DNA of 64,000 nt from a virus. Under the pieces are notes generated by a model. The model saw nothing but the letters and a program-made list of their open reading frames with translations, searched no databases and was not told the DNA's origin. The stretch lies in the IMG/VR virus record IMGVR_UViG_3300000117_000007; one strand, written 5' to 3'. Positions 1 through 64,000 of this stretch are shown in pieces. How positions within the stretch are numbered: position 1 is the first letter of the stretch; every line of letters begins with the position of its first letter. The position numbers and the translations under genes were made by a program.

Positions 1-498
1 CATAATGGTTCATCTGCTAAAGTTGGTTTCTTTGGTATGGACGACTCAGACGGGAAGTTCAAATTTATCCAAGATGCAACAGATACTTCATCAGTATTCT
101 CAGGATCAGTTGGTAACGTAGCATTTGGTGGTATCGAAGGTACTTCACTTGCATTAAGTGGTTCAATCACTTCAGTTGACGGATCTGCCCCAACTGCTGG
201 TCAATTAATGATCGGTAATGGATCAAATGGCGATCTAGAACTTGCAACATTGACTGCTGGTGAAGGTATTGACGTAGCAAACGCAGACGGAAGTATTACA
301 ATCAGTGCAGAGTCGGCAACAGCATCTAACTTAGGTGTTGCTTCATTCTCAGCATCATACTTCACAGTTAGTTCTGGCGACGTTTCAATTAACGATGCTA
401 CAGCAAGTGCTAAAGGTATTGCATCATTCTCCAGTGATAACTTCACTGTATCAAGTGGTGCGGTAACTGTTACTGCTATCGACGGAGGTACATTCTAA
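1..498 (+). CDS. tail fibre/virion structural protein, C-terminal part (5' truncated by window)
   Basis: Frame is open from base 1; Ser/Gly/Thr-rich, with repeated GxASFS motifs and a C-terminal IDGGTF motif typical of T4-like fibre proteins. Confidence 0.7.
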   Translation, partial: HNGSSAKVGFFGMDDSDGKFKFIQDATDTSSVFSGSVGNVAFGGIEGTSLALSGSITSVDGSAPTAGQLMIGNGSNGDLELATLTAGEGIDVANADGSITISAESATASNLGVASFSASYFTVSSGDVSINDATASAKGIASFSSDNFTVSSGAVTVTAIDGGTF

Positions 499-546
499 GC
501 ATTTTTTATGTTTAGTGTTTATTTTCAAAGTCAATAGGAGGAAACA

Positions 547-1374
547 ATGGCAACAGTAATTCAGTTTAAAAGAAGTTCTACTCAGAATGCAGTTCCCGGT
601 ACTGGTGATTTATCACTAGGGGAATTAGCAGTCAACACTTATCACGGTAGATTCTATACTGAGAAAAACGATGGTTCAGCGGCAGTCGTTGAAGTGGGAT
701 CTAATCCCTCATCGTTAACTATCAATGATGCTATTACTTTCCCAACAAGTGATGGTTCTGCAAACCAGGTATTAAAAACAGATGGAAGTGGATCAGTTTC
801 ATTTTCAGATTTACCTAGTTCAGGAATCACAATTTATACCTACTCAATATCGAGTACTACAACTTCAATAACAGGTGCAGACGACAGTAGCAATACTTTA
901 GTTTATACTCCTGGTACTGAACAAGTATTCATAAACGGTGTTAAATTGGTAGATGGCGGTAACGATTATACTGCAACAAACACATCTACAATCACATTGG
1001 CAGAGAACGCCATTAGTGGTGATATAGTAGAAGTAGTCGCAATATCAGATGCAAGTAATCTTGTTGAAGGATATTTCACTGCTAATACTTTCACTGCTAC
1101 AACGGCAAATCAGGTACTTTCCAGTAATGGACTAGCAATTAAAGGCATCAAGTATGTCATCAATGCTACCCACAGTACAGCAGGAACACACGCGGCCGAA
1201 GTGCTATTGATCAATGATGGAACAGATGCATTCTTTGTGCAATACGGTGACGTATACTCAGATGCATCTCTCTTCACATTATCAGCAGATGTAAATTCAG
1301 GTAATATGAGACTTCTCGTAACACCTGCAAATACTAACACAACCATTGACACATTTCAAATAAGACATAGTTAA
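547..1374 (+). CDS. virion structural/tail-fibre-associated protein
   Basis: GGAGG RBS; N-terminal IQFKRS...LGELAVN fibre motif; PTSDGSANQVLKTDGSG linker; C-terminal domain shared with the next two ORFs. Confidence 0.7.
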   Translation: MATVIQFKRSSTQNAVPGTGDLSLGELAVNTYHGRFYTEKNDGSAAVVEVGSNPSSLTINDAITFPTSDGSANQVLKTDGSGSVSFSDLPSSGITIYTYSISSTTTSITGADDSSNTLVYTPGTEQVFINGVKLVDGGNDYTATNTSTITLAENAISGDIVEVVAISDASNLVEGYFTANTFTATTANQVLSSNGLAIKGIKYVINATHSTAGTHAAEVLLINDGTDAFFVQYGDVYSDASLFTLSADVNSGNMRLLVTPANTNTTIDTFQIRHS

Positions 1375-1385
1375 GGAGTAAAGAC

Positions 1386-1796
1386 ATGGCAAAAACAAAC
1401 GCATTTAAACTTGCTGAGTTAATCAGAGTCTTCCAATACGATTCTTCAAATGATGTCATAACAACTTCAAAGAGAACAGAAGACAAGAACAAAAAGAGAG
1501 GTAATGCAACTAAGACTGCTACTGATCAATTTGCACTTGACACTTTTGCGAAAAACGACTTTAGAGCGGCAAGATATATTATTGCTATGACTAAAGGTAG
1601 TGATTTTCATTCGACTGAAGTTATGTTAGTACACGACGGAAGCACTGTGACTCTTACTCAGTATGGGACATTAAAAGATAGTACGTTAGCAACAATTGAT
1701 GCAGATATCTCAGGATCAAACGTGAGATTGTTAGTAACACCAGCAAGTGCTACATCAACAACAATCAAGTTTGACAGGACATTAGTAGACGCATAA
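1386..1796 (+). CDS. virion structural protein (shared HDG..QYG..VRLLVTPA domain)
   Basis: AGGAG RBS; paralogous to the C-termini of 547-1374 and 1860-2687. Confidence 0.65.
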   Translation: MAKTNAFKLAELIRVFQYDSSNDVITTSKRTEDKNKKRGNATKTATDQFALDTFAKNDFRAARYIIAMTKGSDFHSTEVMLVHDGSTVTLTQYGTLKDSTLATIDADISGSNVRLLVTPASATSTTIKFDRTLVDA

Positions 1797-1816
1797 TTTT
1801 TTAACGATATATTATT

Positions 1817-1846
1817 AGGGGGACATAAAGTCCCCCTTTCTTTTTG
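1817..1846 (+). terminator. intrinsic terminator
   Basis: AGGGGGAC-ataaa-GTCCCCCT stem-loop followed by a T-rich tract. Confidence 0.8.
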
Positions 1847-1854
1847 TATAAATA
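1847..1854 (+). promoter_or_regulatory. T4-type late promoter TATAAATA
   Basis: Exact gp55 consensus 5 nt upstream of ATG 1860. Confidence 0.75.
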
Positions 1855-1859
1855 GTATT

Positions 1860-2687
1860 ATGGCAACGAAAGCAAAGTTTTACACTGATCTAGGATTACA
1901 ATCAGCATTAGATTCACAAGTTGATGGCGACTTAACTGTTACAGGTGATCTTACTGTTCAGGGTTCAAACGTAATTGTCAATTCAACGACAACTTCAGTT
2001 GCAGATAACTTATTTGAATTAGCAAATGGTAATACAAGTTCTGATATATTAGATATTGGTTTTTACGGAAACTATGATGACGGATTATCAGATAGTGGTG
2101 CCACTGAATACACAGGATTATTCAGAGATGCTAGTGATTCAACATGGAAATTATTTGATGGGTTAGAAGTAGAACCTGGTAATACAGTCAATACTTCGGG
2201 GTCAGGTTATGCATTAGCAGACTTACAAGTAGGAGATATTACAGCAACTACTTTAACTGTTACTAATAGTATAACAGGATCAAACATCTCTTACCCAACG
2301 TCTGATGGATCAGCAGGGCAAGTACTTACTACAAATGGAAGTGGTACACTATCATTTCAAGATCGAGATGATGAGGGTTCGTTAACAACTACTTCAACAA
2401 GTATTACAAATCTCGATACATTCTCAGTATCAAGTTTTAGAGGTGGCAACTACACTATAACATTATCAGATGCAACAAGTGGTGTGTACGAAGTGACTCA
2501 GATAAATATAATACATGATGGTTCCAACGTATCAATGTCGCAATTTGGTACAGTGTTACAAGGCGGAAGCAGTGAACTTGCAACATTTAGTGTTGATATA
2601 AGTTCTTCAAGTGTTAGACTTAGAATTACTCCAGCATCAACAAATTCAACTATTACAAAATTCAAAAAAAGTTTGATAGATGTTTAG
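1860..2687 (+). CDS. virion structural/tail-fibre-associated protein
   Basis: GDLTVTGDLTVQG repeats, PTSDGSAGQVLTTNGSG linker, shared C-terminal domain. Confidence 0.7.
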   Translation: MATKAKFYTDLGLQSALDSQVDGDLTVTGDLTVQGSNVIVNSTTTSVADNLFELANGNTSSDILDIGFYGNYDDGLSDSGATEYTGLFRDASDSTWKLFDGLEVEPGNTVNTSGSGYALADLQVGDITATTLTVTNSITGSNISYPTSDGSAGQVLTTNGSGTLSFQDRDDEGSLTTTSTSITNLDTFSVSSFRGGNYTITLSDATSGVYEVTQINIIHDGSNVSMSQFGTVLQGGSSELATFSVDISSSSVRLRITPASTNSTITKFKKSLIDV

Positions 2688-2762
2688 TAATCCCTGTTTT
2701 AGAGTGAACAGTCTTACTAAATAATAATGTTAACAATCTTAGATTAGAGGATTATATAAACC

Positions 2763-3023
2763 ATGGCAACACAAAACTCATTTGTTATTGAATACGGACT
2801 CACAGTAGGGTCCACTGAAGTAATCAACTCCTCAGGTAAAATCATAGCAAGTGCATTGTCAAATATTGACGCCGATGATATTTCCGAAGGATCAACGAAT
2901 ACATACTTCACAAACGCAAAGGCAAGAGGTGCTATAAGTTTAGCATCAGGCGAAACAAATTTAAACTACAATTCTACCACTGGAGAATTTTCATTACCAA
3001 CAGTTGACGGAGGAACCATTTAA
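2763..3023 (+). CDS. small virion structural protein
   Basis: Paralogous to the N-terminus of the next ORF; contains a DDISEGSTNTYFT repeat; ends VDGGTI. Confidence 0.6.
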   Translation: MATQNSFVIEYGLTVGSTEVINSSGKIIASALSNIDADDISEGSTNTYFTNAKARGAISLASGETNLNYNSTTGEFSLPTVDGGTI

Positions 3024-4888
3024 TGTCAAGCAAAAATTTTATAATCAAAAATGGACTTTCAGTTGGAAGTAATGAGGTAATCGACAGTAATGGTAATATT
3101 GTAGCAAGTAACCTGAGTGAAACAATTGACGATAGAGTCAATACACTTTTAACAGCAGGTTCAGGAATCTCATTGTCATATAATGACAGTGCAAATACTT
3201 TAACAATTACAGGTAATGTCGGAGACATCACAGGAGTTAACGCAGGTGCTGGTTTAACAGGAACTGCAACTTCAGGTGATGCAACACTAAACATTGGTGC
3301 TGGTACTGGTATCACTGTAAACGCAGATGATATCGCAGTTAATATGTCTGCATTCGATACAGACAACCTTTCAGAAGGTTCTTCAAACTTATACTTTTCA
3401 AACGAGAGAGTTGATGATAGAGTAAATGCATTAATCACAGCAGGTTCTAACATTACAACATCATATGATGATGCGGCAGGAACATTAACAATTAATGCTA
3501 CTGAAGATAATCTTTCTAATAATGATACAGATGATTTAACAGAAGGTTCAACAAACTTGTATCATACGACAGCAAGAGCAAGAGCATCTATCAGTGCTGG
3601 TGGCGATCTAAGTTATAACTCTTCAACAGGTGTCATCTCATTTACAAACGATGCTGGTGATATATCATCAGTTGTTGCTGGAGATGGTTTAACAGGTGGT
3701 GGTACATCAGGAGATGTAACACTAAACGTAGTTGCTGGTACAGGTATTACTGCAAATGCAAATGACATTGCAGTTAATATGGGTGCTTTTGATACAGACA
3801 ATCTATCAGAAGGGTCATCTAATCTTTACCACACTTCAGCAAGAGTAGATTCAAGAATTGCATTACAAGTCGGTGCTAATCTAAGTTTAGCAAATAAAGA
3901 TACCGATGATCTAGGAGAAGGTTCAAGTAACCTTTATCATACAGCAGAAAGAGTTTCAGATGTTGTTGGTGCCATGGTATCATCTAACACTGAAAGTGGC
4001 ATTAGTGTCACATATGACGATAATGATAATACACTAGACTTTGCAGTAAGTCTATCACCATTTAGTACAACTAATTTATCTGAAGGTTCTAATCTATACT
4101 TTACTAACGCAAGAGCAGATGCTAGAGTTTCAGCAACTTTACCAGACACAGATTCATTAAGTGAAGGTTCAAGTAACCTTTACCACACTACAGCAAGAGT
4201 TAGAGGGGCAGTATCTGCCTCTGGAGATTTATCTTATAACTCTTCTACTGGTGTATTCTCATACTCAGAACCTACAATGTATGCTGATTCAGATGCCAGA
4301 GGTGCTATCAGTGTAACAGATAGTGGTGGTGACGGATCGTTAACATACAATTCGGGTACAGGTGTTATCACATATAACGGACCAAGTTCATCTGAAGTAA
4401 GATCACACTTCTCAGCAGGAACAGGGGTTGGATTATCAGGCGGTTCAATTAGTATCGGTCAGGCAGTTTCAACCAGCAGTAACGTAACTTTTAATGACTT
4501 AGTTGTTTCAGGTGACTTAACTGTTAATGGTTCAACTTCAACAGTATCATCAACTAATACAACTATCGAAGATACGTTGTTAGAGTTAGGAACAGGAACT
4601 ACTGGTAGTCCTTCAAATGATGCTGGTATCGTCATCGAAAGAGGTGACGAGTCAAATGTCTTTATGGGATGGGACGATAGTGCAAGTAGATTTGTAGTTG
4701 CAACAACAACTGCAACTGGATCTTCTACAGGTGCTTTATCGTTAACTGAGGCCAACTTTAGGGCATCTCAGATTACAACATCATACGCATCTAATAGTGG
4801 TGGTGTTGCAAGGAATGTGTATCAATCAACTTCTGCTCCAACTGGTTCAGACGGTGCAGTTGGTGATATGTGGATTACATATTCTTAA
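3023..4888 (+). CDS. tail fibre protein
   Basis: Multiple (D)TDxLSEGSSNLY(F/H)T repeats, AGxGIT/LT repeats and a C-terminal SAPTGSDGAVGDMWI fibre motif. Confidence 0.75.
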   Translation: MSSKNFIIKNGLSVGSNEVIDSNGNIVASNLSETIDDRVNTLLTAGSGISLSYNDSANTLTITGNVGDITGVNAGAGLTGTATSGDATLNIGAGTGITVNADDIAVNMSAFDTDNLSEGSSNLYFSNERVDDRVNALITAGSNITTSYDDAAGTLTINATEDNLSNNDTDDLTEGSTNLYHTTARARASISAGGDLSYNSSTGVISFTNDAGDISSVVAGDGLTGGGTSGDVTLNVVAGTGITANANDIAVNMGAFDTDNLSEGSSNLYHTSARVDSRIALQVGANLSLANKDTDDLGEGSSNLYHTAERVSDVVGAMVSSNTESGISVTYDDNDNTLDFAVSLSPFSTTNLSEGSNLYFTNARADARVSATLPDTDSLSEGSSNLYHTTARVRGAVSASGDLSYNSSTGVFSYSEPTMYADSDARGAISVTDSGGDGSLTYNSGTGVITYNGPSSSEVRSHFSAGTGVGLSGGSISIGQAVSTSSNVTFNDLVVSGDLTVNGSTSTVSSTNTTIEDTLLELGTGTTGSPSNDAGIVIERGDESNVFMGWDDSASRFVVATTTATGSSTGALSLTEANFRASQITTSYASNSGGVARNVYQSTSAPTGSDGAVGDMWITYS

Positions 4889-4915
4889 TTGATTTATAAC
4901 AGGAAAAATTTGTAA

Positions 4916-6673
4916 ATGGCGTCAGGCAATCAGAAAATAAAAACCCCTTCGGGTTGGAATAGCACAAGAGGTGCTTGGGTAAAGACTGGTGGTACAACTT
5001 GGAAGTCAGTAGATCAAATCTATGTCAAGACTCCTACAGGTTGGAACGATGCATCTGGTCAAGAGAACGCACAGCAACCATATCCTTATATTGCCAATGC
5101 TCAAAATCCTGTTATAAGACAACAAGTACAACCATATCCGTACATTGCAAATGCTCAAAATCCGGTTATAAGACAGCAAACGCAACCGTATCCTTACATT
5201 GCGAATGCACAGAATCCGTTCATACGTCAACAGACACAACCTTATCCTTATATTGCGAATGCACAGAATCCATTTATAAGAAATAGACAAACGCCGTTTA
5301 CGTATCAGTATCAGTCCCCAAGTACATATGCTACTCAAGGAAATACACAGGTACCTTATGATCATCAATCACCATTTACTTACGAAACGCAAGGGTCGAC
5401 AAGAGGTAATACTCAAACACCATTTACTTACCCATACATTCAACCACTGATCGGGAATACTCAAGAGTCAAACTCGTATATACATCAGGTTGCAACTACT
5501 GGTAATACAAGATCACCATTTACATATGCATATCAAGTAGATGCTAGAGGCAATACACAAGAACCGAATATCTATAATTATCAAGTAACAACTACTGGTA
5601 ATACAAGATCGCCGTTTACATACGCATACCAAGTTGATGCTAGAGGTAGTACACAAGAACCGAATACTTACATCTATCAAGTATCAACTACTGGTCAGAC
5701 AAGGTCACCATTTACTTACCCTTTCATTGCTAACGCAACAGGGAATACTCAGGAACCTAATACATATTCATATGGTGTTCCTAATATTGGTAATACAAGA
5801 TCACCATTTACATACGCATTCCAAGTAGATGCACAAGGTGTAACTGCTGGAGTTACTAGATCACCATTTACATATGCATATCAAGTAGATGCTAGAGGAA
5901 GTACGCAACAACCTAATACATATAATATACAAACAGCAACGATTGGTCAGACAAGGTCACCATTCACGTATGCATATCAAGTAGATGCTAGAGGAAGTAC
6001 TCAGCAACCTAATACTTACATTTATCAAGTTACTACAACTGGTAATACAAGATCACCATTCACGTATGCATATCAAGTAGATGCTAGAGGAAGTACTCAA
6101 CAACCAAACACTTACCCATTTACTGTAAATGCTAATGGGTCAACTAGATCGCCATTTACTTACCCTTATATCGCCAATGCTACTGGTAATACTAGATCAC
6201 CATTTACGTACCCTTACATAGCAAACGCAACAGGGAATACTAGATCACCATTTAGATACCCTTATATACAACCTTTAATTGGGAACACCACAGGAAATAC
6301 TACGGGTAACACAAGAGTTAATGCACAGGAACCTAATACAACACCTACAACATATCCGTATACAGTAAATGCTCAAGAACCAAACAGAACACCTACAACA
6401 TATCCGTATACAGTAAATGCACAGCAACCAGTGCCATATCCGTTTACATACCCATACACAGTAAACGCAACAGGGAATTCACGAAATCCATTTACATACC
6501 CGTATACAGTCAATGCAACAGGGAATTCAATCGGTAGTACAAGATCACCATACAGATTCCCATTTAGAACACCGACTAGAGTACCATGGAGAGTCACAGC
6601 ACAGCAACCCAGTCAGGGAAGATTCCCATTCTTCTTTAGTCCAGGAGGAGGTTTACCACAATTCTTAAAATAA
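4916..6673 (+). CDS. repetitive Pro/Tyr/Thr/Gln-rich fibre-like protein A
   Basis: N-terminal Trp-rich WVKTGGTTWKSVDQIYVKTPTGW fibre motif, then 18-aa and 16-aa modular repeats. Confidence 0.7.
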   Translation: MASGNQKIKTPSGWNSTRGAWVKTGGTTWKSVDQIYVKTPTGWNDASGQENAQQPYPYIANAQNPVIRQQVQPYPYIANAQNPVIRQQTQPYPYIANAQNPFIRQQTQPYPYIANAQNPFIRNRQTPFTYQYQSPSTYATQGNTQVPYDHQSPFTYETQGSTRGNTQTPFTYPYIQPLIGNTQESNSYIHQVATTGNTRSPFTYAYQVDARGNTQEPNIYNYQVTTTGNTRSPFTYAYQVDARGSTQEPNTYIYQVSTTGQTRSPFTYPFIANATGNTQEPNTYSYGVPNIGNTRSPFTYAFQVDAQGVTAGVTRSPFTYAYQVDARGSTQQPNTYNIQTATIGQTRSPFTYAYQVDARGSTQQPNTYIYQVTTTGNTRSPFTYAYQVDARGSTQQPNTYPFTVNANGSTRSPFTYPYIANATGNTRSPFTYPYIANATGNTRSPFRYPYIQPLIGNTTGNTTGNTRVNAQEPNTTPTTYPYTVNAQEPNRTPTTYPYTVNAQQPVPYPFTYPYTVNATGNSRNPFTYPYTVNATGNSIGSTRSPYRFPFRTPTRVPWRVTAQQPSQGRFPFFFSPGGGLPQFLK

Positions 6674-8250
6674 GAATTAAGGAAAAGTAATTATGGCACA
6701 AGGACCTTATCAATATAGAGCAACAGTTAGAAGTCCAACAGACTACCCTGTGTTTATCAATGCACAAGGGAGTGCCCAACAACCGAATGGATATCCGTTC
6801 ACTTACCCGTATATTGCTAACGCAACAGGGAACAGTAGACAACCATTCACTTACCCATATATTGCTAACGCAACAGGGAGTACAATTGGTGCTACTAGAT
6901 CCCCTTACATAGCAAACGCAACTGGTAATACAAGGGTACCATTTAGATCCCCTTACATAGCAAACGCAACTGGTAACACGATTGTACCATTTAGGTCGCC
7001 ATATAGACAACCTACTACTTATCCATTTACTTATCCGTTTACATATGCGTATCAAGTAGATGCTAGAGGTAGTACACAGCAACCTAATACTTACCCATTT
7101 ACTGTAAATGCTACAGGGAGCACACAGCAACCTAACACTTACCCATTTACTGTAAATGCTACAGGGAATACTCAAGAACCAAATATTTACCCTTATATCG
7201 CCAATGCTACTGGTAATACTAGATCACCATTTAGATATCCGTATATTCAACCGTTAATCGGGAATACACAAGAACCAAATACGTATATCTTCCAAACAGC
7301 AACAATTGGTAATACTAGATCGCCGTTTAGATACCCATATATTCAACCTCTAATCGGGAATACACAAGAACCTAATACTTACATATATCAGACACCAAGT
7401 ATTGGTAACACTAGATCACCATTTAGATACCCTTACATTCAACCTCTAATCGGGAATACACAAGAGGCAAATCCGTATGCATTTAGATATCCGTATATTC
7501 AACCACTAATTGGGAATACGCAAGAACCTAACACATACTCATTCCAAGTTACAACTATTGGTAATACTAGATCGCCTTTCACTTACCCATATACAGTGAA
7601 TGCTACAGGGAATACTCAGGAACCAAATACGTATATCTATCAAACAGCAACGATTGGTAACACTAGATCGCCGTTTAGATACCCATATATACAACCTCTG
7701 ATTGGGAATACACAAGAACCTAACACATATATTTTCCAGTCACCAGCATCTGGTAGCACAAGATCGCCGTTTAGATATCCGTTTATTCAACCGTTGATCG
7801 GGTCTACTCAAGAACCTAATACTTACATATATCAAGTTTCTACACCAGGTATAACTAGATCGCCATTTACATATGCGTATCAAGTAGATGCAACAGGTAA
7901 CACTAGACAACCTAACAGATATCCATTTACATATCCGTACATTGCAACTGGTCAGCAACCTAATATTAGACAGCAGACACAACCGTATCCTTATATTGCT
8001 AACGCAGTGAATCCGTTCATTAGAGATGCTAGACAACCAGCAACATATAATCACAGATCACCTAGCACTTACGCAACTCAAGGGAATACACAAGTGCCAT
8101 ATAATCATAGATCCCCAAGTACATATGCTACTCAAGGAAATACTCAAGTGCCTTATAACCATAGATCCCCAAGTACATATGCTACTCAAGGAACTACAAG
8201 GGTACCATACAGTCATAGATCCCCAAGTACATATGCAAGACAGGGTAGAA
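5070..8250 (+). repeat. coding tandem/modular repeats (48-nt and 54-nt units) inside fibre proteins A and B
   Basis: Recurrent GGTAATAC(A/T)AGATC(A/G)CC(A/G)TTTA, CAAGTAGATGCTAGAGG and CAAGAACCTAATAC units; in frame, varying mostly at synonymous positions. Confidence 0.9.
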
Positions 8251-8315
8251 ATCCTGTGATCAGATGGGATGGAGACTTAGATAACCAATGGCCAGGTTCT
8301 CCAATTACGTCATAA
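6693..8315 (+). CDS. repetitive Pro/Tyr/Thr/Gln-rich fibre-like protein B (mirror partner of A)
   Basis: AAGGA RBS; same repeat vocabulary as protein A in complementary reverse order. Confidence 0.7.
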   Translation: MAQGPYQYRATVRSPTDYPVFINAQGSAQQPNGYPFTYPYIANATGNSRQPFTYPYIANATGSTIGATRSPYIANATGNTRVPFRSPYIANATGNTIVPFRSPYRQPTTYPFTYPFTYAYQVDARGSTQQPNTYPFTVNATGSTQQPNTYPFTVNATGNTQEPNIYPYIANATGNTRSPFRYPYIQPLIGNTQEPNTYIFQTATIGNTRSPFRYPYIQPLIGNTQEPNTYIYQTPSIGNTRSPFRYPYIQPLIGNTQEANPYAFRYPYIQPLIGNTQEPNTYSFQVTTIGNTRSPFTYPYTVNATGNTQEPNTYIYQTATIGNTRSPFRYPYIQPLIGNTQEPNTYIFQSPASGSTRSPFRYPFIQPLIGSTQEPNTYIYQVSTPGITRSPFTYAYQVDATGNTRQPNRYPFTYPYIATGQQPNIRQQTQPYPYIANAVNPFIRDARQPATYNHRSPSTYATQGNTQVPYNHRSPSTYATQGNTQVPYNHRSPSTYATQGTTRVPYSHRSPSTYARQGRNPVIRWDGDLDNQWPGSPITS

Positions 8316-8349
8316 ATACTTTTAGTATTTAAAAACAATTAGTTATATT

Positions 8350-9930
8350 ATGAAACCAGATTACGAAACCACCCTTGCTCAATTAAAAGACCTAGACAAA
8401 GGCGATAAGACTTATGTACATCTAGGCAGTTTTGATGCTGATAAAGAGTATAAAGAAACAGATGCATATAAACTATTGAAGTATGTCTTTGAGAATAAAT
8501 TAGATTCACTTAAACGTGTGAAATGGAAAGACATATCAAAACTGCAAAGTACTAGACTAGGCAAATTTGGCGATCAAATGAAATTGAATAGTTATGGTAT
8601 GATGCAACATCAATCATATATCTACAATCATTATCTTCCATTTGGTTACACACAAATAATGGATCCTGAAAGAAATATTAAGGGTCAGATGATTATGGAT
8701 TTTATGAATCATGATGGAGAATATGAAAGTCTTGCTAAGTATTCTAACTTCGAAGGATTGACATGTGATCAAAATACAGACTATGTGAGAGATCAATTAG
8801 GAAGTTTCTATTATCATGCGGCCAAAGGTCACTGGTTAATTCACAATTTACAGAAAGAGGGATTGTGGTTTCCAATTCAAGGACAGATCAATAAGAATGG
8901 TGACAGTGCTAGTTTACAAATACACCCAGGTTCTATACGTACTCCAGTATTTGAGTTATTGAATGATGATAATTTAGAAGTTCTTTTATACAATGACAAA
9001 GATATGTTTCCAGATGTTGCACCATTAGAACTAGATGAATACTTAGAACAGATAATAGAAGAAGTAGATATTCATGGATCACATTCTAATATATCTTTTG
9101 CTTACAGTATGGGTTATATTGAAACTAATTTAAGTCTTCAATCTAAAAGAGATTTCAGAAAAGAAGTATACGACTTCAATAAAAAAGTTAGTGAACAAGT
9201 TAAAGGTAAAAGAGTAACTATCTACATTGGTTATGATAGTCGTCATTCTAATTTAGCAGAGCAAAGTAAAGCATTGATAGAAAGAATGATTGAAAAGAAT
9301 ACTTCATGTTTGGGTGGCGTAAACACGTCTGACCCAATCAAAGCAGTATCAGACTGGAAACCAGAAGTTAAACTTTTAGATATATCAAAAATACCAGAGT
9401 ATACTAGAGAGTATGCTAATCAATCAACAGAATTTACATATAGTAGATTTCTTATCCCTCATTTAGAAAATTATGAAGGGTATAGTATATTCGTAGACGA
9501 TGACTACATCTTTAGAAAGTCTATACTACCATTCTTTTTATTTTTAAATCCCGACGATGCAGTAGCATGTGTTCAATATGATTTTGATAATCATGGCGAG
9601 ACAAAGTTTGATGGAGAAAAGAACGTTTCTTATCCTAAAAAACTATGGTCAAGTTTCATGGTATTCAATAACGGACACGAAGACTGTAAAAAACTAACAC
9701 CAGAAACTGTAAACTCAGAATCTGGTAAGTATCTACATCAATTTGAGTGGACAGATAAGATCAGTAAAATACCAGACTTTCATTTTGTGACAGAAGGGTA
9801 TGATCACTTAGATGATAAACCACAAGCATTTGCGATACATTATACACGTGGTGGTCCATGGATAAAAGACATGGATACCAGCAACATAAATATGTTAAAC
9901 ATATATGATATGTTAACAGACACCGATTAG
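8350..9930 (+). CDS. glycosyltransferase (GT-A fold, C-terminal) fused to an unknown, possibly ParB-like, N-terminal domain
   Basis: IYIGYD, STEFTYSRFL, VDDD (DxD), YPKKLWSS, LHQFEW and HYTRGGPW motifs typical of phage GT8-like glycosyltransferases. Confidence 0.75.
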   Translation: MKPDYETTLAQLKDLDKGDKTYVHLGSFDADKEYKETDAYKLLKYVFENKLDSLKRVKWKDISKLQSTRLGKFGDQMKLNSYGMMQHQSYIYNHYLPFGYTQIMDPERNIKGQMIMDFMNHDGEYESLAKYSNFEGLTCDQNTDYVRDQLGSFYYHAAKGHWLIHNLQKEGLWFPIQGQINKNGDSASLQIHPGSIRTPVFELLNDDNLEVLLYNDKDMFPDVAPLELDEYLEQIIEEVDIHGSHSNISFAYSMGYIETNLSLQSKRDFRKEVYDFNKKVSEQVKGKRVTIYIGYDSRHSNLAEQSKALIERMIEKNTSCLGGVNTSDPIKAVSDWKPEVKLLDISKIPEYTREYANQSTEFTYSRFLIPHLENYEGYSIFVDDDYIFRKSILPFFLFLNPDDAVACVQYDFDNHGETKFDGEKNVSYPKKLWSSFMVFNNGHEDCKKLTPETVNSESGKYLHQFEWTDKISKIPDFHFVTEGYDHLDDKPQAFAIHYTRGGPWIKDMDTSNINMLNIYDMLTDTD

Positions 9931-9934
9931 TCTA

Positions 9935-9963
9935 TTGACTAATCAATACATTTGGAGTATAAT
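9935..9963 (+). promoter_or_regulatory. sigma70-type promoter
   Basis: TTGACT-N17-TATAAT upstream of ATG 9973. Confidence 0.65.
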
Positions 9964-9972
9964 TAAAAGATT

Positions 9973-10524
9973 ATGAATATGTTTATATACGATGAAAATG
10001 GAAATCTAACTATTCGAAAAGAGAGTGGTTTAGAATACTCATTTGACAATACAGATAAACCAGTCCTTGGTTTTGACTACGATGTACTAATCTATGATGA
10101 AATAGAAGTTAAGATTACTAATTGGGAAGAGGGTAAACACTTTGACGATCAAGTCAAACAGAACCTAACTCCTGAAGAATGTGATTCTATTGAGTTGTAT
10201 ATTAAGAACTCAGAACCACCTATGGGGTTCTCATTGAATCAACAACTATCAGAGAGATTGAATATGGCATGTAAGGATTACATTGTCCAAGCAATTCAAG
10301 AATATGGTTTTACTGATTTAACAGAGATCACTTATGCTGGTCGTGAAGGTTCAAATCACCCTCTAAGATCAGATGCTAGATATTGCTTAGATTATTGTGA
10401 TACTGTTTGGGGTGTTTATATGAATATTGTTGAAGAAATTAGAAACACTAGAGAAGATACACTAAAAAGTTTCGAAGAGTATCTTGCACCAATTCCTGGT
10501 GCTTCACGGAACTTAATGAGATAA
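9973..10524 (+). CDS. putative tail-fibre assembly chaperone-like protein
   Basis: C-terminal YGFTDL..ITYAG..NHPLRSDA...LDYCDTVW resembles DUF4376-type fibre-associated proteins; lies after fibre genes. Confidence 0.45.
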   Translation: MNMFIYDENGNLTIRKESGLEYSFDNTDKPVLGFDYDVLIYDEIEVKITNWEEGKHFDDQVKQNLTPEECDSIELYIKNSEPPMGFSLNQQLSERLNMACKDYIVQAIQEYGFTDLTEITYAGREGSNHPLRSDARYCLDYCDTVWGVYMNIVEEIRNTREDTLKSFEEYLAPIPGASRNLMR

Positions 10525-11225
10525 TGCAGTGTCGTCCGCTTGACGAACCTATCGAACAGTTAAGTGTTGAATATATAGATCAACCATTTCAAATATCAGA
10601 ACTACCTTTAGATAGAGTATACGTCTTAGATAACTATTTGCCATTGACCGTATGGCGAAAGATGGATCAGTTATGTACAGATAATATGATCTGGTCTAAA
10701 ACAAATCAAGTTGGTTCACAAAGTCCTACAGGATTACCTTCTCATAGTTTTTGGGGTTCAAGTATTTTTCAAAAGAATAGACGACCTGATACTATCAATT
10801 CAGGCGTAATTCATTTCATGGATATCATCGACAAGAAGATTCAAAATGATTTTGGATTTGAGTGGTTAAGATTTCAATATATGGGTTTAAATTCACAGAC
10901 AGCAGGTTGTCATGGTACAACTCATTCAGATTGTGATAAAGATGATGTTTGGAATTTATCGTTTCTTTTTTACTATAATAGTTTTTGGAATCCAGCATGG
11001 GGTGGTAGTTTAAGATTTTATGACTCACCTCAACAAGGATTAGATGGTCGTGATGAACACATAGAGAATCATCAACTCGCAGAAGTTGAATTCAAACCAA
11101 ATAGATTGCTTATGTTTGATGGTAGAATACCACACGGAGCAGATGCACCCAAAGAACGTGCCAGATATATGGACAGAAGGTCGTTAGTTTTGAGGGGCGA
11201 TGAAGTAAAACTCACTCATGTATAA
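10524..11225 (+). CDS. 2OG-Fe(II) oxygenase (prolyl-hydroxylase-like)
   Basis: HxD (THSD), WNPAWGGSLRF, FKPNRLLMFDGRIPH and distal Arg. Confidence 0.85.
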   Translation: MQCRPLDEPIEQLSVEYIDQPFQISELPLDRVYVLDNYLPLTVWRKMDQLCTDNMIWSKTNQVGSQSPTGLPSHSFWGSSIFQKNRRPDTINSGVIHFMDIIDKKIQNDFGFEWLRFQYMGLNSQTAGCHGTTHSDCDKDDVWNLSFLFYYNSFWNPAWGGSLRFYDSPQQGLDGRDEHIENHQLAEVEFKPNRLLMFDGRIPHGADAPKERARYMDRRSLVLRGDEVKLTHV

Positions 11226-11781
11226 AGTAGTAGACAGTCAGTTCATAATCGATAATCATGCAGAGTTAGAGTACACTGCAACACAAATATGTAAACAGTA
11301 TATGCCCTTTCTAAGTCAAGATGAATATGCAGGTACATTTAAAAAGGGTGGTGGAGACTATACAGAAAATCACGATACATATAATATATGGTCACTACTT
11401 AGAGATTTTAAAATTTGGCAACCAGTATATGAAGAAGTCACTGATACTATAAAAAGTTGCTATGACGGTCCGAGTGATTATCTTTATCTAAAATCATGGA
11501 TCAATTATAGTGAGGGTAAAGAGTTATTAGGTTGGCATGGTCATAATTGTAAGTTACATGGATATGTTTCAATAACTCCTCATAAAACTACTACTGAGTT
11601 TGAAAGATTTGAAGTAGAAAATAAAATCGGTAGAATTTATGTAGGACCAGGTATATATTTACATAGAGTAAATATTGTTAAACCATTTACAGGAAAAAGA
11701 ATAACAATTGGTTTTGATGTATATGACAACGTAGATCATTCTAGAAGACCGCTAAATACAATACCAATAAGAGTACACTAA
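11218..11781 (+). CDS. putative 2OG-Fe(II) oxygenase
   Basis: WIN...WHGH...HGY...HRV...RITIGFD double-stranded beta-helix motif set; paralog of 62837-63454. Confidence 0.65.
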   Translation: MYKVVDSQFIIDNHAELEYTATQICKQYMPFLSQDEYAGTFKKGGGDYTENHDTYNIWSLLRDFKIWQPVYEEVTDTIKSCYDGPSDYLYLKSWINYSEGKELLGWHGHNCKLHGYVSITPHKTTTEFERFEVENKIGRIYVGPGIYLHRVNIVKPFTGKRITIGFDVYDNVDHSRRPLNTIPIRVH

Positions 11782-12683
11782 TGCCACATATAGATTTCAT
11801 AACAAACAGTAAAGATACACTTAGAGATTTCAAACCAGTTCTTGCAAAATCTATTATGCCCGAATGGTGGAAGAAAGGAAAAATTGATCAGTATATACGT
11901 GGTGAATTTGTTCAAACTATCAGAGCATGTCCTGCCATGGACGATTGGACTAAATCAGGATATTACATCGTAGCAAATAGAGACTTTAAAATTCTTGCTG
12001 GTGAAGAAAGAATACATGAAGAAGCAAATACTATTGGTGCTTTAGATACATCAGGACATTTGTATGAATCACAGTCACACCCTAAAGATCAGATGTTTAA
12101 TACATTTGAATATCTAGGCGATGATGGACCAGTTAAAGATGCATTTAAAATGAGAAATCCATGGAACGTCAAAACACCTCCTGGTTATTCGACTTTATAC
12201 TTAGACCCGTTCTTATTTCAAGGAAGAGCATTTGCGGCATGGCAAGGCATTATAGATACTGATAAGATGCATGTCAATCAAGACAACGCACAGATAATAT
12301 TTTATCCAAGATTCAATACAAGTTTTACAATTAAAAAGGGTACACCTTTAGTTCAATGTATTCCATTTAAAAGAGAAGAGTGGCATGCATCTTTTCAATA
12401 TCAAGACCCTAAAACATTTCATGAAAATAGATCTGGTCCTAAAGAACATGGTGGAATATCTAACGAAGATGTATTGTCAGTAGATTATTGGAATAGATGT
12501 GGTAGATACGACCAAGATGTTATGGACGGAAAAACTCAGAGAGATGAAAGAAAAAAAGGCACTATGAAAATGGGTCCTTATAGAACTGAAGGTTATTGGA
12601 CAGAAAAGTCAAAGTTCTTTAAGACTATGGAAGAAGTTACACCACCACCTGAGTGTCCTATGCACAAGAGTGAGGAAGAATAA
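11781..12683 (+). CDS. conserved phage protein (DUF6065-like, often beside oxygenases)
   Basis: PEWWK, TIRACPAM, NPWNVKTPPGYS, GIIDTD and IKKGTPLVQCIPFKR motifs. Confidence 0.55.
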   Translation: MPHIDFITNSKDTLRDFKPVLAKSIMPEWWKKGKIDQYIRGEFVQTIRACPAMDDWTKSGYYIVANRDFKILAGEERIHEEANTIGALDTSGHLYESQSHPKDQMFNTFEYLGDDGPVKDAFKMRNPWNVKTPPGYSTLYLDPFLFQGRAFAAWQGIIDTDKMHVNQDNAQIIFYPRFNTSFTIKKGTPLVQCIPFKREEWHASFQYQDPKTFHENRSGPKEHGGISNEDVLSVDYWNRCGRYDQDVMDGKTQRDERKKGTMKMGPYRTEGYWTEKSKFFKTMEEVTPPPECPMHKSEEE

Positions 12684-13390
12684 TGAGTACAGTACACTAT
12701 CTATTTCCTAGTTTTGTTTTTGAAAGAGATTTCTTAGGCAGACATCAACATGTCGAACCATCTATGAACGAAGACTACTTCGAGCAGTTAAAAAATGAAA
12801 TCGATTCTATGAGAAAGAAAGATCCAGTTGGTAGAAGAGTTTCAAATGCATATACAGGTTGGCAATCACATGATGGTTGCGATAATAATCCTGCTTTTAT
12901 CAAATGTATAAGATCAATCAAACGTATGATGAGAGACGAAGTAATGTTGCACTTAGGTGTAAAGAGTGGGTTTCAAGTAGAGTTTCATAATTGTTGGGCA
13001 AACATAAACGATAATATGGCATGGAATAGACCACATTTACACAATGGTTGCTTTATGAGTGGTGTCTTATATATTAAAGCAGATGGTGATGAAGGAAACT
13101 TCAGTGCAATCGATACAGATGCAAGAGTTGTTGGTGCCCATCCTGTCATGCCAAAAATGAAAGAGTCAGTACAGTTTCAACCTAGAACTGGTACGATGTA
13201 TTTATTTCCTAGTGGGTTGATGCATATGGTCGAACCTAATCTAACTGATAAAGATAGATACAGTATATCTTTTAACATGAATGTTGTTCAGAATAATTTA
13301 AAGATTGGCAGTGTCGACGAGAACGATTTTACTGAAGATAATCATAGTTTATCATGGGAATTAGACGAGCAGGGCAAACTGATTATCTAA
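12683..13390 (+). CDS. 2OG-Fe(II) oxygenase (TIGR02466-like)
   Basis: WANIN..NRPHLH, SGVLY, LFPSGLMHMVEPN, RYSISFN. Confidence 0.85.
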   Translation: MSTVHYLFPSFVFERDFLGRHQHVEPSMNEDYFEQLKNEIDSMRKKDPVGRRVSNAYTGWQSHDGCDNNPAFIKCIRSIKRMMRDEVMLHLGVKSGFQVEFHNCWANINDNMAWNRPHLHNGCFMSGVLYIKADGDEGNFSAIDTDARVVGAHPVMPKMKESVQFQPRTGTMYLFPSGLMHMVEPNLTDKDRYSISFNMNVVQNNLKIGSVDENDFTEDNHSLSWELDEQGKLII

Positions 13391-13399
13391 ATAGTTACT

Positions 13400-13660
13400 A
13401 TGGAAATAGTAGTAGATGCACACATTGTCTGGAACTTAATACTCACTTGTATATTTTTACCAATGGGGTTCTTGGTACGTTCAGTACTAGCAGAACAAAA
13501 AAGACTAGACATATTAGTTAACAAGACTAGAGAAGAGATTGCTAAAGAGTACGTTACAAGAGAGCAACTCGAAAAAGACTTACAGAAACTTATCGACACT
13601 ATGGAAAGAATCGACGAGAAGTTAGATAAACTACAGACCAAAACATATTTCCAAGACTAG
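13400..13660 (+). CDS. small membrane protein with C-terminal coiled coil
   Basis: One hydrophobic N-terminal segment and a YVTREQLEKD coiled coil; CTAAATA just upstream. Confidence 0.6.
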   Translation: MEIVVDAHIVWNLILTCIFLPMGFLVRSVLAEQKRLDILVNKTREEIAKEYVTREQLEKDLQKLIDTMERIDEKLDKLQTKTYFQD

Positions 13661-13672
13661 ACTCCCAAAACA

Positions 13673-13680
13673 TATAAATA
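13673..13680 (+). promoter_or_regulatory. T4-type late promoter
   Basis: TATAAATA upstream of the neck genes. Confidence 0.75.
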
Positions 13681-13705
13681 GTAGTATTAGACAGGAAATA
13701 CTACT

Positions 13706-14521
13706 ATGGCAAAACCAACCACTAGAGCAGAATTAAAAGAATACATCAAAAGAAAACTTGGTGCTCCTGTACTTGAAATCAACGTTGATGATGATCAGTT
13801 AGATGATAGAGTAGACGAAGCATTACAGTATTTCTATACGTACCATTATGATGGTACTATGAAAGTGTATCTAAAGCATTTAATTACATCGACTAAAAAA
13901 GAGACTATGAAGACCAACGAAACGTTCACAGAGAACGCCGCTGGTACTCATGCGTATACAGACGAACAAGTATTGCAACAACAAAACTATGTTGTCTTGC
14001 CAGATTTTGTAACTGCCGTAGTCAACATCTTTCCATTTCACGATAAAAATAATTTAAACATGTTCGATCTTAGATATCAATTAAGATTGAATGACCTCTA
14101 TGATCTAACAGCAACAAATATTCTATATTACGAACAAGTTCAACAACACATCTCATTGATGGATAGAATGTTAGTTGGTAGACAACCAATTAGATATAAT
14201 CAACACATGAATAGATTATACTTAGATTTAGATGTTGACTCTATTTCAGATGATGAGTACATACTAATTGAATGTTATAGAAAGATAGACCCGACAACAT
14301 TTACAGATGTATACGATGATATGTGGTTAAAGAAATATGCTACAGCATTAGTCAAGTATCAATGGGGTGAAAACTTAAGTAAGTTCCAAGGTATAGCATT
14401 ACCAGGTGGGGTTACACTAGATGCTTCACAAATGAAACAGGAAGCACAGGAAGAAATTCAAAGATTAGAAGAAGAGTCAAGACTGAATCATGAAATGCCA
14501 GTTCTTGATATGATAGGTTAA
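13706..14521 (+). CDS. gp13: neck protein gp13
   Basis: RKLGAPVLEINVDDDQ and WLKKYATAL..QWG.NL.KF.G..LPGGVTL motifs. Confidence 0.95.
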   Translation: MAKPTTRAELKEYIKRKLGAPVLEINVDDDQLDDRVDEALQYFYTYHYDGTMKVYLKHLITSTKKETMKTNETFTENAAGTHAYTDEQVLQQQNYVVLPDFVTAVVNIFPFHDKNNLNMFDLRYQLRLNDLYDLTATNILYYEQVQQHISLMDRMLVGRQPIRYNQHMNRLYLDLDVDSISDDEYILIECYRKIDPTTFTDVYDDMWLKKYATALVKYQWGENLSKFQGIALPGGVTLDASQMKQEAQEEIQRLEEESRLNHEMPVLDMIG

Positions 14522-14523
14522 TT

Positions 14524-15375
14524 ATGCCAACAAATGTATTTTTCAACCATGCAGTAAATACTGAGCAACATCTTTATGAAGATATTGTTGTTGAGTCTTT
14601 AAGAATGTATGGCCATGATTTGTATTATCTACCAAGAGAGATAATCGAAGAAGATTCTATATTGAATGAAGATGTTCAATCTAGATTTGGCGATGCATAC
14701 TCAGTTGAGATGTACATTGAAAACACAGATGGTTTCGAAGGCGAAGGCGATCTTATGTCAAAGTTTGGCGTACAGATAAGAGACCAAGCAACATTCATTA
14801 TCTCTCTCAGATCATGGGAAAGATTTATCTCATTGGATACTAATCTTGCATCATCACTTAGACCAAACGAAGGCGATCTGATCTATTTCCCTTTGTCTGG
14901 CGGGTTATTTGAGATTAAGTTTGTAGAACATGAAGACCCGTTCTATCAAGTAGGAAAACTATTTGTGTTCAAACTAAGATGTGAATTGTTCGAATACAGT
15001 GGTGAAGATTTCGATACAGATATTGCAGTGATCGACCAAGTAGAAGATGAACAAGCATATACAATTAGTATGACTATGGGTGCTGGTTCAGGTAACTATG
15101 CAGTAAACGAAAATGTTAAACTCAATGGTTCTGTAGTTGGTGAAGTTGTCAGATGGGTAGACAATGGTAATAAGTTAACAATTAAAGATAATGCTCAAAC
15201 TCTTGCAGTAGATGATACACTTGTTGGAGATTTATCTGAAGCATCGTATGTAATTAGTAGCATCGATGATACTATGACATTTGAAAATGATGGATCAGCA
15301 CAGAACAAAGACTTTGAAGACAAAGACTCTTCATACTTAGACTTAAGTGAAGTGAATCCATTTGGAGAACCATAA
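14524..15375 (+). CDS. gp14: neck protein gp14
   Basis: RPNEGDLIYFP, FEIKFVEHEDPFYQ.GK and C-terminal NPFG. Confidence 0.95.
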   Translation: MPTNVFFNHAVNTEQHLYEDIVVESLRMYGHDLYYLPREIIEEDSILNEDVQSRFGDAYSVEMYIENTDGFEGEGDLMSKFGVQIRDQATFIISLRSWERFISLDTNLASSLRPNEGDLIYFPLSGGLFEIKFVEHEDPFYQVGKLFVFKLRCELFEYSGEDFDTDIAVIDQVEDEQAYTISMTMGAGSGNYAVNENVKLNGSVVGEVVRWVDNGNKLTIKDNAQTLAVDDTLVGDLSEASYVISSIDDTMTFENDGSAQNKDFEDKDSSYLDLSEVNPFGEP

Positions 15376-16424
15376 TGTTCGGAACATATTTTTACAATGA
15401 AACTATAAAAAGGTGTGTATCAGTATTTGGTACATGCTTTAATAATCTCACATATAAAAAAATTAAAGGAGATGGTACTGTTCTAGCAGAGAACAGAGTA
15501 CCTATTTCATATGGTCCTGGTCATGCATATCTAAGAAGACTAAGAGAAGAACCAGACTTATCAGATAAGAATAGAACAGCAATCAGTCTACCTAGAATGG
15601 CATTTCAATTGATGGGTTTTACATATGATCAGCAAAGACAACAAAACAAATTAATTAAGACAAATAAAACGTCACTTGAAACAACAGGGACTAGTAGAAA
15701 GTTTCAATACGCACCTGCACCATATGATTTAGAATTTGAATTGTCAATTCTAGCATACAATCAAAATGATGCTTTACAAATTATAGAACAAATTTTACCT
15801 TACTTTCAACCAGAATACACAGTTACTATGAAGATGATCGATGACTTAACAGAAGTCAGAGATGTGCCTATCGTTTTAACAGGTGTATCGATGAATGATG
15901 ATTATGAAGGTGACTTCGAGACACGAAGAACTATTGAATATACTATGAACTTTACTATGAAGACATACTTCTTTGGACCTATCTATACAGGTAATATCAT
16001 TAGAAACGTTATCGAAAGAGACTACATTAATGATAGTTCAGGTCAATTCACTACATCACAAATTGATGAATCTGGTCTTGTTAAAGAAGTTAAACATTAT
16101 GAACCTGCCTTTGGCGAGTTATGTAATCCAGTAGAAAACTCACAAACAATCACTTTCCCAACTGCTATAAATAGTAAGATAAGTGTTGATGATGAAGTGT
16201 TCTATACGGGATATGAGGGAACTAACCCCCTAGTCTCTAGCATTGCAAGTGATAGATTGTCTATTACTATTAATCAAAACGTAACTATAGATAATGCTAA
16301 GACACTTATGTTTGTTGGTTCAGTAGATCCATCAGACACGTTTGTTGTAGCAGAACAAGTATCCTTCTCAAACGAAGCAGGATTTACAACATACGCAGAA
16401 GATAAAGTTAGTGACGCCAGTTAA
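15375..16424 (+). CDS. gp15: tail sheath stabilizer/terminator gp15
   Basis: MFGTYFYNETI, VPISYGP, LPRMAF and EQILPYFQP motifs. Confidence 0.93.
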   Translation: MFGTYFYNETIKRCVSVFGTCFNNLTYKKIKGDGTVLAENRVPISYGPGHAYLRRLREEPDLSDKNRTAISLPRMAFQLMGFTYDQQRQQNKLIKTNKTSLETTGTSRKFQYAPAPYDLEFELSILAYNQNDALQIIEQILPYFQPEYTVTMKMIDDLTEVRDVPIVLTGVSMNDDYEGDFETRRTIEYTMNFTMKTYFFGPIYTGNIIRNVIERDYINDSSGQFTTSQIDESGLVKEVKHYEPAFGELCNPVENSQTITFPTAINSKISVDDEVFYTGYEGTNPLVSSIASDRLSITINQNVTIDNAKTLMFVGSVDPSDTFVVAEQVSFSNEAGFTTYAEDKVSDAS

Positions 16425-16439
16425 GGCATTGAAATAATT

Positions 16440-16853
16440 ATGGAAAATGTAGATCAAAAACTGAACGATATCATGGGTATCGAATCAGAAATCAAAACAG
16501 AGACAGCAGAAGTAGTCAAGAAAGTACCTGTGAGAGCAGATAATATTGAAACAGACTATAGATATGCTAGAGAAAATCTGTACTCTCTTGTCGAAAGAGG
16601 ACAAGATGCTATTGATGGCATCTTAGAACTATCAAAAGAAACTGAACACCCTAGAGCATATGAAGTCGCAGGGCAATTAATTAAAACTGTTTCAGATACA
16701 GCAGAGAAACTTATTGATCTACAGAAGAAACTTAAGGATATAGAAGGTGAGTCTCAAGTAAAGACTCAACACAATCATCTATATGTTGGTTCAACATCTG
16801 AACTCCAAAAGTTTTTGAAGAAGTCTAAAAAAAATGAAACTGAAGAAACCTGA
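16440..16853 (+). CDS. gp16: terminase small subunit gp16
   Basis: DYRYARENL, HPRAYEVAGQLIK and GSTSELQK motifs. Confidence 0.93.
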   Translation: MENVDQKLNDIMGIESEIKTETAEVVKKVPVRADNIETDYRYARENLYSLVERGQDAIDGILELSKETEHPRAYEVAGQLIKTVSDTAEKLIDLQKKLKDIEGESQVKTQHNHLYVGSTSELQKFLKKSKKNETEET

Positions 16854-17628
16854 TAAAGAAGATTTATATTTCTCAATACCACACTTTGAACTCTGGCACT
16901 CAGTGTTCGATGCTGAAAGAACTCATGCTTACGAAGAGTGGATAAAAAACAACGTCAAAGATAAGGTTGTTATCGATCTAGGATCGGGAAGTGGTATATT
17001 ATGCTATCTTGCATGGAAATATGGTGCAAAGAAAGTGTATGGTATAGAACTAGGCAAAGAACGTGCCGAAATGTCTAGACGTATATTACCAGACGATATA
17101 GAAATAATTACTGGTGATATAGAAACTCATGAACTACCAGAATGTGATATCTATCTACATGAAAACTTCTCATCTAACTTAGTAGCAGAGATTGGTGTGT
17201 TCATAACTGAGAGAGCAGTGAAAGAGGGATGGGCAGACAAAATATATCCTAACATGATGACATTATATGATGTTGATATTATTGAAGAAGAAAGACTACA
17301 AACAAAAATCGATCCAAATACCTATGAAGGTGGAACACAAGAGTTTATAGAATTACTTGAACTAGAAGGTGTATTACCAGATAAATTTGGCACTAGATTA
17401 AATACTAATATTAAAATTAATTCTAAGGTATGGGAAGGTAAATTCATAGATTTATATAATGACTACGGTCCTGCACTAACTAGACCAGACTTAAATTATC
17501 TGGGTTGGGAATCATCTTTTGATGGCAAACATATTATAACAAACTTTAGTGGAAAAGAAACACACTGGAACATACACAAATGGCGTAAAAGATTAACATC
17601 TTTTTCACCAGATGGTGCTGAAGAATAA
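16834..17628 (+). CDS. SAM-dependent methyltransferase, PRMT-like
   Basis: Motif I VIDLGSGSGIL, GAKKVYGIE, a double-E-like HENFSSNLVAE and a C-terminal THW. Confidence 0.8.
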   Translation: MKLKKPDKEDLYFSIPHFELWHSVFDAERTHAYEEWIKNNVKDKVVIDLGSGSGILCYLAWKYGAKKVYGIELGKERAEMSRRILPDDIEIITGDIETHELPECDIYLHENFSSNLVAEIGVFITERAVKEGWADKIYPNMMTLYDVDIIEEERLQTKIDPNTYEGGTQEFIELLELEGVLPDKFGTRLNTNIKINSKVWEGKFIDLYNDYGPALTRPDLNYLGWESSFDGKHIITNFSGKETHWNIHKWRKRLTSFSPDGAEE

Positions 17629-19214
17629 TGAAACCTAAAAACGAAGGATACTTAGGGAATCCACTGATTAAAAGATCTGGTGTAGAAATACAATACACCA
17701 AGGAAGAACTAGAAGAATACATGAAGTGTTCAGAAAATCCTTCTTACTTCATTGAGACATATACACAGATCATTTCATTAGATGAGGGTATGGTACCCTT
17801 TAAACTTCGTGGTTATCAAGAGAATCTAATAGACTTTTACAATTCTAATCGTTTCAATGTAGTACTTGCATCACGTCAAAGTGGTAAATCAATAACATCT
17901 TGTGCATACTTATTATGGTTTATACTATTTAATCCAGAAGTTACAGTGGCAATTCTTGCTAACAAAGGTGCAATTGCAAGAGAGATGATTGCTCGTTTAG
18001 TTACTATGCTAGAATCAGTGCCGTTCTTCTTACAACCTGGTGTTAAGATTCTTAACAAAGGGTCAATTGAGTTTGGTAATGATAGTAAAGTTGTTGCCGC
18101 GGCAACATCATCAAGTTCGATTCGTGGTATGTCAATCAACTTACTATACCTCGATGAGTTCGCATTCGTAGACGATGCAGAGACATTCTATACTGCAACA
18201 TATCCCGTTGTTACATCTGGTAAAGATTCTAAAGTAATCATTACTTCTACTGCAAATGGTGTGGGTAATATGTTTCATAAGATATACGAAAGTGCTATTC
18301 ACGAACAGTCAGAGTATAAAGCATTTACTATTAATTGGTATGATGTGCCAGGTAGAGATGAAGCATGGAAGAAAGAAACTATTGCAAATACTTCAGAAGC
18401 ACAGTTCGAACAAGAGTATGGTAACAGTTTCTTAGGAACTGGTAATACACTTATTAATAGTAATACATTATTGGGCATGAGAGCAGAAGAGGCATTCTGG
18501 AATAAAGATAATGTAAATGTATACGAGAGACCTAAAGAAGGTCACACATACGTCTGTACAGTAGACGTATCAAAAGGAAGAGGATTAGATTACTCAACGT
18601 TTAGTATATTTGATGTAACGACACAACCATTTCAACAAGTGTGTACGTATAGAGACAATACAGTAAGTCCCATGCTATACCCAGATTTACTAAATAAGTA
18701 TTGTAAACCATATAATGATGCATTAGTTATTATAGAAAACAATGCAGAAGGTGGCATGGTAGCAACTCAGTTGCATTATGATATAGAATATCCTAATGTC
18801 TTTGTTCAAGGCATGACTAAAGCAGATGATATTGGTGTTACGATGAGTAGAAGAATCAAACGTATTGGTTGTTCTACTATGAAGGAGTTGCTCGAAGAAA
18901 ATAGATTAACGTTACGAGATCGAGCAACAATAACGGAATTGATGACCTTTGTAAGTAAAGGTACATCATTCGAAGCAGATAAAGGTTACCATGATGATAT
19001 GGTAATGAATTTGGTACTGTTTAGTTGGTTTATTACGACAGATCATTTCACCCATTTAACTGATAAGTTAGTAAAGAATCTGTTATATGCAGAGCAACAA
19101 AAACTTATAGAAGATGATTTATTACCACCAGGGGTGTTCGGAAATAGTTCAGAACAAGAATCCTTTGTAGATAATAGTGGTGATAGATGGTTTTTAAGTG
19201 GTGATGAGAATTAA
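17628..19214 (+). CDS. gp17: terminase large subunit gp17
   Basis: Walker A SRQSGKS, LYLDEFAF, ITSTANG, DVSKGRGLDYS and HDDMVM. Confidence 0.97.
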   Translation: MKPKNEGYLGNPLIKRSGVEIQYTKEELEEYMKCSENPSYFIETYTQIISLDEGMVPFKLRGYQENLIDFYNSNRFNVVLASRQSGKSITSCAYLLWFILFNPEVTVAILANKGAIAREMIARLVTMLESVPFFLQPGVKILNKGSIEFGNDSKVVAAATSSSSIRGMSINLLYLDEFAFVDDAETFYTATYPVVTSGKDSKVIITSTANGVGNMFHKIYESAIHEQSEYKAFTINWYDVPGRDEAWKKETIANTSEAQFEQEYGNSFLGTGNTLINSNTLLGMRAEEAFWNKDNVNVYERPKEGHTYVCTVDVSKGRGLDYSTFSIFDVTTQPFQQVCTYRDNTVSPMLYPDLLNKYCKPYNDALVIIENNAEGGMVATQLHYDIEYPNVFVQGMTKADDIGVTMSRRIKRIGCSTMKELLEENRLTLRDRATITELMTFVSKGTSFEADKGYHDDMVMNLVLFSWFITTDHFTHLTDKLVKNLLYAEQQKLIEDDLLPPGVFGNSSEQESFVDNSGDRWFLSGDEN

Positions 19215-19219
19215 AGGAT

Positions 19220-19227
19220 TATAAATA
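19220..19227 (+). promoter_or_regulatory. T4-type late promoter
   Basis: TATAAATA upstream of gp18. Confidence 0.75.
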
Positions 19228-19263
19228 AACTAGTATCAACTTTTACATTAACAGGAGAAAAGT

Positions 19264-21246
19264 ATGGCATTTCAAGTATCACCAGGCGTTCAGATCAAAG
19301 AGATTGATCTATCGAATGTTGTTCCAGCAGTGTCCTCTACAGTAGGGGCGTTTGCAGGTGTATTCCAATGGGGTCCTGTTGACGAAGTAAAAACAGTTTC
19401 AAGCGGACAACAATTAGTTGATGAGTTCTACAAACCAGCAGACTCAGACTTAGGGACTGAAGACTTTTATTCAGCAGATTCTTTTTTAAGATATGGTTCT
19501 GCTCTTAAAGTAGTTAGAATAAGTAATTCTGCTATGAAAAGTGCAAACTCATCTGGTGCTTCATCGGCACTTCTTAAAAACGAAACGGATTACGAGTCTA
19601 CCTACGAGAGTGGTGGACAAAACGGAACAGTGGGAAGATGGATATCAAAATATGCAGGAGTCTTAGGTAATTCACTTCAAGTTTCTGTATGTGCATCTAA
19701 CAACGCATATTTCAACAGTGGTGCATCAGCAATCAATAACGCAGACGGTTATGATGTTGGCGCAACTACAGTCACGGTTGATGCAGGGGCAAATTTCGTC
19801 GTAGGCGATATCATTAAGTTTGCTCATGCTCAAAAATATAAAATAACAGACATCGCCTCTAACGCACTTACCATTCAAGCAATTGGTGAATCCGCTGGAA
19901 CCGGGTTACTTACAGCAGTTGCAGATGACGAGTCAGTCGACAGATGGTGGGAACATTACGCATTATTCGATAAAGCACCAGGAACTTCAGCACATGCTGA
20001 AAAACTAGGAGCATCAAACGACGAACTACACGTAGTTGTAGTAGACGAAGATGGTGCTTTCTCAGGAAGCAAAGGTACAGTATTAGAAACACACGGTTTC
20101 TTATCACTCGGTTCAGATGCTAAAGACGAACAAGGCGAATCAAATTATTACAGAGACGTAATCGCAAGACAATCTGGTTACGTATACTGGACAGGTCACT
20201 CAACATTATTGATGGGTACAGGTAATGAAGCACAGCATAGAACACTGTCAACAGCAGTAAGTACTGCATTCGTACAAGAAGCAGAACCAATCAATGATTC
20301 ATTATCCGGGGGTGCAGATGCAACAGCACCAACAACAGTAGAAAAAATTAGTGCATGGGATGCCTTCTTTGCAGATGCAGAGACACAAGACTTTTCATTC
20401 TTAGTCATAGGTTCTACTAGATCAAATAATGGTGACACAGTTTCAGATCATAACACATTAGTAAACAGTGCAGTTTCATTAGCAGAATTAAGAAAAGACT
20501 GCTTAGTAATCGCATCACCAAGAAAAACATCTATTGTAAATGTTTCATCCGAAGCAAGTCAGTTGGCGAATGTCGAAGCAGACTTCACTAACGTAACTTC
20601 AAGTTCATATCTAGTGATTGATTCAGGTTGGGTATATCAGTATGATAGATTCAACGACAAATATGTATGGGTCCCAGGTAACGGGCATACAGCAGGAATC
20701 ATGGCAAGATCAGACTTACTACAAGATCCTTGGTATTCACCAGCAGGATTCAGTAGAGGTCAATATTTAGGAATCACTAAACTTGCTTTCAATCCAAAAC
20801 AAGCATCGAGAGATGAACTATATAGAAAGAGAATTAATCCAATCGTTACTTTCCCAGGACAAGGAACTGTTCTATTCGGAGACAAGACTGGATTAGCATC
20901 ACCTTCAGCATTTGATAGAATCAATGTTAGAAGATTGTTCATCGTACTAGAGAAAGCAATCTCAATTGCCGCTAAAGCACAACTCTTTGAATTCAATGAC
21001 GCATTCACAAGGGCACAATTTAGATCAGCAGTTGAACCTTTCTTAAGAGATGTAAAAAATAGACGTGGTTTAATAGATTTCTCAGTAGTTTGTGACGAAT
21101 CAAACAACACTGATTCAGTCATTGACAGAAACGAGTTCGTATGTTCGATCTTCGTGAAACCTGCTAAATCAATTAACTTTATTACTTTGAACTTTGTAGC
21201 ATCAAGAAGTGGTGTAGAGTTTGAAGAAATCTACGGAGCAGTATAA
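19264..21246 (+). CDS. gp18: tail sheath protein gp18
   Basis: SPGVQIKEIDL, FQWGP, PWYSPAG and FDRINVRRLF motifs. Confidence 0.97.
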   Translation: MAFQVSPGVQIKEIDLSNVVPAVSSTVGAFAGVFQWGPVDEVKTVSSGQQLVDEFYKPADSDLGTEDFYSADSFLRYGSALKVVRISNSAMKSANSSGASSALLKNETDYESTYESGGQNGTVGRWISKYAGVLGNSLQVSVCASNNAYFNSGASAINNADGYDVGATTVTVDAGANFVVGDIIKFAHAQKYKITDIASNALTIQAIGESAGTGLLTAVADDESVDRWWEHYALFDKAPGTSAHAEKLGASNDELHVVVVDEDGAFSGSKGTVLETHGFLSLGSDAKDEQGESNYYRDVIARQSGYVYWTGHSTLLMGTGNEAQHRTLSTAVSTAFVQEAEPINDSLSGGADATAPTTVEKISAWDAFFADAETQDFSFLVIGSTRSNNGDTVSDHNTLVNSAVSLAELRKDCLVIASPRKTSIVNVSSEASQLANVEADFTNVTSSSYLVIDSGWVYQYDRFNDKYVWVPGNGHTAGIMARSDLLQDPWYSPAGFSRGQYLGITKLAFNPKQASRDELYRKRINPIVTFPGQGTVLFGDKTGLASPSAFDRINVRRLFIVLEKAISIAAKAQLFEFNDAFTRAQFRSAVEPFLRDVKNRRGLIDFSVVCDESNNTDSVIDRNEFVCSIFVKPAKSINFITLNFVASRSGVEFEEIYGAV

Positions 21247-21257
21247 GGGAGTAAAAC

Positions 21258-21755
21258 ATGGCAACAATAGATCAGTTTAAAGCACAGTTAATCGGTGGTG
21301 GCCCAAGAGCAAACCGATTTAGAGTTTTTATACCAAGATCTGGCAATAAGATTGAGTTCTTATGTCAGGCCGCACAAATCCCTGCCGCTACAGTAGGTGT
21401 TGTTGAGCAAAACTTTAGAGGACACATTCTGAAACTCGCAGGAGACAGAACCTTTGAACCTTGGTCAGTAACAATCATTAATGATGTAGAGTTTTCAGCA
21501 AGATCGGCACTCGAAGAATGGCAAACAGACATTCAAGAGTTAGATTCTGGTGAAGGTATGACATCATTAGATTACTTAGTAGACAGAGCATTTGTCGAAC
21601 AACTTAACAAAGACGACTCAGTGTTAGCAAGATACGAATTCTTTAACATGTTTCCAACTAGTATTGGTGCAATTGACTTATCTTATGAGACAGTCGATGC
21701 ATTGGAGACATTTGATGTTGAATTCCAATACTCACACTGGAACAGAGTCGTTTAA
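21258..21755 (+). CDS. gp19: tail tube protein gp19
   Basis: GGGPRANRF and LAGDRTFEPWSVTIIND motifs. Confidence 0.95.
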   Translation: MATIDQFKAQLIGGGPRANRFRVFIPRSGNKIEFLCQAAQIPAATVGVVEQNFRGHILKLAGDRTFEPWSVTIINDVEFSARSALEEWQTDIQELDSGEGMTSLDYLVDRAFVEQLNKDDSVLARYEFFNMFPTSIGAIDLSYETVDALETFDVEFQYSHWNRVV

Positions 21756-21784
21756 TAAGGTGAATATCGCCCTTGATTGGGCGA

Positions 21785-21792
21785 TATAAATA
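21785..21792 (+). promoter_or_regulatory. T4-type late promoter
   Basis: TATAAATA 5 nt before ATG 21798, overlapping an ATATCGCCC/GGGCGATAT hairpin. Confidence 0.7.
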
Positions 21793-21797
21793 TAATT

Positions 21798-23327
21798 ATG
21801 GAAATATTTGGGTTTGAAATAACTCGTAGAAAAGACGAGTTAAGAGAAATAGACATCGAAAAGAAGTCTGCTTCTTCGTTTGTACCACCTCAGATCGATG
21901 ATGGCACCCCTGTCATTCAGCAATCTCCCGGTGGTTTCATATCAGGAGGGGCATACGGTTCGTATGTCGACATGGAAGGAAATATCAAGAATGAAGTACA
22001 ACTCATTCGAAGATATAGAGAAACTTCTTTGGTACCTGAGTGCGATGCGGCCATTGACGATATCGTTAATGAATGCGTAGTATCTGATACACAAGATAGA
22101 ATTGTAGCACTCGACTTGCAAGATGTTGATCTTTCAGAAAGCATCAAAAAGAAGGTGCAAGGCGAGTTCAAGCACATCTTATCTTTAATGAAGTTCAATC
22201 AGAACTCTCATGAACTATTCAGAAAATGGTACGTCGATGGAAGAATCTACTTCCATAAAGTTGTCGACTCTAAAAACCCTAATAGAGGTATCGTAGATAT
22301 CAGAAATGTTGACCCTCTTAAAATTAAGAAGGTCAGAAACGTCGAGAAGGAAAAAGATCCTAAGACGAAGATCGATAAGATCAAAAAAGTTGAAGAGTTT
22401 TATGTCTTCAACGATAAAGGATTCGACAGAAGTGGCACTAATGAAGGTGCTACTATTAGAATCGCACCAGAGGCAGTATGTTATACTACTTCTGGTATGT
22501 TAGATTACACTAAGAATATTGTAATCGGGTATTTGCATAAAGCACTGAAGACTTCTAATCAGTTAGCAATGATGGAAGATGCACTTGTTATTTACAGAAT
22601 ATCAAGGGCACCTGAAAGAAGAATCTTCTACATTGATGTTGGTAACTTACCAAAAGCAAAGGCAGAACAATACCTTGCTGAAACAATGAACAAGTATAGA
22701 AATAAACTTGTTTACAATTCAGACACAGGTGAGATCAAAGATGATCGAAGACATATGTCCATGCTTGAAGATTTTTGGTTACCTAGGAGAGAAGGTGGTA
22801 GAGGGACAGAAATATCTACTTTACCAGGTGGTCAGAACTTAGCAGATATTGATGATATAGAATACTTTAAAAAGAAACTATATCGATCACTGAATGTACC
22901 CATTAGTAGAATGGAGTCAGACAACGGTTTTAATATGGGCCGTGCTTCAGAGATCAGTAGAGATGAACTTAAGTTCAACAAATTTACAAAGAGATTGCAA
23001 AATAAATTTGCTAGACTCTTTACAGACATACTGAGAACTCAGTTGATACTAAAGAATGTTGTATCAGGTGATGAGTTCGATGAATTCAAAGATTTCATCA
23101 GGTATGATTTCTCTACAGATAATCACTTCTCAGAGTTAAAAGAGCAAGAGATTTTTAGAGAAAGATTAGATATATTATCACAAGCAGAGAACTATCTCGG
23201 TAAGTTCTTCTCAGAAAAATACATTGCTAAAAATGTATTGAGAATGACAGACGATGACATTGAAAAGATGGCAAAAGAGATAGAAGATGAAGGTGGTAAT
23301 GAAGAAGATGGAGACATGGACTTTTAA
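21798..23327 (+). CDS. gp20: portal protein gp20
   Basis: WYVDGR, IYRISRAPERRIFYIDVGNLPK and EDFWLPRREGGRGTEI; start moved to MEIFGFEI. Confidence 0.97.
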   Translation: MEIFGFEITRRKDELREIDIEKKSASSFVPPQIDDGTPVIQQSPGGFISGGAYGSYVDMEGNIKNEVQLIRRYRETSLVPECDAAIDDIVNECVVSDTQDRIVALDLQDVDLSESIKKKVQGEFKHILSLMKFNQNSHELFRKWYVDGRIYFHKVVDSKNPNRGIVDIRNVDPLKIKKVRNVEKEKDPKTKIDKIKKVEEFYVFNDKGFDRSGTNEGATIRIAPEAVCYTTSGMLDYTKNIVIGYLHKALKTSNQLAMMEDALVIYRISRAPERRIFYIDVGNLPKAKAEQYLAETMNKYRNKLVYNSDTGEIKDDRRHMSMLEDFWLPRREGGRGTEISTLPGGQNLADIDDIEYFKKKLYRSLNVPISRMESDNGFNMGRASEISRDELKFNKFTKRLQNKFARLFTDILRTQLILKNVVSGDEFDEFKDFIRYDFSTDNHFSELKEQEIFRERLDILSQAENYLGKFFSEKYIAKNVLRMTDDDIEKMAKEIEDEGGNEEDGDMDF

Positions 23328-23337
23328 GGAATAAATT

Positions 23338-23523
23338 ATGAACGACATAAGTAGAAAGATAGTAGACCAAATCGAAGCAGGTAAAATGCAAGATGCTAAA
23401 GACTCTATCAATGACGGTATCAAGGCGAAAGCAGGAGAAGTCGTTGACATGAAGAGAGTTGAAATGCAAATGGATTGGATGGAAACTTCACATGAAGAAG
23501 ACGTTTCAACAGATAACGATTGA
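23338..23523 (+). CDS. prohead core protein (gp67-like position)
   Basis: Small acidic ORF with AGGA RBS between portal and protease. Confidence 0.55.
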   Translation: MNDISRKIVDQIEAGKMQDAKDSINDGIKAKAGEVVDMKRVEMQMDWMETSHEEDVSTDND

Positions 23524-23800
23524 GTTAAACGAGGCGAAGTTTAAACTTCCTTCAGATCAGAAAGAGGTCAAACGTGAGACTGAGAAAGTCGCAGGTAAAA
23601 CGATTGATGTAGTATACGCACAATCGTCTAAGAGAAAGATTTACGTGTACATAGATGGTAACGTAGTGGGCGAACCATTTAGAAATTTAAAAGACGCCCA
23701 GAAAGAGATGAAAAATATTAAATTAGTAATGAAGCAAATGGGTGAAGAAAACATCTCTAAAGAGGAAATTTTAGGAGTTATAAATGAAACTAATATCTGA
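23492..23800 (+). CDS. prohead core protein (gp68-like position)
   Basis: Likely MKKTFQQI start; synteny before gp21. Confidence 0.5.
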   Translation: MKKTFQQITIELNEAKFKLPSDQKEVKRETEKVAGKTIDVVYAQSSKRKIYVYIDGNVVGEPFRNLKDAQKEMKNIKLVMKQMGEENISKEEILGVINETNI

Positions 23801-24437
23801 ATTCAACGACTATAGTATCTCACCCGTTATTATAGAAGAGAACGAAAAAGGGGAAAAAGATTACTTCATCGAAGGTATCTTTATGCAATCTGAAATTAAA
23901 AACAGAAATGGCAGAGTATACCCTAAAGATGTAATGAGAAAAGAAGTAGATCGTTACAGAAAAGAGTTTGTTGAGAAGCAAAGAGCATTCGGAGAGTTAG
24001 GACATCCTGAAGGACCTACAATTAATTTAGACAAAGTATCTCACTTAATTACAAAACTAGACGAAGATGGAAATAATTATGTGGGTAGAGCAAAGATTTT
24101 AAGTACACCAAATGGTCAGATTGTCAGAAATTTGATTGATGACGGTGCAAAGTTGGGAGTATCATCTAGAGGACTAGGTTCACTAGAACAAAAAGGTGGT
24201 GCCCAATATGTTAAAGGTGACTTTCAGTTGGCAACTGCCGCTGATATTGTCGCAGATCCTTCTGCACCTGAGGCGTTTGTCGAAGGCATAATGGAGGGAG
24301 TAGAGTGGATCTACGAAAATGGTATTCTTAAGTGTACTGAAGTAGAGCAGATGAGAGATAAACTTTTATCTACAAAACTAAATAAACTTGAGGAAACTAA
24401 ATTAAATCTATGGAAAAAGTTCGTTGAGAACTTGTAA
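23784..24437 (+). CDS. gp21: prohead protease gp21
   Basis: NRNGRVYP, GELGHP, GVSSRGLGS and DIVADPSAP motifs. Confidence 0.96.
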   Translation: MKLISEFNDYSISPVIIEENEKGEKDYFIEGIFMQSEIKNRNGRVYPKDVMRKEVDRYRKEFVEKQRAFGELGHPEGPTINLDKVSHLITKLDEDGNNYVGRAKILSTPNGQIVRNLIDDGAKLGVSSRGLGSLEQKGGAQYVKGDFQLATAADIVADPSAPEAFVEGIMEGVEWIYENGILKCTEVEQMRDKLLSTKLNKLEETKLNLWKKFVENL

Positions 24438-24439
24438 CA

Positions 24440-24447
24440 TATAAATA
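24440..24447 (+). promoter_or_regulatory. T4-type late promoter
   Basis: TATAAATA upstream of gp22. Confidence 0.75.
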
Positions 24448-24477
24448 AAAGAGTTATTACTCAAACAGGAGAAAAAA

Positions 24478-25842
24478 ATGGCAGATTTAGAGAAAAACCT
24501 AAATGACGCAATAGAGGAAGTAATGTCTGAAGGACAGCAACCTGACTCTAAGGCGGAAAAAGGTGATCAAAAACCTGTTAAACAAGGTTCATCAGACGCC
24601 GAGAAAATCGAAGGCGGGAAAGGTGAAGTCGTCAAACCTGAAGAAAATCCTGTTGACAAAGCAGTTGATTCAGTTAAAAAAGCAGAGAAGCAGAAAGAAG
24701 TTTCTGGTGATCCTCAACAGAAAGGGGAAGCACCTGCTGAGAGTCAACCTAAGTTGAAAAAAGTTTCAGAAGAAGAAGATTCAGAAGATGAAAAACCTTC
24801 TAAAATGAAAATGATCAAGGCAATGGTCAACAAAATGAAGGATCTAGATAAAGAAAAACTTCAGGCAATGTACTCTGAGATGTCAGAGGAAAGTGTTGAC
24901 GAAACCTTGTCAAAGGCAGAGATCGCAAGAGCAATCGTAGAACTCATGAAGAAAAAAGGTGAGGACGAGGTAGAAGAAGGTTTCAATAAACTTCTTGAAT
25001 CAGAAAAAGACGAAGACGAAGACGAAGATGAAGATGAGAAAAAAGACGATAAAGAAGTCAAAGAATCATCTGAAGTTGAATCTTCACTAGTTGAGATTGA
25101 AGTAGAAGACGACCTAGAGAAAATCTCAGAAGCACTTGAACTCTCGGAAGAGAATCAAGAGAAGGCAAAAGTTATCTTCAAGGCCGCAGTATCATCTAAA
25201 GTCTCAGAGATCAAAGAGCAACTTGAATCAGAGTATTCAGAGAATTTAAAAACCTCAACAGAGAAAGTTAAAGACGACCTAGCGGAAGCAGTCGACAAGT
25301 ACCTTTCTTACTGTGCAGAAGAGTGGACGAAAGAAAACGAACTTGCAATAGAAAGAGGTTTGAGATCAGAAATGACTGAAAACTTCATCGAAGGATTAAA
25401 AACATTGTTCACAGAACATTATGTTGAAGTTCCAGAAGATAAGTACGACGTTATTGATGAACTCGCAAATCGTCTTGACGAAATGGAAGACAAACTTGAC
25501 GTAGAAGTATCTAAGAATATGGAAATCGTTGAGGAAAGAGATTCCTTGTTAAGACAAAATGTTGTGAAAGAGGCATGTGCAGACTTGTCTGAGTCACAAA
25601 TTGAAAAATTGGTTTCACTATCAAATGGTGTAGACTTCAATAGTACTGAAGATTTCGCAGAGAAAGTTTCAGAACTTAAAGAAGCATACTTTCCTGCTGA
25701 TAAAGGTGAGACCGTTGCAGAAGAAACAGTAGTTGAAGAAGGAACAGGATCTTTCGAAGATGATTCATCATCTGAAAAAGTTGTTGATCCTACTATGAAT
25801 GCTTATTCTTCAGCATTAAGTAAACTAAAACCATTAGGTTAA
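24478..25842 (+). CDS. gp22: prohead scaffolding protein gp22
   Basis: Acidic coiled coil with VDKYLSY..EEW..ENELAIERGL and FIEGLKTLF.EHY motifs. Confidence 0.92.
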   Translation: MADLEKNLNDAIEEVMSEGQQPDSKAEKGDQKPVKQGSSDAEKIEGGKGEVVKPEENPVDKAVDSVKKAEKQKEVSGDPQQKGEAPAESQPKLKKVSEEEDSEDEKPSKMKMIKAMVNKMKDLDKEKLQAMYSEMSEESVDETLSKAEIARAIVELMKKKGEDEVEEGFNKLLESEKDEDEDEDEDEKKDDKEVKESSEVESSLVEIEVEDDLEKISEALELSEENQEKAKVIFKAAVSSKVSEIKEQLESEYSENLKTSTEKVKDDLAEAVDKYLSYCAEEWTKENELAIERGLRSEMTENFIEGLKTLFTEHYVEVPEDKYDVIDELANRLDEMEDKLDVEVSKNMEIVEERDSLLRQNVVKEACADLSESQIEKLVSLSNGVDFNSTEDFAEKVSELKEAYFPADKGETVAEETVVEEGTGSFEDDSSSEKVVDPTMNAYSSALSKLKPLG

Positions 25843-25863
25843 TTTTAAAGGAGAAAATGTAAA

Positions 25864-27174
25864 ATGTTCTTATCAGAAAATTTACAAGAAAAGTGGTCCC
25901 CTATACTTGAGCATTCTGATCTTCCAAAGATCGAAGACAACTATAAGAGAGCGGTCACTGCTGTTATCCTCGAGAACCAAGAGAAAGCACTAGCAGAAGA
26001 TAGAGCAACTCTTTCCGAGGCAGCACCTTTAAATGCTACAGGTGGTACAGCAATCAACAATTGGGATCCTATTTTGATCTCATTAGTTAGACGTGCTATG
26101 CCAAATCTCGTTGCTTACGACATTTGCGGTGTTCAACCAATGACAGGTCCAACAGGACTTATCTTTGCTATGAAGGCAAGGTATCAAGATTATCCTTCAG
26201 CAGGACGTGAAGGACAATCAGAAGCATTAGGTATCAAAGAACCTAGAACTGGTTATTCTGCTTCAGCAGGACCAAACAGTACAGCAGGTGTTGATGCAGA
26301 CCCAGAAGGAAATCCTTTTGCAGGGTCAAGTGCTTATCAAAACCAAACTTCAGGCGCAATGGATACACAAAATGCAGAAGCATTAGGTGATGGAGCATCG
26401 AACCACTTTCAAGAGATGTCATTTACTATTGAGAAATCAACTGTAACTGCTAACTCTAGAGCATTAAAGGCCGAGTATTCACTCGAACTTGCACAAGACT
26501 TAAAAGCAATCCACGGTCTTGATGCAGAATCAGAACTAGCAAATATTCTTTCATCAGAAATTCTTGCTGAAATCAACCGTGAAGTTGTTAGAGAAGTTAA
26601 CAACCAAGCAAAAACTGGTGCGGAAGCAACTGCTTCAGCAGGTACTTTCAACCTAGACGTTGATGCTAACGGTAGATGGTCAGTTGAGAAATTCAAAGGA
26701 TTATTGTTCCAAATCGAAAGAGAATCTAACAAGATCGCAAAAGAAACAAGAAGAGGTAAAGGTAACTTTATTCTATGTTCTTCAGACGTTGCATCTGCTC
26801 TTTCAATGGCAGGAGTATTAGATTACGCACCTGCTCTTAACACTAACATTAACGTTGATGATACTGGCAATACTTTTGCTGGTGTTCTTAACGGTAGAGT
26901 TAAAGTATACATCGATCCATATGCTGGATCAGATTACTTGACTGTTGGTTATAGAGGATCAAATCCGTATGATGCTGGTATGTTCTACTGTCCATATGTA
27001 CCTTTACAAATGGTCAGAGCAGTTGGAGAGAATACTTTCCAACCAAAAATCGGATTCAAGACAAGATACGGAATGGTATCTAACCCATTTGTAGGTGATG
27101 CACCTGTAAGTGGTCTTGCACCAGATGGAAACAACCAGTACTACAGAAAGATGTTAGTATCTAACATTCTGTAA
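25864..27174 (+). CDS. gp23: major capsid protein gp23
   Basis: LVRRAMPNL.AYDICGVQPMTGPTG, ELAQDLKAIHGLDAE and FQPKIGFKTRYG. Confidence 0.98.
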   Translation: MFLSENLQEKWSPILEHSDLPKIEDNYKRAVTAVILENQEKALAEDRATLSEAAPLNATGGTAINNWDPILISLVRRAMPNLVAYDICGVQPMTGPTGLIFAMKARYQDYPSAGREGQSEALGIKEPRTGYSASAGPNSTAGVDADPEGNPFAGSSAYQNQTSGAMDTQNAEALGDGASNHFQEMSFTIEKSTVTANSRALKAEYSLELAQDLKAIHGLDAESELANILSSEILAEINREVVREVNNQAKTGAEATASAGTFNLDVDANGRWSVEKFKGLLFQIERESNKIAKETRRGKGNFILCSSDVASALSMAGVLDYAPALNTNINVDDTGNTFAGVLNGRVKVYIDPYAGSDYLTVGYRGSNPYDAGMFYCPYVPLQMVRAVGENTFQPKIGFKTRYGMVSNPFVGDAPVSGLAPDGNNQYYRKMLVSNIL

Positions 27175-27191
27175 AAAAGTTTCGAACTTTT

Positions 27192-27220
27192 AAAAAGGTC
27201 TCTTCGGAGACCTTTTTTTT
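27192..27220 (+). terminator. intrinsic terminator after gp23
   Basis: GGTCTC-TTCG-GAGACC plus T8. Confidence 0.9.
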
Positions 27221-27266
27221 GCACTAAATATAATTGTCATTAACACACATACACACAGGAGGAAAA

Positions 27267-27485
27267 ATGGCAAATCAAGCAAAATCAGGTTACGAAATTC
27301 GTGCCGACTTACTATCCCTTGCAGAGGGCGTCTTAATCAACAACATCGAGAATGAGAGGACTACCATATATACATGGAATGATAACCATCCCGAGTCGAA
27401 GAAAGATATGCCCCTAAGAACTTACTCAGCACAAGATGTCATTGATACTGCAAAGCAGTTTAATGATTTCGTAAACGAGAAGTAA
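27267..27485 (+). CDS. hypothetical protein
   Basis: AGGAGG RBS before MANQAKSGYEIR; CTAAATA upstream. Confidence 0.65.
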   Translation: MANQAKSGYEIRADLLSLAEGVLINNIENERTTIYTWNDNHPESKKDMPLRTYSAQDVIDTAKQFNDFVNEK

Positions 27486-27538
27486 CGCATAAATAGTATT
27501 GTGGGGTGATATTATTCACCCCCTTTTGAGGAAATATA

Positions 27539-27682
27539 ATGTATACAAGTACACTTAAACCAGACCCTAGTAGATTTGTTGAGTCTAGTACACCACAAGA
27601 TCAGCAAGTACATAAAGGTTGGTATTGGGATTACAAAACAAAAAAGTTTTACAGATGGGATAATATACCCAAGGATAAATAA
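27539..27682 (+). CDS. small hypothetical protein (47 aa, not in ORF track)
   Basis: GAGG RBS; MYTSTLKPDP...KGWYWDYKTKKFYRWDNIPKDK; stop overlaps the gp3 start (TAATG). Confidence 0.55.
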   Translation: MYTSTLKPDPSRFVESSTPQDQQVHKGWYWDYKTKKFYRWDNIPKDK

Positions 27683-28224
27683 TGCCAGAGACATCAATCA
27701 ACAAGTCAATACTTAATAAGAATAATTTTAGATTACTTATTGACAAAACACCAACAGTAGAGTACTTCGTCAGATCAGTTAATATTCCAGGATTAACATT
27801 TGGTGAAACAGTACAGGCGGCAGGTGTAGGACTTGATGCTTTCTTTCCTGGAGATAAAGTTTCTTTTGATACACTTGATGTATCTTTTCTTGTCGATGAA
27901 GACTTAGAAAACTTTAAAGAAATATATGATTGGATGGACGCAATCGTTCCTATAGCAGATCCCTCTGCCTATGGGGCATATGTCAATTCAGTTAAAACAG
28001 ATGCAGGTACATTCTCAGCAGTAGAGAATGATCTCTTACAGTATTCAGATATTACATTAGTATTGAATACTAATAAGAACATACCAAACAAATTTTTTAG
28101 ATTCCACGATTGCTTTCCAATCAGTTTAGGTGGTATCGAACTTGAGAGTGGTGCAGATACTGAGGCAGTTATCGCAAATGTATCATTCAGATTTACATAT
28201 TACGAGATAGAAAGCACTAGTTAA
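27682..28224 (+). CDS. gp3: tail tube terminator/completion protein gp3
   Basis: VEYF..SVNIPG, PGDK..FD.L...FLVDEDLENF.EIYDW and F.DCFPISL motifs. Confidence 0.88.
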   Translation: MPETSINKSILNKNNFRLLIDKTPTVEYFVRSVNIPGLTFGETVQAAGVGLDAFFPGDKVSFDTLDVSFLVDEDLENFKEIYDWMDAIVPIADPSAYGAYVNSVKTDAGTFSAVENDLLQYSDITLVLNTNKNIPNKFFRFHDCFPISLGGIELESGADTEAVIANVSFRFTYYEIESTS

Positions 28225-28276
28225 ATCTCAATAAATATGTTATACTATTAGTATTTAATAGTATATTAGGTAAATT

Positions 28277-28720
28277 ATGAAACTAGATGAAATCAAAGTG
28301 ATGTGGTCAAACGACTGTGAGATCGATGATATCGAACTCGACAAGTCATCATTAGAAGTTCCAAAATTACATGCTAAATATTCAGAGTTACTAACTGATA
28401 ATATTTTATTGTTAAGAAGTCAGCAGATGAAATTCAACATGCTTAGAAAAGATAAGTGGATGTGGTTCAACGGCAAACTTGACGATGATAGAATTAGAGA
28501 ACTTGGTTGGGCACCTGATCCATTTGATGGATTAAAAGTAATGAAAAGTGACTTTGGTATATGGTTCGATTCTGATCCAGATCTACAAAGTCTCAAAGCA
28601 AAAATAGATTACTTACAGGAAACAATTGAATTTATTAAGAGATGTATGGATAATATCACTTGGAGACATCAAACAATAAAGAACACTATCGAGTGGCGTA
28701 AATTTATGGCGGGTCAATAA
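28277..28720 (+). CDS. uvsY: recombination mediator UvsY
   Basis: SLEVPKLHAKY and IKNTIEWRKFMAG motifs. Confidence 0.9.
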   Translation: MKLDEIKVMWSNDCEIDDIELDKSSLEVPKLHAKYSELLTDNILLLRSQQMKFNMLRKDKWMWFNGKLDDDRIRELGWAPDPFDGLKVMKSDFGIWFDSDPDLQSLKAKIDYLQETIEFIKRCMDNITWRHQTIKNTIEWRKFMAGQ

Positions 28721-29400
28721 TGCTTTATCACAATAACGTATGGATATATAAAGACTTTTTAACAAATGCAGAATGTGAAGTTGTTCATGCTACTGCTGAG
28801 AAACACGAACTTATGTCAGGTCGTATTGGATATAAGAACAATGACCCTGATGCACCACCTAAAACTGATGGTCAACAGAACAGTGAGATCAGACAATCAG
28901 ACGTTAGATGGATACCCCATAATTCATTCGTAGAAGAGATAAGTCAAAAGATTGAAGACGGCATCAACAGTGCTAATAGAGAAGCAGGTTGGAATTTACA
29001 TTGGGATCAACCAGAGTCTCATCAATATACTATCTATCATCATAGACCAGAAGCAGAAGTAAAGGGAGATCATTACACTTGGCATATTGATTCAAGTCCA
29101 GATTGGCAAGGTCAAGGTGAAAGAATTAGAAAGTTAAGTTCAACACTTCAATTGTCAGATCCAAATGATTATGAGGGTGGACACTTTCAATACATCAATC
29201 CAAATGGTATATTCGATAAGTTAAAAAGAAACGAAGAGTGGGTAGATATGCAACAGCATATTACAACAGTCCCATTCTCTGCCAAATCTAAAGGAACACT
29301 TATAGTTTTTCCTTCTCATACATATCATCAAGTAACACCAGTAACGAGAGGAACAAGAATATCACTAGTCAGTTGGTTTCATGGTCCTAAGCATGTCTAA
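28720..29400 (+). CDS. 2OG-Fe(II) oxygenase (PKHD-like)
   Basis: YTWHID, RKLS..LQLS, YEGG and FPS..YHQVTPVTRGTRISLVSW. Confidence 0.9.
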   Translation: MLYHNNVWIYKDFLTNAECEVVHATAEKHELMSGRIGYKNNDPDAPPKTDGQQNSEIRQSDVRWIPHNSFVEEISQKIEDGINSANREAGWNLHWDQPESHQYTIYHHRPEAEVKGDHYTWHIDSSPDWQGQGERIRKLSSTLQLSDPNDYEGGHFQYINPNGIFDKLKRNEEWVDMQQHITTVPFSAKSKGTLIVFPSHTYHQVTPVTRGTRISLVSWFHGPKHV

Positions 29401-29545
29401 GAAGAAAGCATTAATTAAACTATGTGTCATGACAGATGAAGACATCGGTCCAATGGACATGGACGAACAAATGAAAATCGTAGAGAAAGCAATAGAGGAA
29501 AAAAGATTCTATCTTGAATCTATCAATCCACCCAAAGATGTCTAA
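29393..29545 (+). CDS. small hypothetical protein (50 aa, not in ORF track)
   Basis: MSKKKALIKLC...PPKDV; fills the gap, overlapping both neighbours by 8 nt. Confidence 0.55.
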   Translation: MSKKKALIKLCVMTDEDIGPMDMDEQMKIVEKAIEEKRFYLESINPPKDV

Positions 29546-30974
29546 TTTAGTTACAGTACAGAAGATCGACGAGGTCTTCATGAAAGTTAATTGTGATGAT
29601 GGTCTTGCAAGAGACTTGTACGATTTCTTTTCATATACAGTTCCTAATGCTAAGTTCATGCCCTCATATAAAAATAAATTTTGGGATGGAAAAGTCAGAC
29701 TCTTTTCATTAAAAACAAATAAAATTTATATTGGTCTACTGCCATATGTAGATGAGTTTTGTAGAGAAAGAGGATATGATTTTGATGGTATACAAGATGT
29801 TATAGGCAAGAAAGAACGAGACGAGTCGAATAAGATAGACGACTTTATTGATATGCTTAGTCTACCATTCGCACCAAGAGACTACCAGTTAGAAGCATTT
29901 AAAACAGCAGTGCAGTATGGTCGACAATTGCTTTTGTCTCCTACAGCATCTGGTAAGTCCCTAATCATATATCTACTAGCACGATACTATGCTGGTAAAA
30001 AAATTATTATTGTACCAACAACTTCTTTAGTTGAGCAAATGGCAAAAGACTTTGAAGAGTATGGATATACAGATAGAGTTTGTAAAATTTACAGTGGTCA
30101 AGAAGTATTTGATGCAGACATTACTGTTACTACATGGCAATCATTTGCAAAAGCACCTAAAGATGTAATGCAATCGTTTGATGTAGTTATAGGAGATGAA
30201 GCACATTTATTTAAAGCACAAACTCTCAAAGGCATCCTAGAGAAGATGAAGACTACAGCAGTGAGAATAGGAACTACAGGTACACTTGATGGTTCTGAAG
30301 TACATAGACTACAACTTGAAGGTTTGTTTGGTCCAGTAAAGAAAGTCATAACGTCATACGAGTTGATGGAAGAAGGTACGATAGCAAATTTAACTATTGA
30401 TTGTGTCATACTTCGTCATACTAAACAAAAGAAAATGACTTATCAAGAAGAGATGGATTATCTTGTAAGCAATGAACAGAGAAATAAATTTATCACTAAT
30501 CTAGTTAGTTCATTGAAAGGTAATACACTTGTACTCTTTCAGTACGTAGAAAAACATGGTGAAGTACTGTGGGAAATGTTTAACCCAATGGTCAGTAGAA
30601 TGAACGGGACATTGCATTATGTTTATGGTGGTACAGATACAGAAGATAGAGAGTCAGTCAGAACTATCGTTGATTCTCCGAAGAAGAAAAATAATGTCAT
30701 ACTAGCATCATACGGAACATTCTCAACTGGAGTAAATATCAAGAAGATCGACAATGTTGTATTCGCATCTCCTTCAAAGTCACGTATACGTAATCTACAG
30801 TCTATTGGTAGAGGGTTACGTAAGACAGATGGTAAGACATCGATGAGACTCTTTGATATCTCAGACAATTTACAAAACAATAATTATACACTCGAACACT
30901 TGAAAGAACGCATAAATATTTACAATGAAGAGCAATTCTCATATGAAATTAAGGAGTTCGATCTAGATGGTTAA
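29538..30974 (+). CDS. uvsW: DNA helicase UvsW
   Basis: WDGKVRLF, PRDYQ, SPTASGKS, DEAH and LQSIGRGLR. Confidence 0.96.
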   Translation: MSNLVTVQKIDEVFMKVNCDDGLARDLYDFFSYTVPNAKFMPSYKNKFWDGKVRLFSLKTNKIYIGLLPYVDEFCRERGYDFDGIQDVIGKKERDESNKIDDFIDMLSLPFAPRDYQLEAFKTAVQYGRQLLLSPTASGKSLIIYLLARYYAGKKIIIVPTTSLVEQMAKDFEEYGYTDRVCKIYSGQEVFDADITVTTWQSFAKAPKDVMQSFDVVIGDEAHLFKAQTLKGILEKMKTTAVRIGTTGTLDGSEVHRLQLEGLFGPVKKVITSYELMEEGTIANLTIDCVILRHTKQKKMTYQEEMDYLVSNEQRNKFITNLVSSLKGNTLVLFQYVEKHGEVLWEMFNPMVSRMNGTLHYVYGGTDTEDRESVRTIVDSPKKKNNVILASYGTFSTGVNIKKIDNVVFASPSKSRIRNLQSIGRGLRKTDGKTSMRLFDISDNLQNNNYTLEHLKERINIYNEEQFSYEIKEFDLDG

Positions 30975-31467
30975 ACCAGCAAACTTAGTTCCACAAAAGT
31001 ACGAAGTACTTAAGACAAGAACAGGTGCAGAGATAGTTGGCATGACTAGAGAAACTCCAACAGGCGTTGAAATTACTTTGCCAATGATTTGTCATTTGCA
31101 AGTTGTACCAGGAACAAACAGAACTCAATGCTTATTTTATCCTTACTCGCCACTCTCAGAAGAAGAAAAGATTATAATACCAAACGAACACATTGCACAC
31201 AAGTCTAAAATGAATGAGCAATTCATTCCGTTCTATGATAATGCAAGTTCGACTTGGATGAAAATGATAGAGAACAAAACTATACCTCTTACAGAGTTTA
31301 AGAATAGATATAGTGACAATGATCTAAAAAAGTTAGTAGAAGAGTTGGCAGAAAAATATGGACTCGAAGATACTTACATTGACGGCGATGAGTATAATCA
31401 GTTAGTCGAAGAGTGGGAAGAATTCGAGTTTGCTGAAGTTCCTAAAGACCCTAAAAAAATTCACTAA
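30967..31467 (+). CDS. conserved T4-like hypothetical protein downstream of uvsW
   Basis: LKTRTGAEIVG Sm-like N-terminus; overlaps the uvsW stop. Confidence 0.6.
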   Translation: MVKPANLVPQKYEVLKTRTGAEIVGMTRETPTGVEITLPMICHLQVVPGTNRTQCLFYPYSPLSEEEKIIIPNEHIAHKSKMNEQFIPFYDNASSTWMKMIENKTIPLTEFKNRYSDNDLKKLVEELAEKYGLEDTYIDGDEYNQLVEEWEEFEFAEVPKDPKKIH

Positions 31468-31555
31468 CCTTACCTCTAGAACTTTAGAGAATACTAAATA
31501 AACCGTGTATAACGCGGTGTTATATGATATTATCAATGGAGATTATAATTTAATC

Positions 31556-31699
31556 ATGACTGAACTAGTCAATAAACTTAACGAAACTGTAGAAACCTTA
31601 AAACATATTACAACAGATGACATTACCCAATTCTTAGAAATAGCAGTTCTAATTGGTACGTTTGTCTTTTGTGTATATGCAGTGTCACCAATTATATGA
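31556..31699 (+). CDS. small membrane protein
   Basis: C-terminal hydrophobic helix. Confidence 0.45.
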   Translation: MTELVNKLNETVETLKHITTDDITQFLEIAVLIGTFVFCVYAVSPII

Positions 31700-31745
31700 T
31701 GCTAAGAAAAGTAATTCAAATTTTCTTTAAATACTGGATCCAACC

Positions 31746-31940
31746 ATGGCATCCGAGAAGTTAACACAAAAGGCCCTACAGGTGGCCAATCTATCCCCTC
31801 CTGTTGAGCATTCTTTTATAAACAATTTAGAGAACGTACACCCAATGAGGCAAGTGGCGATCATGTCGGTTGTCCAAGTTGCGGTCTTTGGATTTATGTT
31901 GTTAGCATTTTGGATCATCAATCTTTTTGTTGGTCATTAG
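31746..31940 (+). CDS. small membrane protein
   Basis: C-terminal transmembrane segment. Confidence 0.5.
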   Translation: MASEKLTQKALQVANLSPPVEHSFINNLENVHPMRQVAIMSVVQVAVFGFMLLAFWIINLFVGH

Positions 31941-32057
31941 ATGCGATATATACTATACACTACATTAATTGTTACATTCTTTTACGTTACAACGGGTGAC
32001 CAAGAAAGAATGGGAAGAGCAATACTAAGAGATAATGTAGTGATGTCGAGAGCATAA
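31941..32057 (+). CDS. small membrane peptide (38 aa, not in ORF track)
   Basis: MRYILYTTLIVTFFYVTTG...; ATG directly follows the previous stop. Confidence 0.4.
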   Translation: MRYILYTTLIVTFFYVTTGDQERMGRAILRDNVVMSRA

Positions 32058-32217
32058 TATATCCCTTATTAGATATATCTGCCCCCGGCGACATATTAAT
32101 CATAACATGTGAATTTTATCCTCACAAGAGGGTTTTCAAAAAAACTTTAAAAAACTTTCTAAAATAAATACTTAAAACCCACTAGCAAAAACTACTGTTT
32201 TAGAGTATTATAGATAC

Positions 32218-32772
32218 ATGACTAAAAGAAAAGACCCTAAAAAGGCAGAACACTATGTTAATAACAAAGAGTTCACTCAAGCAGTTGCCGAGTATAACGA
32301 AGCAGTAAAACTCGCCAAGGAGAAGGATAAAACACCTCCTCAAATGTCAAACTACATAGGGGAGTGTATCTATAAGATTGCAACTCGTCTATCTACTAGA
32401 CCAAACTTTATTAATTATACTTACAGAGACGAAATGATCTGTGATGCAATTGAAAATTGTATACAGTATATTAATAACTTCAACAGAGAAAAGTCCAACA
32501 ACGCATTCGCATATGTAACACAGATTTGTTATTATGCATTTCTTAGAAGAATCCAAAAGGAGAAAAAGCAAGTCTTTATCAAACAACAGATAACAAATGA
32601 GACGGGTATTTCTGAGGCGGCATTTGATACAATTGATGGTGATACGTCTGGACTAATAAACACAAATGTTGAATGGATGCAAGAGAACATGAAAGTTGTC
32701 GAGTATTCACCAAGAAAGTCAAAGAGAGCAAAGAAAACTACAAAGAAAAATTTAGACAACTTTACTGAATGA
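32218..32772 (+). CDS. gp55: late-transcription sigma factor gp55
   Basis: HYVNNKEF, PNFINYTYRDEMICDAIENC and AFAYVTQICYYAFLRRIQKEK. Confidence 0.96.
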   Translation: MTKRKDPKKAEHYVNNKEFTQAVAEYNEAVKLAKEKDKTPPQMSNYIGECIYKIATRLSTRPNFINYTYRDEMICDAIENCIQYINNFNREKSNNAFAYVTQICYYAFLRRIQKEKKQVFIKQQITNETGISEAAFDTIDGDTSGLINTNVEWMQENMKVVEYSPRKSKRAKKTTKKNLDNFTE

Positions 32773-33836
32773 AAATAGCATTATTAAACGATACACATGC
32801 GGGTGTCAGAGGCGACATGATGGCAATGTCCGAATATCAAGGACGTTTCTATACTGAAGTATTCTTCCCGTATCTTGACGAACATGATATCAAACATATC
32901 ATTCATTTAGGAGATTACTTTGATAGACGTAAGTATGTAAACTTTGCTAGTCTACATAATAATCGTAAGCATTTCATTGATCCTATGTTAGAGAGAGGGA
33001 TATCAATGGACCTTATATTGGGTAACCATGATGTCTATTATAAATCTACAAATGATGTAAATGCACCTGAACTATTGCTTTTTGCAGATGATAACATTAA
33101 CGTTATCTCAGACCCCATTGTTAAAGAATACGATGGGTTCAATATAGCATTAGTGCCATGGATTAATAATGAGAACTATGCAGACTCAGTAGACTTTTTG
33201 CTATCAGCAAATGCATCTTGGTGTATGGGTCATTTCGAAATTGAAGGTGCAATCATGCACCCAGGAATGACATGCCCACATGGATTAGATCACACTTACG
33301 TAAAACGTTTTGAAAAAGTACTTAGTGGTCACTTTCATCATAAATCAGAAGTAGGTAATGTTAGATACCTAGGTTCTCAAATGCAATTTACATGGTCAGA
33401 TTATGGTGATCAAAAATACTTCCATGTATTTGATACAGAGGATCAAAGTCTAACGCCTGTTCATAACCCACTTACTATGTTCGAAAAAGTATTCTATGAT
33501 GATACAAAAGAATCATTCGAAACAATTAGTAATAGAGATTACAGTCAATATAATAATAAGTTTGTCAAAGTTGTTGTAGTAAACAAAGACAATCCATATT
33601 GGTTTGATACAATGATTGATAAGTTACATGGTGCAGAACCACTGCACATGACGATTGTTGATGATCACAAACACATGGACTTATTATCAGATGAAGAATT
33701 AGAGGGTGTAGAAGATACACTTACGATTCTACAGAAGTATGTTGACGGTCTAGAAATTCAAGGAGAAAAAAATCACTTAACAGAATTGGTTACTTCATTG
33801 TATAATGAAGCATTAGATGAACACAATTATATATGA
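32769..33836 (+). CDS. gp47: recombination endonuclease subunit gp47 (Mre11/SbcD-like)
   Basis: DTH, HLGDYFDRR, GNHD and SGHFH motifs. Confidence 0.95.
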   Translation: MKIALLNDTHAGVRGDMMAMSEYQGRFYTEVFFPYLDEHDIKHIIHLGDYFDRRKYVNFASLHNNRKHFIDPMLERGISMDLILGNHDVYYKSTNDVNAPELLLFADDNINVISDPIVKEYDGFNIALVPWINNENYADSVDFLLSANASWCMGHFEIEGAIMHPGMTCPHGLDHTYVKRFEKVLSGHFHHKSEVGNVRYLGSQMQFTWSDYGDQKYFHVFDTEDQSLTPVHNPLTMFEKVFYDDTKESFETISNRDYSQYNNKFVKVVVVNKDNPYWFDTMIDKLHGAEPLHMTIVDDHKHMDLLSDEELEGVEDTLTILQKYVDGLEIQGEKNHLTELVTSLYNEALDEHNYI

Positions 33837-35551
33837 TAAAATTTAAACAGGTACGATGGAAGAACTTGCTTTCATCTGGTAATAAATTTACCACAATTGA
33901 ATTAGATAGATCGAGTACAACTCTTATACTTGGTGAAAACGGTGCAGGAAAGTCAACGTTATTAGATGCATTATGTTTTGGACTATATGGTAAGGGGTTT
34001 AGAAATCTAAAAAAAGAACTACTTGTTAACTCAGTCAATGGAAAAGAACTACTTGTAGAAGTCGACTTCGAAGTAGGAAAGAAAAAATATAAAGTCATAA
34101 GGGGTACACGCCCCAATCGTTTCGAATTATATCTCGGAAAAACTATGCTCAATCAAGATGCAAGTGTACGAGATTATCAAGACCACTTAGAAAAGAATAT
34201 ACTCAAAATGAGTCATAGGTCTTTTACTCAAGTGGCAATACTAGGATCAGCAAACTTTACACCGTTCATGCAACTGAAAGCAAAAGATAGGCGTAAACTA
34301 GTTGAAGACCTACTAGATATATCTATATTCTCTACTATGAGAGACATACTTAGAAAGAAAGTACAGTCACATAAAATAGAGATTAAAGATACAGATCATG
34401 AAGTTGAAATTCTTGAAGAAAGAATTAGTGGTCTTACTGAACAGTTGAATGCTCTTCAGAAGAATCGTGATGAACAAATTGGTAAGTATGAATCTACAGT
34501 GAAGGAAACAGAAAACAACATTGCAAACCTCATGGAGAAAGTAGATGAAAAGACGCAAAATGTGGTGGAGAAAGAATCCACTATCACGAATAAAAGTACT
34601 ACAGAAAGTAAACTCAAACAGATTGTTGAATTGGAGAAACAACTCGAAGCAACTCGAAAGAAAGCAAATACAGATATTGAATTCTACGAGAACAACGACA
34701 ACTGCCCCACATGTAAACAGGGTCTAGACCATGAACACAAGAAGAAGCACATTGAGGAGAAGCAGAATAAAATCTCAGAGATCAAGACGGCGATGTCAAC
34801 TCTTGACAAACAAGTCTCAGAACTCAGAGACGAAATCGACAGAATCAATGAAGTCCAGCACCAGATAAATGAAGTACAAAGAGAGATAGGACTTTTACAG
34901 ACTGAAGTTACATCTAATCAAAAGTATATTCATAAACTTAATGGTCAAATAAAAGAGTTAAGTAAGAATATTTCTGGTGATGATAGTGTACAGAATAGAC
35001 TTACATCAAACGAGGACGACTTAGATAAACTACATGCTAAACAGAAGACACTAAAAGAACGAGGTCATTACTTTGAACTTGCTCAGTTACTTCTTAAAGA
35101 TGAGGGCATCAAGTCAAAAATAATTAAACAATATGTACCAGTGATGAACAAGATGATTACAAAGTATCTTGCATCATTAGAATTCTATGTAGGGTTTGAA
35201 CTTGATGAGAACTTTGAAGAGACTATTAAGTCTAGATTCAGAGACGTATTCAAATACGATAACTTCTCTCAAGGTGAGAAGATGAGAATCGATTTAGCAT
35301 TACTCTTTACATGGAGATCAGTTGCAAGAATGAAGAATTCTGTTAACACTAATCTGTTAATACTAGATGAGGTGTTTGACTCTTCACTTGATGCACAGGG
35401 TACAGACGACTTTTTAAGATTGTTAAATACATTATCTGAAAAGACGAATGCATTTATCATATCTCACAAGGGCGATCAACTCTATGATAAGTTTGAAGAG
35501 GTGATTAAATTTGAGAAGTATAAAAACTTCTCTCGAATTTCAGTATCATAA
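33833..35551 (+). CDS. gp46: recombination ATPase subunit gp46 (Rad50/SbcC-like)
   Basis: GENGAGKST, CPTC zinc hook, FSQGEKMRIDLAL and LDEVFD. Confidence 0.96.
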   Translation: MIKFKQVRWKNLLSSGNKFTTIELDRSSTTLILGENGAGKSTLLDALCFGLYGKGFRNLKKELLVNSVNGKELLVEVDFEVGKKKYKVIRGTRPNRFELYLGKTMLNQDASVRDYQDHLEKNILKMSHRSFTQVAILGSANFTPFMQLKAKDRRKLVEDLLDISIFSTMRDILRKKVQSHKIEIKDTDHEVEILEERISGLTEQLNALQKNRDEQIGKYESTVKETENNIANLMEKVDEKTQNVVEKESTITNKSTTESKLKQIVELEKQLEATRKKANTDIEFYENNDNCPTCKQGLDHEHKKKHIEEKQNKISEIKTAMSTLDKQVSELRDEIDRINEVQHQINEVQREIGLLQTEVTSNQKYIHKLNGQIKELSKNISGDDSVQNRLTSNEDDLDKLHAKQKTLKERGHYFELAQLLLKDEGIKSKIIKQYVPVMNKMITKYLASLEFYVGFELDENFEETIKSRFRDVFKYDNFSQGEKMRIDLALLFTWRSVARMKNSVNTNLLILDEVFDSSLDAQGTDDFLRLLNTLSEKTNAFIISHKGDQLYDKFEEVIKFEKYKNFSRISVS

Positions 35552-35561
35552 ATAAAAGCAT

Positions 35562-36194
35562 ATGTACGAATTAATAGAAGAAGCAAGTAAAGTTTTAAGA
35601 ACTCCACCACCCGAGTTTGATTTTGAGAATCCTAAGGAAGATCCTAAGGAAATCGAAAAGAATATGATTGAAGCAATGGACAAGTTTGGTGGTATAGGTC
35701 TATCTGCTAATCAAGTTGGATTACCTTACAAAATGTTTGTAATGAAATCTGCTGATAAGGGTACAGTTGCTTTTTTTAATCCAAAGATAACAAGGTTGTC
35801 ACAAGAAACGGATATGATGAAAGAAGGGTGTTTGTCATTTCCCGACATATACCTAATGATTAAACGGGCAAAAGTGGTAGAACTTGAATACCAAGATGCA
35901 GATGGAGAACAACATACACTTGTATTAGAAGGACTAGCAAGTCGATGTGTACAACATGAAGTCGATCATCTAAATGGTATTGTGTTTCTACAAAGAGCAT
36001 CAAGACTTAAAATTGAACGTGCATTAAAGTCACGAGATAAAGAAAAACGTAAACGGTTAGAATATGAAAGAAGAGTTGCAATCGCAAAATACTTCCAAGA
36101 ACGTGCAGAAGCAGATAAAGATTCCAGCGGATCCAGTGATGATACCGAATCTACTGGAGAAGAATCAAGCACAGGAACTGATCAAGTTTCATAG
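35562..36194 (+). CDS. def: peptide deformylase
   Basis: GIGLSANQVG, EGCLSFP and QHEVDHLNG. Confidence 0.95.
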   Translation: MYELIEEASKVLRTPPPEFDFENPKEDPKEIEKNMIEAMDKFGGIGLSANQVGLPYKMFVMKSADKGTVAFFNPKITRLSQETDMMKEGCLSFPDIYLMIKRAKVVELEYQDADGEQHTLVLEGLASRCVQHEVDHLNGIVFLQRASRLKIERALKSRDKEKRKRLEYERRVAIAKYFQERAEADKDSSGSSDDTESTGEESSTGTDQVS

Positions 36195-36783
36195 AGAACA
36201 CGATCATCTGTACAGAATAGGAAACGAAAGGGAATACTTAGGTATTCGTTTCATGCATATCCATACACAATGGATTCGTGATCTATTGATAAGAATTTCA
36301 TATGATTTGGTTGGCAATATCAGAAAGATATCTAATCAAGTAGTGTGGCCAGAAATGATTGCTTTAAATGAATGGCCAATTGGGGGTGAACAACACCCTC
36401 ATGTCGACACATATTCTAATCAAGAAATGAATCATCAAACAACTATCGATAGACCAGCAAGAGAATGGACATGTATTCTATATCTCAATGATGATTTCAG
36501 AGGTGGTCGAACTTATATACCTGAAGGTCAAGAAATGAACTTTGATGGTGTTGTAAGAGACTATCAATATCAAGTCTTTGAACCAGAAGCATGTGCTGGA
36601 CTTCTCTTTCAAGGAATCTATCTACCCCATGGCGTAGAAAAAATCAGAAGAAATTCACGATACACTGTATCATTTTGGTTCTCATCATCACCAGAAAAGC
36701 AGATGATGATGCAACCTGTCCACGATCTAAATCTAGATGAAGATTCATGGCGACTTGCTATGAAAGAAGACGGCCGAATCTAA
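36064..36783 (+). CDS. 2OG-Fe(II) oxygenase (true start possibly about 36136-36139)
   Basis: PHVD, ILYLNDDFRGG, HGV and RYTVSFW. Confidence 0.85.
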   Translation: MKEELQSQNTSKNVQKQIKIPADPVMIPNLLEKNQAQELIKFHREHDHLYRIGNEREYLGIRFMHIHTQWIRDLLIRISYDLVGNIRKISNQVVWPEMIALNEWPIGGEQHPHVDTYSNQEMNHQTTIDRPAREWTCILYLNDDFRGGRTYIPEGQEMNFDGVVRDYQYQVFEPEACAGLLFQGIYLPHGVEKIRRNSRYTVSFWFSSSPEKQMMMQPVHDLNLDEDSWRLAMKEDGRI

Positions 36784-36801
36784 AAAAACTTTCCTAAGAC
36801 C

Positions 36802-36831
36802 TTGACAATGGGTCTCACTTTTTTATATACT
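36802..36831 (+). promoter_or_regulatory. early sigma70-type promoter
   Basis: TTGACA-N18-TATACT; spacer similar to those at 37340 and 40582. Confidence 0.75.
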
Positions 36832-36860
36832 AGTAGAGTAATAAAGAAAGGAGATACATT

Positions 36861-37064
36861 ATGTCAAACAATACAAATACAATGATACTTGAGAAGATTC
36901 AGGACGATGTTCTTGAACTGTTCGATGGTGATGTCTGGAATGTAATCTGGGCAATAGAGAAAGAGTTCGGAATCGGTGCTTTACCGGGTGAATTCACTAC
37001 AGATGATTGCTTCATCGATTGTCTAATCAATCTTAGATTCGAACAACTAGGAGATATGGCGTGA
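36861..37064 (+). CDS. early hypothetical protein
   Basis: AAGGAG RBS after the early promoter. Confidence 0.65.
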   Translation: MSNNTNTMILEKIQDDVLELFDGDVWNVIWAIEKEFGIGALPGEFTTDDCFIDCLINLRFEQLGDMA

Positions 37065-37336
37065 GTCTGTTATCAATAGTTAACGAGTTCGATCTTTTTA
37101 GATACAAACAAAACGGAAAATCATACGAAGGTTTCGTAAAGAAAGTGGGCAATGATTTCATAGAAGGAAGATTCTTTGAGACAGACCAATACAGTCTGAG
37201 AAAAGGAGACTTCTTTGATACAACAATTCTTCTAGAATCTTTTGAAGGTCTAGAAATGGAATGGTGGTTTGATGGACAAGGTTGCGACAACTCTGCAATT
37301 GGTGTAAGTGGTTGTTGGGAAACTTTTTTAAATTAA
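37061..37336 (+). CDS. early hypothetical protein
   Basis: AGGAG RBS; GTGA overlap with the previous ORF. Confidence 0.6.
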   Translation: MSLLSIVNEFDLFRYKQNGKSYEGFVKKVGNDFIEGRFFETDQYSLRKGDFFDTTILLESFEGLEMEWWFDGQGCDNSAIGVSGCWETFLN

Positions 37337-37339
37337 ACC

Positions 37340-37369
37340 TTGACAGTAACCCCTACTTTTTTATATACT
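37340..37369 (+). promoter_or_regulatory. early sigma70-type promoter
   Basis: TTGACA-N18-TATACT, 6 nt before ATG 37376. Confidence 0.75.
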
Positions 37370-37375
37370 AATCCT

Positions 37376-39766
37376 ATGACTGAGAAACTTAAAAATCAAA
37401 AATCAACTCTTGCGAAACTGATGGCGTCAGAAGACATCACAGTTCTTCACAAGAAAATACCAACTGCATACTTTGATGTAAAGAACAGGATACTTGCTTG
37501 TCCTACTTTCAAAGATGATATTTCACCAGAACTTTATGACTTGTTTATGGGTCACGAAGTTGGTCATGCATTGAATACACCTTTCGAAGGGTTACATTCT
37601 ACTCTTAAAGAGAATAGAACTCTCAAGGGTTATCTCAATGTTGTAGAAGATGTCAGAATTGAAAGAAAGATTAAAGACAAGTTTGCTGGACTTAGAAAGT
37701 CTTTTTATGCCGCATACAATGAATTGATGCAGAGAGACTTCTTTGGAATCAAAGATAGAAATCTTCAAGAACTTTCATTGATTGACAAGATCAATTTGAT
37801 CACCAAGTGTGGTTCAAGAGTTTCAATTACACTGACCGATGAAGAGCAGGTGTTCTTAGATGCTTCACTTAAGTGTGAGACATGGGAAGATGTTGTTCAA
37901 GTTGCTACAGCAATCTATGAGTGGTCAAAAGAAAACGAAACAAGAGACGAATCAGACCAAGCAATCACTTATCAGTATTCAGATATCGAAGATATCGACG
38001 AAGATGAGGACGATTTCGAAGAAGATTATGAAGATGATTTTGGTTCTGATGGCGAAGAGTCAGACGTAGAGCAAGAGAACTCAGAGCAAGAAGACTCTCT
38101 CCCAGACGTTCCTACGGGTACTGGAGACGTTCCAGCGGGTGCTTCTGAAGAGACTGAAGACGATGTATCAGAGTCAGAAGAGCAGATTAAACAGACTGGT
38201 GGCAAGTTCGGTGGTACTTCTTACGGAATGCATGACGATGAAAATGGTGCTAGAGAATCATTGACTGAACATTTTGCTCACAATAATGAAGACCAGTTCA
38301 TAGATGAGAATGCTTGTATCAAAACTAGCATCGATCTTAAAAAGAACTGGAAGAACATAGATGATATGTACTACTCTTACACTGAGGTGTTCAACGACTT
38401 CGATCAAATGATGGTGATCACTGATGCCGACAAAGCAGATAATTGGAAGTTAAAAAGAAAACAAGAGTCAATGCAATTTATACCTCTTGCTGGACCTGGT
38501 ACTAGAAAATATCTACAAGACAAAAACAAAAGTATTGTTGCCCACATGGCAAAAGAGTTTGAAATGAGACAGACTGCCATGAGATCAGCAAAAGCATTCA
38601 CTGGTAAAAGTGGTCAACTTGATATGAATAGACTTGCAAAGTATCAGATCATTGAAGATGTATTCAAGAGAGTTACTTATTTACCAGACGGAAAGAATCA
38701 CGGTGTTAACGTGTTACTTGACTGGTCAGGTTCTATCTCTCATGAGATTAAAGACTTGATCGAGCAAACTTTCATCTTATCAGAATTCTGTAACAAAGTT
38801 CAGATTCCTTTCAGAATCTTCTTGTTCTCAGATTCAATTATGAGAGGTGAAGATTACTGGTCAAGTGGTGAGGGCAAACTTGTAGAACTTCTTTCAAACG
38901 AAATGAGTGGTAAAAAGTACACTAAGGGTTTGAATATTCTTTCTCAAATGTACATGCACTTCTGGAAATCTGAAATACTTCAAGGTTGGGAACCTGCTGA
39001 TTCAGAAGATGTTGAATTATTAAATTCAATATTCAACCTTGACCCAGAAGATGCCTCATATTATGATAAGAGAAATGATCTTAATTATTGTGACTTGGTC
39101 CCAAACAACTTCAGACTTGGCGGGACACCTCTTAATCACTGTTTACTAGCAATGAGAAAGTGGATCCCAGAGTTCAACAGAATGTACGGAATTGAAAAGT
39201 CAATCATGACAATTATCACTGATGGTTTCAGTCATGAATCAGACTTGCTCAGACAGTCCGACGAAGAGTTTGCAGATGCTAAGTCTCAGATGGGTAGTGA
39301 CTGGATCGGCAGATCAAACATGAAAAGATACTTGATTGATCCTTACACTAACAAGACGTATCTTTACCATGAACCAAGTGACTACAACTATGGTGACTGG
39401 AACAGAACTGCTAATCTACTTGAGTGGATATCAGAAACTTGTAACGTTACAATCACTGGTTACTTTGTCTTCAGTAAGAAGAAAGATTTTTCAACTACTA
39501 CCCACTACATGCCTGGCATTTCTTGGGAAGAGAAAGATGAAATCTGGAAAGCAATGAGAAAGACTGGTTACGTTTTCAAAACTAAAGGTTACAACAAGTT
39601 ATTCTTTACTTACAAAAATAACTTAACTGCATCAAGTGATACTGAATTGTCAGACGACTTGGTCGATGCTAAGAAGTCTAGGTTGACTTCAGCATTTAAA
39701 AAGAATCAGAAGTCTAAAGTAACATCTAGATTTCTAACAACTGAGTTCATAAAGGAGATAGCATAA
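37376..39766 (+). CDS. metallopeptidase-like plus vWA domain protein (CobT-like partner of the AAA ATPase)
   Basis: HEVGH zinc motif, acidic linker, MIDAS DWSGS, GGTPL and ITDG. Confidence 0.8.
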   Translation: MTEKLKNQKSTLAKLMASEDITVLHKKIPTAYFDVKNRILACPTFKDDISPELYDLFMGHEVGHALNTPFEGLHSTLKENRTLKGYLNVVEDVRIERKIKDKFAGLRKSFYAAYNELMQRDFFGIKDRNLQELSLIDKINLITKCGSRVSITLTDEEQVFLDASLKCETWEDVVQVATAIYEWSKENETRDESDQAITYQYSDIEDIDEDEDDFEEDYEDDFGSDGEESDVEQENSEQEDSLPDVPTGTGDVPAGASEETEDDVSESEEQIKQTGGKFGGTSYGMHDDENGARESLTEHFAHNNEDQFIDENACIKTSIDLKKNWKNIDDMYYSYTEVFNDFDQMMVITDADKADNWKLKRKQESMQFIPLAGPGTRKYLQDKNKSIVAHMAKEFEMRQTAMRSAKAFTGKSGQLDMNRLAKYQIIEDVFKRVTYLPDGKNHGVNVLLDWSGSISHEIKDLIEQTFILSEFCNKVQIPFRIFLFSDSIMRGEDYWSSGEGKLVELLSNEMSGKKYTKGLNILSQMYMHFWKSEILQGWEPADSEDVELLNSIFNLDPEDASYYDKRNDLNYCDLVPNNFRLGGTPLNHCLLAMRKWIPEFNRMYGIEKSIMTIITDGFSHESDLLRQSDEEFADAKSQMGSDWIGRSNMKRYLIDPYTNKTYLYHEPSDYNYGDWNRTANLLEWISETCNVTITGYFVFSKKKDFSTTTHYMPGISWEEKDEIWKAMRKTGYVFKTKGYNKLFFTYKNNLTASSDTELSDDLVDAKKSRLTSAFKKNQKSKVTSRFLTTEFIKEIA

Positions 39767-40038
39767 TGAGAAACTTAGCAATTGATATAACTGAATACGA
39801 AAACTTCCCAGATGGTGGCAATGTCGCAAGGAACAAATTTGCTGAAGCAATGGCAAACATTGGTCCTGGTCCATGTGTGAAGTTCAACTGTGAGAGGCAA
39901 CAAGAATGTGCATCTGAAAAAGTTGAATGTAAGGCATTTAGATACTGGGTAAACAATGACAGTTACTGGACAAAAAGAAAAGGTGTTAAGACATCAATCA
40001 GTGTTGACCTAGGCAGATTAATCAAGGAGATGGAATAA
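39766..40038 (+). CDS. hypothetical Cys-rich protein
   Basis: AAGGAG RBS; four clustered Cys. Confidence 0.6.
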   Translation: MRNLAIDITEYENFPDGGNVARNKFAEAMANIGPGPCVKFNCERQQECASEKVECKAFRYWVNNDSYWTKRKGVKTSISVDLGRLIKEME

Positions 40039-40577
40039 TGACCAAGATAGCACTATCACAAATTGGTGAAAAGGGAGAAGCAAAAGCAAGGTGTGTAATG
40101 AGGGATATAATTGTCCCATTCAAAATCGTACCTGGTTTAACTGAAGAATCAATCAAGATGTGCAAAGCATTCAATGTTGAATACTTAATCGAACTAGCAC
40201 TAGCAAAGGTCGGAGGGTACAATTTTGTAGATGAATCTGGATTTGATTTTGATGATTACTCAGATAGTAAGACTGCAAGTGTGGAACCTAGAGGTGGGGT
40301 GTCCATCGGGTCACTCGAAACAAAGATTGGTTCTATAAGAGCAGTGATCTATAATCCATTTGAAGATAGGTTAGACTACTTCTTTTTTCCAGTTGATGGG
40401 TGGAAAGATTTAGAAGAAGCATCATACGGAAAAGCAAAGCACAAAACAAGAATCAGATCATCTTATAATAAGACAACTCAGATGTATTCTAAGTTTGAAC
40501 CTTATAGATGTAAAGACTTTAAAGAACTGGCAAAAAAAGTTGCCTGTGAAGTAGATGCAGAAATTATTTTGGGTTAA
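40038..40577 (+). CDS. hypothetical protein, possibly PD-(D/E)xK nuclease-like
   Basis: E...GFDFDDYSDSKT pattern. Confidence 0.4.
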   Translation: MTKIALSQIGEKGEAKARCVMRDIIVPFKIVPGLTEESIKMCKAFNVEYLIELALAKVGGYNFVDESGFDFDDYSDSKTASVEPRGGVSIGSLETKIGSIRAVIYNPFEDRLDYFFFPVDGWKDLEEASYGKAKHKTRIRSSYNKTTQMYSKFEPYRCKDFKELAKKVACEVDAEIILG

Positions 40578-40581
40578 GGGG

Positions 40582-40611
40582 TTGACAATGACCCTCACTT
40601 TTTGATACCAT
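40582..40611 (+). promoter_or_regulatory. early sigma70-type promoter
   Basis: TTGACA-N18-TACCAT with the conserved CTCACTTTTT spacer. Confidence 0.7.
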
Positions 40612-40654
40612 TATAACTGATGAGAAATTTAACGTGTAATTTTAAGGAGACTAT

Positions 40655-41923
40655 ATGAAAGCACACAATGAGTATAATATAAAAAGATCGTATGACGAAT
40701 CGGAGTCAGTCATACTTTCTACAGGGAAGAAATTCCACATGACTCCAGATAGGAAAGAATTCTTAGCAGAACTTCAATCTGCCTTTCCTGAGCAATCTGT
40801 TTTTCTAAAAGAAGATTTAGAAAAACTATCACACACCCCATACTGGGTGAAGTCAACAAGGTTCCCTTTTGCTTCTGCTGATAAATCGTCATATGATTTG
40901 ACTATGTTACTTGGTGGTTTGTCACCGACAGCAGTTCAAAATGTGAAACAACCAACGGTTATTCCAATGACACCAGCACCTGTTTCTAATAACATGCCTG
41001 TCGCCGCTCAGACTCAAGCAGTGAATCTGATCGAAGACAATGTAAAAATCATTCCTGAGAAAATGACTAACTATGTTCCGTTTGGACATTTCAAAGATGT
41101 CAAACAGATTATCAAGTCTAAGATTTTCTTCCCAGTCTTTGTGACAGGGTTATCTGGTAATGGTAAAACATTGATGATCGAACAAGTATGTGCCCAACTG
41201 AAGAGAGAACTCTACAGGGTCAATATCACCATCGAGACTGATGAAGATGATTTGATGGGTGGTCATACTCTTCAAAATGGTAACATTACTTTCAGAGAAG
41301 GTCCTGTTATCAAAGCAATGAGAAAGGGTGCCGTACTCTTGCTCGATGAAGTCGATCTTGGTTCTAACAAGTTGATGTGTCTACAATCAGTTCTTGAAGG
41401 TAAAGGTTATCTAATCAAGAAAACTGGTGAGTGGGTGACACCTGCACCAGGATTTACAATTCTTGCGACTGCTAATACAAAGGGTCAAGGTTCAGAAGAT
41501 GGCAAGTTCATCGGAACTCAGATCATGAACGAGGCGATGCTTGAAAGATTCGCCATCACAATGCAACAAGAATATCCACCAGTGTCAACTGAGAAGAGAA
41601 TTCTTAAGAAAGAAATGGAACTAAGTGGTTCTGTTGATGAAGAGTTCTGTGACAAACTTGTCGACTGGGCAGACATTATCAGAAAGACCTATTACGAGGG
41701 TGCTATCGATGATGTTGTTACTACAAGGAGACTTGTTCACATTGTCAATGCATTCAGAATGTTTGACGACAAAATGAAGTCAATCGAAATGTGTATTACA
41801 AGATTTGATGAAGAAACTAGAAGTTCCATTCTCGACCTCTACACCAAAGTAGATGCAGGGGTCGACATGGAAAACCCTCTTGAAGATTCAGAGTCTTCAG
41901 AGTATAATGAATACGATGAGTAA
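40655..41923 (+). CDS. MoxR-family AAA+ ATPase (CobS-like)
   Basis: GLSGNGKT, LLLDEVD, ATANTKGQG and LERF. Confidence 0.88.
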   Translation: MKAHNEYNIKRSYDESESVILSTGKKFHMTPDRKEFLAELQSAFPEQSVFLKEDLEKLSHTPYWVKSTRFPFASADKSSYDLTMLLGGLSPTAVQNVKQPTVIPMTPAPVSNNMPVAAQTQAVNLIEDNVKIIPEKMTNYVPFGHFKDVKQIIKSKIFFPVFVTGLSGNGKTLMIEQVCAQLKRELYRVNITIETDEDDLMGGHTLQNGNITFREGPVIKAMRKGAVLLLDEVDLGSNKLMCLQSVLEGKGYLIKKTGEWVTPAPGFTILATANTKGQGSEDGKFIGTQIMNEAMLERFAITMQQEYPPVSTEKRILKKEMELSGSVDEEFCDKLVDWADIIRKTYYEGAIDDVVTTRRLVHIVNAFRMFDDKMKSIEMCITRFDEETRSSILDLYTKVDAGVDMENPLEDSESSEYNEYDE

Positions 41924-42206
41924 TAATATCGACTACAAATATAACGAGGACAAACTCTTAAACGAGTTTTCCTCTTATATTGATAATACATACGACCAAC
42001 ATTACTCACTAAACAAATACCAGAGTACTGAGTTTATTATTGACTCAGGACATGGTGAAGGTTTTTGTATCGGCAATATTATGAAATATGCACAAAGATA
42101 CGGAAAGAAAGGTGGCAAGAATAGAGCAGACTTGTTAAAAGTTTTGCACTATGCCTTGTTTATGTTACACGTTCACGATAAGGAGACTGAGAATGAAATT
42201 AAGTGA
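41916..42206 (+). CDS. DUF3310-like protein
   Basis: YKYNED, HY, GFCIGNIMKYAQRYGKK and DLLKVLHYA; start moved to MSNNIDY. Confidence 0.75.
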   Translation: MSNNIDYKYNEDKLLNEFSSYIDNTYDQHYSLNKYQSTEFIIDSGHGEGFCIGNIMKYAQRYGKKGGKNRADLLKVLHYALFMLHVHDKETENEIK

Positions 42207-42858
42207 AGAAACAAGAAGTATATTAAAAAACTTCGCAACAATAAATTCGGGTATCAAAGTTGAGACAGGTTCTCAATTGAAGACTATTTCGAATATGAAA
42301 AACATCTTGGCAGTAGCAACTGTTTCAGAAGCATTTGACCAAGGGTTTAGTATATACAATCTAGGAGAATTTCTAGGTGCAGTATCATTGCTAGATAATC
42401 CAGACTTTGCATTTAACGATGCATCTGCAAGTATCAGTGATGATAATACTAGCATGACTTACTTCTATGCAAGTGAGGGTATGGTGACATCGCCAGAGAA
42501 GATGATTACAATGCCTGATGCAGAGATTAAAGTTGATCTATCATCAACACTACTTGGCGAATTGCAAAAAGCGGCCAGTGTTTTAGGTGTTAGTGATTTA
42601 GTACTACAATCAGATGGTACTAAAATCGAGTTAGTAGTAACTGATAAAAAGAATGCAACATCAAATACATTCAGCAGAATCGTTGGAGAAGGTACAGGTG
42701 TTTCATTTACAATGAACTTTAAGATTGATAACTTGAAAGTTCTAGATGGTAATTATGAAGTCTTGGTTTCATCGAAAGGTATTTCAAACTTCAAAAACAA
42801 GGATATAGACTTAGAGTACTTCATTGCACTTGAACCAGATTCAAAATACAATGTGTAA
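42193..42858 (+). CDS. gp45: sliding clamp gp45
   Basis: MKLSEET..ILKNFATIN.GI, IYNLGEFL and YFIALE. Confidence 0.94.
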   Translation: MKLSEETRSILKNFATINSGIKVETGSQLKTISNMKNILAVATVSEAFDQGFSIYNLGEFLGAVSLLDNPDFAFNDASASISDDNTSMTYFYASEGMVTSPEKMITMPDAEIKVDLSSTLLGELQKAASVLGVSDLVLQSDGTKIELVVTDKKNATSNTFSRIVGEGTGVSFTMNFKIDNLKVLDGNYEVLVSSKGISNFKNKDIDLEYFIALEPDSKYNV

Positions 42859-42975
42859 CATATATAATATAATTATGTGTGATAAAAGTGCTAGTCTCCA
42901 CAATTATCATGGGAGTAGAATATCTCATCAATCTCTTGGCATTCTACACGATCTATCGGAGGGGTTAGGTCAACT

Positions 42976-43917
42976 ATGAGTAACGAATTTTTATACGTAG
43001 AGAAGTATCGTCCTCAAACAATTGAAGAGACAATACTACCTGCATCGATCAAGAAAAGTTTTCAAGAGTTTGTCAAGAATGGCGAACTACCAAATTTGTT
43101 ACTAACTGGTTCAGCAGGCATTGGTAAAACTACAGTTGCGAAAGCATTGTGTAATGAAATCGGTGCAGACTTTATTGTCATTAACGGATCAGATGAGGGT
43201 CGTCTTATCGACACTCTCAGAACTAAAATCAAAAACTTTGCATCTACAGTGTCACTCAGTGGTGGTTCTAAAGTCGTCATACTTGATGAAGCAGATTATA
43301 TATCAGCAGATTCAGTTCAACCTGCTTTAAGAAACTTCATAGAAGAGTTCTCAAGCAACTGTAGATTCATTTTTACATGTAACTACAAGAACAGAATTAT
43401 TCCTGCACTTCACAGTAGATGTACAGTTATTGATTTCAAAATAACACCCACAGAAAAACAAAAACTTGCTTCAGTCTTTATGAATAGACTTAAGATGATT
43501 TGCGATGATGAGGGTATTAAATACGAAGAGAAAGTATTAGTAGAACTGATACTTAAATTCTTCCCAGACTTTAGAAGATGTATCAATGAAGTACAACGTT
43601 ATGGTGCATCAGGTGTAATTGATAGTGGTTTGTTAGCAACACTATCAGAAGAAAAACTAACACCTCTGGTCGACATGTTGAAAAGTAAAGATTGGTCTGG
43701 TATGAGAAAGTGGGTTGGTCAAAATGCTGATAACGATTTCAATACTTTGTATAGAAAAGTTTTCAATGCATTAGAGAAAAGACTTGAACCAAGTTCAATA
43801 CCATCGGCAGTTCTAATCATTGCAGACTATCAATACAAATCTGCATTTGCAATGGACTCAGAGATTAATTTTACTGCATGTCTAACAGAAATTATGTCGG
43901 AGTGTAAATTCAAATAA
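42976..43917 (+). CDS. gp44: clamp loader large subunit gp44
   Basis: VEKYRP, GSAGIGKTT, ILDEAD and LHSRC. Confidence 0.96.
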   Translation: MSNEFLYVEKYRPQTIEETILPASIKKSFQEFVKNGELPNLLLTGSAGIGKTTVAKALCNEIGADFIVINGSDEGRLIDTLRTKIKNFASTVSLSGGSKVVILDEADYISADSVQPALRNFIEEFSSNCRFIFTCNYKNRIIPALHSRCTVIDFKITPTEKQKLASVFMNRLKMICDDEGIKYEEKVLVELILKFFPDFRRCINEVQRYGASGVIDSGLLATLSEEKLTPLVDMLKSKDWSGMRKWVGQNADNDFNTLYRKVFNALEKRLEPSSIPSAVLIIADYQYKSAFAMDSEINFTACLTEIMSECKFK

Positions 43918-44042
43918 TGGGTAAGTTAAGACAATGGTTTCAAAAATGGTTTGACAAAAGAATTGAAAAGTCATTCCAAAGACAAGCAGACAGACTGTTC
44001 GCAAAACACGATGTCGAATATAGAGACGGAGATAATACATGA
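43917..44042 (+). CDS. small hypothetical protein (41 aa, not in ORF track)
   Basis: MGKLRQWFQKWFDKR...; TAATG and ATGA overlaps with its neighbours. Confidence 0.55.
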   Translation: MGKLRQWFQKWFDKRIEKSFQRQADRLFAKHDVEYRDGDNT

Positions 44043-44350
44043 CTCAATATGATAACGAAGTAGAAAGACAAAGAATTATTCTCGAAGCAGAAGAATGGGC
44101 AAAGGGTGTTAAAAGCATTCATGTACATTCTTTTAACTCTATGTGGTATGATGATCACCCAGAAGACACAGATGGTACTCCACGTAAAACTGTGACAGAT
44201 GTAGAATATAACAATGGTCTTATCGTAAGAAGCAGAAACGGAAAACAAATTCGTAAGTTTGGTATGAAACTCAAAGGCGATGCTTTGATCCAGCAATACG
44301 AGAGAGTTCAACAATCTTCAAAACCAAAGTTTCGACCACAGTATGTCTAA
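44039..44350 (+). CDS. hypothetical protein
   Basis: GGAG RBS; translationally coupled. Confidence 0.6.
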   Translation: MTQYDNEVERQRIILEAEEWAKGVKSIHVHSFNSMWYDDHPEDTDGTPRKTVTDVEYNNGLIVRSRNGKQIRKFGMKLKGDALIQQYERVQQSSKPKFRPQYV

Positions 44351-44753
44351 ACGAAATCCTTTCGACTTTGTTAAAAATGTAAGTTATGATAAAGTCGATA
44401 TCATGGTTGATGAGGTCGAAGAGAAAGCATATCAACCATTCCTCATAAATCGGGCGTTGTCTTATCACCAAGATGCCGTCTTTCTAGTAAACGAGTTAAA
44501 CTGTAAGCACGGGTTAGATAACCGTCTTCAGTACTTGTTTTTCATAAATACTCTTAGAAAAAGAAAAAGATTCAGTAAGTGGCAAAAACCATATGAATCT
44601 AAGAAACTAGAAACTGTAAAAGATTTTTACGGTGTTTCTACTCAGAAAGCAAAAGAGTATCTTGAACTTCTTGATGAAAAACAATACCGTATATTGAAAG
44701 ACAGAATGCATACAGGTGGTAAACACAATGGACGAACAGGAAATAGTAAATAG
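44343..44753 (+). CDS. gp62: clamp loader small subunit gp62
   Basis: YQPFLINRALS and QY.FFINTLRKRKRFSKW. Confidence 0.92.
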   Translation: MSKRNPFDFVKNVSYDKVDIMVDEVEEKAYQPFLINRALSYHQDAVFLVNELNCKHGLDNRLQYLFFINTLRKRKRFSKWQKPYESKKLETVKDFYGVSTQKAKEYLELLDEKQYRILKDRMHTGGKHNGRTGNSK

Positions 44754-45135
44754 TTTAGTCGAAATATCATTCGAACAAAAAGACGACTTCTTAAAGATAC
44801 GTGAGACACTCACACGTATCGGAGTTGCATCACGTAGAGAACAAGAACTCTTCCAATCATGTCACATCTTGCACAAGAAGGGCAAGTATTACATTACACA
44901 TTTCAAAGAATTATTCCAATTAGATGGTAAGAAGGCAACGTTTGATGAATCAGATGTTGGTCGAAGAAATACCATTATTGATTTACTTAAGCAATGGAAT
45001 CTAATTAAGGTGTTAGACGAATCAAAGATCGAAACACCTAGGGCACCATTGTCTCAGATTAAAATTGTGAGTTTTAAAGATAAAGAAAATTGGAAACTTA
45101 CTACAAAATACTCAATAGGTAGTAAAAACAACTAA
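44728..45135 (+). CDS. regA: translational repressor RegA
   Basis: DDFLKIRETLTRIGVAS and QSCHILHKKGKYYITHFKELF. Confidence 0.96.
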   Translation: MDEQEIVNSLVEISFEQKDDFLKIRETLTRIGVASRREQELFQSCHILHKKGKYYITHFKELFQLDGKKATFDESDVGRRNTIIDLLKQWNLIKVLDESKIETPRAPLSQIKIVSFKDKENWKLTTKYSIGSKNN

Positions 45136-45159
45136 ATATATCACTTAGGAGGAACAATT

Positions 45160-45366
45160 ATGTTTCAAGGTATTATAGATTTTGTTATGGGTATATGGAA
45201 CTTACTTATGATAGTTCCAGTTATTATATCAATATGCTCAGTAGTTGTAGCATTAACACCGACCCCGGCCGATGATAAGTTGTGGGCAAAAGTGTATAAG
45301 TGGTTAGAAGTTCTTGCTTTAGCAGTAGGTAAAGCAAAAGACAAAAACCCTCTTTTAGATAAGTAA
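45160..45366 (+). CDS. small membrane protein (possibly holin-like)
   Basis: AGGAGG RBS; TM helix plus ALTPTPADD motif. Confidence 0.55.
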   Translation: MFQGIIDFVMGIWNLLMIVPVIISICSVVVALTPTPADDKLWAKVYKWLEVLALAVGKAKDKNPLLDK

Positions 45367-45413
45367 CTTTTATGATAGAATAGTAGTACAACTATTCAGA
45401 ATAGGAGAAAAAT

Positions 45414-45698
45414 ATGGAATATGTGATAATTGGTATAATTGTTATACTAGCAGTTGTCTTCTATGTTAGAGGCGATAGTGGCAGTAGTTCTACTACAGTT
45501 ACAAAACCTGTCTCTAAACCTGCAGTAAGACCAGTTGTAAATGCAGATGCAAACAACAATGGTATTACAAGCAAGGCAGAACTTAAGAAATTAACTAAAG
45601 TTCAACTTGTGGATCTTGCAGAGAAGAAGAGTCTGAAAGTTAAGAAGTCTGGCACTAAAGCAGAGATTATTAACTCCATTCATACTCAATTGAAGTAA
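45414..45698 (+). CDS. membrane-anchored protein with EF-hand-like loop and Rho-N/SAP-like helical domain
   Basis: N-terminal TM helix; DANNNGITSKAE; LKKLTKVQLVDLA...GTKAEII. Confidence 0.55.
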   Translation: MEYVIIGIIVILAVVFYVRGDSGSSSTTVTKPVSKPAVRPVVNADANNNGITSKAELKKLTKVQLVDLAEKKSLKVKKSGTKAEIINSIHTQLK

Positions 45699-45717
45699 CA
45701 ACACACTTTAAAAGAAC

Positions 45718-45743
45718 AAGGGTGCTTCGGCACCCTTTTTTTT
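45718..45743 (+). terminator. intrinsic terminator
   Basis: AAGGGTGC-TTCG-GCACCCTT plus T run. Confidence 0.9.
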
Positions 45744-45763
45744 GTGTCCCGATAGACGATTTG

Positions 45764-45771
45764 TATAAATA
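45764..45771 (+). promoter_or_regulatory. T4-type late promoter heading the curli cassette
   Basis: TATAAATA shortly before ATG 45779. Confidence 0.75.
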
Positions 45772-45778
45772 ATAGGTG

Positions 45779-46075
45779 ATGGAAGATATACTATTATTAA
45801 TCAATGAAGTCGGTGTCCCGATTGCAAGTGCAATCGTAATGGCATTCTTTATCTTCCTAACACTTAGATACATCTTAGAGGGTGTATCAGATGATGTGAA
45901 GACTTTAACTGGCATGGTTGACATGCTAGAAGACAGATGTAGAGTTATGAATAACGAGATCGTTAAGATTGATTTGCTTATATCTCAATCCTTAGAACTA
46001 CAACCAGACCTTGATCGAGTCGCCAGAGCAGAGAACTTCGTGGAAGATGGAAGTATTGATGCTAGGAGAGATTAA
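45779..46075 (+). CDS. membrane protein (TM plus coiled coil)
   Basis: EVGVPIA TM helix; paralog-like to the next ORF. Confidence 0.65.
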   Translation: MEDILLLINEVGVPIASAIVMAFFIFLTLRYILEGVSDDVKTLTGMVDMLEDRCRVMNNEIVKIDLLISQSLELQPDLDRVARAENFVEDGSIDARRD

Positions 46076-46365
46076 TGGTCGAAGAAGTAATCAAGGTTGT
46101 AGACGAATTTGGATACCCAGTCGTCATGTCATTGGGAATGGGTTACTTCATTTACTTCATATGGAAATATGTAACTGAAGAACTAGAACCCAGAATAGAG
46201 AAACAAAAGATATCTCTAATTAGATTGATCGATCAAATGAGAATGTTAGATCAGGATCAAATTAGACTTCAGCAAAAACTGAATACTGTATTAGAGTACA
46301 GAAAAGCAGAACGTTTAAGGAAGAAACTACGTAATGAAAAACCAGATAAAGTTATTAAGTCTTAG
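46075..46365 (+). CDS. membrane protein (TM plus coiled coil)
   Basis: EFGYPVV TM helix and LIRLIDQMRMLDQD coil; TAATG coupling. Confidence 0.65.
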   Translation: MVEEVIKVVDEFGYPVVMSLGMGYFIYFIWKYVTEELEPRIEKQKISLIRLIDQMRMLDQDQIRLQQKLNTVLEYRKAERLRKKLRNEKPDKVIKS

Positions 46366-46828
46366 TTTATTAATATCAATGCCGATCATGGCAGATGAAA
46401 TCAAATTTGGTTTCAAAAATCCCTCATTCAGTGGACAGGGTACAGGTGCCCATTACTTAACCATTGAGAACCAAGAGACATCAAGAAAGAAAGCAATCGA
46501 AGAAGCACTCGAATCAGCAAGAAAGGCCGCTGAACGTGAAGCAGAGAATAGTACCCTTGCAAAATTTATTAGGAACTTAGAATCAAGAATCTATGCCCAA
46601 TTTGCAAAGCAGTTAGTAGAGAGTATGTTCTCAAACGATAATCCTGCGGGATTTGGATCGTTCATGCTTGAAGGTAATAGTATTACATGGGAAGTAATTA
46701 CAAATGCCGATGGTGCAGAAGTTATAAGATTAACAATTGTAGGTGAAGACGGAACAGAAACAGTAGTTGAGATCCCAGTTGGCACTGGTAACTTCGGTCA
46801 AGATCCAGATACAGGTTCAGGAGGATAA
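46334..46828 (+). CDS. csgF: curli assembly protein CsgF
   Basis: Signal peptide then F.FKNPSFSG.G (CsgF NPxFGG-like motif), F..NLESRI..Q..QL and G..TVVEIP. Confidence 0.8.
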   Translation: MKNQIKLLSLSLLISMPIMADEIKFGFKNPSFSGQGTGAHYLTIENQETSRKKAIEEALESARKAAEREAENSTLAKFIRNLESRIYAQFAKQLVESMFSNDNPAGFGSFMLEGNSITWEVITNADGAEVIRLTIVGEDGTETVVEIPVGTGNFGQDPDTGSGG

Positions 46829-46829
46829 A

Positions 46830-47741
46830 ATGTTACGAACACTCTTAGCATTAACATTGCTATTGTCAGGTTGTGCTTCGGTTCCTAAATGGAGTGAAGA
46901 CCCTGCAGATTGTTCATATGAAACAGGTAAGTTTGATGAAGGTTGGGGCAAAGATGTTTACACAGGTGTTAGAAAGTATGCAGGTTCTAAATTTATTTGT
47001 GTAGAGAGTCCAGAAGTTGTAAAGTTACCTGCATATATTGACTTACTTAATTTACCACCTGCTGAAGAAATGCCAATAGTTTCAGTATATAATTTTAATG
47101 ACAAAACAGGTCAGAGAAAATCAGTTACAAACATAGCATCTTTCTCGACAGCAGTAACACAAGGTGGTGTAGAGATGTTAATCGATGCACTTAAGACTGC
47201 TGGTGGGGGAACATGGTTTAGAGTCGTTGAAAGAAACGGCATCGATGCATTACTAAGAGAAAGACAGATCATTAGAAGTGCAAGACAAGATTACGCAAAA
47301 ATTTCGGGGGAAGAACCCCAAGGTTTACAACCACTACTATTTGCAGGAATGCTAATTGAAGGTGGTATAATTGGTTATGATTCTAATATATTAACGGGTG
47401 GACGAGGCGCACGGACACTTGGTATTGGATATGCGAAACAATATCGACAAGATGTTGTTACAATCTCCATAAGGGCAGTTAGTGTTCTTACTGGAGAAGT
47501 TTTATTAAATGTACAAACTCGGAAAACGATTTTAAGTTATGGTTCATCGGGAGATATTTTTAGATTTATCGAACAAGGAACACAATTAATTGAGTTTGAA
47601 GACGGTGTGGGTAATAATGAGTCAGTGACGTATGCAGTACGTGTTGCCATTGAGGCAGGTGTACTGGAATTAATCTACCAAGGCCATGAACGTGGTTATT
47701 GGAAAATAGAAGGGTATAACGAAAATGAAAAAACTAAGTAG
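46830..47741 (+). CDS. csgG: curli secretion channel lipoprotein CsgG
   Basis: Lipobox LLSGC; VSVYNFNDKTGQRK, FSTAVTQG, WFRVVER, LLRERQIIR, EGGIIGYD, GGRGARTLGIG, QYRQD and KTILS. Confidence 0.93.
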   Translation: MLRTLLALTLLLSGCASVPKWSEDPADCSYETGKFDEGWGKDVYTGVRKYAGSKFICVESPEVVKLPAYIDLLNLPPAEEMPIVSVYNFNDKTGQRKSVTNIASFSTAVTQGGVEMLIDALKTAGGGTWFRVVERNGIDALLRERQIIRSARQDYAKISGEEPQGLQPLLFAGMLIEGGIIGYDSNILTGGRGARTLGIGYAKQYRQDVVTISIRAVSVLTGEVLLNVQTRKTILSYGSSGDIFRFIEQGTQLIEFEDGVGNNESVTYAVRVAIEAGVLELIYQGHERGYWKIEGYNENEKTK

Positions 47742-48462
47742 TATATTATTACTGATGTCGACAACTTTTGTTTTCGCACAATCCACTGATGATAACGAAA
47801 TAAAAATCACCCAAACCGGTGATACTCTAAAACTTTATATCGACCAAATAGGATTTGGTAACAAAGTTGGAGGTTCTAATGGAAACGACGGGTCATTGAC
47901 AACAATGGCAATTACTGGTGCAACATTAGACTTCAACATCGATATGTTAGGAGACCAAAACAAATTGTTTGGACCTGTAGAAGCAGATAGTTCTAACTAT
48001 CTCATAGATATTACAGGTGATCAAAACAGTATTGATTGGAACATTGGTTATACAGGTTCATCAGATGATTCGGATATTAATTTCGATATCACAGGAGATA
48101 GCAACACATTTGATTTAGATCAAGGATATGTTGCAAGTGCTGAAAGACTAGACGCCGACCTTATATTAATAGGTAGTTCGAATATTTTTGATATTGACTG
48201 GGAATCAGACGATTTAACATGGAACTTAGATATAACTGGTGGTTCAAACAATATTAATACATTGCAAAACGATGGTGAGCAAACATTAGACTTCACCTTA
48301 GATGGAGATAGTGCAGACGTGGATATCAATCAGATATCTGGTTCATGTGCAACAGGTGCCCCACAGGCATGTGTTACACCGAATGCAACTATTATTCTTG
48401 ACGTAACAAGTGATAATGCAATTATTCAACTTACACAAAAAGATTCGTCTAACGATTCTTAA
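47725..48462 (+). CDS. curlin-like secreted repeat protein (CsgA/CsgB-like)
   Basis: Signal peptide; DNEIKITQTG, IDQIGFGN and repeated I(T/I)GDxN/GxxN beta-arch units; C-terminal Cys pair. Confidence 0.7.
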   Translation: MKKLSSILLLMSTTFVFAQSTDDNEIKITQTGDTLKLYIDQIGFGNKVGGSNGNDGSLTTMAITGATLDFNIDMLGDQNKLFGPVEADSSNYLIDITGDQNSIDWNIGYTGSSDDSDINFDITGDSNTFDLDQGYVASAERLDADLILIGSSNIFDIDWESDDLTWNLDITGGSNNINTLQNDGEQTLDFTLDGDSADVDINQISGSCATGAPQACVTPNATIILDVTSDNAIIQLTQKDSSNDS

Positions 48463-49558
48463 TTTAATTTTCCTCAGCGGGTTTGCTTTTGCTGAACCCG
48501 TTGGGGAGATTTCTGAGTCTACAGGACTCGGATCAATTCTTAGAAATTCAGAAGAAGTTGGCAATCAGGTCAACACAGAAATCATATTAAAAGACGAAGC
48601 ATCGACAGGTAATGGTCGAATGAAGATCGTATTCCTTGATGAAGAGGTCCTAGATATGACTGAAAATACATATGCATATATCGACGAAGCATATTATGAT
48701 CCTAATCCAGATCTATCTCAAATGTCAATTAGAGTTGCAAGAGGTACAGCAAGATTCACATCTGGTAAAGGTAAAAAAATTAAAAAAGCAAACGTAAATG
48801 TAGGTACACCTACAGCACAGATCACAATCAAGGGAACAGATTTCACTACAACCGTAGATGAGATAGGGAGAACTCTTGTCATATTACTCCCAGATGAAAC
48901 AGGCGAACAATCATCTGGTGAGATAACAGTTTTAAATGAGGGTGGTGAAGTAACTCTCACTCAGGCATATGAAGCAACTATGGTTTCAACATGGGAAACA
49001 CCACCAACTCAAAGTGTTACACTCAATGGTGTGACACCCAATATAATCGATAACATGTTTATCGTCAATCCACCTCAAGAAGTGCAAGACAGAGTGGCAG
49101 AAGAGGCACAAAATGACCTTGATCAGGATCAAGGAATATTAGATGTAGACTTCTTAGAGTTCAATGAACTAGAACAAGATGCTCTCGCAGACACTACAGA
49201 AGACCTAGAGTTTTCTGAACTTGACATAGACATGCTAGATGTAGATTTCTTAACCGACTTATTAGATGTCGTAGAAGAATTAGAGAGAACAACAGTAGTA
49301 TTTGGAGATGCACAGAAAGTATCTGCAGGTGACTTTTCACTTAAGGGTGCTAATATAGGATTCAACAAAGACTCTCAGTTTAACGTGTTCGTACAAGATG
49401 GCGACTTATACTTCTATAGAAATGTCAATGGCACAATCGAAGTTATCATTGCACAAGGGGGAAGTGGATTCTTAGACGTGGGCGTAGAAGGATATCAAGG
49501 TATTATTGAATTCGGTGATGGTAACGGAATCGAAATTGTTATAAGACAAACTAACTAA
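48410..49558 (+). CDS. FecR-domain periplasmic protein
   Basis: Signal-like segment then VGEI...G, D...T..GRM.I.F.D, G.ARF.SG, TPTAQITIKGTDF and G.I.V.N.GG.V.L; acidic C-terminal half. Confidence 0.8.
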   Translation: MIMQLFNLHKKIRLTILNLIFLSGFAFAEPVGEISESTGLGSILRNSEEVGNQVNTEIILKDEASTGNGRMKIVFLDEEVLDMTENTYAYIDEAYYDPNPDLSQMSIRVARGTARFTSGKGKKIKKANVNVGTPTAQITIKGTDFTTTVDEIGRTLVILLPDETGEQSSGEITVLNEGGEVTLTQAYEATMVSTWETPPTQSVTLNGVTPNIIDNMFIVNPPQEVQDRVAEEAQNDLDQDQGILDVDFLEFNELEQDALADTTEDLEFSELDIDMLDVDFLTDLLDVVEELERTTVVFGDAQKVSAGDFSLKGANIGFNKDSQFNVFVQDGDLYFYRNVNGTIEVIIAQGGSGFLDVGVEGYQGIIEFGDGNGIEIVIRQTN

Positions 49559-49580
49559 ATAGTACTAGGAGGCAACTTTT

Positions 49581-49727
49581 ATGGATAGACTTAAATCTTT
49601 CATAAAGTGGCATGAGAGACAAACTGAATTCTTTACATATGAACTAGGTTTGTCACAATATCAAACCATGTGGATAGCATGGACAAAAGGTATATTAACA
49701 GTATTAATATTACAATGGATATTTTAA
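49581..49727 (+). CDS. small membrane protein (48 aa, not in ORF track)
   Basis: AGGAGG RBS and CTAAATA upstream; MDRLKSFIKWHE...LGLSQYQTMWIAWTKGILTVLILQWIF. Confidence 0.6.
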   Translation: MDRLKSFIKWHERQTEFFTYELGLSQYQTMWIAWTKGILTVLILQWIF

Positions 49728-50428
49728 AGAAAATATTATTAACAATCATAGGGATATCAATTATCCCTATGACCTTATGGGCAGATGATAACGAGATATC
49801 ACTTACACAAAGTGGTAATAACTTTTCATTAGAAATCAAACAAGTGGGATTCAACAATAAAGTAGGTATGTTAGATTCACAATCATATATCAACAATGCA
49901 CCAGATTTAGATATACATATCGTTCAATACAACTTTACTGCTAATCAAAATCAGATTATCTTTGATGAAGTATCAGGTTCAAGTAATGAATTTAAACTAG
50001 GACAAGGTGTTGCATGGCAGAGTGATGGTTCATATACTTACGATGGGTATGAGAGTGGTGGCCACTATATGGAAATAGATTTATATGGTAATAATAATTC
50101 ACTCAAATGGCACCAAACAAATCAAAGTGGTGCAACAGACGGACACGATTTTAATTTTCATTTAGCAGGAGATTGGAATGAGATTAATGGAAGACAACAA
50201 TCAAGTGGTGCAAAAGAAATGAATCTCACAATCTATAATGATGATAACAATGTCACACTTAGACAAAAGGGTGCAAATACAATCCATACAGCAAATGTCA
50301 CACTTGATGGAACTTATGGAACAAATTTAACTCTCAAACAATTAGGAACAACTGCACAAACATATTCACTAACACAAAATTGTTATACAGTTGGTGGTTG
50401 CACAGTATCAGTTCAACAAGGTAACTAA
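49715..50428 (+). CDS. curlin-like secreted repeat protein
   Basis: Signal peptide; DDNEISLTQSG, IKQVGFNN, Q/N-rich repeats (NNVTLRQKG, LTLKQLG, LTQ); C-terminal CYTVGGC. Confidence 0.72.
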   Translation: MDILKKILLTIIGISIIPMTLWADDNEISLTQSGNNFSLEIKQVGFNNKVGMLDSQSYINNAPDLDIHIVQYNFTANQNQIIFDEVSGSSNEFKLGQGVAWQSDGSYTYDGYESGGHYMEIDLYGNNNSLKWHQTNQSGATDGHDFNFHLAGDWNEINGRQQSSGAKEMNLTIYNDDNNVTLRQKGANTIHTANVTLDGTYGTNLTLKQLGTTAQTYSLTQNCYTVGGCTVSVQQGN

Positions 50429-50856
50429 TGCCATATTCAGATAAAGTCTTAGAAAGATTCGAAGGAGTGGTCAATTCACCGAAGCAATTCTCAGTGGGTC
50501 GATTTGATCCAAAAGATAAAGATGTTGCTACAGGTATGGCAGGTGCACCAGCATGTGGTGATGTCATGAGACTACAACTCAAACTAGATGAGAATGAACT
50601 CATCACAGATGTAAAATTTAAAACCTATGGATGTGGAAGTGCAATTGCATCTGCATCTATGTTCGTAGACTTACTCAAAGGTAAGACAATCACAGAAGCA
50701 AAAGAGATCAAAGATAAAGATATTGCAGAAGCATTGGAATTGCCACCTATCAAAATACACTGTTCAGTGTTAGCAGAAGAATCAATAAGAAAAGCAATAG
50801 AAGATTGGGAAGAAAAGAAACAAGACGTTCAACTGTATCCTGAAAACGGAATGTAA
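50428..50856 (+). CDS. iscU: Fe-S cluster scaffold IscU
   Basis: GAPACGDVM, FKTYGCGSAIAS and LPPIKIHCSVLAE. Confidence 0.95.
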   Translation: MPYSDKVLERFEGVVNSPKQFSVGRFDPKDKDVATGMAGAPACGDVMRLQLKLDENELITDVKFKTYGCGSAIASASMFVDLLKGKTITEAKEIKDKDIAEALELPPIKIHCSVLAEESIRKAIEDWEEKKQDVQLYPENGM

Positions 50857-52694
50857 TGTATAATTGGAAAACTGTATTAGTAACTATAGGTCTTTTAGTA
50901 GGTCTTAAGATATGGAATCCATATTTTATAGAGAACATTTCATGGTCATGGTTTGACTATCTTCATCAACAAAAAGAAATAGAACAAGTAGATGATATTG
51001 TTCTAGTAGACATAGACGAGAAATCATTACAGAAGTACGGACAGTTTCCATGGCCAAGAAACATCTATGCAGACTTGTTATGGGAAACTGATCCAACAAA
51101 CACTCATGTTTTTGCAATAAACTTTTCTGAACCAGATAGATTTGGTGGTGACGAAGAGTTTGCTGAAGCACTTATCAATAGACTAACTATTCTTTCGGCG
51201 TCCCCAACTACACAGTTAGATACAGGTTCTGCACCTTATGTAAAGACAACTACATTTGGTGGGGGTAGTATTGAAGATTCTGTATGGAGTTATCCTGGCA
51301 TCTCATCACCCATCTCTATATTACAAGACAATACTTATGGAGTAGGTGTCACGTCTGCTACACCTTCAGTCGCAGGGACACCTAATTTTGATGGAACCGT
51401 GAGGTCATCCCCACTGGTCGTCCGAACTGGCGAGACAATTTATCCTTCAATTGCACTCGAAGTATTGAGAGCATATTATGATCTCCCAAACTACAATACA
51501 AAAGTAACACCCGAAGTTGGAATAGAGTGGATTAGAATGGGTAAAGATAAACCCATCGAGACTACATCTACAGCAGATGTGATGATCAGTTATTGGAATA
51601 AATTCAATCGTGTATCAGCAAGTGAACTAGATCAACTAAATCTTACAAACAAGGTTTTAGTATGGGGTCTAACTGCTGAGGGACTGAATAATCCAATTTC
51701 AACTCCAGTGGGAGTATTATATCCTCACGAAGTTCAAGCAAACCTAATCCATACCGTCTGGCAAGAAGTTCGAATACAACAATCCTACTATCTTGAATTT
51801 CTTGAAGTTGTTTTTCTTTTGGTAACACTGCTATTAATTCTGGGTGTGGTTTACAATGTTCCCACAAGTCTTGCGGCGATAGTGAGTCTAGGTATTTTAG
51901 GACTTCAGTTGGGTGGGGGTTACTACTTTTGGATTTCTGATCTCGTTCTTTTCGATACCTTCTGGTCATCTATAAGTTCCTTAATAGTGTTTGGTCATGC
52001 TTCTTTCAACAAATACTATATTACATATCAACTCAAAGAACAAATTAAGAAGCAGTTCGAAAAGTATTTATCTCCTGACATGATTGCAGAACTTCAAAAA
52101 GACCCTAGTAAGTTAAGACTGGGTGGGGACAGAAAAGAGATGACGTTCTTATTCATGGATATATGTGGTTTTACACCTATATCAGAACACTATAAAAACA
52201 ACAATGACCCAGAGGGGTTAGTAGAGTTAATTAATAAATATCTAGATACGATGACTAAAATCATTCTTAAGAATGGTGGTACCATAGACAAATATATGGG
52301 AGATTGTATTATGGCGTTTTGGAATGCACCTCTTGATTGTGAAGATCATGCTCAGAGGGCAGTAGATTCAGCACGTGAGATATCAGAAAAAGCAGATGAA
52401 CTTATTAAAGAAATTGAGTCACAAGGTCTCCCTACTATTGATGTTGGGATTGGGATCAATTCAGGTGATTGCATCGTCGGAAACATGGGATCGGAACTTA
52501 GATTTGACTATTCCGTCATTGGAGATGCAGTCAACTTGGCATCTCGACTCGAAGGTCAAACAAGAAATTATGATGGGGTTCGAGTGTTGTTATCGGGAAG
52601 AAGTGCTGGATTATGTAAAGATGGATTCTTTACAAAAGTCGACAGCATCACTGTTAAAGGAAAATCCGAGAAGGTGGACGTATACACCATTTAA
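50856..52694 (+). CDS. CHASE2-domain membrane adenylate cyclase (class III)
   Basis: IVLVDIDEKSL..YGQFPWPR CHASE2 motif, three TM helices, FMDICGFT, IDKYMGDCIMAFW and DYSVIGDAVNLASRLEG. Confidence 0.93.
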   Translation: MYNWKTVLVTIGLLVGLKIWNPYFIENISWSWFDYLHQQKEIEQVDDIVLVDIDEKSLQKYGQFPWPRNIYADLLWETDPTNTHVFAINFSEPDRFGGDEEFAEALINRLTILSASPTTQLDTGSAPYVKTTTFGGGSIEDSVWSYPGISSPISILQDNTYGVGVTSATPSVAGTPNFDGTVRSSPLVVRTGETIYPSIALEVLRAYYDLPNYNTKVTPEVGIEWIRMGKDKPIETTSTADVMISYWNKFNRVSASELDQLNLTNKVLVWGLTAEGLNNPISTPVGVLYPHEVQANLIHTVWQEVRIQQSYYLEFLEVVFLLVTLLLILGVVYNVPTSLAAIVSLGILGLQLGGGYYFWISDLVLFDTFWSSISSLIVFGHASFNKYYITYQLKEQIKKQFEKYLSPDMIAELQKDPSKLRLGGDRKEMTFLFMDICGFTPISEHYKNNNDPEGLVELINKYLDTMTKIILKNGGTIDKYMGDCIMAFWNAPLDCEDHAQRAVDSAREISEKADELIKEIESQGLPTIDVGIGINSGDCIVGNMGSELRFDYSVIGDAVNLASRLEGQTRNYDGVRVLLSGRSAGLCKDGFFTKVDSITVKGKSEKVDVYTI

Positions 52695-53019
52695 GATTGA
52701 ATGGCGAGAAGAACCAGCAAAAATTGACAAATACTCAATGGCATTATTCTGGTCATTGCAACTAGCAGATGTATGGACAACCAATAGAGGAATGGATTAC
52801 TCTTGTGTATATGAAGCAAATCCATTACTACCCAAAGTACCACACTTAGATAGATTAGTCATACACAAAGTTGTCTTTACATATCCTTTCTATGATATGT
52901 ATTCAAGCAATCAGTTAACATATGATGACATGATGTGGCCAATACTTCTCTCAATGTATGTTGTAAACAATAATTTACAAGTGATTAATAAGGCAAAGAG
53001 ACAGTGTTCCAAACGATAA
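52375..53019 (+). CDS. putative membrane protein (true start probably near 52674-52738)
   Basis: LQLADVWTT..G....YEANPLL motif (DUF5658-like); the 5' part overlapping the cyclase is doubtful. Confidence 0.5.
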   Translation: MRYQKKQMNLLKKLSHKVSLLLMLGLGSIQVIASSETWDRNLDLTIPSLEMQSTWHLDSKVKQEIMMGFECCYREEVLDYVKMDSLQKSTASLLKENPRRWTYTPFKIEWREEPAKIDKYSMALFWSLQLADVWTTNRGMDYSCVYEANPLLPKVPHLDRLVIHKVVFTYPFYDMYSSNQLTYDDMMWPILLSMYVVNNNLQVINKAKRQCSKR

Positions 53020-53050
53020 ATAACTCATAATAATAATAATAACGGAGATA

Positions 53051-53260
53051 ATGATGCCAGTGAAATACGGTAAAACTTCGAAACAAGTAGATCGTGCTAC
53101 AAAAAAAGTGACTATAGTTCATGAGTATATGAAGTGTAAATCAAATGCAGAGTTGATAGAAGCATATAATAAACCAGTGATACCAAAGTTAAAACAAAAA
53201 GTAAAAAACGAAATTGTTCGAAGAAACAAAAAGGGTCTTGCAAATATAGTATTCAATTGA
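53051..53260 (+). CDS. basic hypothetical protein
   Basis: GGAG RBS; Lys-rich. Confidence 0.6.
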   Translation: MMPVKYGKTSKQVDRATKKVTIVHEYMKCKSNAELIEAYNKPVIPKLKQKVKNEIVRRNKKGLANIVFN

Positions 53261-53366
53261 TATAATGTCTAAATACTAATGTGACAATTATGTGACAAGA
53301 GTAAGTAGTTTGTGTTACAAACGAAGTCCAGATCACGGATAGTTACAAACATAACAGGAGATAAAA

Positions 53367-53477
53367 ATGCGAAAATTAGCATCATTGTCTGCCTCGTATC
53401 TACGGACACAAGCAGACAAACTACACAACCTTATGAAATGCGGAAGATTACAGAACGTAATCAGAGACATTTATTAA
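53367..53477 (+). CDS. small hypothetical protein (36 aa, not in ORF track)
   Basis: AGGAG RBS; MRKLASLSASYLRTQADKLHNLMKCGRLQNVIRDIY. Confidence 0.45.
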   Translation: MRKLASLSASYLRTQADKLHNLMKCGRLQNVIRDIY

Positions 53478-53526
53478 GTTTTTTTAAAAAACTACTTGAA
53501 ATTTTATAGTTAATCACTATATAATA

Positions 53527-53534
53527 TATAAATA
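53527..53534 (+). promoter_or_regulatory. T4-type late promoter
   Basis: TATAAATA, preceded by a sigma70-like TTGAAA...TATAAT. Confidence 0.65.
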
Positions 53535-53535
53535 C

Positions 53536-53650
53536 TAGTGTGCGAGAACTTAAAAAGGGCACGGGTTGATAACAAACCAATTTCTTGGTAGCAACAATCT
53601 TCAAAAGTGCCCGGTTCTCAAACACTACTCGATGCCCATAAGGGGTCGAT
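53536..53650 (+). ncRNA. structured RNA / hsp20 5' leader
   Basis: Nested stems TAGTGT/ACACTA, GAGAAC/GTTCTC, GGGCAC/GTGCCC, GTTG/CAAC and ACCAA/TTGGT, plus a second hairpin. Confidence 0.55.
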
Positions 53651-53683
53651 AATATAAACTTGCTATTAATATAGGAGAAACTT

Positions 53684-54091
53684 ATGACAAGTATAGACTT
53701 TGGTCGATTCAGACCTATCACAATCGGGTTTGATAAAATTTTCGAAGATATGGAAAAGTTATCAAACATTCACACAAACTTCCCACCTTACAACATCATT
53801 AAACTTAATGACGATGAGTTCGAAATTGAGTTAGCAGTTGCAGGGTTTACAAAAGAAGAAATCAATATTCAGTTCAAAGATTCTATTCTTACCATCGCAG
53901 GTGAGAAAGATACTAGAGCAGATGTAGAGTTCTCTCACAAAGGTATTTCAGAACGTAACTTCATGAAAAGTTGGACACTAGGCGATTACGTCAAAGTGGG
54001 CGATGCTAAAATGAAGGATGGTTTACTCATTATCTCATTGTTCAAAGATGTGCCTGAAGAAGAGAAACCTCAGATTATCAGCATTTCTTAA
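53684..54091 (+). CDS. hsp20: small heat shock protein Hsp20
   Basis: FPPYNI, IELAVAGF, HKGISERNF and DGLL.I. Confidence 0.95.
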   Translation: MTSIDFGRFRPITIGFDKIFEDMEKLSNIHTNFPPYNIIKLNDDEFEIELAVAGFTKEEINIQFKDSILTIAGEKDTRADVEFSHKGISERNFMKSWTLGDYVKVGDAKMKDGLLIISLFKDVPEEEKPQIISIS

Positions 54092-54161
54092 AAAACCCTA
54101 TTGAAGAATACTCCTGTTAGTAGTATAATGGGAGTATCTATTGATAATTAGGAGAAACATT

Positions 54162-54680
54162 ATGATTAAAGTTGGAGATTCAGTACCAAATATTGTTATG
54201 CCTGTACGAGCAGATGGTGAATTCATCATGCTTAATACAGAAGAGCAATTTGCTGGAAAGAAAGTGATAATCTTTGCATTACCAGGTGCATTTACACCTA
54301 CATGTTCTACATTTCAATTACCAGGTTTCGACGAGCAATTCGAATCGTTCCAAGAAAAGGGTATTGATGAAATCTATTGTCTAAGTGTTAACGACTCATT
54401 TGTAATGAATGCATGGTTTGAAGCACAAAACATTCAGAATGTATTGCCATTACCAGATGGAAATGGTGAACTAACTGAAGCATTAGGCATGACAGTTGCT
54501 AAAGCAAATGTAGGTTTCGGTATGAGATCGTGGAGATATGCCATGGTAGTGAACGATAATGTTATTGAACAAGTCTTTGCAGAAGACGGATTCAACGATA
54601 ATATCGACACAGATCCTTATGTAGTCTCAACACCTGAAAACGTGTTAGAGAACGTAATAAATTATTACGAACAAGGATAA
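54162..54680 (+). CDS. peroxiredoxin (Prx5-like)
   Basis: LPGAFTPTCS, SVNDSFVMNAW and RSWRYAM. Confidence 0.93.
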   Translation: MIKVGDSVPNIVMPVRADGEFIMLNTEEQFAGKKVIIFALPGAFTPTCSTFQLPGFDEQFESFQEKGIDEIYCLSVNDSFVMNAWFEAQNIQNVLPLPDGNGELTEALGMTVAKANVGFGMRSWRYAMVVNDNVIEQVFAEDGFNDNIDTDPYVVSTPENVLENVINYYEQG

Positions 54681-54686
54681 CCCACT

Positions 54687-54710
54687 GGGGACGAAAGTCC
54701 CCTTTTTTTT
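54687..54710 (+). terminator. intrinsic terminator
   Basis: GGGGAC-GAAA-GTCCCC plus T8. Confidence 0.9.
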
Positions 54711-54713
54711 ATT

Positions 54714-55043
54714 ATGTCAGCAAAGTTATTTAACAAAGTCTACAGAGTTGTAGAAAACCCCTTTGAAAAAGATGCGGGTATAGAATTAATTGAGGGCGAG
54801 TGGAAAGGCCTTGTCTATCAATATGGTGAAGTTCAGTTGGTCGATGGAAAACCAGAAATGAACTTCAAAAGAACTATCAGAAGAATGCCAGAAGGTGTCG
54901 AAGGAACTGAGGAAAAGATCGAAGGTTTACTAAATAATAGTGAATTAAATCAACTCATGGGAGATATTCTCGTAGAGTTGATTGAGCATCAAGTCGAAAG
55001 AGATCAGGAGAAAGAGACCAAAAATGGCAACAGCAAACATTAA
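54714..55043 (+). CDS. conserved T4-like hypothetical protein
   Basis: GEWKGLVYQYGEV and MGDILVELI motifs. Confidence 0.6.
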   Translation: MSAKLFNKVYRVVENPFEKDAGIELIEGEWKGLVYQYGEVQLVDGKPEMNFKRTIRRMPEGVEGTEEKIEGLLNNSELNQLMGDILVELIEHQVERDQEKETKNGNSKH

Positions 55044-55200
55044 ATTTACAAAAGACGGAGAAGGTTTTCATCATCAAGTAGAAGATCATCTTGTCTATGG
55101 AAAAAGAATAGAACTGATGGGTGAAGGTTTCAAATATGTTGGAGAAGTAGATGCTCCAGTAGAAGACGAAGAAGGAAACTTCACTTCAGCATCAGAATAG
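55024..55200 (+). CDS. hypothetical protein
   Basis: MATANIKF start within the ORF-track frame. Confidence 0.45.
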   Translation: MATANIKFTKDGEGFHHQVEDHLVYGKRIELMGEGFKYVGEVDAPVEDEEGNFTSASE

Positions 55201-55207
55201 GAAAATT

Positions 55208-55660
55208 ATGAATAAAGAAATATTGAAAGAGCAAATCAAAAGACACGAGGGTGAAGTACTAGAAGTATATAAAGATTCACTAGGTTATTTAACTTTTGGT
55301 GTAGGACATCTAGTTAGAGAAGATGACCCAGAATTCGGTGAACCAGAAGGAACACCAGTGTCACAAGAAAGAGTTGATGAAGTATATGAAGTAGACTTTG
55401 ATAAACACGTAGAAGAAACTCTACATGTTTGTAAAGACCATAACATAGACTTTGATTCATTACCAGAAGACATTCAACATGTACTAGTGAATATGTGTTT
55501 CAATCTAGGTGCAAATCGTTTAGGTAAATTCAGAAACATGTTAAAAGCATGTTCAGTATCAGACTGGGAAGAAATGGCACGTCAGATGGAAGATTCAAGA
55601 TGGTTTGGTCAAGTAGGTAGACGTTCAAAAGAACTGCAAGAGTTAGTATTAAATGTCTGA
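55208..55660 (+). CDS. lysozyme (T4-type GH24)
   Basis: HEG..LEVYKDSLGYLTFGVGH catalytic E/D/T; NMCFNLG; SRWFGQVGRR. Confidence 0.9.
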   Translation: MNKEILKEQIKRHEGEVLEVYKDSLGYLTFGVGHLVREDDPEFGEPEGTPVSQERVDEVYEVDFDKHVEETLHVCKDHNIDFDSLPEDIQHVLVNMCFNLGANRLGKFRNMLKACSVSDWEEMARQMEDSRWFGQVGRRSKELQELVLNV

Positions 55661-55937
55661 AGTAAAATGCATTCGTCTCAATACAGGCGAAGTCATTATG
55701 GGATTTGCAAAGCAAAATCTTTTGAGAAATGGTTGGCAAATTGTCGATCCTCAAATCGTTTTAACTGTAGCAGATTCTGGAAAAATGGAAGTTAACTTTG
55801 CTCCATGGATACCTTATGCCAAAGAATATAAATATAATATAAACAACAGTCAGATACAGACTGTTTTTGAACCTAAACCACAATTAGAAACAAACTTCAA
55901 AGTGGCAACAGGCAATAAGATTAGAGGTAAAAAATGA
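55653..55937 (+). CDS. conserved T4-like hypothetical protein (Sm-like)
   Basis: IRLNTGEVI and FAPWIPY motifs. Confidence 0.65.
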   Translation: MSEVKCIRLNTGEVIMGFAKQNLLRNGWQIVDPQIVLTVADSGKMEVNFAPWIPYAKEYKYNINNSQIQTVFEPKPQLETNFKVATGNKIRGKK

Positions 55938-56263
55938 GTGAAATTGTAGACGATAAAGTAAACGTTATCCCAAGACATCAAAACGATCCTACGTTGTCGT
56001 TGCATCAAATGGAACAGTTAACTAGAAGTATGATTCATGGTTATTTAGAAGGTAATGTTGTAAATGACGATGATACATGGATGTCCATTTGTCAACTTCT
56101 ACAAGAGATTGACGATCACTATGCAACTGAACTTGCACAAGAGAGAGCAGACTTGCTTAGTTTATTGGGAAGGTGGAACAGAAGTTATCAGTACAAACCT
56201 TGTCCAGTCAATGTGAAAGAAGTAGAAGGTGTATTACCTGAAGGAGTAGAAGGACTTAAATAA
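55934..56263 (+). CDS. hypothetical protein
   Basis: GAGG RBS; ATGA coupling. Confidence 0.6.
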   Translation: MSEIVDDKVNVIPRHQNDPTLSLHQMEQLTRSMIHGYLEGNVVNDDDTWMSICQLLQEIDDHYATELAQERADLLSLLGRWNRSYQYKPCPVNVKEVEGVLPEGVEGLK

Positions 56264-56502
56264 TGAAAGATATGACAAATGAAATTCTGAAATCAGTAGT
56301 AGCACATGCTGATGGTCAGATCGCAAAACACAAAACCAATGTGCTAGTTCAATGTAAGAACTCAGTAGGTGTTGCTGAACACGGCGACCATGTTGAGACT
56401 ATCCAACAAGAAATGGAAAAGATTGCACACTATGAAGATATCAAAGATGTAGTAGCAAAACATTTCTCAGAATATACCGAAAAAACACTATTAAAAGACT
56501 AG
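56263..56502 (+). CDS. conserved hypothetical protein
   Basis: VGVAEH.D.VETI..EMEKIA.YED motif; TAATG coupling. Confidence 0.65.
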   Translation: MKDMTNEILKSVVAHADGQIAKHKTNVLVQCKNSVGVAEHGDHVETIQQEMEKIAHYEDIKDVVAKHFSEYTEKTLLKD

Positions 56503-56523
56503 TCTTTCTGTTATACTAACAGT

Positions 56524-59040
56524 ATGGATTTTTATACAAATGTGTGTCGTACACGTGACAAGATTTTGGTCACGGGTTATCAAGGAAACAAGAAACAGAA
56601 ACTTACGGTCAACTATCGACCGAAGCATTTCATTCCCTCAAAGAAAGGTCAAACACCTTATCGTTCACTAGATGGCAGATACTTAGAAGTTGTTGAACTC
56701 AACTCTATGGGTGGTGCTAGAAAGTTTAGAGAGCAGTACGATGGTGTTCAAGGGTTTGAGATACATGGTTATGATAGATATGTTTACACCTATATCTCAG
56801 ACAAGTTTCAAGGCGAGATCGACTGGGACTTCAATAAGATTAGAATCGCAACACTCGATATAGAATGTGAATGTGAGAATGGATTTCCAGATCCAATGTT
56901 AGCAGGTGAAAGAGTTAATGCTATCTCAATTAAACCATTCAAAAAAGAAACAGTAGTTTTTGGTATTGGTCCATGGAATCATGACAATCCTAAAGTAATC
57001 TATATCGATTGTAAGAATGAAGCAGACTTACTTACTCAGTTCATAAAGTATTGGCGTAGTCAGAACTTTGATGTTATCACAGGTTGGAATGTAGACTCAT
57101 TCGATATCACATACCTTTGTAATAGAATCGATAGACTTTTTGGTGAGAATGAACATAGAAAACTATCACCATGGAATCAATCAAGTAGTAGAGAGTTTAC
57201 AGCATTTGGTTATCAGAAACAACAAGTGTATGATTTACTTGGTATCAATGTTGTTGACTACCTCGAACTGTATCGTAAAAGAACTTTCTCAAACCAAGAG
57301 TCGTATAAACTCGATCACATTTCACAAGTAGAACTTGGCAAAGGTAAGATAGATTACTCAGAGTATGGTTCACTTCATACATTATATAAGAACGACTATG
57401 CAAAGTTCTTAGAGTATAATGTACGTGATGTTGTTCTCGTAGAAGAACTAGACGACAAACTAGGTTTCTTAGAACTTATTATGTCTCAGGCATATACTGC
57501 CAAATGTAACTACAAAGATACATTTGGTATGGTGAAGTACTGGGAAACTATCATCTATAATTTCTTAAAAGACCAAGGTATACAAACCCCACCACAAAGA
57601 TTGAAAACTGGCAATGATAAAACTAAACCTATCATTGGTGCATATGTAAAAGAACCTCAAGTTGGTGGTCATAATTGGGTTATGTCTTTTGACTTGAACT
57701 CACTATATCCACATTTGATTATGCAATACAATATCTCACCTGAGAAGATTGTGCCTGGTCATAGAGAAACAACAAACATTCAGAAGTTACTTGATAAACA
57801 AACAGACACATCATACTGTAAGCAAACAAATACAACGATAGCACCTAATGGTGTTCTATTCTCACGTGAGAAACAAGGTATGTTCCCAGAACTTATGGAA
57901 ACATTCTATGAAGAACGTAAAGAATGGAAAAAGAAAATGATTGTGTTTCAAAAAGAAAAAGAAACATGCACTGATCCAAAACGTAAGAGAGAACTTGATA
58001 CACTTATCAAACGTGCATATAACAATCAGCAAGTTCGTAAGATTGCATTGAACTCTGCCTATGGTGCAATGGCAAATCAATACTTCGCATTCTTTTCTAT
58101 CGATCTTGCAGAAGCAATTACTATGTCTGGTCAGTTAGTCATTAAGTGGGCAGAGAGAACTGTTAATGATTATCTTAACAAGATTCTTAAAACTGATAAC
58201 GAAGACTATGTGATTGCAATGGACACTGATTCAGTTTACATTACAATGGATAAACTTGTACAAGCAGTTATGCCTGATGAACAAGATAAGAATAAGATTG
58301 TAGACTTTCTATCTAAAGCAGAGAAGCAGGTAGAGAATGCACTTGCTGATGGTTTCAAAGAGTTAGCAGATTATACAAATGCATTTCAAAACAAAATGGA
58401 AATGGGTAGAGAAGTGATTGCAGATCGTGGTATATGGACTGCAAAGAAAAGATACATTCTAAATGTATTTGACAATGAGGGTGTTAGACTAGCAAAACCA
58501 AAACTCAAAATGATGGGTATTGAAACTGCTAAGTCGTCAACACCACAATGGGTAAGAACCAAACTTACTGAAGCATTCAATGTTATCATGACTCAGACAG
58601 AGCAAGACTTGTGGCAGTTTGTAGAGAAAGCACGAAAAGAATTTAGAGAGTTACCACCCGAGACTGTAGCATTCCCTAGAGGGTGTAGGGGTCTAGGTCA
58701 ATACAAAGACAACACTACAATCTATGCAAAGGGTACACCAATTCATGTTCGAGGTTCGTTATTATATAATCATTTGTTAGAATCCAAGAACCTCGACATG
58801 AGGTATGAAACAATCAAAAATGGTGAGAAGATTCTGTTTACTTATCTAACTACACCTAATCCAATCAATGAGAATGTTATTAGTTTTATGAATTCTTTAC
58901 CCAGAGAGTTTGATTTACATAGATTCGTAGATTATGATATGCAGTTCGACAAATCATTTGTAGAACCTTTGAAGACTGTAGTTAATCTGATTAATTGGAA
59001 TGTAGAACCAGTTGCATCATTAGATAGTTTTTTTGCATAA
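56524..59040 (+). CDS. gp43: DNA polymerase gp43 (family B)
   Basis: LDIE, GWN...FD, SFDLNSLYPH, KIALNSAYG, DTDS and KKRY. Confidence 0.98.
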   Translation: MDFYTNVCRTRDKILVTGYQGNKKQKLTVNYRPKHFIPSKKGQTPYRSLDGRYLEVVELNSMGGARKFREQYDGVQGFEIHGYDRYVYTYISDKFQGEIDWDFNKIRIATLDIECECENGFPDPMLAGERVNAISIKPFKKETVVFGIGPWNHDNPKVIYIDCKNEADLLTQFIKYWRSQNFDVITGWNVDSFDITYLCNRIDRLFGENEHRKLSPWNQSSSREFTAFGYQKQQVYDLLGINVVDYLELYRKRTFSNQESYKLDHISQVELGKGKIDYSEYGSLHTLYKNDYAKFLEYNVRDVVLVEELDDKLGFLELIMSQAYTAKCNYKDTFGMVKYWETIIYNFLKDQGIQTPPQRLKTGNDKTKPIIGAYVKEPQVGGHNWVMSFDLNSLYPHLIMQYNISPEKIVPGHRETTNIQKLLDKQTDTSYCKQTNTTIAPNGVLFSREKQGMFPELMETFYEERKEWKKKMIVFQKEKETCTDPKRKRELDTLIKRAYNNQQVRKIALNSAYGAMANQYFAFFSIDLAEAITMSGQLVIKWAERTVNDYLNKILKTDNEDYVIAMDTDSVYITMDKLVQAVMPDEQDKNKIVDFLSKAEKQVENALADGFKELADYTNAFQNKMEMGREVIADRGIWTAKKRYILNVFDNEGVRLAKPKLKMMGIETAKSSTPQWVRTKLTEAFNVIMTQTEQDLWQFVEKARKEFRELPPETVAFPRGCRGLGQYKDNTTIYAKGTPIHVRGSLLYNHLLESKNLDMRYETIKNGEKILFTYLTTPNPINENVISFMNSLPREFDLHRFVDYDMQFDKSFVEPLKTVVNLINWNVEPVASLDSFFA

Positions 59041-59097
59041 ATACAGTGGGGATAGATTTTTATCTATCAGTTTAGAACTTCTATTTAGGAGTCAGCA

Positions 59098-59370
59098 ATG
59101 AATAATTTAATGTATTCATTACTATTTTGTGTATTCTTACTTCCTTCATGTGCCTCAGTTGGTGCCGTAATTGAAGGCGGAAAAGAATTCTCAACTGGCG
59201 TTGTAGACGGTGCCGTTAAAGGTACTCAAACAGTTGTAAACGCCGTTGCAGATGATGTAGTCTCAGTTGGTACTCTAGTCGCAGATACTACTACAGGTGT
59301 TATAGACACTGTAGCAGATGAAGTCGATAGACAAACTAATGAACTACAGGAACAACCTGAAAAAAAGTAG
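59098..59370 (+). CDS. small lipoprotein (possible frameshift extension to 59471)
   Basis: AGGAG RBS; lipobox LPSC; amphipathic V/D/T repeats. Confidence 0.7.
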   Translation: MNNLMYSLLFCVFLLPSCASVGAVIEGGKEFSTGVVDGAVKGTQTVVNAVADDVVSVGTLVADTTTGVIDTVADEVDRQTNELQEQPEKK

Positions 59371-59456
59371 ACGAGGTCATTTCGACCACAATGCTTTTAG
59401 AAGCAATGATGTTATATTGCTCAGAGTTTCCACAAAAATGTAAGGCAACAGTTAGA

Positions 59457-59480
59457 CAAGGGGACAAATGAGTCCCCTTG
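59457..59480 (+). terminator. stem-loop / possible terminator
   Basis: CAAGGGGAC-aaatga-GTCCCCTTG; lacks a clear U-tract. Confidence 0.45.
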
Positions 59481-59483
59481 CAT

Positions 59484-59491
59484 TATAAATA
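59484..59491 (+). promoter_or_regulatory. T4-type late promoter
   Basis: TATAAATA before the nuclease gene. Confidence 0.65.
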
Positions 59492-59502
59492 AATAAAACA
59501 TT

Positions 59503-59943
59503 ATGTATGAATATAACGTAAAAGTAGTTAAGATAGTTGACGGTGATACAGTAGACGTAGACATCGATCTCGGTTTTGGTATGACTTATAAAAAGCAAAG
59601 AGTTAGAATGAAAGGTATTGATACACCAGAATCCAGAACTAGAGACTTAGTAGAAAAGAAATTCGGAAAGGCATCAAAGAAACATCTAAAAGAAATGTTA
59701 GGTGCTTGTGAAAAAATCACACTTGTATCACATGACAAAGGCAAGTTCGGAAGAATCTTAGGTGACTTATATTGTTGGGACAATGTCGGACATCCAACAT
59801 ACGAAACAAAGTTTTGTGCCAATGCACAAATGATTGAAGATAATCATGCAGTTCCATACGATGGGCAATCCAAAGAAGACATAGCAAACAATCATCTTAC
59901 GAATAGAGATATTCTTTTAGAGAAAGGTGTAGTAGAGTTATGA
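59503..59943 (+). CDS. thermonuclease (SNase-like) family protein
   Basis: IVDGDTVD, RVRMKGIDTPE and GKFGRILG. Confidence 0.88.
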   Translation: MYEYNVKVVKIVDGDTVDVDIDLGFGMTYKKQRVRMKGIDTPESRTRDLVEKKFGKASKKHLKEMLGACEKITLVSHDKGKFGRILGDLYCWDNVGHPTYETKFCANAQMIEDNHAVPYDGQSKEDIANNHLTNRDILLEKGVVEL

Positions 59944-60122
59944 TGATTACAGGCATGGACATATTTTACATATGTATGATCTGTGTCATTTTCGGTTTCA
60001 TAGTTCATATTGAAACTCAATTAAAAATTTTATCAGAAATGATGAAAGAACACACAATGTATCGTACACGTTTGTGCGATAAAACATTTGAAGATAATCC
60101 AGAAAAAACACTAGACAAATAA
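59940..60122 (+). CDS. small membrane protein
   Basis: N-terminal TM helix; ATGA coupling. Confidence 0.5.
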   Translation: MMITGMDIFYICMICVIFGFIVHIETQLKILSEMMKEHTMYRTRLCDKTFEDNPEKTLDK

Positions 60123-60158
60123 CTCACTACATAGTATACTGAATATACATTATGAGAG

Positions 60159-61217
60159 GTGAATATGTCATTTATTAAAGACTTAGTAAAAGCATCAGGT
60201 AACGAGTTTGCGAACATCGTTGCAGATGGTGTTCAAGCAGGTGATGTTGACTCATTCGTCGATTCGGGTAGTTACATCTTTAATGCTTTATTATCGGGTT
60301 CACTATATGGTGGACTTCCAAAAAACAAAATTACTGCAATCGCAGGTGAATCAGCAACTGGTAAAACATTCTTTGCATTAGGAATGGTTAAACAGTTTCT
60401 TGCTGATAATCCAGATTCAGCAGTAATTTATTTCGAATCTGAATCTGCAATCACAAAAGAAATGATTGAAGAAAGAGGTATCGATTCAAACAGAATTGTT
60501 ATTGTGCCCGTGGTAACAGTTCAAGAATTCAGAACACAGGCAATATCCATACTTGATAAGTATCTTGAAACAGACGAGTCAAAACGTCCACCAATGATGT
60601 TTTGTTTAGATTCTCTTGGCATGTTATCTACTACCAAAGAGATCGAAGACACAGCAGATGGTAAAGAAACTAGAGACATGACTCGTTCCCAATTAGTTAA
60701 AGGTGCTTTCAGAGTTCTTACACTTAAACTCGGTAGAGCAGGTGTTCCAATGATTGTAACAAATCATACTTACGATGTAATTGGTTCAATGTTCCCACAG
60801 AAAGAAATGGGTGGAGGGTCTGGTCTTAAGTACGCCGCATCTTCAATCGTATATCTTTCAAAGAAAAAAGAAAAAGAGGGTAGTGAAGTTGTAGGAAATA
60901 TTATACACTGTAAGAATGCAAAATCAAGATTGACTGTAGAGAACAGAATCGTCGATGTCAGATTATCATATGATAAAGGACTCGACAGATACTATGGTTT
61001 ACTAGACTTAGCACTTGCATCAGGTGTATTTGAGAAAGCATCAACAAGAGTTAAATTACCTAATGGTAAAACAGAATTTGGGAAAACTATCAACAACAAC
61101 CCAGAAAAATACTTCACAGAAGATGTGATGGAACAATTAGAAAAGGTAGTACAAGAATATTTTAAATATGGAAACAAGACTAGAACAAACAATACTGAAG
61201 AATCTGATTCAGAATGA
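60159..61217 (+). CDS. uvsX: recombinase UvsX (RecA-like)
   Basis: [23 protein letters not shown] and [12 protein letters not shown]. Confidence 0.96.
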
Positions 61218-62553
61218 ATCTTTCACAAGAAAGGTCATTCCATTTCTTAGGTCAGAGTATTTCACCGACTCTTCTGAGCAGTTAGTTTTCAAACTGGCCT
61301 CAGAATATTTCGATAAGTATACAAAAAATCCAACAGCAGAAGCACTTCTCATTAATCTTGACAACATAACCTCAGTCAATGAGAAAGTTGTACAAGAGTC
61401 AAAACTACTGTTAGATAACTTAAAGAAAAATACAGAAGAGTCCGCATTTGAGTGGATAGTTGATGAGACGGAACAGTGGTGCAAAGATAGAGCAATCTAT
61501 ATTGCAGTCATGGACTCCATCGAAGTTCTCGATAAAAAGTCTCAGAGATCAACAGGTGAAATACCAGACCTTCTTAAAGATGCCCTTGCAGTATCATTTG
61601 ATTCACATATCGGTCATGATGTCATAGAAGATTATGAAGATCGATTTGAATTCTATAACAAAGAAGAAGAAAAGATTCCATTTGATTTAGAATACTTCAA
61701 CAAGATTACTAAAGGTGGTTTGCCAAACAAGACTTTAAATATTTGTCTTGCTGGTACTGGTGTTGGTAAATCTATGTTCATGTGTCACCAAGCATCATCA
61801 TGTTTAATGATGGGTAAGAACGTTCTATACTTGACTATGGAAATGTCAGAAGAGAAGATTGCAGAACGTATCGATGCAAATACATTGAACATACCAATTA
61901 AAGAAATACCAGATCTATCTAAGAAACAATTTGAAACAAAGATACAACGTCTTAAGAATAAGACAACAGGTAAATTGATTGTCAAAGAATACCCTACTGC
62001 TTCAGCACATGTAGGGCATTTCAGACATCTATTACAAGAACTTGATATCAAAAAAGATTTTCGACCTGATATCATCTTCATAGATTATCTAAACATTTGT
62101 GCATCACACCGAATCAAACCAGGTGCTGGTGCAAACTCTTACACATTAGTAAAGAGTATTGCTGAAGAATTACGTGGTCTTGCAGTTGAGTTCGATGTAC
62201 CAATCGTAAGTGCAACTCAGACTACAAGAAGTGGTTATGGTTCATCTGATATTGGACTAGAAGACACTTCAGAAAGTTTTGGTTTACCAGCAACTGCTGA
62301 TCTTATGTTCGCATTGATTACAAGTGATGAACTAGAAGAGTTAGATCAGATGGTGGTAAAACAATTAAAGAATCGATACAATGATCCAACAATCTTTAAA
62401 AGATTTGTAATTGGTGTTGATCGATCACGAATGAAGTTCTATGATGTAGAACAAGAAGCACAAGAAGAACTTGTAGACAGTGCGGATCAATATGATGATT
62501 CTATACCTGTTGCTGATAGAGGAAGATCAAAATTCTCAGACTTTAAAATTTAA
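61168..62553 (+). CDS. gp41: replicative DNA helicase gp41
   Basis: [36 protein letters not shown] and QLKNRY. Confidence 0.97.
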
Positions 62554-62563
62554 CAATTTAATT

Positions 62564-62639
62564 GTCCCTGTGGTGAAACAGGATATCACAGTAGTCTTCT
62601 AAACTTCTATTCTAGGTTCGAGTCCTAGCAGGGACGCCA
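62564..62639 (+). tRNA. tRNA-Arg(TCT)
   Basis: GTCCCTG/CAGGGAC acceptor stem, CTTCTAA anticodon loop, GGTTCGAGTCC T-arm and encoded CCA. Confidence 0.9.
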
Positions 62640-62643
62640 ATTT

Positions 62644-62844
62644 ATGAGGCAAAAAATGAAACCTGATATGACAGACCTAATTGAATACATTCATGTACAG
62701 AAAAAAGTTATTTTAAGGAAATTACAAGGCCATACAACAGTCAAAGATATACCAGATCATATTAGAGGACAGTTATATGGTGAACTTGCAGGATATAATA
62801 AAGTTTTGAAAAAGATAGAACAGGAGAGGTGGCAGAGTGGTTGA
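62644..62844 (+). CDS. hypothetical protein between the tRNAs
   Basis: 66-aa ORF whose stop lies inside tRNA-Ser. Confidence 0.45.
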   Translation: MRQKMKPDMTDLIEYIHVQKKVILRKLQGHTTVKDIPDHIRGQLYGELAGYNKVLKKIEQERWQSG

Positions 62845-62912
62845 ACGCACTGGTCTTGAAAACCAGCATACGAGAGATCGTATCGAGGGTTCGAATCCCT
62901 CCCTCTCCGCCA
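62823..62912 (+). tRNA. tRNA-Ser(TGA)
   Basis: GGAGAGG/CCTCTCC acceptor stem, CTGGT-CTTGAAA-ACCAG anticodon arm, long variable arm, GGTTCGAATCC and CCA. Confidence 0.95.
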
Positions 62913-63454
62913 GACTTTACAAATTAAAAAGTGTTGAAGAACATCATGATATCTTGGGTAGACACGTTGATAACTTGATGAAATTCTATGCACCCTATTT
63001 TAAAGATTCAGACAATGACTTCAAGGGTTCTACAGCACATTATATGAAGTATAATGCAATCACACTCTTAAGAGGTCTACCACATTATAACGTAGTATTC
63101 GATGAACTCTTATCAATCATATGTGAGTACTATGAGGGTGATTCAGAAACAATCTTTGTAAAAGCATGGATTAATTATCACTCAGAAGATGAACTACTAG
63201 ACTGGCATGATCACCAGTCTTTATTTCATGGGTATCTCAGTATAAGACCACACGATACTGTAACTGAATTCAAAGATGGAAAAATAGAGAATGAAGTCGG
63301 TAGCATGTATATAGGTCCAGGCAATCTTAAACATAGAGTCGTATCAAACACGAAGTTTACAGAGAAAAGAATCACAATTGCATTTGATGTAAACGATAAA
63401 ATAGAAGAACTATCTAATCCCTTCATTCAAGTTCCAATACTAAAAACCCTCTAG
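62837..63454 (+). CDS. putative 2OG-Fe(II) oxygenase (start uncertain; alternative ATG 62978)
   Basis: WINY...WHDH...HGY...HRV...RITIAFD; paralog of 11218-11781. Confidence 0.65.
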   Translation: MVERTGLENQHTRDRIEGSNPSLSARLYKLKSVEEHHDILGRHVDNLMKFYAPYFKDSDNDFKGSTAHYMKYNAITLLRGLPHYNVVFDELLSIICEYYEGDSETIFVKAWINYHSEDELLDWHDHQSLFHGYLSIRPHDTVTEFKDGKIENEVGSMYIGPGNLKHRVVSNTKFTEKRITIAFDVNDKIEELSNPFIQVPILKTL

Positions 63455-63487
63455 ACAACATACTCATTATTATTGTATAATGTTCGT

Positions 63488-64000
63488 ATGAGAAATGCTA
63501 TATTGATATCTGGTGTCATGCTACTTACAGCATGTGGTGGTGGGGGTTCAGTAACTCCTCTTGCACTAGAGATTCAAACAATTACACCACCCGTACAAAC
63601 GTCAACAAATATTGGTACAACTAAAGTAATCGATGGTTATGTTAGTGGTGCTAACGTCTTCGTTGATATGAATTGGAATCTAACTAAAGATCCTGGTGAA
63701 CCCTATGCTTACGAAGACACTGTAAACGAAATTTATTATTGGGAGTCTGACCAGTTTTCTGAGATAGATAACTTTACTTCAAGTTGCTTTTATAATAGAC
63801 CTAGAATCGCAGAGGTTCCCGTAGGTGCTTATGATTCAGATAGAGGGTACGTAGAGAATGCATATACTATGATGTATTATCCTTACGAATACGACTCAGA
63901 AGTTGAACAAGCAAACGTTACACCATTCACAAGTCTGTTTGCATCATTCGTTACAGATTATACAACAGGCAATAACATATCAGTTAGTGATTCGTGTGGT
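63488..64000 (+). CDS. lipoprotein, 3' truncated by window
   Basis: MRNAILISGVMLLTACGGGG lipobox; VIDGYVSGANVFVDMNWN...DPGEP motif; TAGACA-N17-TGTATAAT promoter upstream. Confidence 0.75.
   Translation, partial: MRNAILISGVMLLTACGGGGSVTPLALEIQTITPPVQTSTNIGTTKVIDGYVSGANVFVDMNWNLTKDPGEPYAYEDTVNEIYYWESDQFSEIDNFTSSCFYNRPRIAEVPVGAYDSDRGYVENAYTMMYYPYEYDSEVEQANVTPFTSLFASFVTDYTTGNNISVSDSCG

What the first reader, a model, noticed from the sequence alone, without database searches (positions are those of the whole stretch)
4916..8315. Two adjacent repeat proteins are exact mirror complements: a candidate antiparallel fibre with a protein 'base-pairing' code
Seen in sequence: both proteins are built from 16-aa units. 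Define second-half modules P=PYIQPLIG, V=AYQVDARG, I=PYIANATG, T=P(Y/F)TVNATG and x=variable IYQVxTxG. The core of A, read N-to-C, is P x V x V x I x V(+4aa) V x V x V T I I P. The core of B, read C-to-N, is V x P x P x T x P(+4aa) P x P x P I T T V. Every position pairs P-V, I-T or x-x, and the 4-aa insertions coincide (GVTA in A, PYAF in B). First-half modules also pair: RSPF always faces Q(E/Q)PN. The pattern continues outward. A's GNTTGNTTGNT faces B's TYPFTYPFTY; A's four distal TVNA face B's four N-terminal IANA; A's four N-terminal 18-mers (QQTQPYPYIANAQNPFIR) face B's four C-terminal 18-mers (YNHRSPSTYATQGNTQVP), with one reciprocal copy in each protein. The symmetry is in protein module order; it is not a DNA inverted repeat. 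Established: the T4 gp37 needle is a long antiparallel beta-hairpin, and A's N-terminus carries a fibre-type Trp motif directly after a tail-fibre gene. Inference: A and B zip into a very long antiparallel beta-ribbon fibre, like a hairpin split into two genes. About 530 residues at about 0.33 nm each would give roughly 170 nm if fully extended. Register would be set by module complementarity, with A's aromatic C-terminus and B's N-terminus at the tip. I know of no description of such a two-gene complementary repeat code.
Basis: partly seen in the sequence, partly recalled or inferred. Interest (0 to 1): 0.95.

Follow-up and report, generated by a model that had tools for sequence, protein, structure and literature searches.

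The report
Two-protein mirror-coded phage fibre zipper
Two neighbouring genes of an uncultured marine T4-like phage encode proteins that match each other residue by residue when one is read backwards, a rule kept in dozens of relatives of very different length and in natural one-chain fusions, so they most likely zip head-to-tail into one very long, thin fibre of a design I could not find described.

Summary
A (585 aa) and B (540 aa) align antiparallel on one ungapped diagonal (i+j=574, about 510 pairs). The pairing code is Pro-Gln/Arg, Gly/Ala-Tyr/Phe, Asn-Thr, Glu-Ser. All 125 prolines in the paired arms share one strand parity. There is no DNA inverted repeat.

A pair matrix trained on this window alone picked the true partner in 30 of 30 other non-redundant pairs. 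Arm lengths co-vary (r=0.9995; B 202-562 aa) and indels are mirrored. The rule survives reversed gene order, holds in a paralogous pair, and recurs inside natural single-gene hairpins at the same loci.

Best reading: A and B are the outgoing and returning strands of an antiparallel beta fibre shaft, up to about 170 nm, docked on the upstream fibre. The split frees A's C-terminus at the tip to carry a Hint or variable domain.

Binding, stoichiometry, length and virion location are not shown. Five of 67 pairs break the rule on one side, probably through assembly collapse. The closest analogue is the T4 gp37 needle, which is not homologous. The scan had noted this system before in other genomes.

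The parts
4916..6673 (+). Gene A, 585 aa: outgoing strand of the zipper
   Evidence: no significant Pfam, PHROG, PDB or GenBank-phage match
4916..5065 (+). A residues 1-50: conserved Trp-rich base domain, predicted beta-hairpin; probable docking module (inferred)
   Evidence: invariant columns in 31 pairs; strands 14-24 and 27-37 at pLDDT 70-81 in the fused orthologue
5066..6601 (+). A zipper arm, residues 51-562
   Evidence: single antiparallel diagonal with B
5405..6280 (+). A core of 18 sixteen-residue modules
6602..6673 (+). A tip tail, aromatic and Gly-rich; in 35 of 67 pairs followed by a Hint domain, absent here
6693..8315 (+). Gene B, 540 aa: returning strand of the zipper
6726..8261 (+). 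B zipper arm, residues 12-523
7044..7895 (+). B core, mirror complement of the A core
8262..8315 (+). B conserved C-terminal base peptide with two Trp; lies opposite A's base domain in register
3023..4888 (+). Upstream fibre-like structural gene, 621 aa, ending in a G-D-M-W motif; proposed anchor of the zipper (inferred)
   Evidence: PHROG 697 structural protein E 2.6e-53, PHROG 2952 minor tail; cyanophage structural proteins; the same kind of C-terminal motif precedes both zipper pairs in the 10 related loci whose gene order I listed
1847..1854 (+). T4-type late promoter consensus upstream of the gene run that includes the fibre gene, A and B
   Evidence: 10 exact matches in the window, all on the + strand; the count alone is not above chance

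Best explanation
A and B are the two antiparallel beta-strands of one very long, thin fibre shaft of a marine T4-like myovirus. SHOWN: residue i of A is matched to residue len(B)+34-i of B along the whole arm. One parity class holds aromatic-small pairs (Tyr/Phe with Gly/Ala/Arg/Val; also His-Asn, Glu-Ser). The other holds every proline, paired with Gln or Arg (also Asn-Thr, Ile-Gln). Lengths, indels and substitutions co-vary between the genes, and single-gene fold-back versions replace the pair at the same locus. INFERRED: the matched residues are cross-strand neighbours. The aromatic face forms a hydrophobic core and the prolines sit at outward-facing, non-hydrogen-bonded sites, limiting off-register or edge pairing. 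The aperiodic module order fixes one register and keeps the phage's two zippers from cross-pairing. The base (A N-terminal Trp domain plus B C-terminal peptide) docks on the C-terminal motif of the upstream fibre. Splitting the hairpin frees A's C-terminus at the tip to carry a variable domain or a Hint domain. Stoichiometry is open: a 1:1 ribbon, or three A:B pairs wound into a gp37-like needle (I lean slightly to 3:3, because the anchor fibre is probably trimeric). Length is up to about 170 nm if extended at 0.33 nm per residue. The probable job is long-reach host capture in dilute water.
For: Register and code. Parity over 31 pairs: Pro 2818:3, Tyr 1:1869, Phe 5:960; no Pro faces Pro in the window. 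Held-out test with a matrix from the window only: cognate A is best for 30/30 B; coverage of at least 80% in 29/30 cognate versus 1/870 non-cognate pairings; arm-length r=0.9995. Mirrored indels between close relatives: +18/+18, -18/-18, +12/+12, -20/-20, and +8,-16,-16 against -16,-16,+8. Substitutions co-occur at matched sites (odds ratio 9.0). Direct coupling peaks at offset 0, then at plus and minus 2, the antiparallel beta signature. Gene order B-then-A keeps the rule (L172). Fused orthologue L173 (378 aa) has i+j=412=length+34 and the same parity classes. About 15 fused paralogues self-pair. The upstream paralogous pair obeys the same code; the cognate score beats both cross-pair scores in 14 of 15 loci. 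Context: tail and baseplate region with late promoters. In T4 gp37, G921 packs on F970 at the mirror sum of its stem (PMC6957217).
Against: No structure or binding data. AlphaFold2 models of fused proteins are low confidence (pLDDT 31 and 45), and the single-sequence model resembles a beta-solenoid rather than a hairpin. Five of 67 pairs lose repeats on one side only, including the window's closest relative L001, and one has a 1-aa shift; I did not prove these are assembly collapses. The pairs are related, so they are not 30 independent events. No cultured phage carries the genes, so virion location and host are unshown.
Confidence: 0.8

Rival explanations
1. A and B pair antiparallel in the coded register but coil into a compact intertwined double-stranded beta-helix or solenoid, so the structure is much shorter and thicker than a needle.
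For: Units of 4 to 18 residues with recurring Gly and Pro could mark turns. The single-sequence model of the fused protein resembles beta-helices (Z 8.8, rmsd 4.0, 207 aligned).
Against: That model has pLDDT 45 and such Z values are common background. Unit lengths vary freely within and between arms, which a solenoid rung would not tolerate. Strict two-residue parity runs over hundreds of residues.
Confidence: 0.08
2. The zipper is real but is not a tail-fibre extension. It is a head or collar filament, or B acts as an assembly scaffold or ruler for A and is not part of the mature virion.
For: Location is inferred from gene order only. The upstream gene's best PHROG family is classed as head and packaging. 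The pair lies shortly before the neck genes.
Against: Fused A-B single chains replace the pair, so B's sequence is part of the same final chain there. B has a conserved base peptide. The paralogous pair follows baseplate genes and A-type chains carry variable tip domains.
Confidence: 0.1
3. The mirror pattern is a by-product of DNA-level copying or assembly and the proteins do not interact.
For: A and B share a few exact DNA blocks in direct orientation (47 nt at 6160 and 7187), so module exchange does occur. Assemblers break at these repeats.
Against: No inverted, reversed or complemented DNA relation. The code is chemical and parity-bound. It is kept with different module alphabets, with reversed gene order and in fusions. 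B shows 122 synonymous against 37 non-synonymous codon differences from its closest relative.
Confidence: 0.02

Closest known systems
Needle (domains D10-D11) of the T4 long tail fibre tip, gp37; six-stranded antiparallel needle (PMC7291167, PMC6957217)
   Same: Outgoing and returning antiparallel strands in mirror register at the end of a phage fibre. A Gly-aromatic cross pair at the mirror sum (G921 with F970 of another subunit) forms the core.
   Different: No sequence match. The gp37 stem is 50 residues per strand against 190-550 here. gp37 is one chain in a homotrimer held by His-bound iron; this pair is split over two genes, has no His-x-His motif, and is punctuated by a proline about every 8 residues.
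Tandem beta-zippers, e.g. staphylococcal fibronectin-binding repeats on fibronectin modules, or LIM-domain partners (own knowledge; search found no paper on a mirror-coded fibre)
   Same: Extended antiparallel beta pairing of two different proteins over several modules in a set register.
   Different: There a disordered peptide adds a strand to a chain of folded domains over tens of residues. Here two equally extended chains are matched residue by residue over hundreds of residues and co-evolve in length.
Antiparallel coiled-coil arms of SMC/Rad50/MukB and heterodimeric coiled coils (own knowledge)
   Same: Long two-stranded antiparallel rod whose two arms must match in length; a simple pairing code.
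   Different: Those are alpha-helical with a degenerate heptad code. This is proline-rich, beta-type by parity, with an aperiodic register.
Hint (bacterial intein-like) domains
   Same: About half of the A homologues end in a Hint domain starting with Cys and ending His-Asn.
   Different: The residue after His-Asn was never Cys, Ser or Thr in the pairs tallied, so it cannot splice canonically. The window's A lacks the domain, so it is an optional tip module.

Membership tests
T4 gp37 / lambda Stf needle | Sequence homology to gp37 D10-D11 | tested here: not met
   No PDB sequence hit to E 1; no Pfam or PHROG hit
T4 gp37 / lambda Stf needle | His-x-His iron-binding motifs along the needle | tested here: not met
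   0 in window A and B; 5 in total over 67 pairs
T4 gp37 / lambda Stf needle | Outgoing and returning strands in mirror register with Gly-aromatic cross pairs | tested here: met
   54 Gly-Tyr pairs in the window register; gp37 precedent
T4 gp37 / lambda Stf needle | Both strands in one polypeptide | tested here: not met
   Two genes in the window, 19-nt out-of-frame gap; met in fused relatives such as L173
T4 gp37 / lambda Stf needle | Trimeric six-stranded assembly | not testable with these tools
   Complex prediction unavailable; monomer models low confidence
T4 gp37 / lambda Stf needle | Fold similarity to the solved needle | tested here: inconclusive
   Model pLDDT 45; no Foldseek match at E 0.001; wide search gives only background solenoid hits
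Phage tail-fibre component (function class) | Late gene in the tail or baseplate module next to a fibre gene | tested here: met
Phage tail-fibre component (function class) | Present in virions at the fibre tip | not testable with these tools
   No cultured carrier found
Parallel beta-solenoid repeat protein | Constant rung length, self-stacking in parallel | tested here: not met
   Unit lengths 4-18 mixed within arms; parallel and self diagonals far weaker than the antiparallel A-B diagonal
Tandem beta-zipper | One partner is an array of folded globular modules | tested here: not met
   Both chains use the same low-complexity module set, and each module type occurs in both
Intein / Hint | Hint domain in the window's A | tested here: not met
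   A ends 45 residues beyond B's length with no Hint; present in 35 of 67 pairs

The most novel reading that the evidence does not exclude
A natural, extensible protein 'duplex': two separately encoded chains recognise each other through a residue-level complement code over up to about 550 residues, form a fibre whose length is set by co-edited repeat number, and stay orthogonal to a second duplex in the same virion. It would be usable as a programmable two-strand protein zipper. In the most speculative version, the optional Hint domain activates A's C-terminus for ligation to B's adjacent N-terminus, closing the hairpin after translation (about 10% on its own).
Probability: 0.6. Interest if true: 0.93.

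Novelty: categorically new. Interest (0 to 1): 0.88.

Why it matters
If confirmed, it is a fibre architecture absent from Pfam, PHROGs and the PDB, yet common in uncultured marine T4-like phages (309 matching stretches in viral contigs and 368 in metagenome contigs, overlapping). It supplies about 10,000 naturally selected cross-strand pairs in known register, a direct data set for what determines beta-strand register. It offers a design rule for orthogonal, length-programmable protein zippers. It also raises a testable evolutionary question: how two genes gain and lose repeats in mirror step. One A:B pair could be as long as a whole T4 long tail fibre (145 nm, PMC6957217), which bears on how phages find hosts in dilute seawater.

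Tried and rejected
No whole genome is held for this window.

AlphaFold2 on a fused paralogue with 16 sequences gave pLDDT 31. Its two long strands, 20-34 and 415-429, do sum to the code-derived register 449, but at that confidence I count it only as a hint. AlphaFold2 on fused L173 alone gave pLDDT 45; Foldseek and VIA searches with it gave only background hits. ESM Atlas returned only unnamed viral clusters for L173 and nothing usable for one tip domain.

The Pfam Rhodopsin_N match to A has no stretch passing on its own and was rejected. There were no GenBank phage hits for A, its N-terminal domain or a fused paralogue. Long non-phage hits of the representative search carry almost none of the repeat motifs and were set aside as low-complexity matches.

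Metatranscriptome contigs cover most of the stretch but cannot show transcription. MAG bin labels of L170-L173 name four different bacterial orders and were not taken as hosts. A DNA-templated mirror was rejected. Intramolecular fold-back of A or B alone scores far below A:B in all 31 pairs. A read-through A-B alignment was built but not folded.

Literature searches found no description of such a pair; most subscription journals are not covered. Hutchinson 1998 on strand register was not retrievable, so the hydrogen-bonded versus non-hydrogen-bonded assignment rests on my own knowledge.

Full report
Setting. The window is the structural and replication region of a T4-like myovirus: neck genes, tail sheath, major head protein, helicases and polymerase. 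Its capsid protein is about 65% identical to those of Melnitz and HTVC008M. Near-identical DNA occurs in 14 marine and freshwater DNA runs from separate studies, one of which may be the source. A (585 aa) and B (540 aa) follow a fibre-like structural gene downstream of a T4 late-promoter consensus. Neither has a significant Pfam, PHROG, PDB or cultured-phage match.

Observation. The module mirror is exact, including the 4-residue insertions. A million shuffles never exceeded 14 of 18 matches. At residue level one ungapped antiparallel diagonal, i+j=574, covers all of B, at 1.41 bits against a background of 0.61 (sd 0.11); parallel and self pairings are weaker. It is not a DNA symmetry. Two independent runs reproduce B's core without a difference.

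The code. Pooled over the non-redundant pairs (9,913 residue pairs), Pro faces Gln or Arg in 95% of cases and Glu faces Ser in 90%. His faces Asn in 74%, Phe faces Ala or Gly in 76%, and Tyr faces Arg, Ala, Gly or Val in 87%. The pairs fall into two alternating classes. Pro splits 2818:3 and Ile 1019:46 into one; Tyr 1869:1, Phe 960:5 and Gly 451:48 into the other. From established beta-sheet geometry (own knowledge), proline can only sit where its missing NH is not needed, so its class is read as the non-hydrogen-bonded sites and the Gly/Ala-aromatic class as the hydrogen-bonded sites. The two classes point to opposite faces. In cross-validated prediction, a partner residue adds most information at offset 0, then at plus and minus 2. 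The partner's nine-residue window alone predicts a residue almost as well as its own neighbours (1.49 versus 1.37 bits, background 3.68).

Homologues. I collected 67 distinct complete pairs, 31 after clustering. A matrix trained only on the window picked the cognate A for 30 of 30 other B chains. Coverage reached 80% in 29 of 30 cognate and 1 of 870 non-cognate pairings. The register is almost always len(B)+34 while B ranges from 202 to 562 aa, and arm lengths correlate at r=0.9995. Close relatives differ by equal indels in both genes, in mirror order. Substitutions co-occur at matched sites (odds ratio 9.0 at offset 0, 9.9 at +2, 3-7 elsewhere). These pairs are related, so they are not independent trials, but they use different module alphabets.

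Exceptions. L058, L063 and L156 lack one repeat block in one gene relative to pairs otherwise 99-100% identical. L093 lacks 20 residues in A only and L072 has a one-residue insertion in B. L001, the window's closest relative, lost two 32-residue blocks in B but 180 residues in A, in one step between two identical modules. Assemblers break at these repeats, so collapse is the likely cause, but I could not prove it. Two further pairs missed my length window only because of tail length or Hint calling; their diagonals are full.

Fusions, order and paralogues. L173 has a single 378-aa gene at this locus with A's start, B's end, a Gly-Gly turn at the midpoint and self-register 412, again length+34. 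In L172, B precedes A and the rule holds. A paralogous pair upstream obeys the same code. Its cognate score exceeds both cross-pair scores in 14 of 15 loci, though three loci score weakly. In several genomes it is replaced by one self-pairing gene. This is the strongest support for a hairpin split into two genes.

Architecture (inferred). Both pairs follow a fibre gene that ends in a Gly-Asp/His-Leu/Met-Trp motif. A similar Lys-Val-Lys-led beta domain sits at the zipper base in both, on A's N-terminus here and on B's C-terminus in the paralogue. I infer that this base docks on the fibre end. At the tip, split versions let A carry extra domains: a Hint domain in 35 of 67 pairs or a variable domain of about 200 aa. 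About 510 pairs at 0.33 nm give roughly 170 nm, an upper bound, comparable with the 145 nm T4 long tail fibre (PMC6957217).

What is not shown. AlphaFold2 models of fusions are unreliable (pLDDT 31 and 45), and fold searches gave background only. Stoichiometry is open. The prolines favour a protected two-stranded ribbon. But in gp37 the mirror-register Gly-Phe contact is between subunits, so the same code fits a 3:3 needle.

Comparison and verdict. It works like the gp37 needle stem but is not a member: no homology, no His-x-His iron sites, two genes, up to ten times longer per strand. I found no paper describing such a pair, within the library's limits. The scan's own notes report the same system from other genomes. 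I treated them as leads: they gave the gp37 paper, the coiled-coil comparison and the shared-DNA-block lead. My reading was fixed before I saw them. Verdict: real, strongly supported by comparative evidence, structurally unproven; categorically new as a design; interest 0.88.

Noticed in passing
window 8350-13390: A 526-aa gene with a glycosyltransferase-like C-terminal half, followed by 2OG-Fe(II) oxygenase genes, follows the pair in the loci whose genes I listed. They might hydroxylate prolines and glycosylate the Pro/Thr-rich fibre; this is speculation, since such genes are common in marine myoviruses.
   Followed up: partly
L008:10001-12723, L022:839-3069, L024:206-2142: A second, paralogous zipper pair lies about 8-10 kb upstream, after the baseplate genes. 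Its A carries a variable C-terminal domain of about 200 aa. In this genome it would lie before the window start.
   Followed up: yes
L173:4811-5947: Natural single-gene fusion of A and B (378 aa) at the same locus, with a Gly-Gly turn near residue 206; seen on one contig only. Best target for structure work.
   Followed up: yes
L172:9420-11215: Gene order reversed (B before A) with the mirror register kept.
   Followed up: yes
L002:7741-8262 and 34 other pairs: Optional Hint domain after a Gly-rich linker at A's C-terminus, a few residues from where B's N-terminus lies in register; no splicing nucleophile after His-Asn.
   Followed up: partly
proteins P0030, P0031, P0042, P0203, P0097: Tip domains are swapped between the two paralogous A types; one B-like protein carries a Hint domain; one fusion joins the first pair's N-terminus to the second pair's C-terminus (short contig, may be chimeric).
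   Followed up: no
window 6160-6206 and 7187-7233: Exact 47-nt block shared by A and B in direct orientation, plus several of 25-32 nt: module exchange between the genes.
   Followed up: partly
window 50856-52694: Phage-encoded CHASE2 plus adenylate/guanylate cyclase protein, 612 aa.
   Followed up: no
window 37340-41923: 808-aa peptidase-family gene and a CobS-like ATPase typical of marine T4-like phages.
   Followed up: no
window 25864-27174: Major capsid protein closest to Methylophilales phage Melnitz and Pelagibacter phage HTVC008M at about 65% identity; no close cultured relative, host unknown.
   Followed up: yes

Follow-up and report, generated by a model that had tools for sequence, protein, structure and literature searches.

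Curli-type (T8SS) genes are known from pelagiphages, in which CsgF, CsgG, CsgA/B, FecR, a second CsgA/B and a cyclase have been reported (Zaragoza-Solas 2020, PMC7029224; Wittmers 2022, PMC9599517), and the pelagiphage host is described as having no T8SS (PMC7029224, PMC9599517). The curli cluster was placed in a hypervariable region by Zaragoza-Solas et al. (PMC7029224). Aggregation of infected cells with new hosts, which an earlier note on the DNA described here had also raised, is the published 'sibling capture' idea (PMC7029224), and the idea that FecR and the cyclase are regulators of the phage T8SS comes from Wittmers et al. 2022 (PMC9599517). Cultures infected with Melnitz, a related T8SS/curli phage of OM43, showed no clumping (Buchholz et al., PMC9004378).

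The virus analyzed here is a T4-like pelagimyophage and a relative of HTVC008M (KC465899, 2013), which has an identical gene order. Within the 64,000-nt stretch of its DNA (the window), the cassette at 45764-53019 corresponds to the curli/T8SS island already described in T4-like phages infecting streamlined marine bacteria, and it is not novel as such, since SAR11 phages with the curli-FecR-cyclase set have already been published. We highlight three points that go beyond the pelagiphage literature cited. The closest bacterial CHASE2 cyclases lie in type I secretion loci, beside giant FecR-headed RTX proteins and never by curli genes; the FecR domain of the phage has a PupR-like fold, with a likeness to the plug of an RTX adhesin in the periplasm; and one bacterial csgF-csgG-curlin-FecR operon was identified.

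Gene content and order of the cassette

The earlier note had read this region as a curli-type cassette coupled to FecR and a cyclase. All of the genes that it named were found in place, with Pfam matches for each named gene, and the features run in the following order, with neighboring genes overlapping or separated by gaps of 1-47 nt.

45718-45745, + strand: intrinsic terminator of the gene ahead of the cassette; stem of 8 bp (5 G-C pairs) and a following T-run
45764-45771, + strand: TATAAATA resembling a T4-type late promoter; 7 nt separate its end from the first ATG
45779-46075, + strand: small protein 1, 98 aa; N-terminal hydrophobic helix and coiled coil; match to phrog_18771 (function unknown)
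46075-46365, + strand: small protein 2, 96 aa; paralogue of small protein 1; match to phrog_18771
46334-46828, + strand: CsgF; signal peptide, mature N-terminus with KNPSFSG motif; Pfam PF10614
46830-47741, + strand: CsgG outer-membrane lipoprotein; lipobox LSGC; Pfam PF03783, 175 bits
47725-48462, + strand: curlin-like 1; secreted, very acidic, conserved Cys pair near the C-terminus; Curlin_rpt
48416-49558, + strand: secreted FecR-fold protein; signal peptide, FecR beta domain, acidic linker, C-terminal beta domain
49581-49727, + strand: putative ORF of 48 aa; conservation limited to the closest relatives
49715-50428, + strand: curlin-like 2; paralogue of curlin-like 1; signal peptide
50428-50856, + strand: IscU (NifU_N); Pfam, 135.6 bits
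50856-52694, + strand: CHASE2 sensor fused to a class III (IIIb-like) adenylate cyclase; Pfam CHASE2 and Guanylate_cyc
52738-53019, + strand: small ORF of about 93 aa, start uncertain (about 52738); adjoins the cyclase in 18 relatives

The terminator and the TATAAATA motif previously noted ahead of the run were both located, and all copies of the motif in the window lie on the coding strand (10/10). In 47 of 77 related loci an exact TATAAATA was present no more than 130 nt ahead of the first gene, compared with about 3% expected; it is absent from this position in the other 30 and also in HTVC008M. Most relatives carrying the motif have it only 5-10 nt from the start codon, and a transcript from the motif would be nearly leaderless here because it ends only 7 nt before the ATG. 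It is this motif that suggests late expression of the cassette.

The signal peptides of CsgF, both curlin-like proteins and the FecR-fold protein, as well as the CsgG lipobox, were read directly from the translations. CsgF scored 47 bits against its Pfam profile (cut-off 25.8) and covered profile positions 8-132 of 132, with no phmmer match to solved CsgF chains, and CsgG residues 65-298 matched E. coli CsgG structures with an E-value of 6e-49. Curlin-like 1, with 41 acidic versus 8 basic residues, scored 23.5 bits for Curlin_rpt against the Pfam gathering cut-off of 20.7; curlin-like 2 lies marginally below that cut-off (19.6 bits) and is homologous to curlin-like 1 by hhalign (98.8%, E 1e-16). 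The second curlin is optional, being missing in four related loci (L004, L025, L033 and L180) in which FecR abuts the cyclase. A Pfam scan of all ORFs of the run returned families only for CsgF, CsgG, the curlins, FecR, IscU and the cyclase, in agreement with the earlier reading that the run has no CsgE, CsgC or CsgD. These three do not define the wider curli family, because alphaproteobacterial curli systems also miss them (Wittmers et al., PMC9599517).

The two small proteins had been described as a pair of TM-coil proteins. The hydrophobic helix is present in small protein 1, which has no Pfam family, while small protein 2 shows just a weak hydrophobic segment. The pair occurs together in 77/80 related loci, the remaining three ending just upstream of csgF, and in distant phages it remains linked to the cassette even when on the opposite strand. 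An identity of these proteins as histidine kinases (the 'HK' of Wittmers) found no support in the Pfam, PHROG or Atlas results. The last gene had been called a TM protein, a description that we withdraw on account of its having no strong hydrophobic segment; it matches no Pfam or PHROG family. The iscU gene lies upstream of the cassette in 11 related loci, between curlin 2 and the cyclase in 6 and elsewhere in 1, and was otherwise not detected. IscU and the tiny ORFs are passengers, and because the unrelated iscU lies within the operon, adjacency alone is no proof of shared function.

The CHASE2 cyclase and the FecR-fold protein

The cyclase matched CHASE2 (PF05226) with 111 bits over residues 14-327 and Guanylate_cyc (PF00211) with 66.5 bits. 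Its hydrophobic segments, at 7-25 and from 315, put an N-terminal helix before the periplasmic CHASE2 domain and a membrane-spanning block after it. Among solved structures, its best relatives are the adenylate cyclases CyaB (3r5g) and CyaC (1wc0). Residues D435, K479, D483, S553, N560 and R564 do not vary among 12 viral cyclases; across 59 viral and bacterial cyclases the same holds for all but S553, which is conserved in at least 90%. The roles of these residues were taken from class III enzymes and are presumably two metal-binding Asp, an adenine-specifying Lys with Thr/Ser or Asp, and a transition-state Asn and Arg. The catalytic set listed in the earlier note thus stands for the metal Asp pair (D435, D483), the Lys (K479) and N..SR (N560, R564). 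The Asp of RFDYS, which had been named as ATP-specifying, does not, as alignment to CyaB 3r5g puts Ser553 opposite Lys479, seven residues before Asn560; we take this site to be Thr in class IIIb cyclases and Asp1018 in mammalian adenylate cyclase (reference numbering). The catalytic set is intact, and the predicted product is cAMP.

In the FecR-fold protein, a FecR beta domain at about 28-205 (Pfam FecR, PF04773, 35.9 bits) begins directly after the cleavable signal peptide and is followed by an acidic linker at 215-300 (28 D/E, 2 K/R) and a C-terminal beta domain at 300-380 that is family-specific and occurs only together with the FecR domain. The protein has no cytoplasmic anti-sigma domain, no membrane anchor and no hydrophobic segment besides the signal peptide, and no Pfam family of a sigma factor or TonB-dependent receptor/transducer was found in the cassette ORFs scanned. 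Its AlphaFold model has a pLDDT of 84. The FecR domain aligned over 134-135 residues with the periplasmic signaling domain of PupR (CCSSD, 6ovk/6ovm; Z 15.5). The RTX-adhesin plug 5ix9 ranked third among 48,161 chains, at a middling Z of 7.2 (rmsd 2.1, 73/76 residues). This plug is the RIN of MpIBP, which retains an RTX adhesin in the periplasm under TolC (PMC5550230). The phage protein gave no match to the NCBIfam model retention_LapA (NF033682).

Linkage of the genes in phages and bacteria

The conserved phage core comprises two small membrane/coiled-coil proteins, CsgF, CsgG, one or two curlin-like subunits, the secreted FecR-fold protein and the CHASE2 cyclase. Where a related viral locus extends far enough downstream to hold the gene, FecR is always there (58/58), and so is the cyclase (33/33). 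Linkage of csgFG, FecR and the cyclase in relatives, on which the earlier note had made its reading depend, therefore speaks strongly for that reading, the genes being kept together in all sufficiently long viral loci. The whole core was likewise retained on 7/7 informative contigs of distant phages, in which FecR is 27-37% identical and GC content is 44-53%. Every cassette examined keeps one or two secreted curlin-like beta-solenoid proteins, and all keep CsgF, which in E. coli anchors the fibers. The cassette is a real, strongly conserved phage operon that brings together genes predicted to specify a curli-type pore, two fiber proteins, a periplasmic protein of FecR fold and a CHASE2 cyclase.

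Further domains were seen among the distant phages. One version of the cassette has a PA14 adhesion-type domain, a GH19 hydrolase gene lies near the cassette in L183, and L180 has an SLT-domain (lytic transglycosylase family) gene.

The closest bacterial cyclases are full-length homologues with 31-36% identity to the phage cyclase. Among 41 of their loci with near-full flanks, a FecR-domain protein was found in 17 and an HlyD-family protein in 17. The gene directly upstream of the cyclase often encodes a giant type I secretion substrate, an RTX protein of 900-2900 aa in which a FecR domain at about 135-240 is followed by cadherin/VCBS domains and then RTX repeats; these proteins match retention_LapA over the FecR region below its cut-off (24-32 bits versus 50). 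Such FecR/T1SS contexts are spread across the entire bacterial side of the cyclase tree. A bacterial parallel to the proposed loop is seen in marine 1.4-Mb alphaproteobacteria, where the genes flanking the cyclase encode a small cNMP-binding protein and an HlyD protein that carries a fused cNMP-binding domain. FecR-domain proteins paired with CHASE2 sensors have also been published for Burkholderia and P. aeruginosa (PMC5192318).

Genes for CsgG, CsgF or curlin were found near the closest bacterial cyclases in 0/78 loci, which counts against the full circuit, and CsgG was absent altogether from four bacterial genomes bearing such cyclases. Neither FecR nor a cyclase lies within 10 kb of csgFG in seven alphaproteobacterial csgFG loci sampled. 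A single bacterial CsgF-CsgG-Curlin-FecR operon was found, among housekeeping genes on a 345-kb contig; it has no cyclase, again counting against the full circuit. The trans-envelope relay suggested by the earlier note is upheld in part, by the linkage in phages and by bacterial precedents for its FecR-CHASE2 and csgFG-FecR halves; against it, no cNMP-binding protein or cyclic-nucleotide receptor was found in HTVC008M or four large related contigs.

A possible relay from pore to cyclase and its alternatives

On the basis of the RTX/T1SS cyclase loci, the PupR- and plug-like fold and the bacterial csgF-csgG-curlin-FecR operon, we infer that the FecR-fold protein acts most plausibly on the pore side, as an adaptor to the cyclase. 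We see about an even chance that the cassette is one functional operon in which the FecR-fold protein relays the state of the pore or fiber to the CHASE2 cyclase. CsgG and CsgF would give the host, which lacks one, a channel in the outer membrane, through which the acidic curlin-like subunits would exit. The FecR-fold protein would remain periplasmic, at or under the pore, where its C-terminal part may thread through the pore or bind the fiber, and would signal the state of either to the periplasmic CHASE2 domain, which in turn would switch cytoplasmic cAMP synthesis.

A minor but real possibility is that two independent modules are co-inherited in a variable island, one for the fiber and pore (CsgF, CsgG, curlins) and the other a FecR/CHASE2 sensor of an external or periplasmic cue unrelated to curli, which would reprogram the host via cAMP. 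The location of the cluster in a hypervariable region (PMC7029224) would fit this explanation, as would the closest bacterial cyclases occurring without any T8SS, the sampled csgFG loci without FecR or cyclase, the optional second curlin and the ability of iscU to lie inside the run. However, co-occurrence in 33/33 loci, fixed order and overlapping genes argue against it, the full core survives FecR identity of about 30%, differing GC content and rearrangement, and the bacterial operon directly joins FecR to csgFG and curlin. The retention of secreted curlin-like beta-solenoid proteins in every cassette examined and of CsgF, the E. coli fiber anchor, in all of them, together with the PA14 domain in one distant version, makes it unlikely that the CsgG-CsgF channel serves as a pore and not for amyloid, be it a gated secretin/pinholin timing lysis or an uptake channel, with the cyclase and FecR gating or timing it. 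Such a pore was proposed by Buchholz et al. 2022 from the lack of clumping with Melnitz (PMC9004378), and it would be consistent with the absence of a CsgE gate from the run by Pfam, with the motif suggestive of late expression and with the GH19 hydrolase or SLT-domain gene near the cassette in two distant phages.

The Pfam name FecR and the Fe-S scaffold gene within the run are in keeping with a suggestion by Wittmers et al. 2022 (PMC9599517) that the FecR protein is an iron (ferric citrate) regulator, tying the cassette, and perhaps IscU, to iron acquisition. We consider this highly improbable, given that the FecR domain directly follows a cleavable signal peptide in a protein without anti-sigma domain or membrane anchor, that Pfam families of sigma factors and TonB-dependent receptors are absent from the cassette ORFs, that the same domain heads giant RTX surface proteins, and that IscU shifts position or is missing in relatives.

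Comparison with known systems

The cassette shares its genes, their order and the T4-like myophage setting with the pelagiphage T8SS region (HTVC008M, PMC7029224, PMC9599517), from which it differs in having iscU between curlin 2 and the cyclase and the 48-aa ORF after FecR. As in bacterial curli (E. coli CsgA-G and the alphaproteobacterial type), there are a CsgG lipoprotein, CsgF and secreted subunits with Q-x-G-x-x-N-type repeats, for which amyloid formation and export are predicted. However, the phage cassette is without CsgE/CsgC/CsgD, its subunits, which are very acidic, have their curlin-repeat match confined to the N-terminus, and FecR and the cyclase are added.

The FecR-fold protein has the same periplasmic beta fold as FecR/PupR anti-sigma regulators but lacks their anti-sigma domain and TM anchor, and has instead an acidic linker and a C-terminal domain of its own. 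The Burkholderia 'BiofilmReg' operon and P. aeruginosa PA4035/PA4036 (LysM-FecR protein and CHASE2 histidine kinase) likewise encode a secreted FecR-domain protein beside a CHASE2 sensor, although the output there is through a histidine kinase/response regulator and no secretion pore is included (PMC5192318). In S. meliloti, a case related to the alphaproteobacterial loci considered next, there is the CHASE2 cyclase CyaD1, and the cAMP/Clr target SMc02177 is a FecR-domain protein (PMC5498481).

Shared with the alphaproteobacterial T1SS FecR-RTX/CHASE2 loci are a homologous cyclase, a FecR-like domain encoded beside it and an outer-membrane export machine in the locus. Those loci use ABC, HlyD and TolC-like export, carry FecR as the head of the RTX protein and have cNMP-binding proteins nearby, unlike the phages. 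In LapA-type RTX adhesins, periplasmic control is exerted by LapG/LapD. The phage protein would resemble the LapA-type retention module (MpIBP RIN, 5ix9) as a folded periplasmic beta domain under an outer-membrane pore, holding a surface fiber, with a moderate likeness in fold and a placement that we infer. It differs from that module in being Sec-exported and not a T1SS substrate, and the nucleotide is predicted to be cAMP from a sensor cyclase in place of LapD-sensed c-di-GMP.

Gene content and published relatives of the cassette

The window belongs to a T4-like myophage with PHROG matches to the large terminase, tail sheath, portal and DNA polymerase, and its nearest relative by DNA and by proteins is Pelagibacter phage HTVC008M. 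The cassette genes form one run on the + strand, overlapping or almost abutting, with the following features.

45718-45745: clean intrinsic terminator, at the start of the feature
45764-45771: TATAAATA motif, after the terminator
+, first in the run: two paralogous proteins of about 97 aa, matching phrog_18771 (unknown function), without a Pfam family
+, after the small-protein pair: CsgF (Pfam), cleavable signal peptide
+, true start at 46830, giving an LSGC lipobox: CsgG (Pfam)
+, after CsgG: curlin-like 1 (Pfam), cleavable signal peptide
48416-49558, +: FecR-domain protein (Pfam), cleavable signal peptide
+, between the FecR gene and curlin-like 2: 48-aa ORF
+: curlin-like 2, slightly below the Pfam cut-off, cleavable signal peptide
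50428-50856, +: IscU (Pfam), between curlin-like 2 and the cyclase
+, after IscU: CHASE2/class III cyclase (Pfam)
+, last in the run: small ORF, start uncertain

The gene content proposed in the earlier note was borne out by Pfam for all named families, with small corrections, and CsgE, CsgC and CsgD were missing from the run as that note had observed. CsgG matched the E. coli CsgG structures (E 6e-49), and curlin-like 2 is clearly paralogous to curlin-like 1 (hhalign 98.8%). The name 'histidine kinase' for the small-protein pair was rejected, as neither Pfam, PHROGs nor Atlas supports it. Of 77 loci, 47 had the TATAAATA motif upstream of the first cassette gene, where about 3% would be expected, with only 5-10 nt between its end and the start codon in most loci; it was absent from the other 30 and from HTVC008M. 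Judged from this motif, late expression of the cassette is plausible.

HTVC008M has the same gene order as the window cassette, without iscU. The pelagimyophage curli cluster was described by Zaragoza-Solas et al. 2020 (PMC7029224), who proposed 'sibling capture'. Wittmers et al. 2022 (PMC9599517) reported 'HK', CsgF, CsgG, CsgA/B, FecR, a second CsgA/B and a cyclase in podo- and myo-pelagiphages, found the T8SS genes ocean-wide and in metatranscriptomes, and proposed regulation of the T8SS by FecR and the cyclase. For the OM43 phage Melnitz, Buchholz et al. 2022 (PMC9004378) reported csgFG and observed no clumping among infected cells; they suggested a function in the timing of lysis. From HTVC008M and these three studies, the gene content and the general idea were therefore known, and since the cassette has been published before, the window contributes just one more member. 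According to the cited papers, the hosts of these phages have no curli system, so that an infected cell acquires a new envelope machine, which may serve in aggregation, superinfection exclusion, lysis timing or uptake.

Linkage of the pore, FecR and cyclase genes

The earlier note had made the linkage of csgFG, FecR and the cyclase in relatives a test of its proposal, and this linkage held across the viral relatives. The gene order was the same in all 80 IMG/VR loci whose CsgG is 65-100% identical to that of the window; FecR was present in all 58 loci that extend 2.2 kb or more past csgG, and the cyclase in all 33 that extend 6.5 kb or more past it. A search of 1.8 billion representatives retrieved distant FecR homologues (27-37% identical), which were traced to contigs; CsgF, CsgG, a curlin-like gene, FecR and the CHASE2 cyclase occurred together in 7/7 informative distant phage-like contigs. 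The GC content of such contigs was 44-53% (four measured), some of those bearing the cassette are plainly T4-like, and in several the small-protein pair lies on the opposite strand yet still adjoins the cassette. Some loci lack curlin 2, and the FecR gene there abuts the cyclase. The iscU gene went undetected in most related loci; in 11 it lies upstream of the cassette, in six it separates curlin 2 from the cyclase and in one it lies elsewhere. These three alternative locations mark it as a mobile passenger.

Several related contigs showed features of their own. The second curlin-like protein of a GC-rich phage-like contig (L184:3481-4545) bears PA14, a carbohydrate-binding or adhesion-type domain. 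Two loci are relevant to the published proposal on lysis timing: in one, the gene immediately after the cyclase encodes a GH19 hydrolase (L183:10417-11247), and in the other a gene with an SLT domain, of the lytic transglycosylase family, lies three small ORFs past the cyclase (L180:13998-14447). The full cassette was also present in the JGI metagenome contigs L220/L221 and L217/L218, L220 being from a 155-kb T4-like contig; judging by the sample accessions, these may be freshwater lake metagenomes. Freshwater fonsimyophages have been reported without a curli operon (PMC7029224). Finally, two short contigs from MAGs assigned to Rhizobiaceae and Saprospiraceae (L082, L083) encode a phage-type cyclase (42-43% identical), accompanied on one of them by curlin 2 and iscU; both resemble phage fragments that ended up in bacterial bins.

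The closest bacterial cyclases (78 loci, 31-36% identical over full length) came mainly from Alphaproteobacteria, with some SAR86. None of the 78 had csgG, csgF or a curlin gene within 10 kb, and CsgG was wholly absent from four genomes bearing these cyclases. Their neighbours are instead type I secretion genes and FecR-domain proteins: the 69 upstream neighbours included HlyD (17), FecR (7), cNMP-binding (5), ABC (4), RTX (4) and TolC-like (3) proteins, and among the 41 loci with near-full flanks HlyD occurred in 17 and a FecR-domain protein in 17. The FecR-bearing neighbours are often type I substrates of 900-2900 aa, ordered as N-terminal FecR, cadherin/VCBS, and C-terminal RTX repeats with a T1SS signal; their FecR region matched NCBIfam 'retention_LapA' below the cut-off. 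In a locus from a 1.4-Mb genome, a T1SS HlyD gene with an N-terminal cNMP-binding domain lies directly upstream of the CHASE2 cyclase (L121:8225-9940, +), similar genes occur in four other loci (L138, L142, L144, L114), and in marine alphaproteobacterial genomes such as that of L121 a 145-aa cNMP-binding protein follows the cyclase. The cNMP-HlyD proteins flanking the cyclase suggest that cAMP acts back on secretion by direct control. In a FastTree tree the 36 viral cyclases formed one clade opposite all 75 bacterial sequences, with FecR/type I secretion contexts scattered over the bacterial side and no bacterial sister group of the phage cyclases resolved. The phage-type FecR N-domain was found in 139/401 sampled alphaproteobacterial genomes, with many matches in very long open frames.

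Neither FecR nor the cyclase was nearby in seven sampled alphaproteobacterial csgF-csgG loci. A 345-kb bacterial contig of GCA_041447055.1 carries the order CsgF-CsgG-Curlin_rpt-FecR-215 aa, and its FecR is a full-length homologue, 31% identical, that shares a C-terminal motif with the phage protein. This operon follows genes for HWE and dCache kinases, response regulators and an EAL protein, has housekeeping genes around it and includes no cyclase. It contradicts the published statement that FecR never occurs in bacterial T8SS operons, and it indicates that the csgFG-FecR link was not purely invented by phages. Given this operon, an origin of the phage cassette from three unrelated bacterial modules was abandoned as far as FecR is concerned.

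The cyclase and the FecR-fold protein

The adenylate cyclase identity assigned earlier stands at the level of sequence comparison, the best solved relatives being adenylate cyclases (P. aeruginosa CyaB, Spirulina CyaC and photoactivated cyclases). D435, D483, K479, N560 and R564 were invariant across 59 viral and bacterial homologues, and S553 did not vary among the 12 viral sequences, its conservation over the full set being at least 90%; we assume for these residues the roles known from published class III enzymes. The Asp of RFDYS, which the earlier note had taken as ATP-specifying, was not retained, as the alignment puts the specifying position at Ser553, seven residues before the catalytic Asn. 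This position is a Thr in class IIIb cyclases, and the window cyclase therefore looks class IIIb-like.

An AlphaFold model of the FecR protein (62-sequence alignment, pLDDT 84) predicted a beta domain at about residues 28-205, a poorly ordered acidic linker at 215-300 (28 acidic, 2 basic residues) and a confident beta domain at 300-380. In fold searches, the first of these domains resembled PupR, an anti-sigma regulator, in its periplasmic signalling domain (Z 15.5), as well as a Bacteroides anti-sigma factor (Z 13.6); third best in the PDB was RIN (5ix9; Z 7.2, rmsd 2.1, 73/76 residues), with the next match at Z 5.4. RIN is a periplasmic plug that holds a Marinomonas RTX adhesin under TolC (PMC5550230). 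In both solved contexts, the FecR fold is a periplasmic domain docking on or under an outer-membrane protein.

The C-terminal domain is confined to this family; a model of it in isolation was poor (pLDDT 56), and the N-terminal domain filled both fold searches with the FecR protein. Its I-x-I-x-Q end resembles curlin 2, yet profile comparison gave P 0.019 with curlin 2 and 0.19 with curlin 1, leaving a curlin-repeat identity unsupported. No fused FecR forms were found among longer proteins, which is weak evidence. Within the R139-G140-T141-x-F143 stretch of the FecR domain, G140, T141 and F143 were invariant and R139 at least 90% conserved; self-cleavage at a conserved Gly-Thr occurs in some anti-sigma factors of the FecR/FoxR type.

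A proposed periplasmic adaptor between secretion and cAMP

True FecR regulators have an anti-sigma domain and a membrane anchor, whereas the phage protein has neither, and the cassette showed neither a sigma factor nor a TonB-dependent receptor. The phage protein is a FecR-fold protein and not a FecR regulator, and its reading as an iron regulator finds little support. The main rival has the fibre/pore module and the FecR/cyclase module acting independently; the bacterial cyclase loci that lack curli genes would suit it, and the constant viral linkage and the bacterial csgFG-FecR operon would not. The published pore/lysis-timing role is possible. The most economical reading of the combined analyses places the phage FecR protein at the CsgG/CsgF pore or on the fibre, where it would couple the state of either to the CHASE2 cyclase. 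This agrees with the trans-envelope circuit of the earlier note, running from pore and surface amyloid through FecR to the cyclase and cAMP. That circuit is partly supported: its parts and their co-inheritance are observed, and we infer the contact, signal direction and output. As no cNMP-binding protein is encoded in HTVC008M or four large related contigs, its output has a real gap.

The FecR-fold domain recurs in three settings: beside CsgFG in one bacterial operon, beside CHASE2 cyclases in T1SS adhesin loci, and in phages together with both. Neither the connection with type I secretion adhesin loci nor that with the bacterial operon seems to be described in the published accounts consulted. 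Together with the retention-plug-like fold, these connections give a concrete handle on the role of the cassette and predict cyclase activity that depends on the FecR protein and on pore or fibre state, a hypothesis testable in E. coli and cultivable Alphaproteobacteria. We tentatively raise the broader possibility, which we consider rather unlikely, that the FecR fold is a general pore-side periplasmic adaptor telling a CHASE2 cyclase if a surface fibre or adhesin is in place, at TolC in alphaproteobacterial RTX loci and at CsgG in phages. If so, phages would carry a portable 'secretion-state to cAMP' circuit in which a type VIII export machine has taken the place of a type I one, and the same logic would be widespread in Alphaproteobacteria, the loop being closed there by cNMP-binding HlyD proteins.
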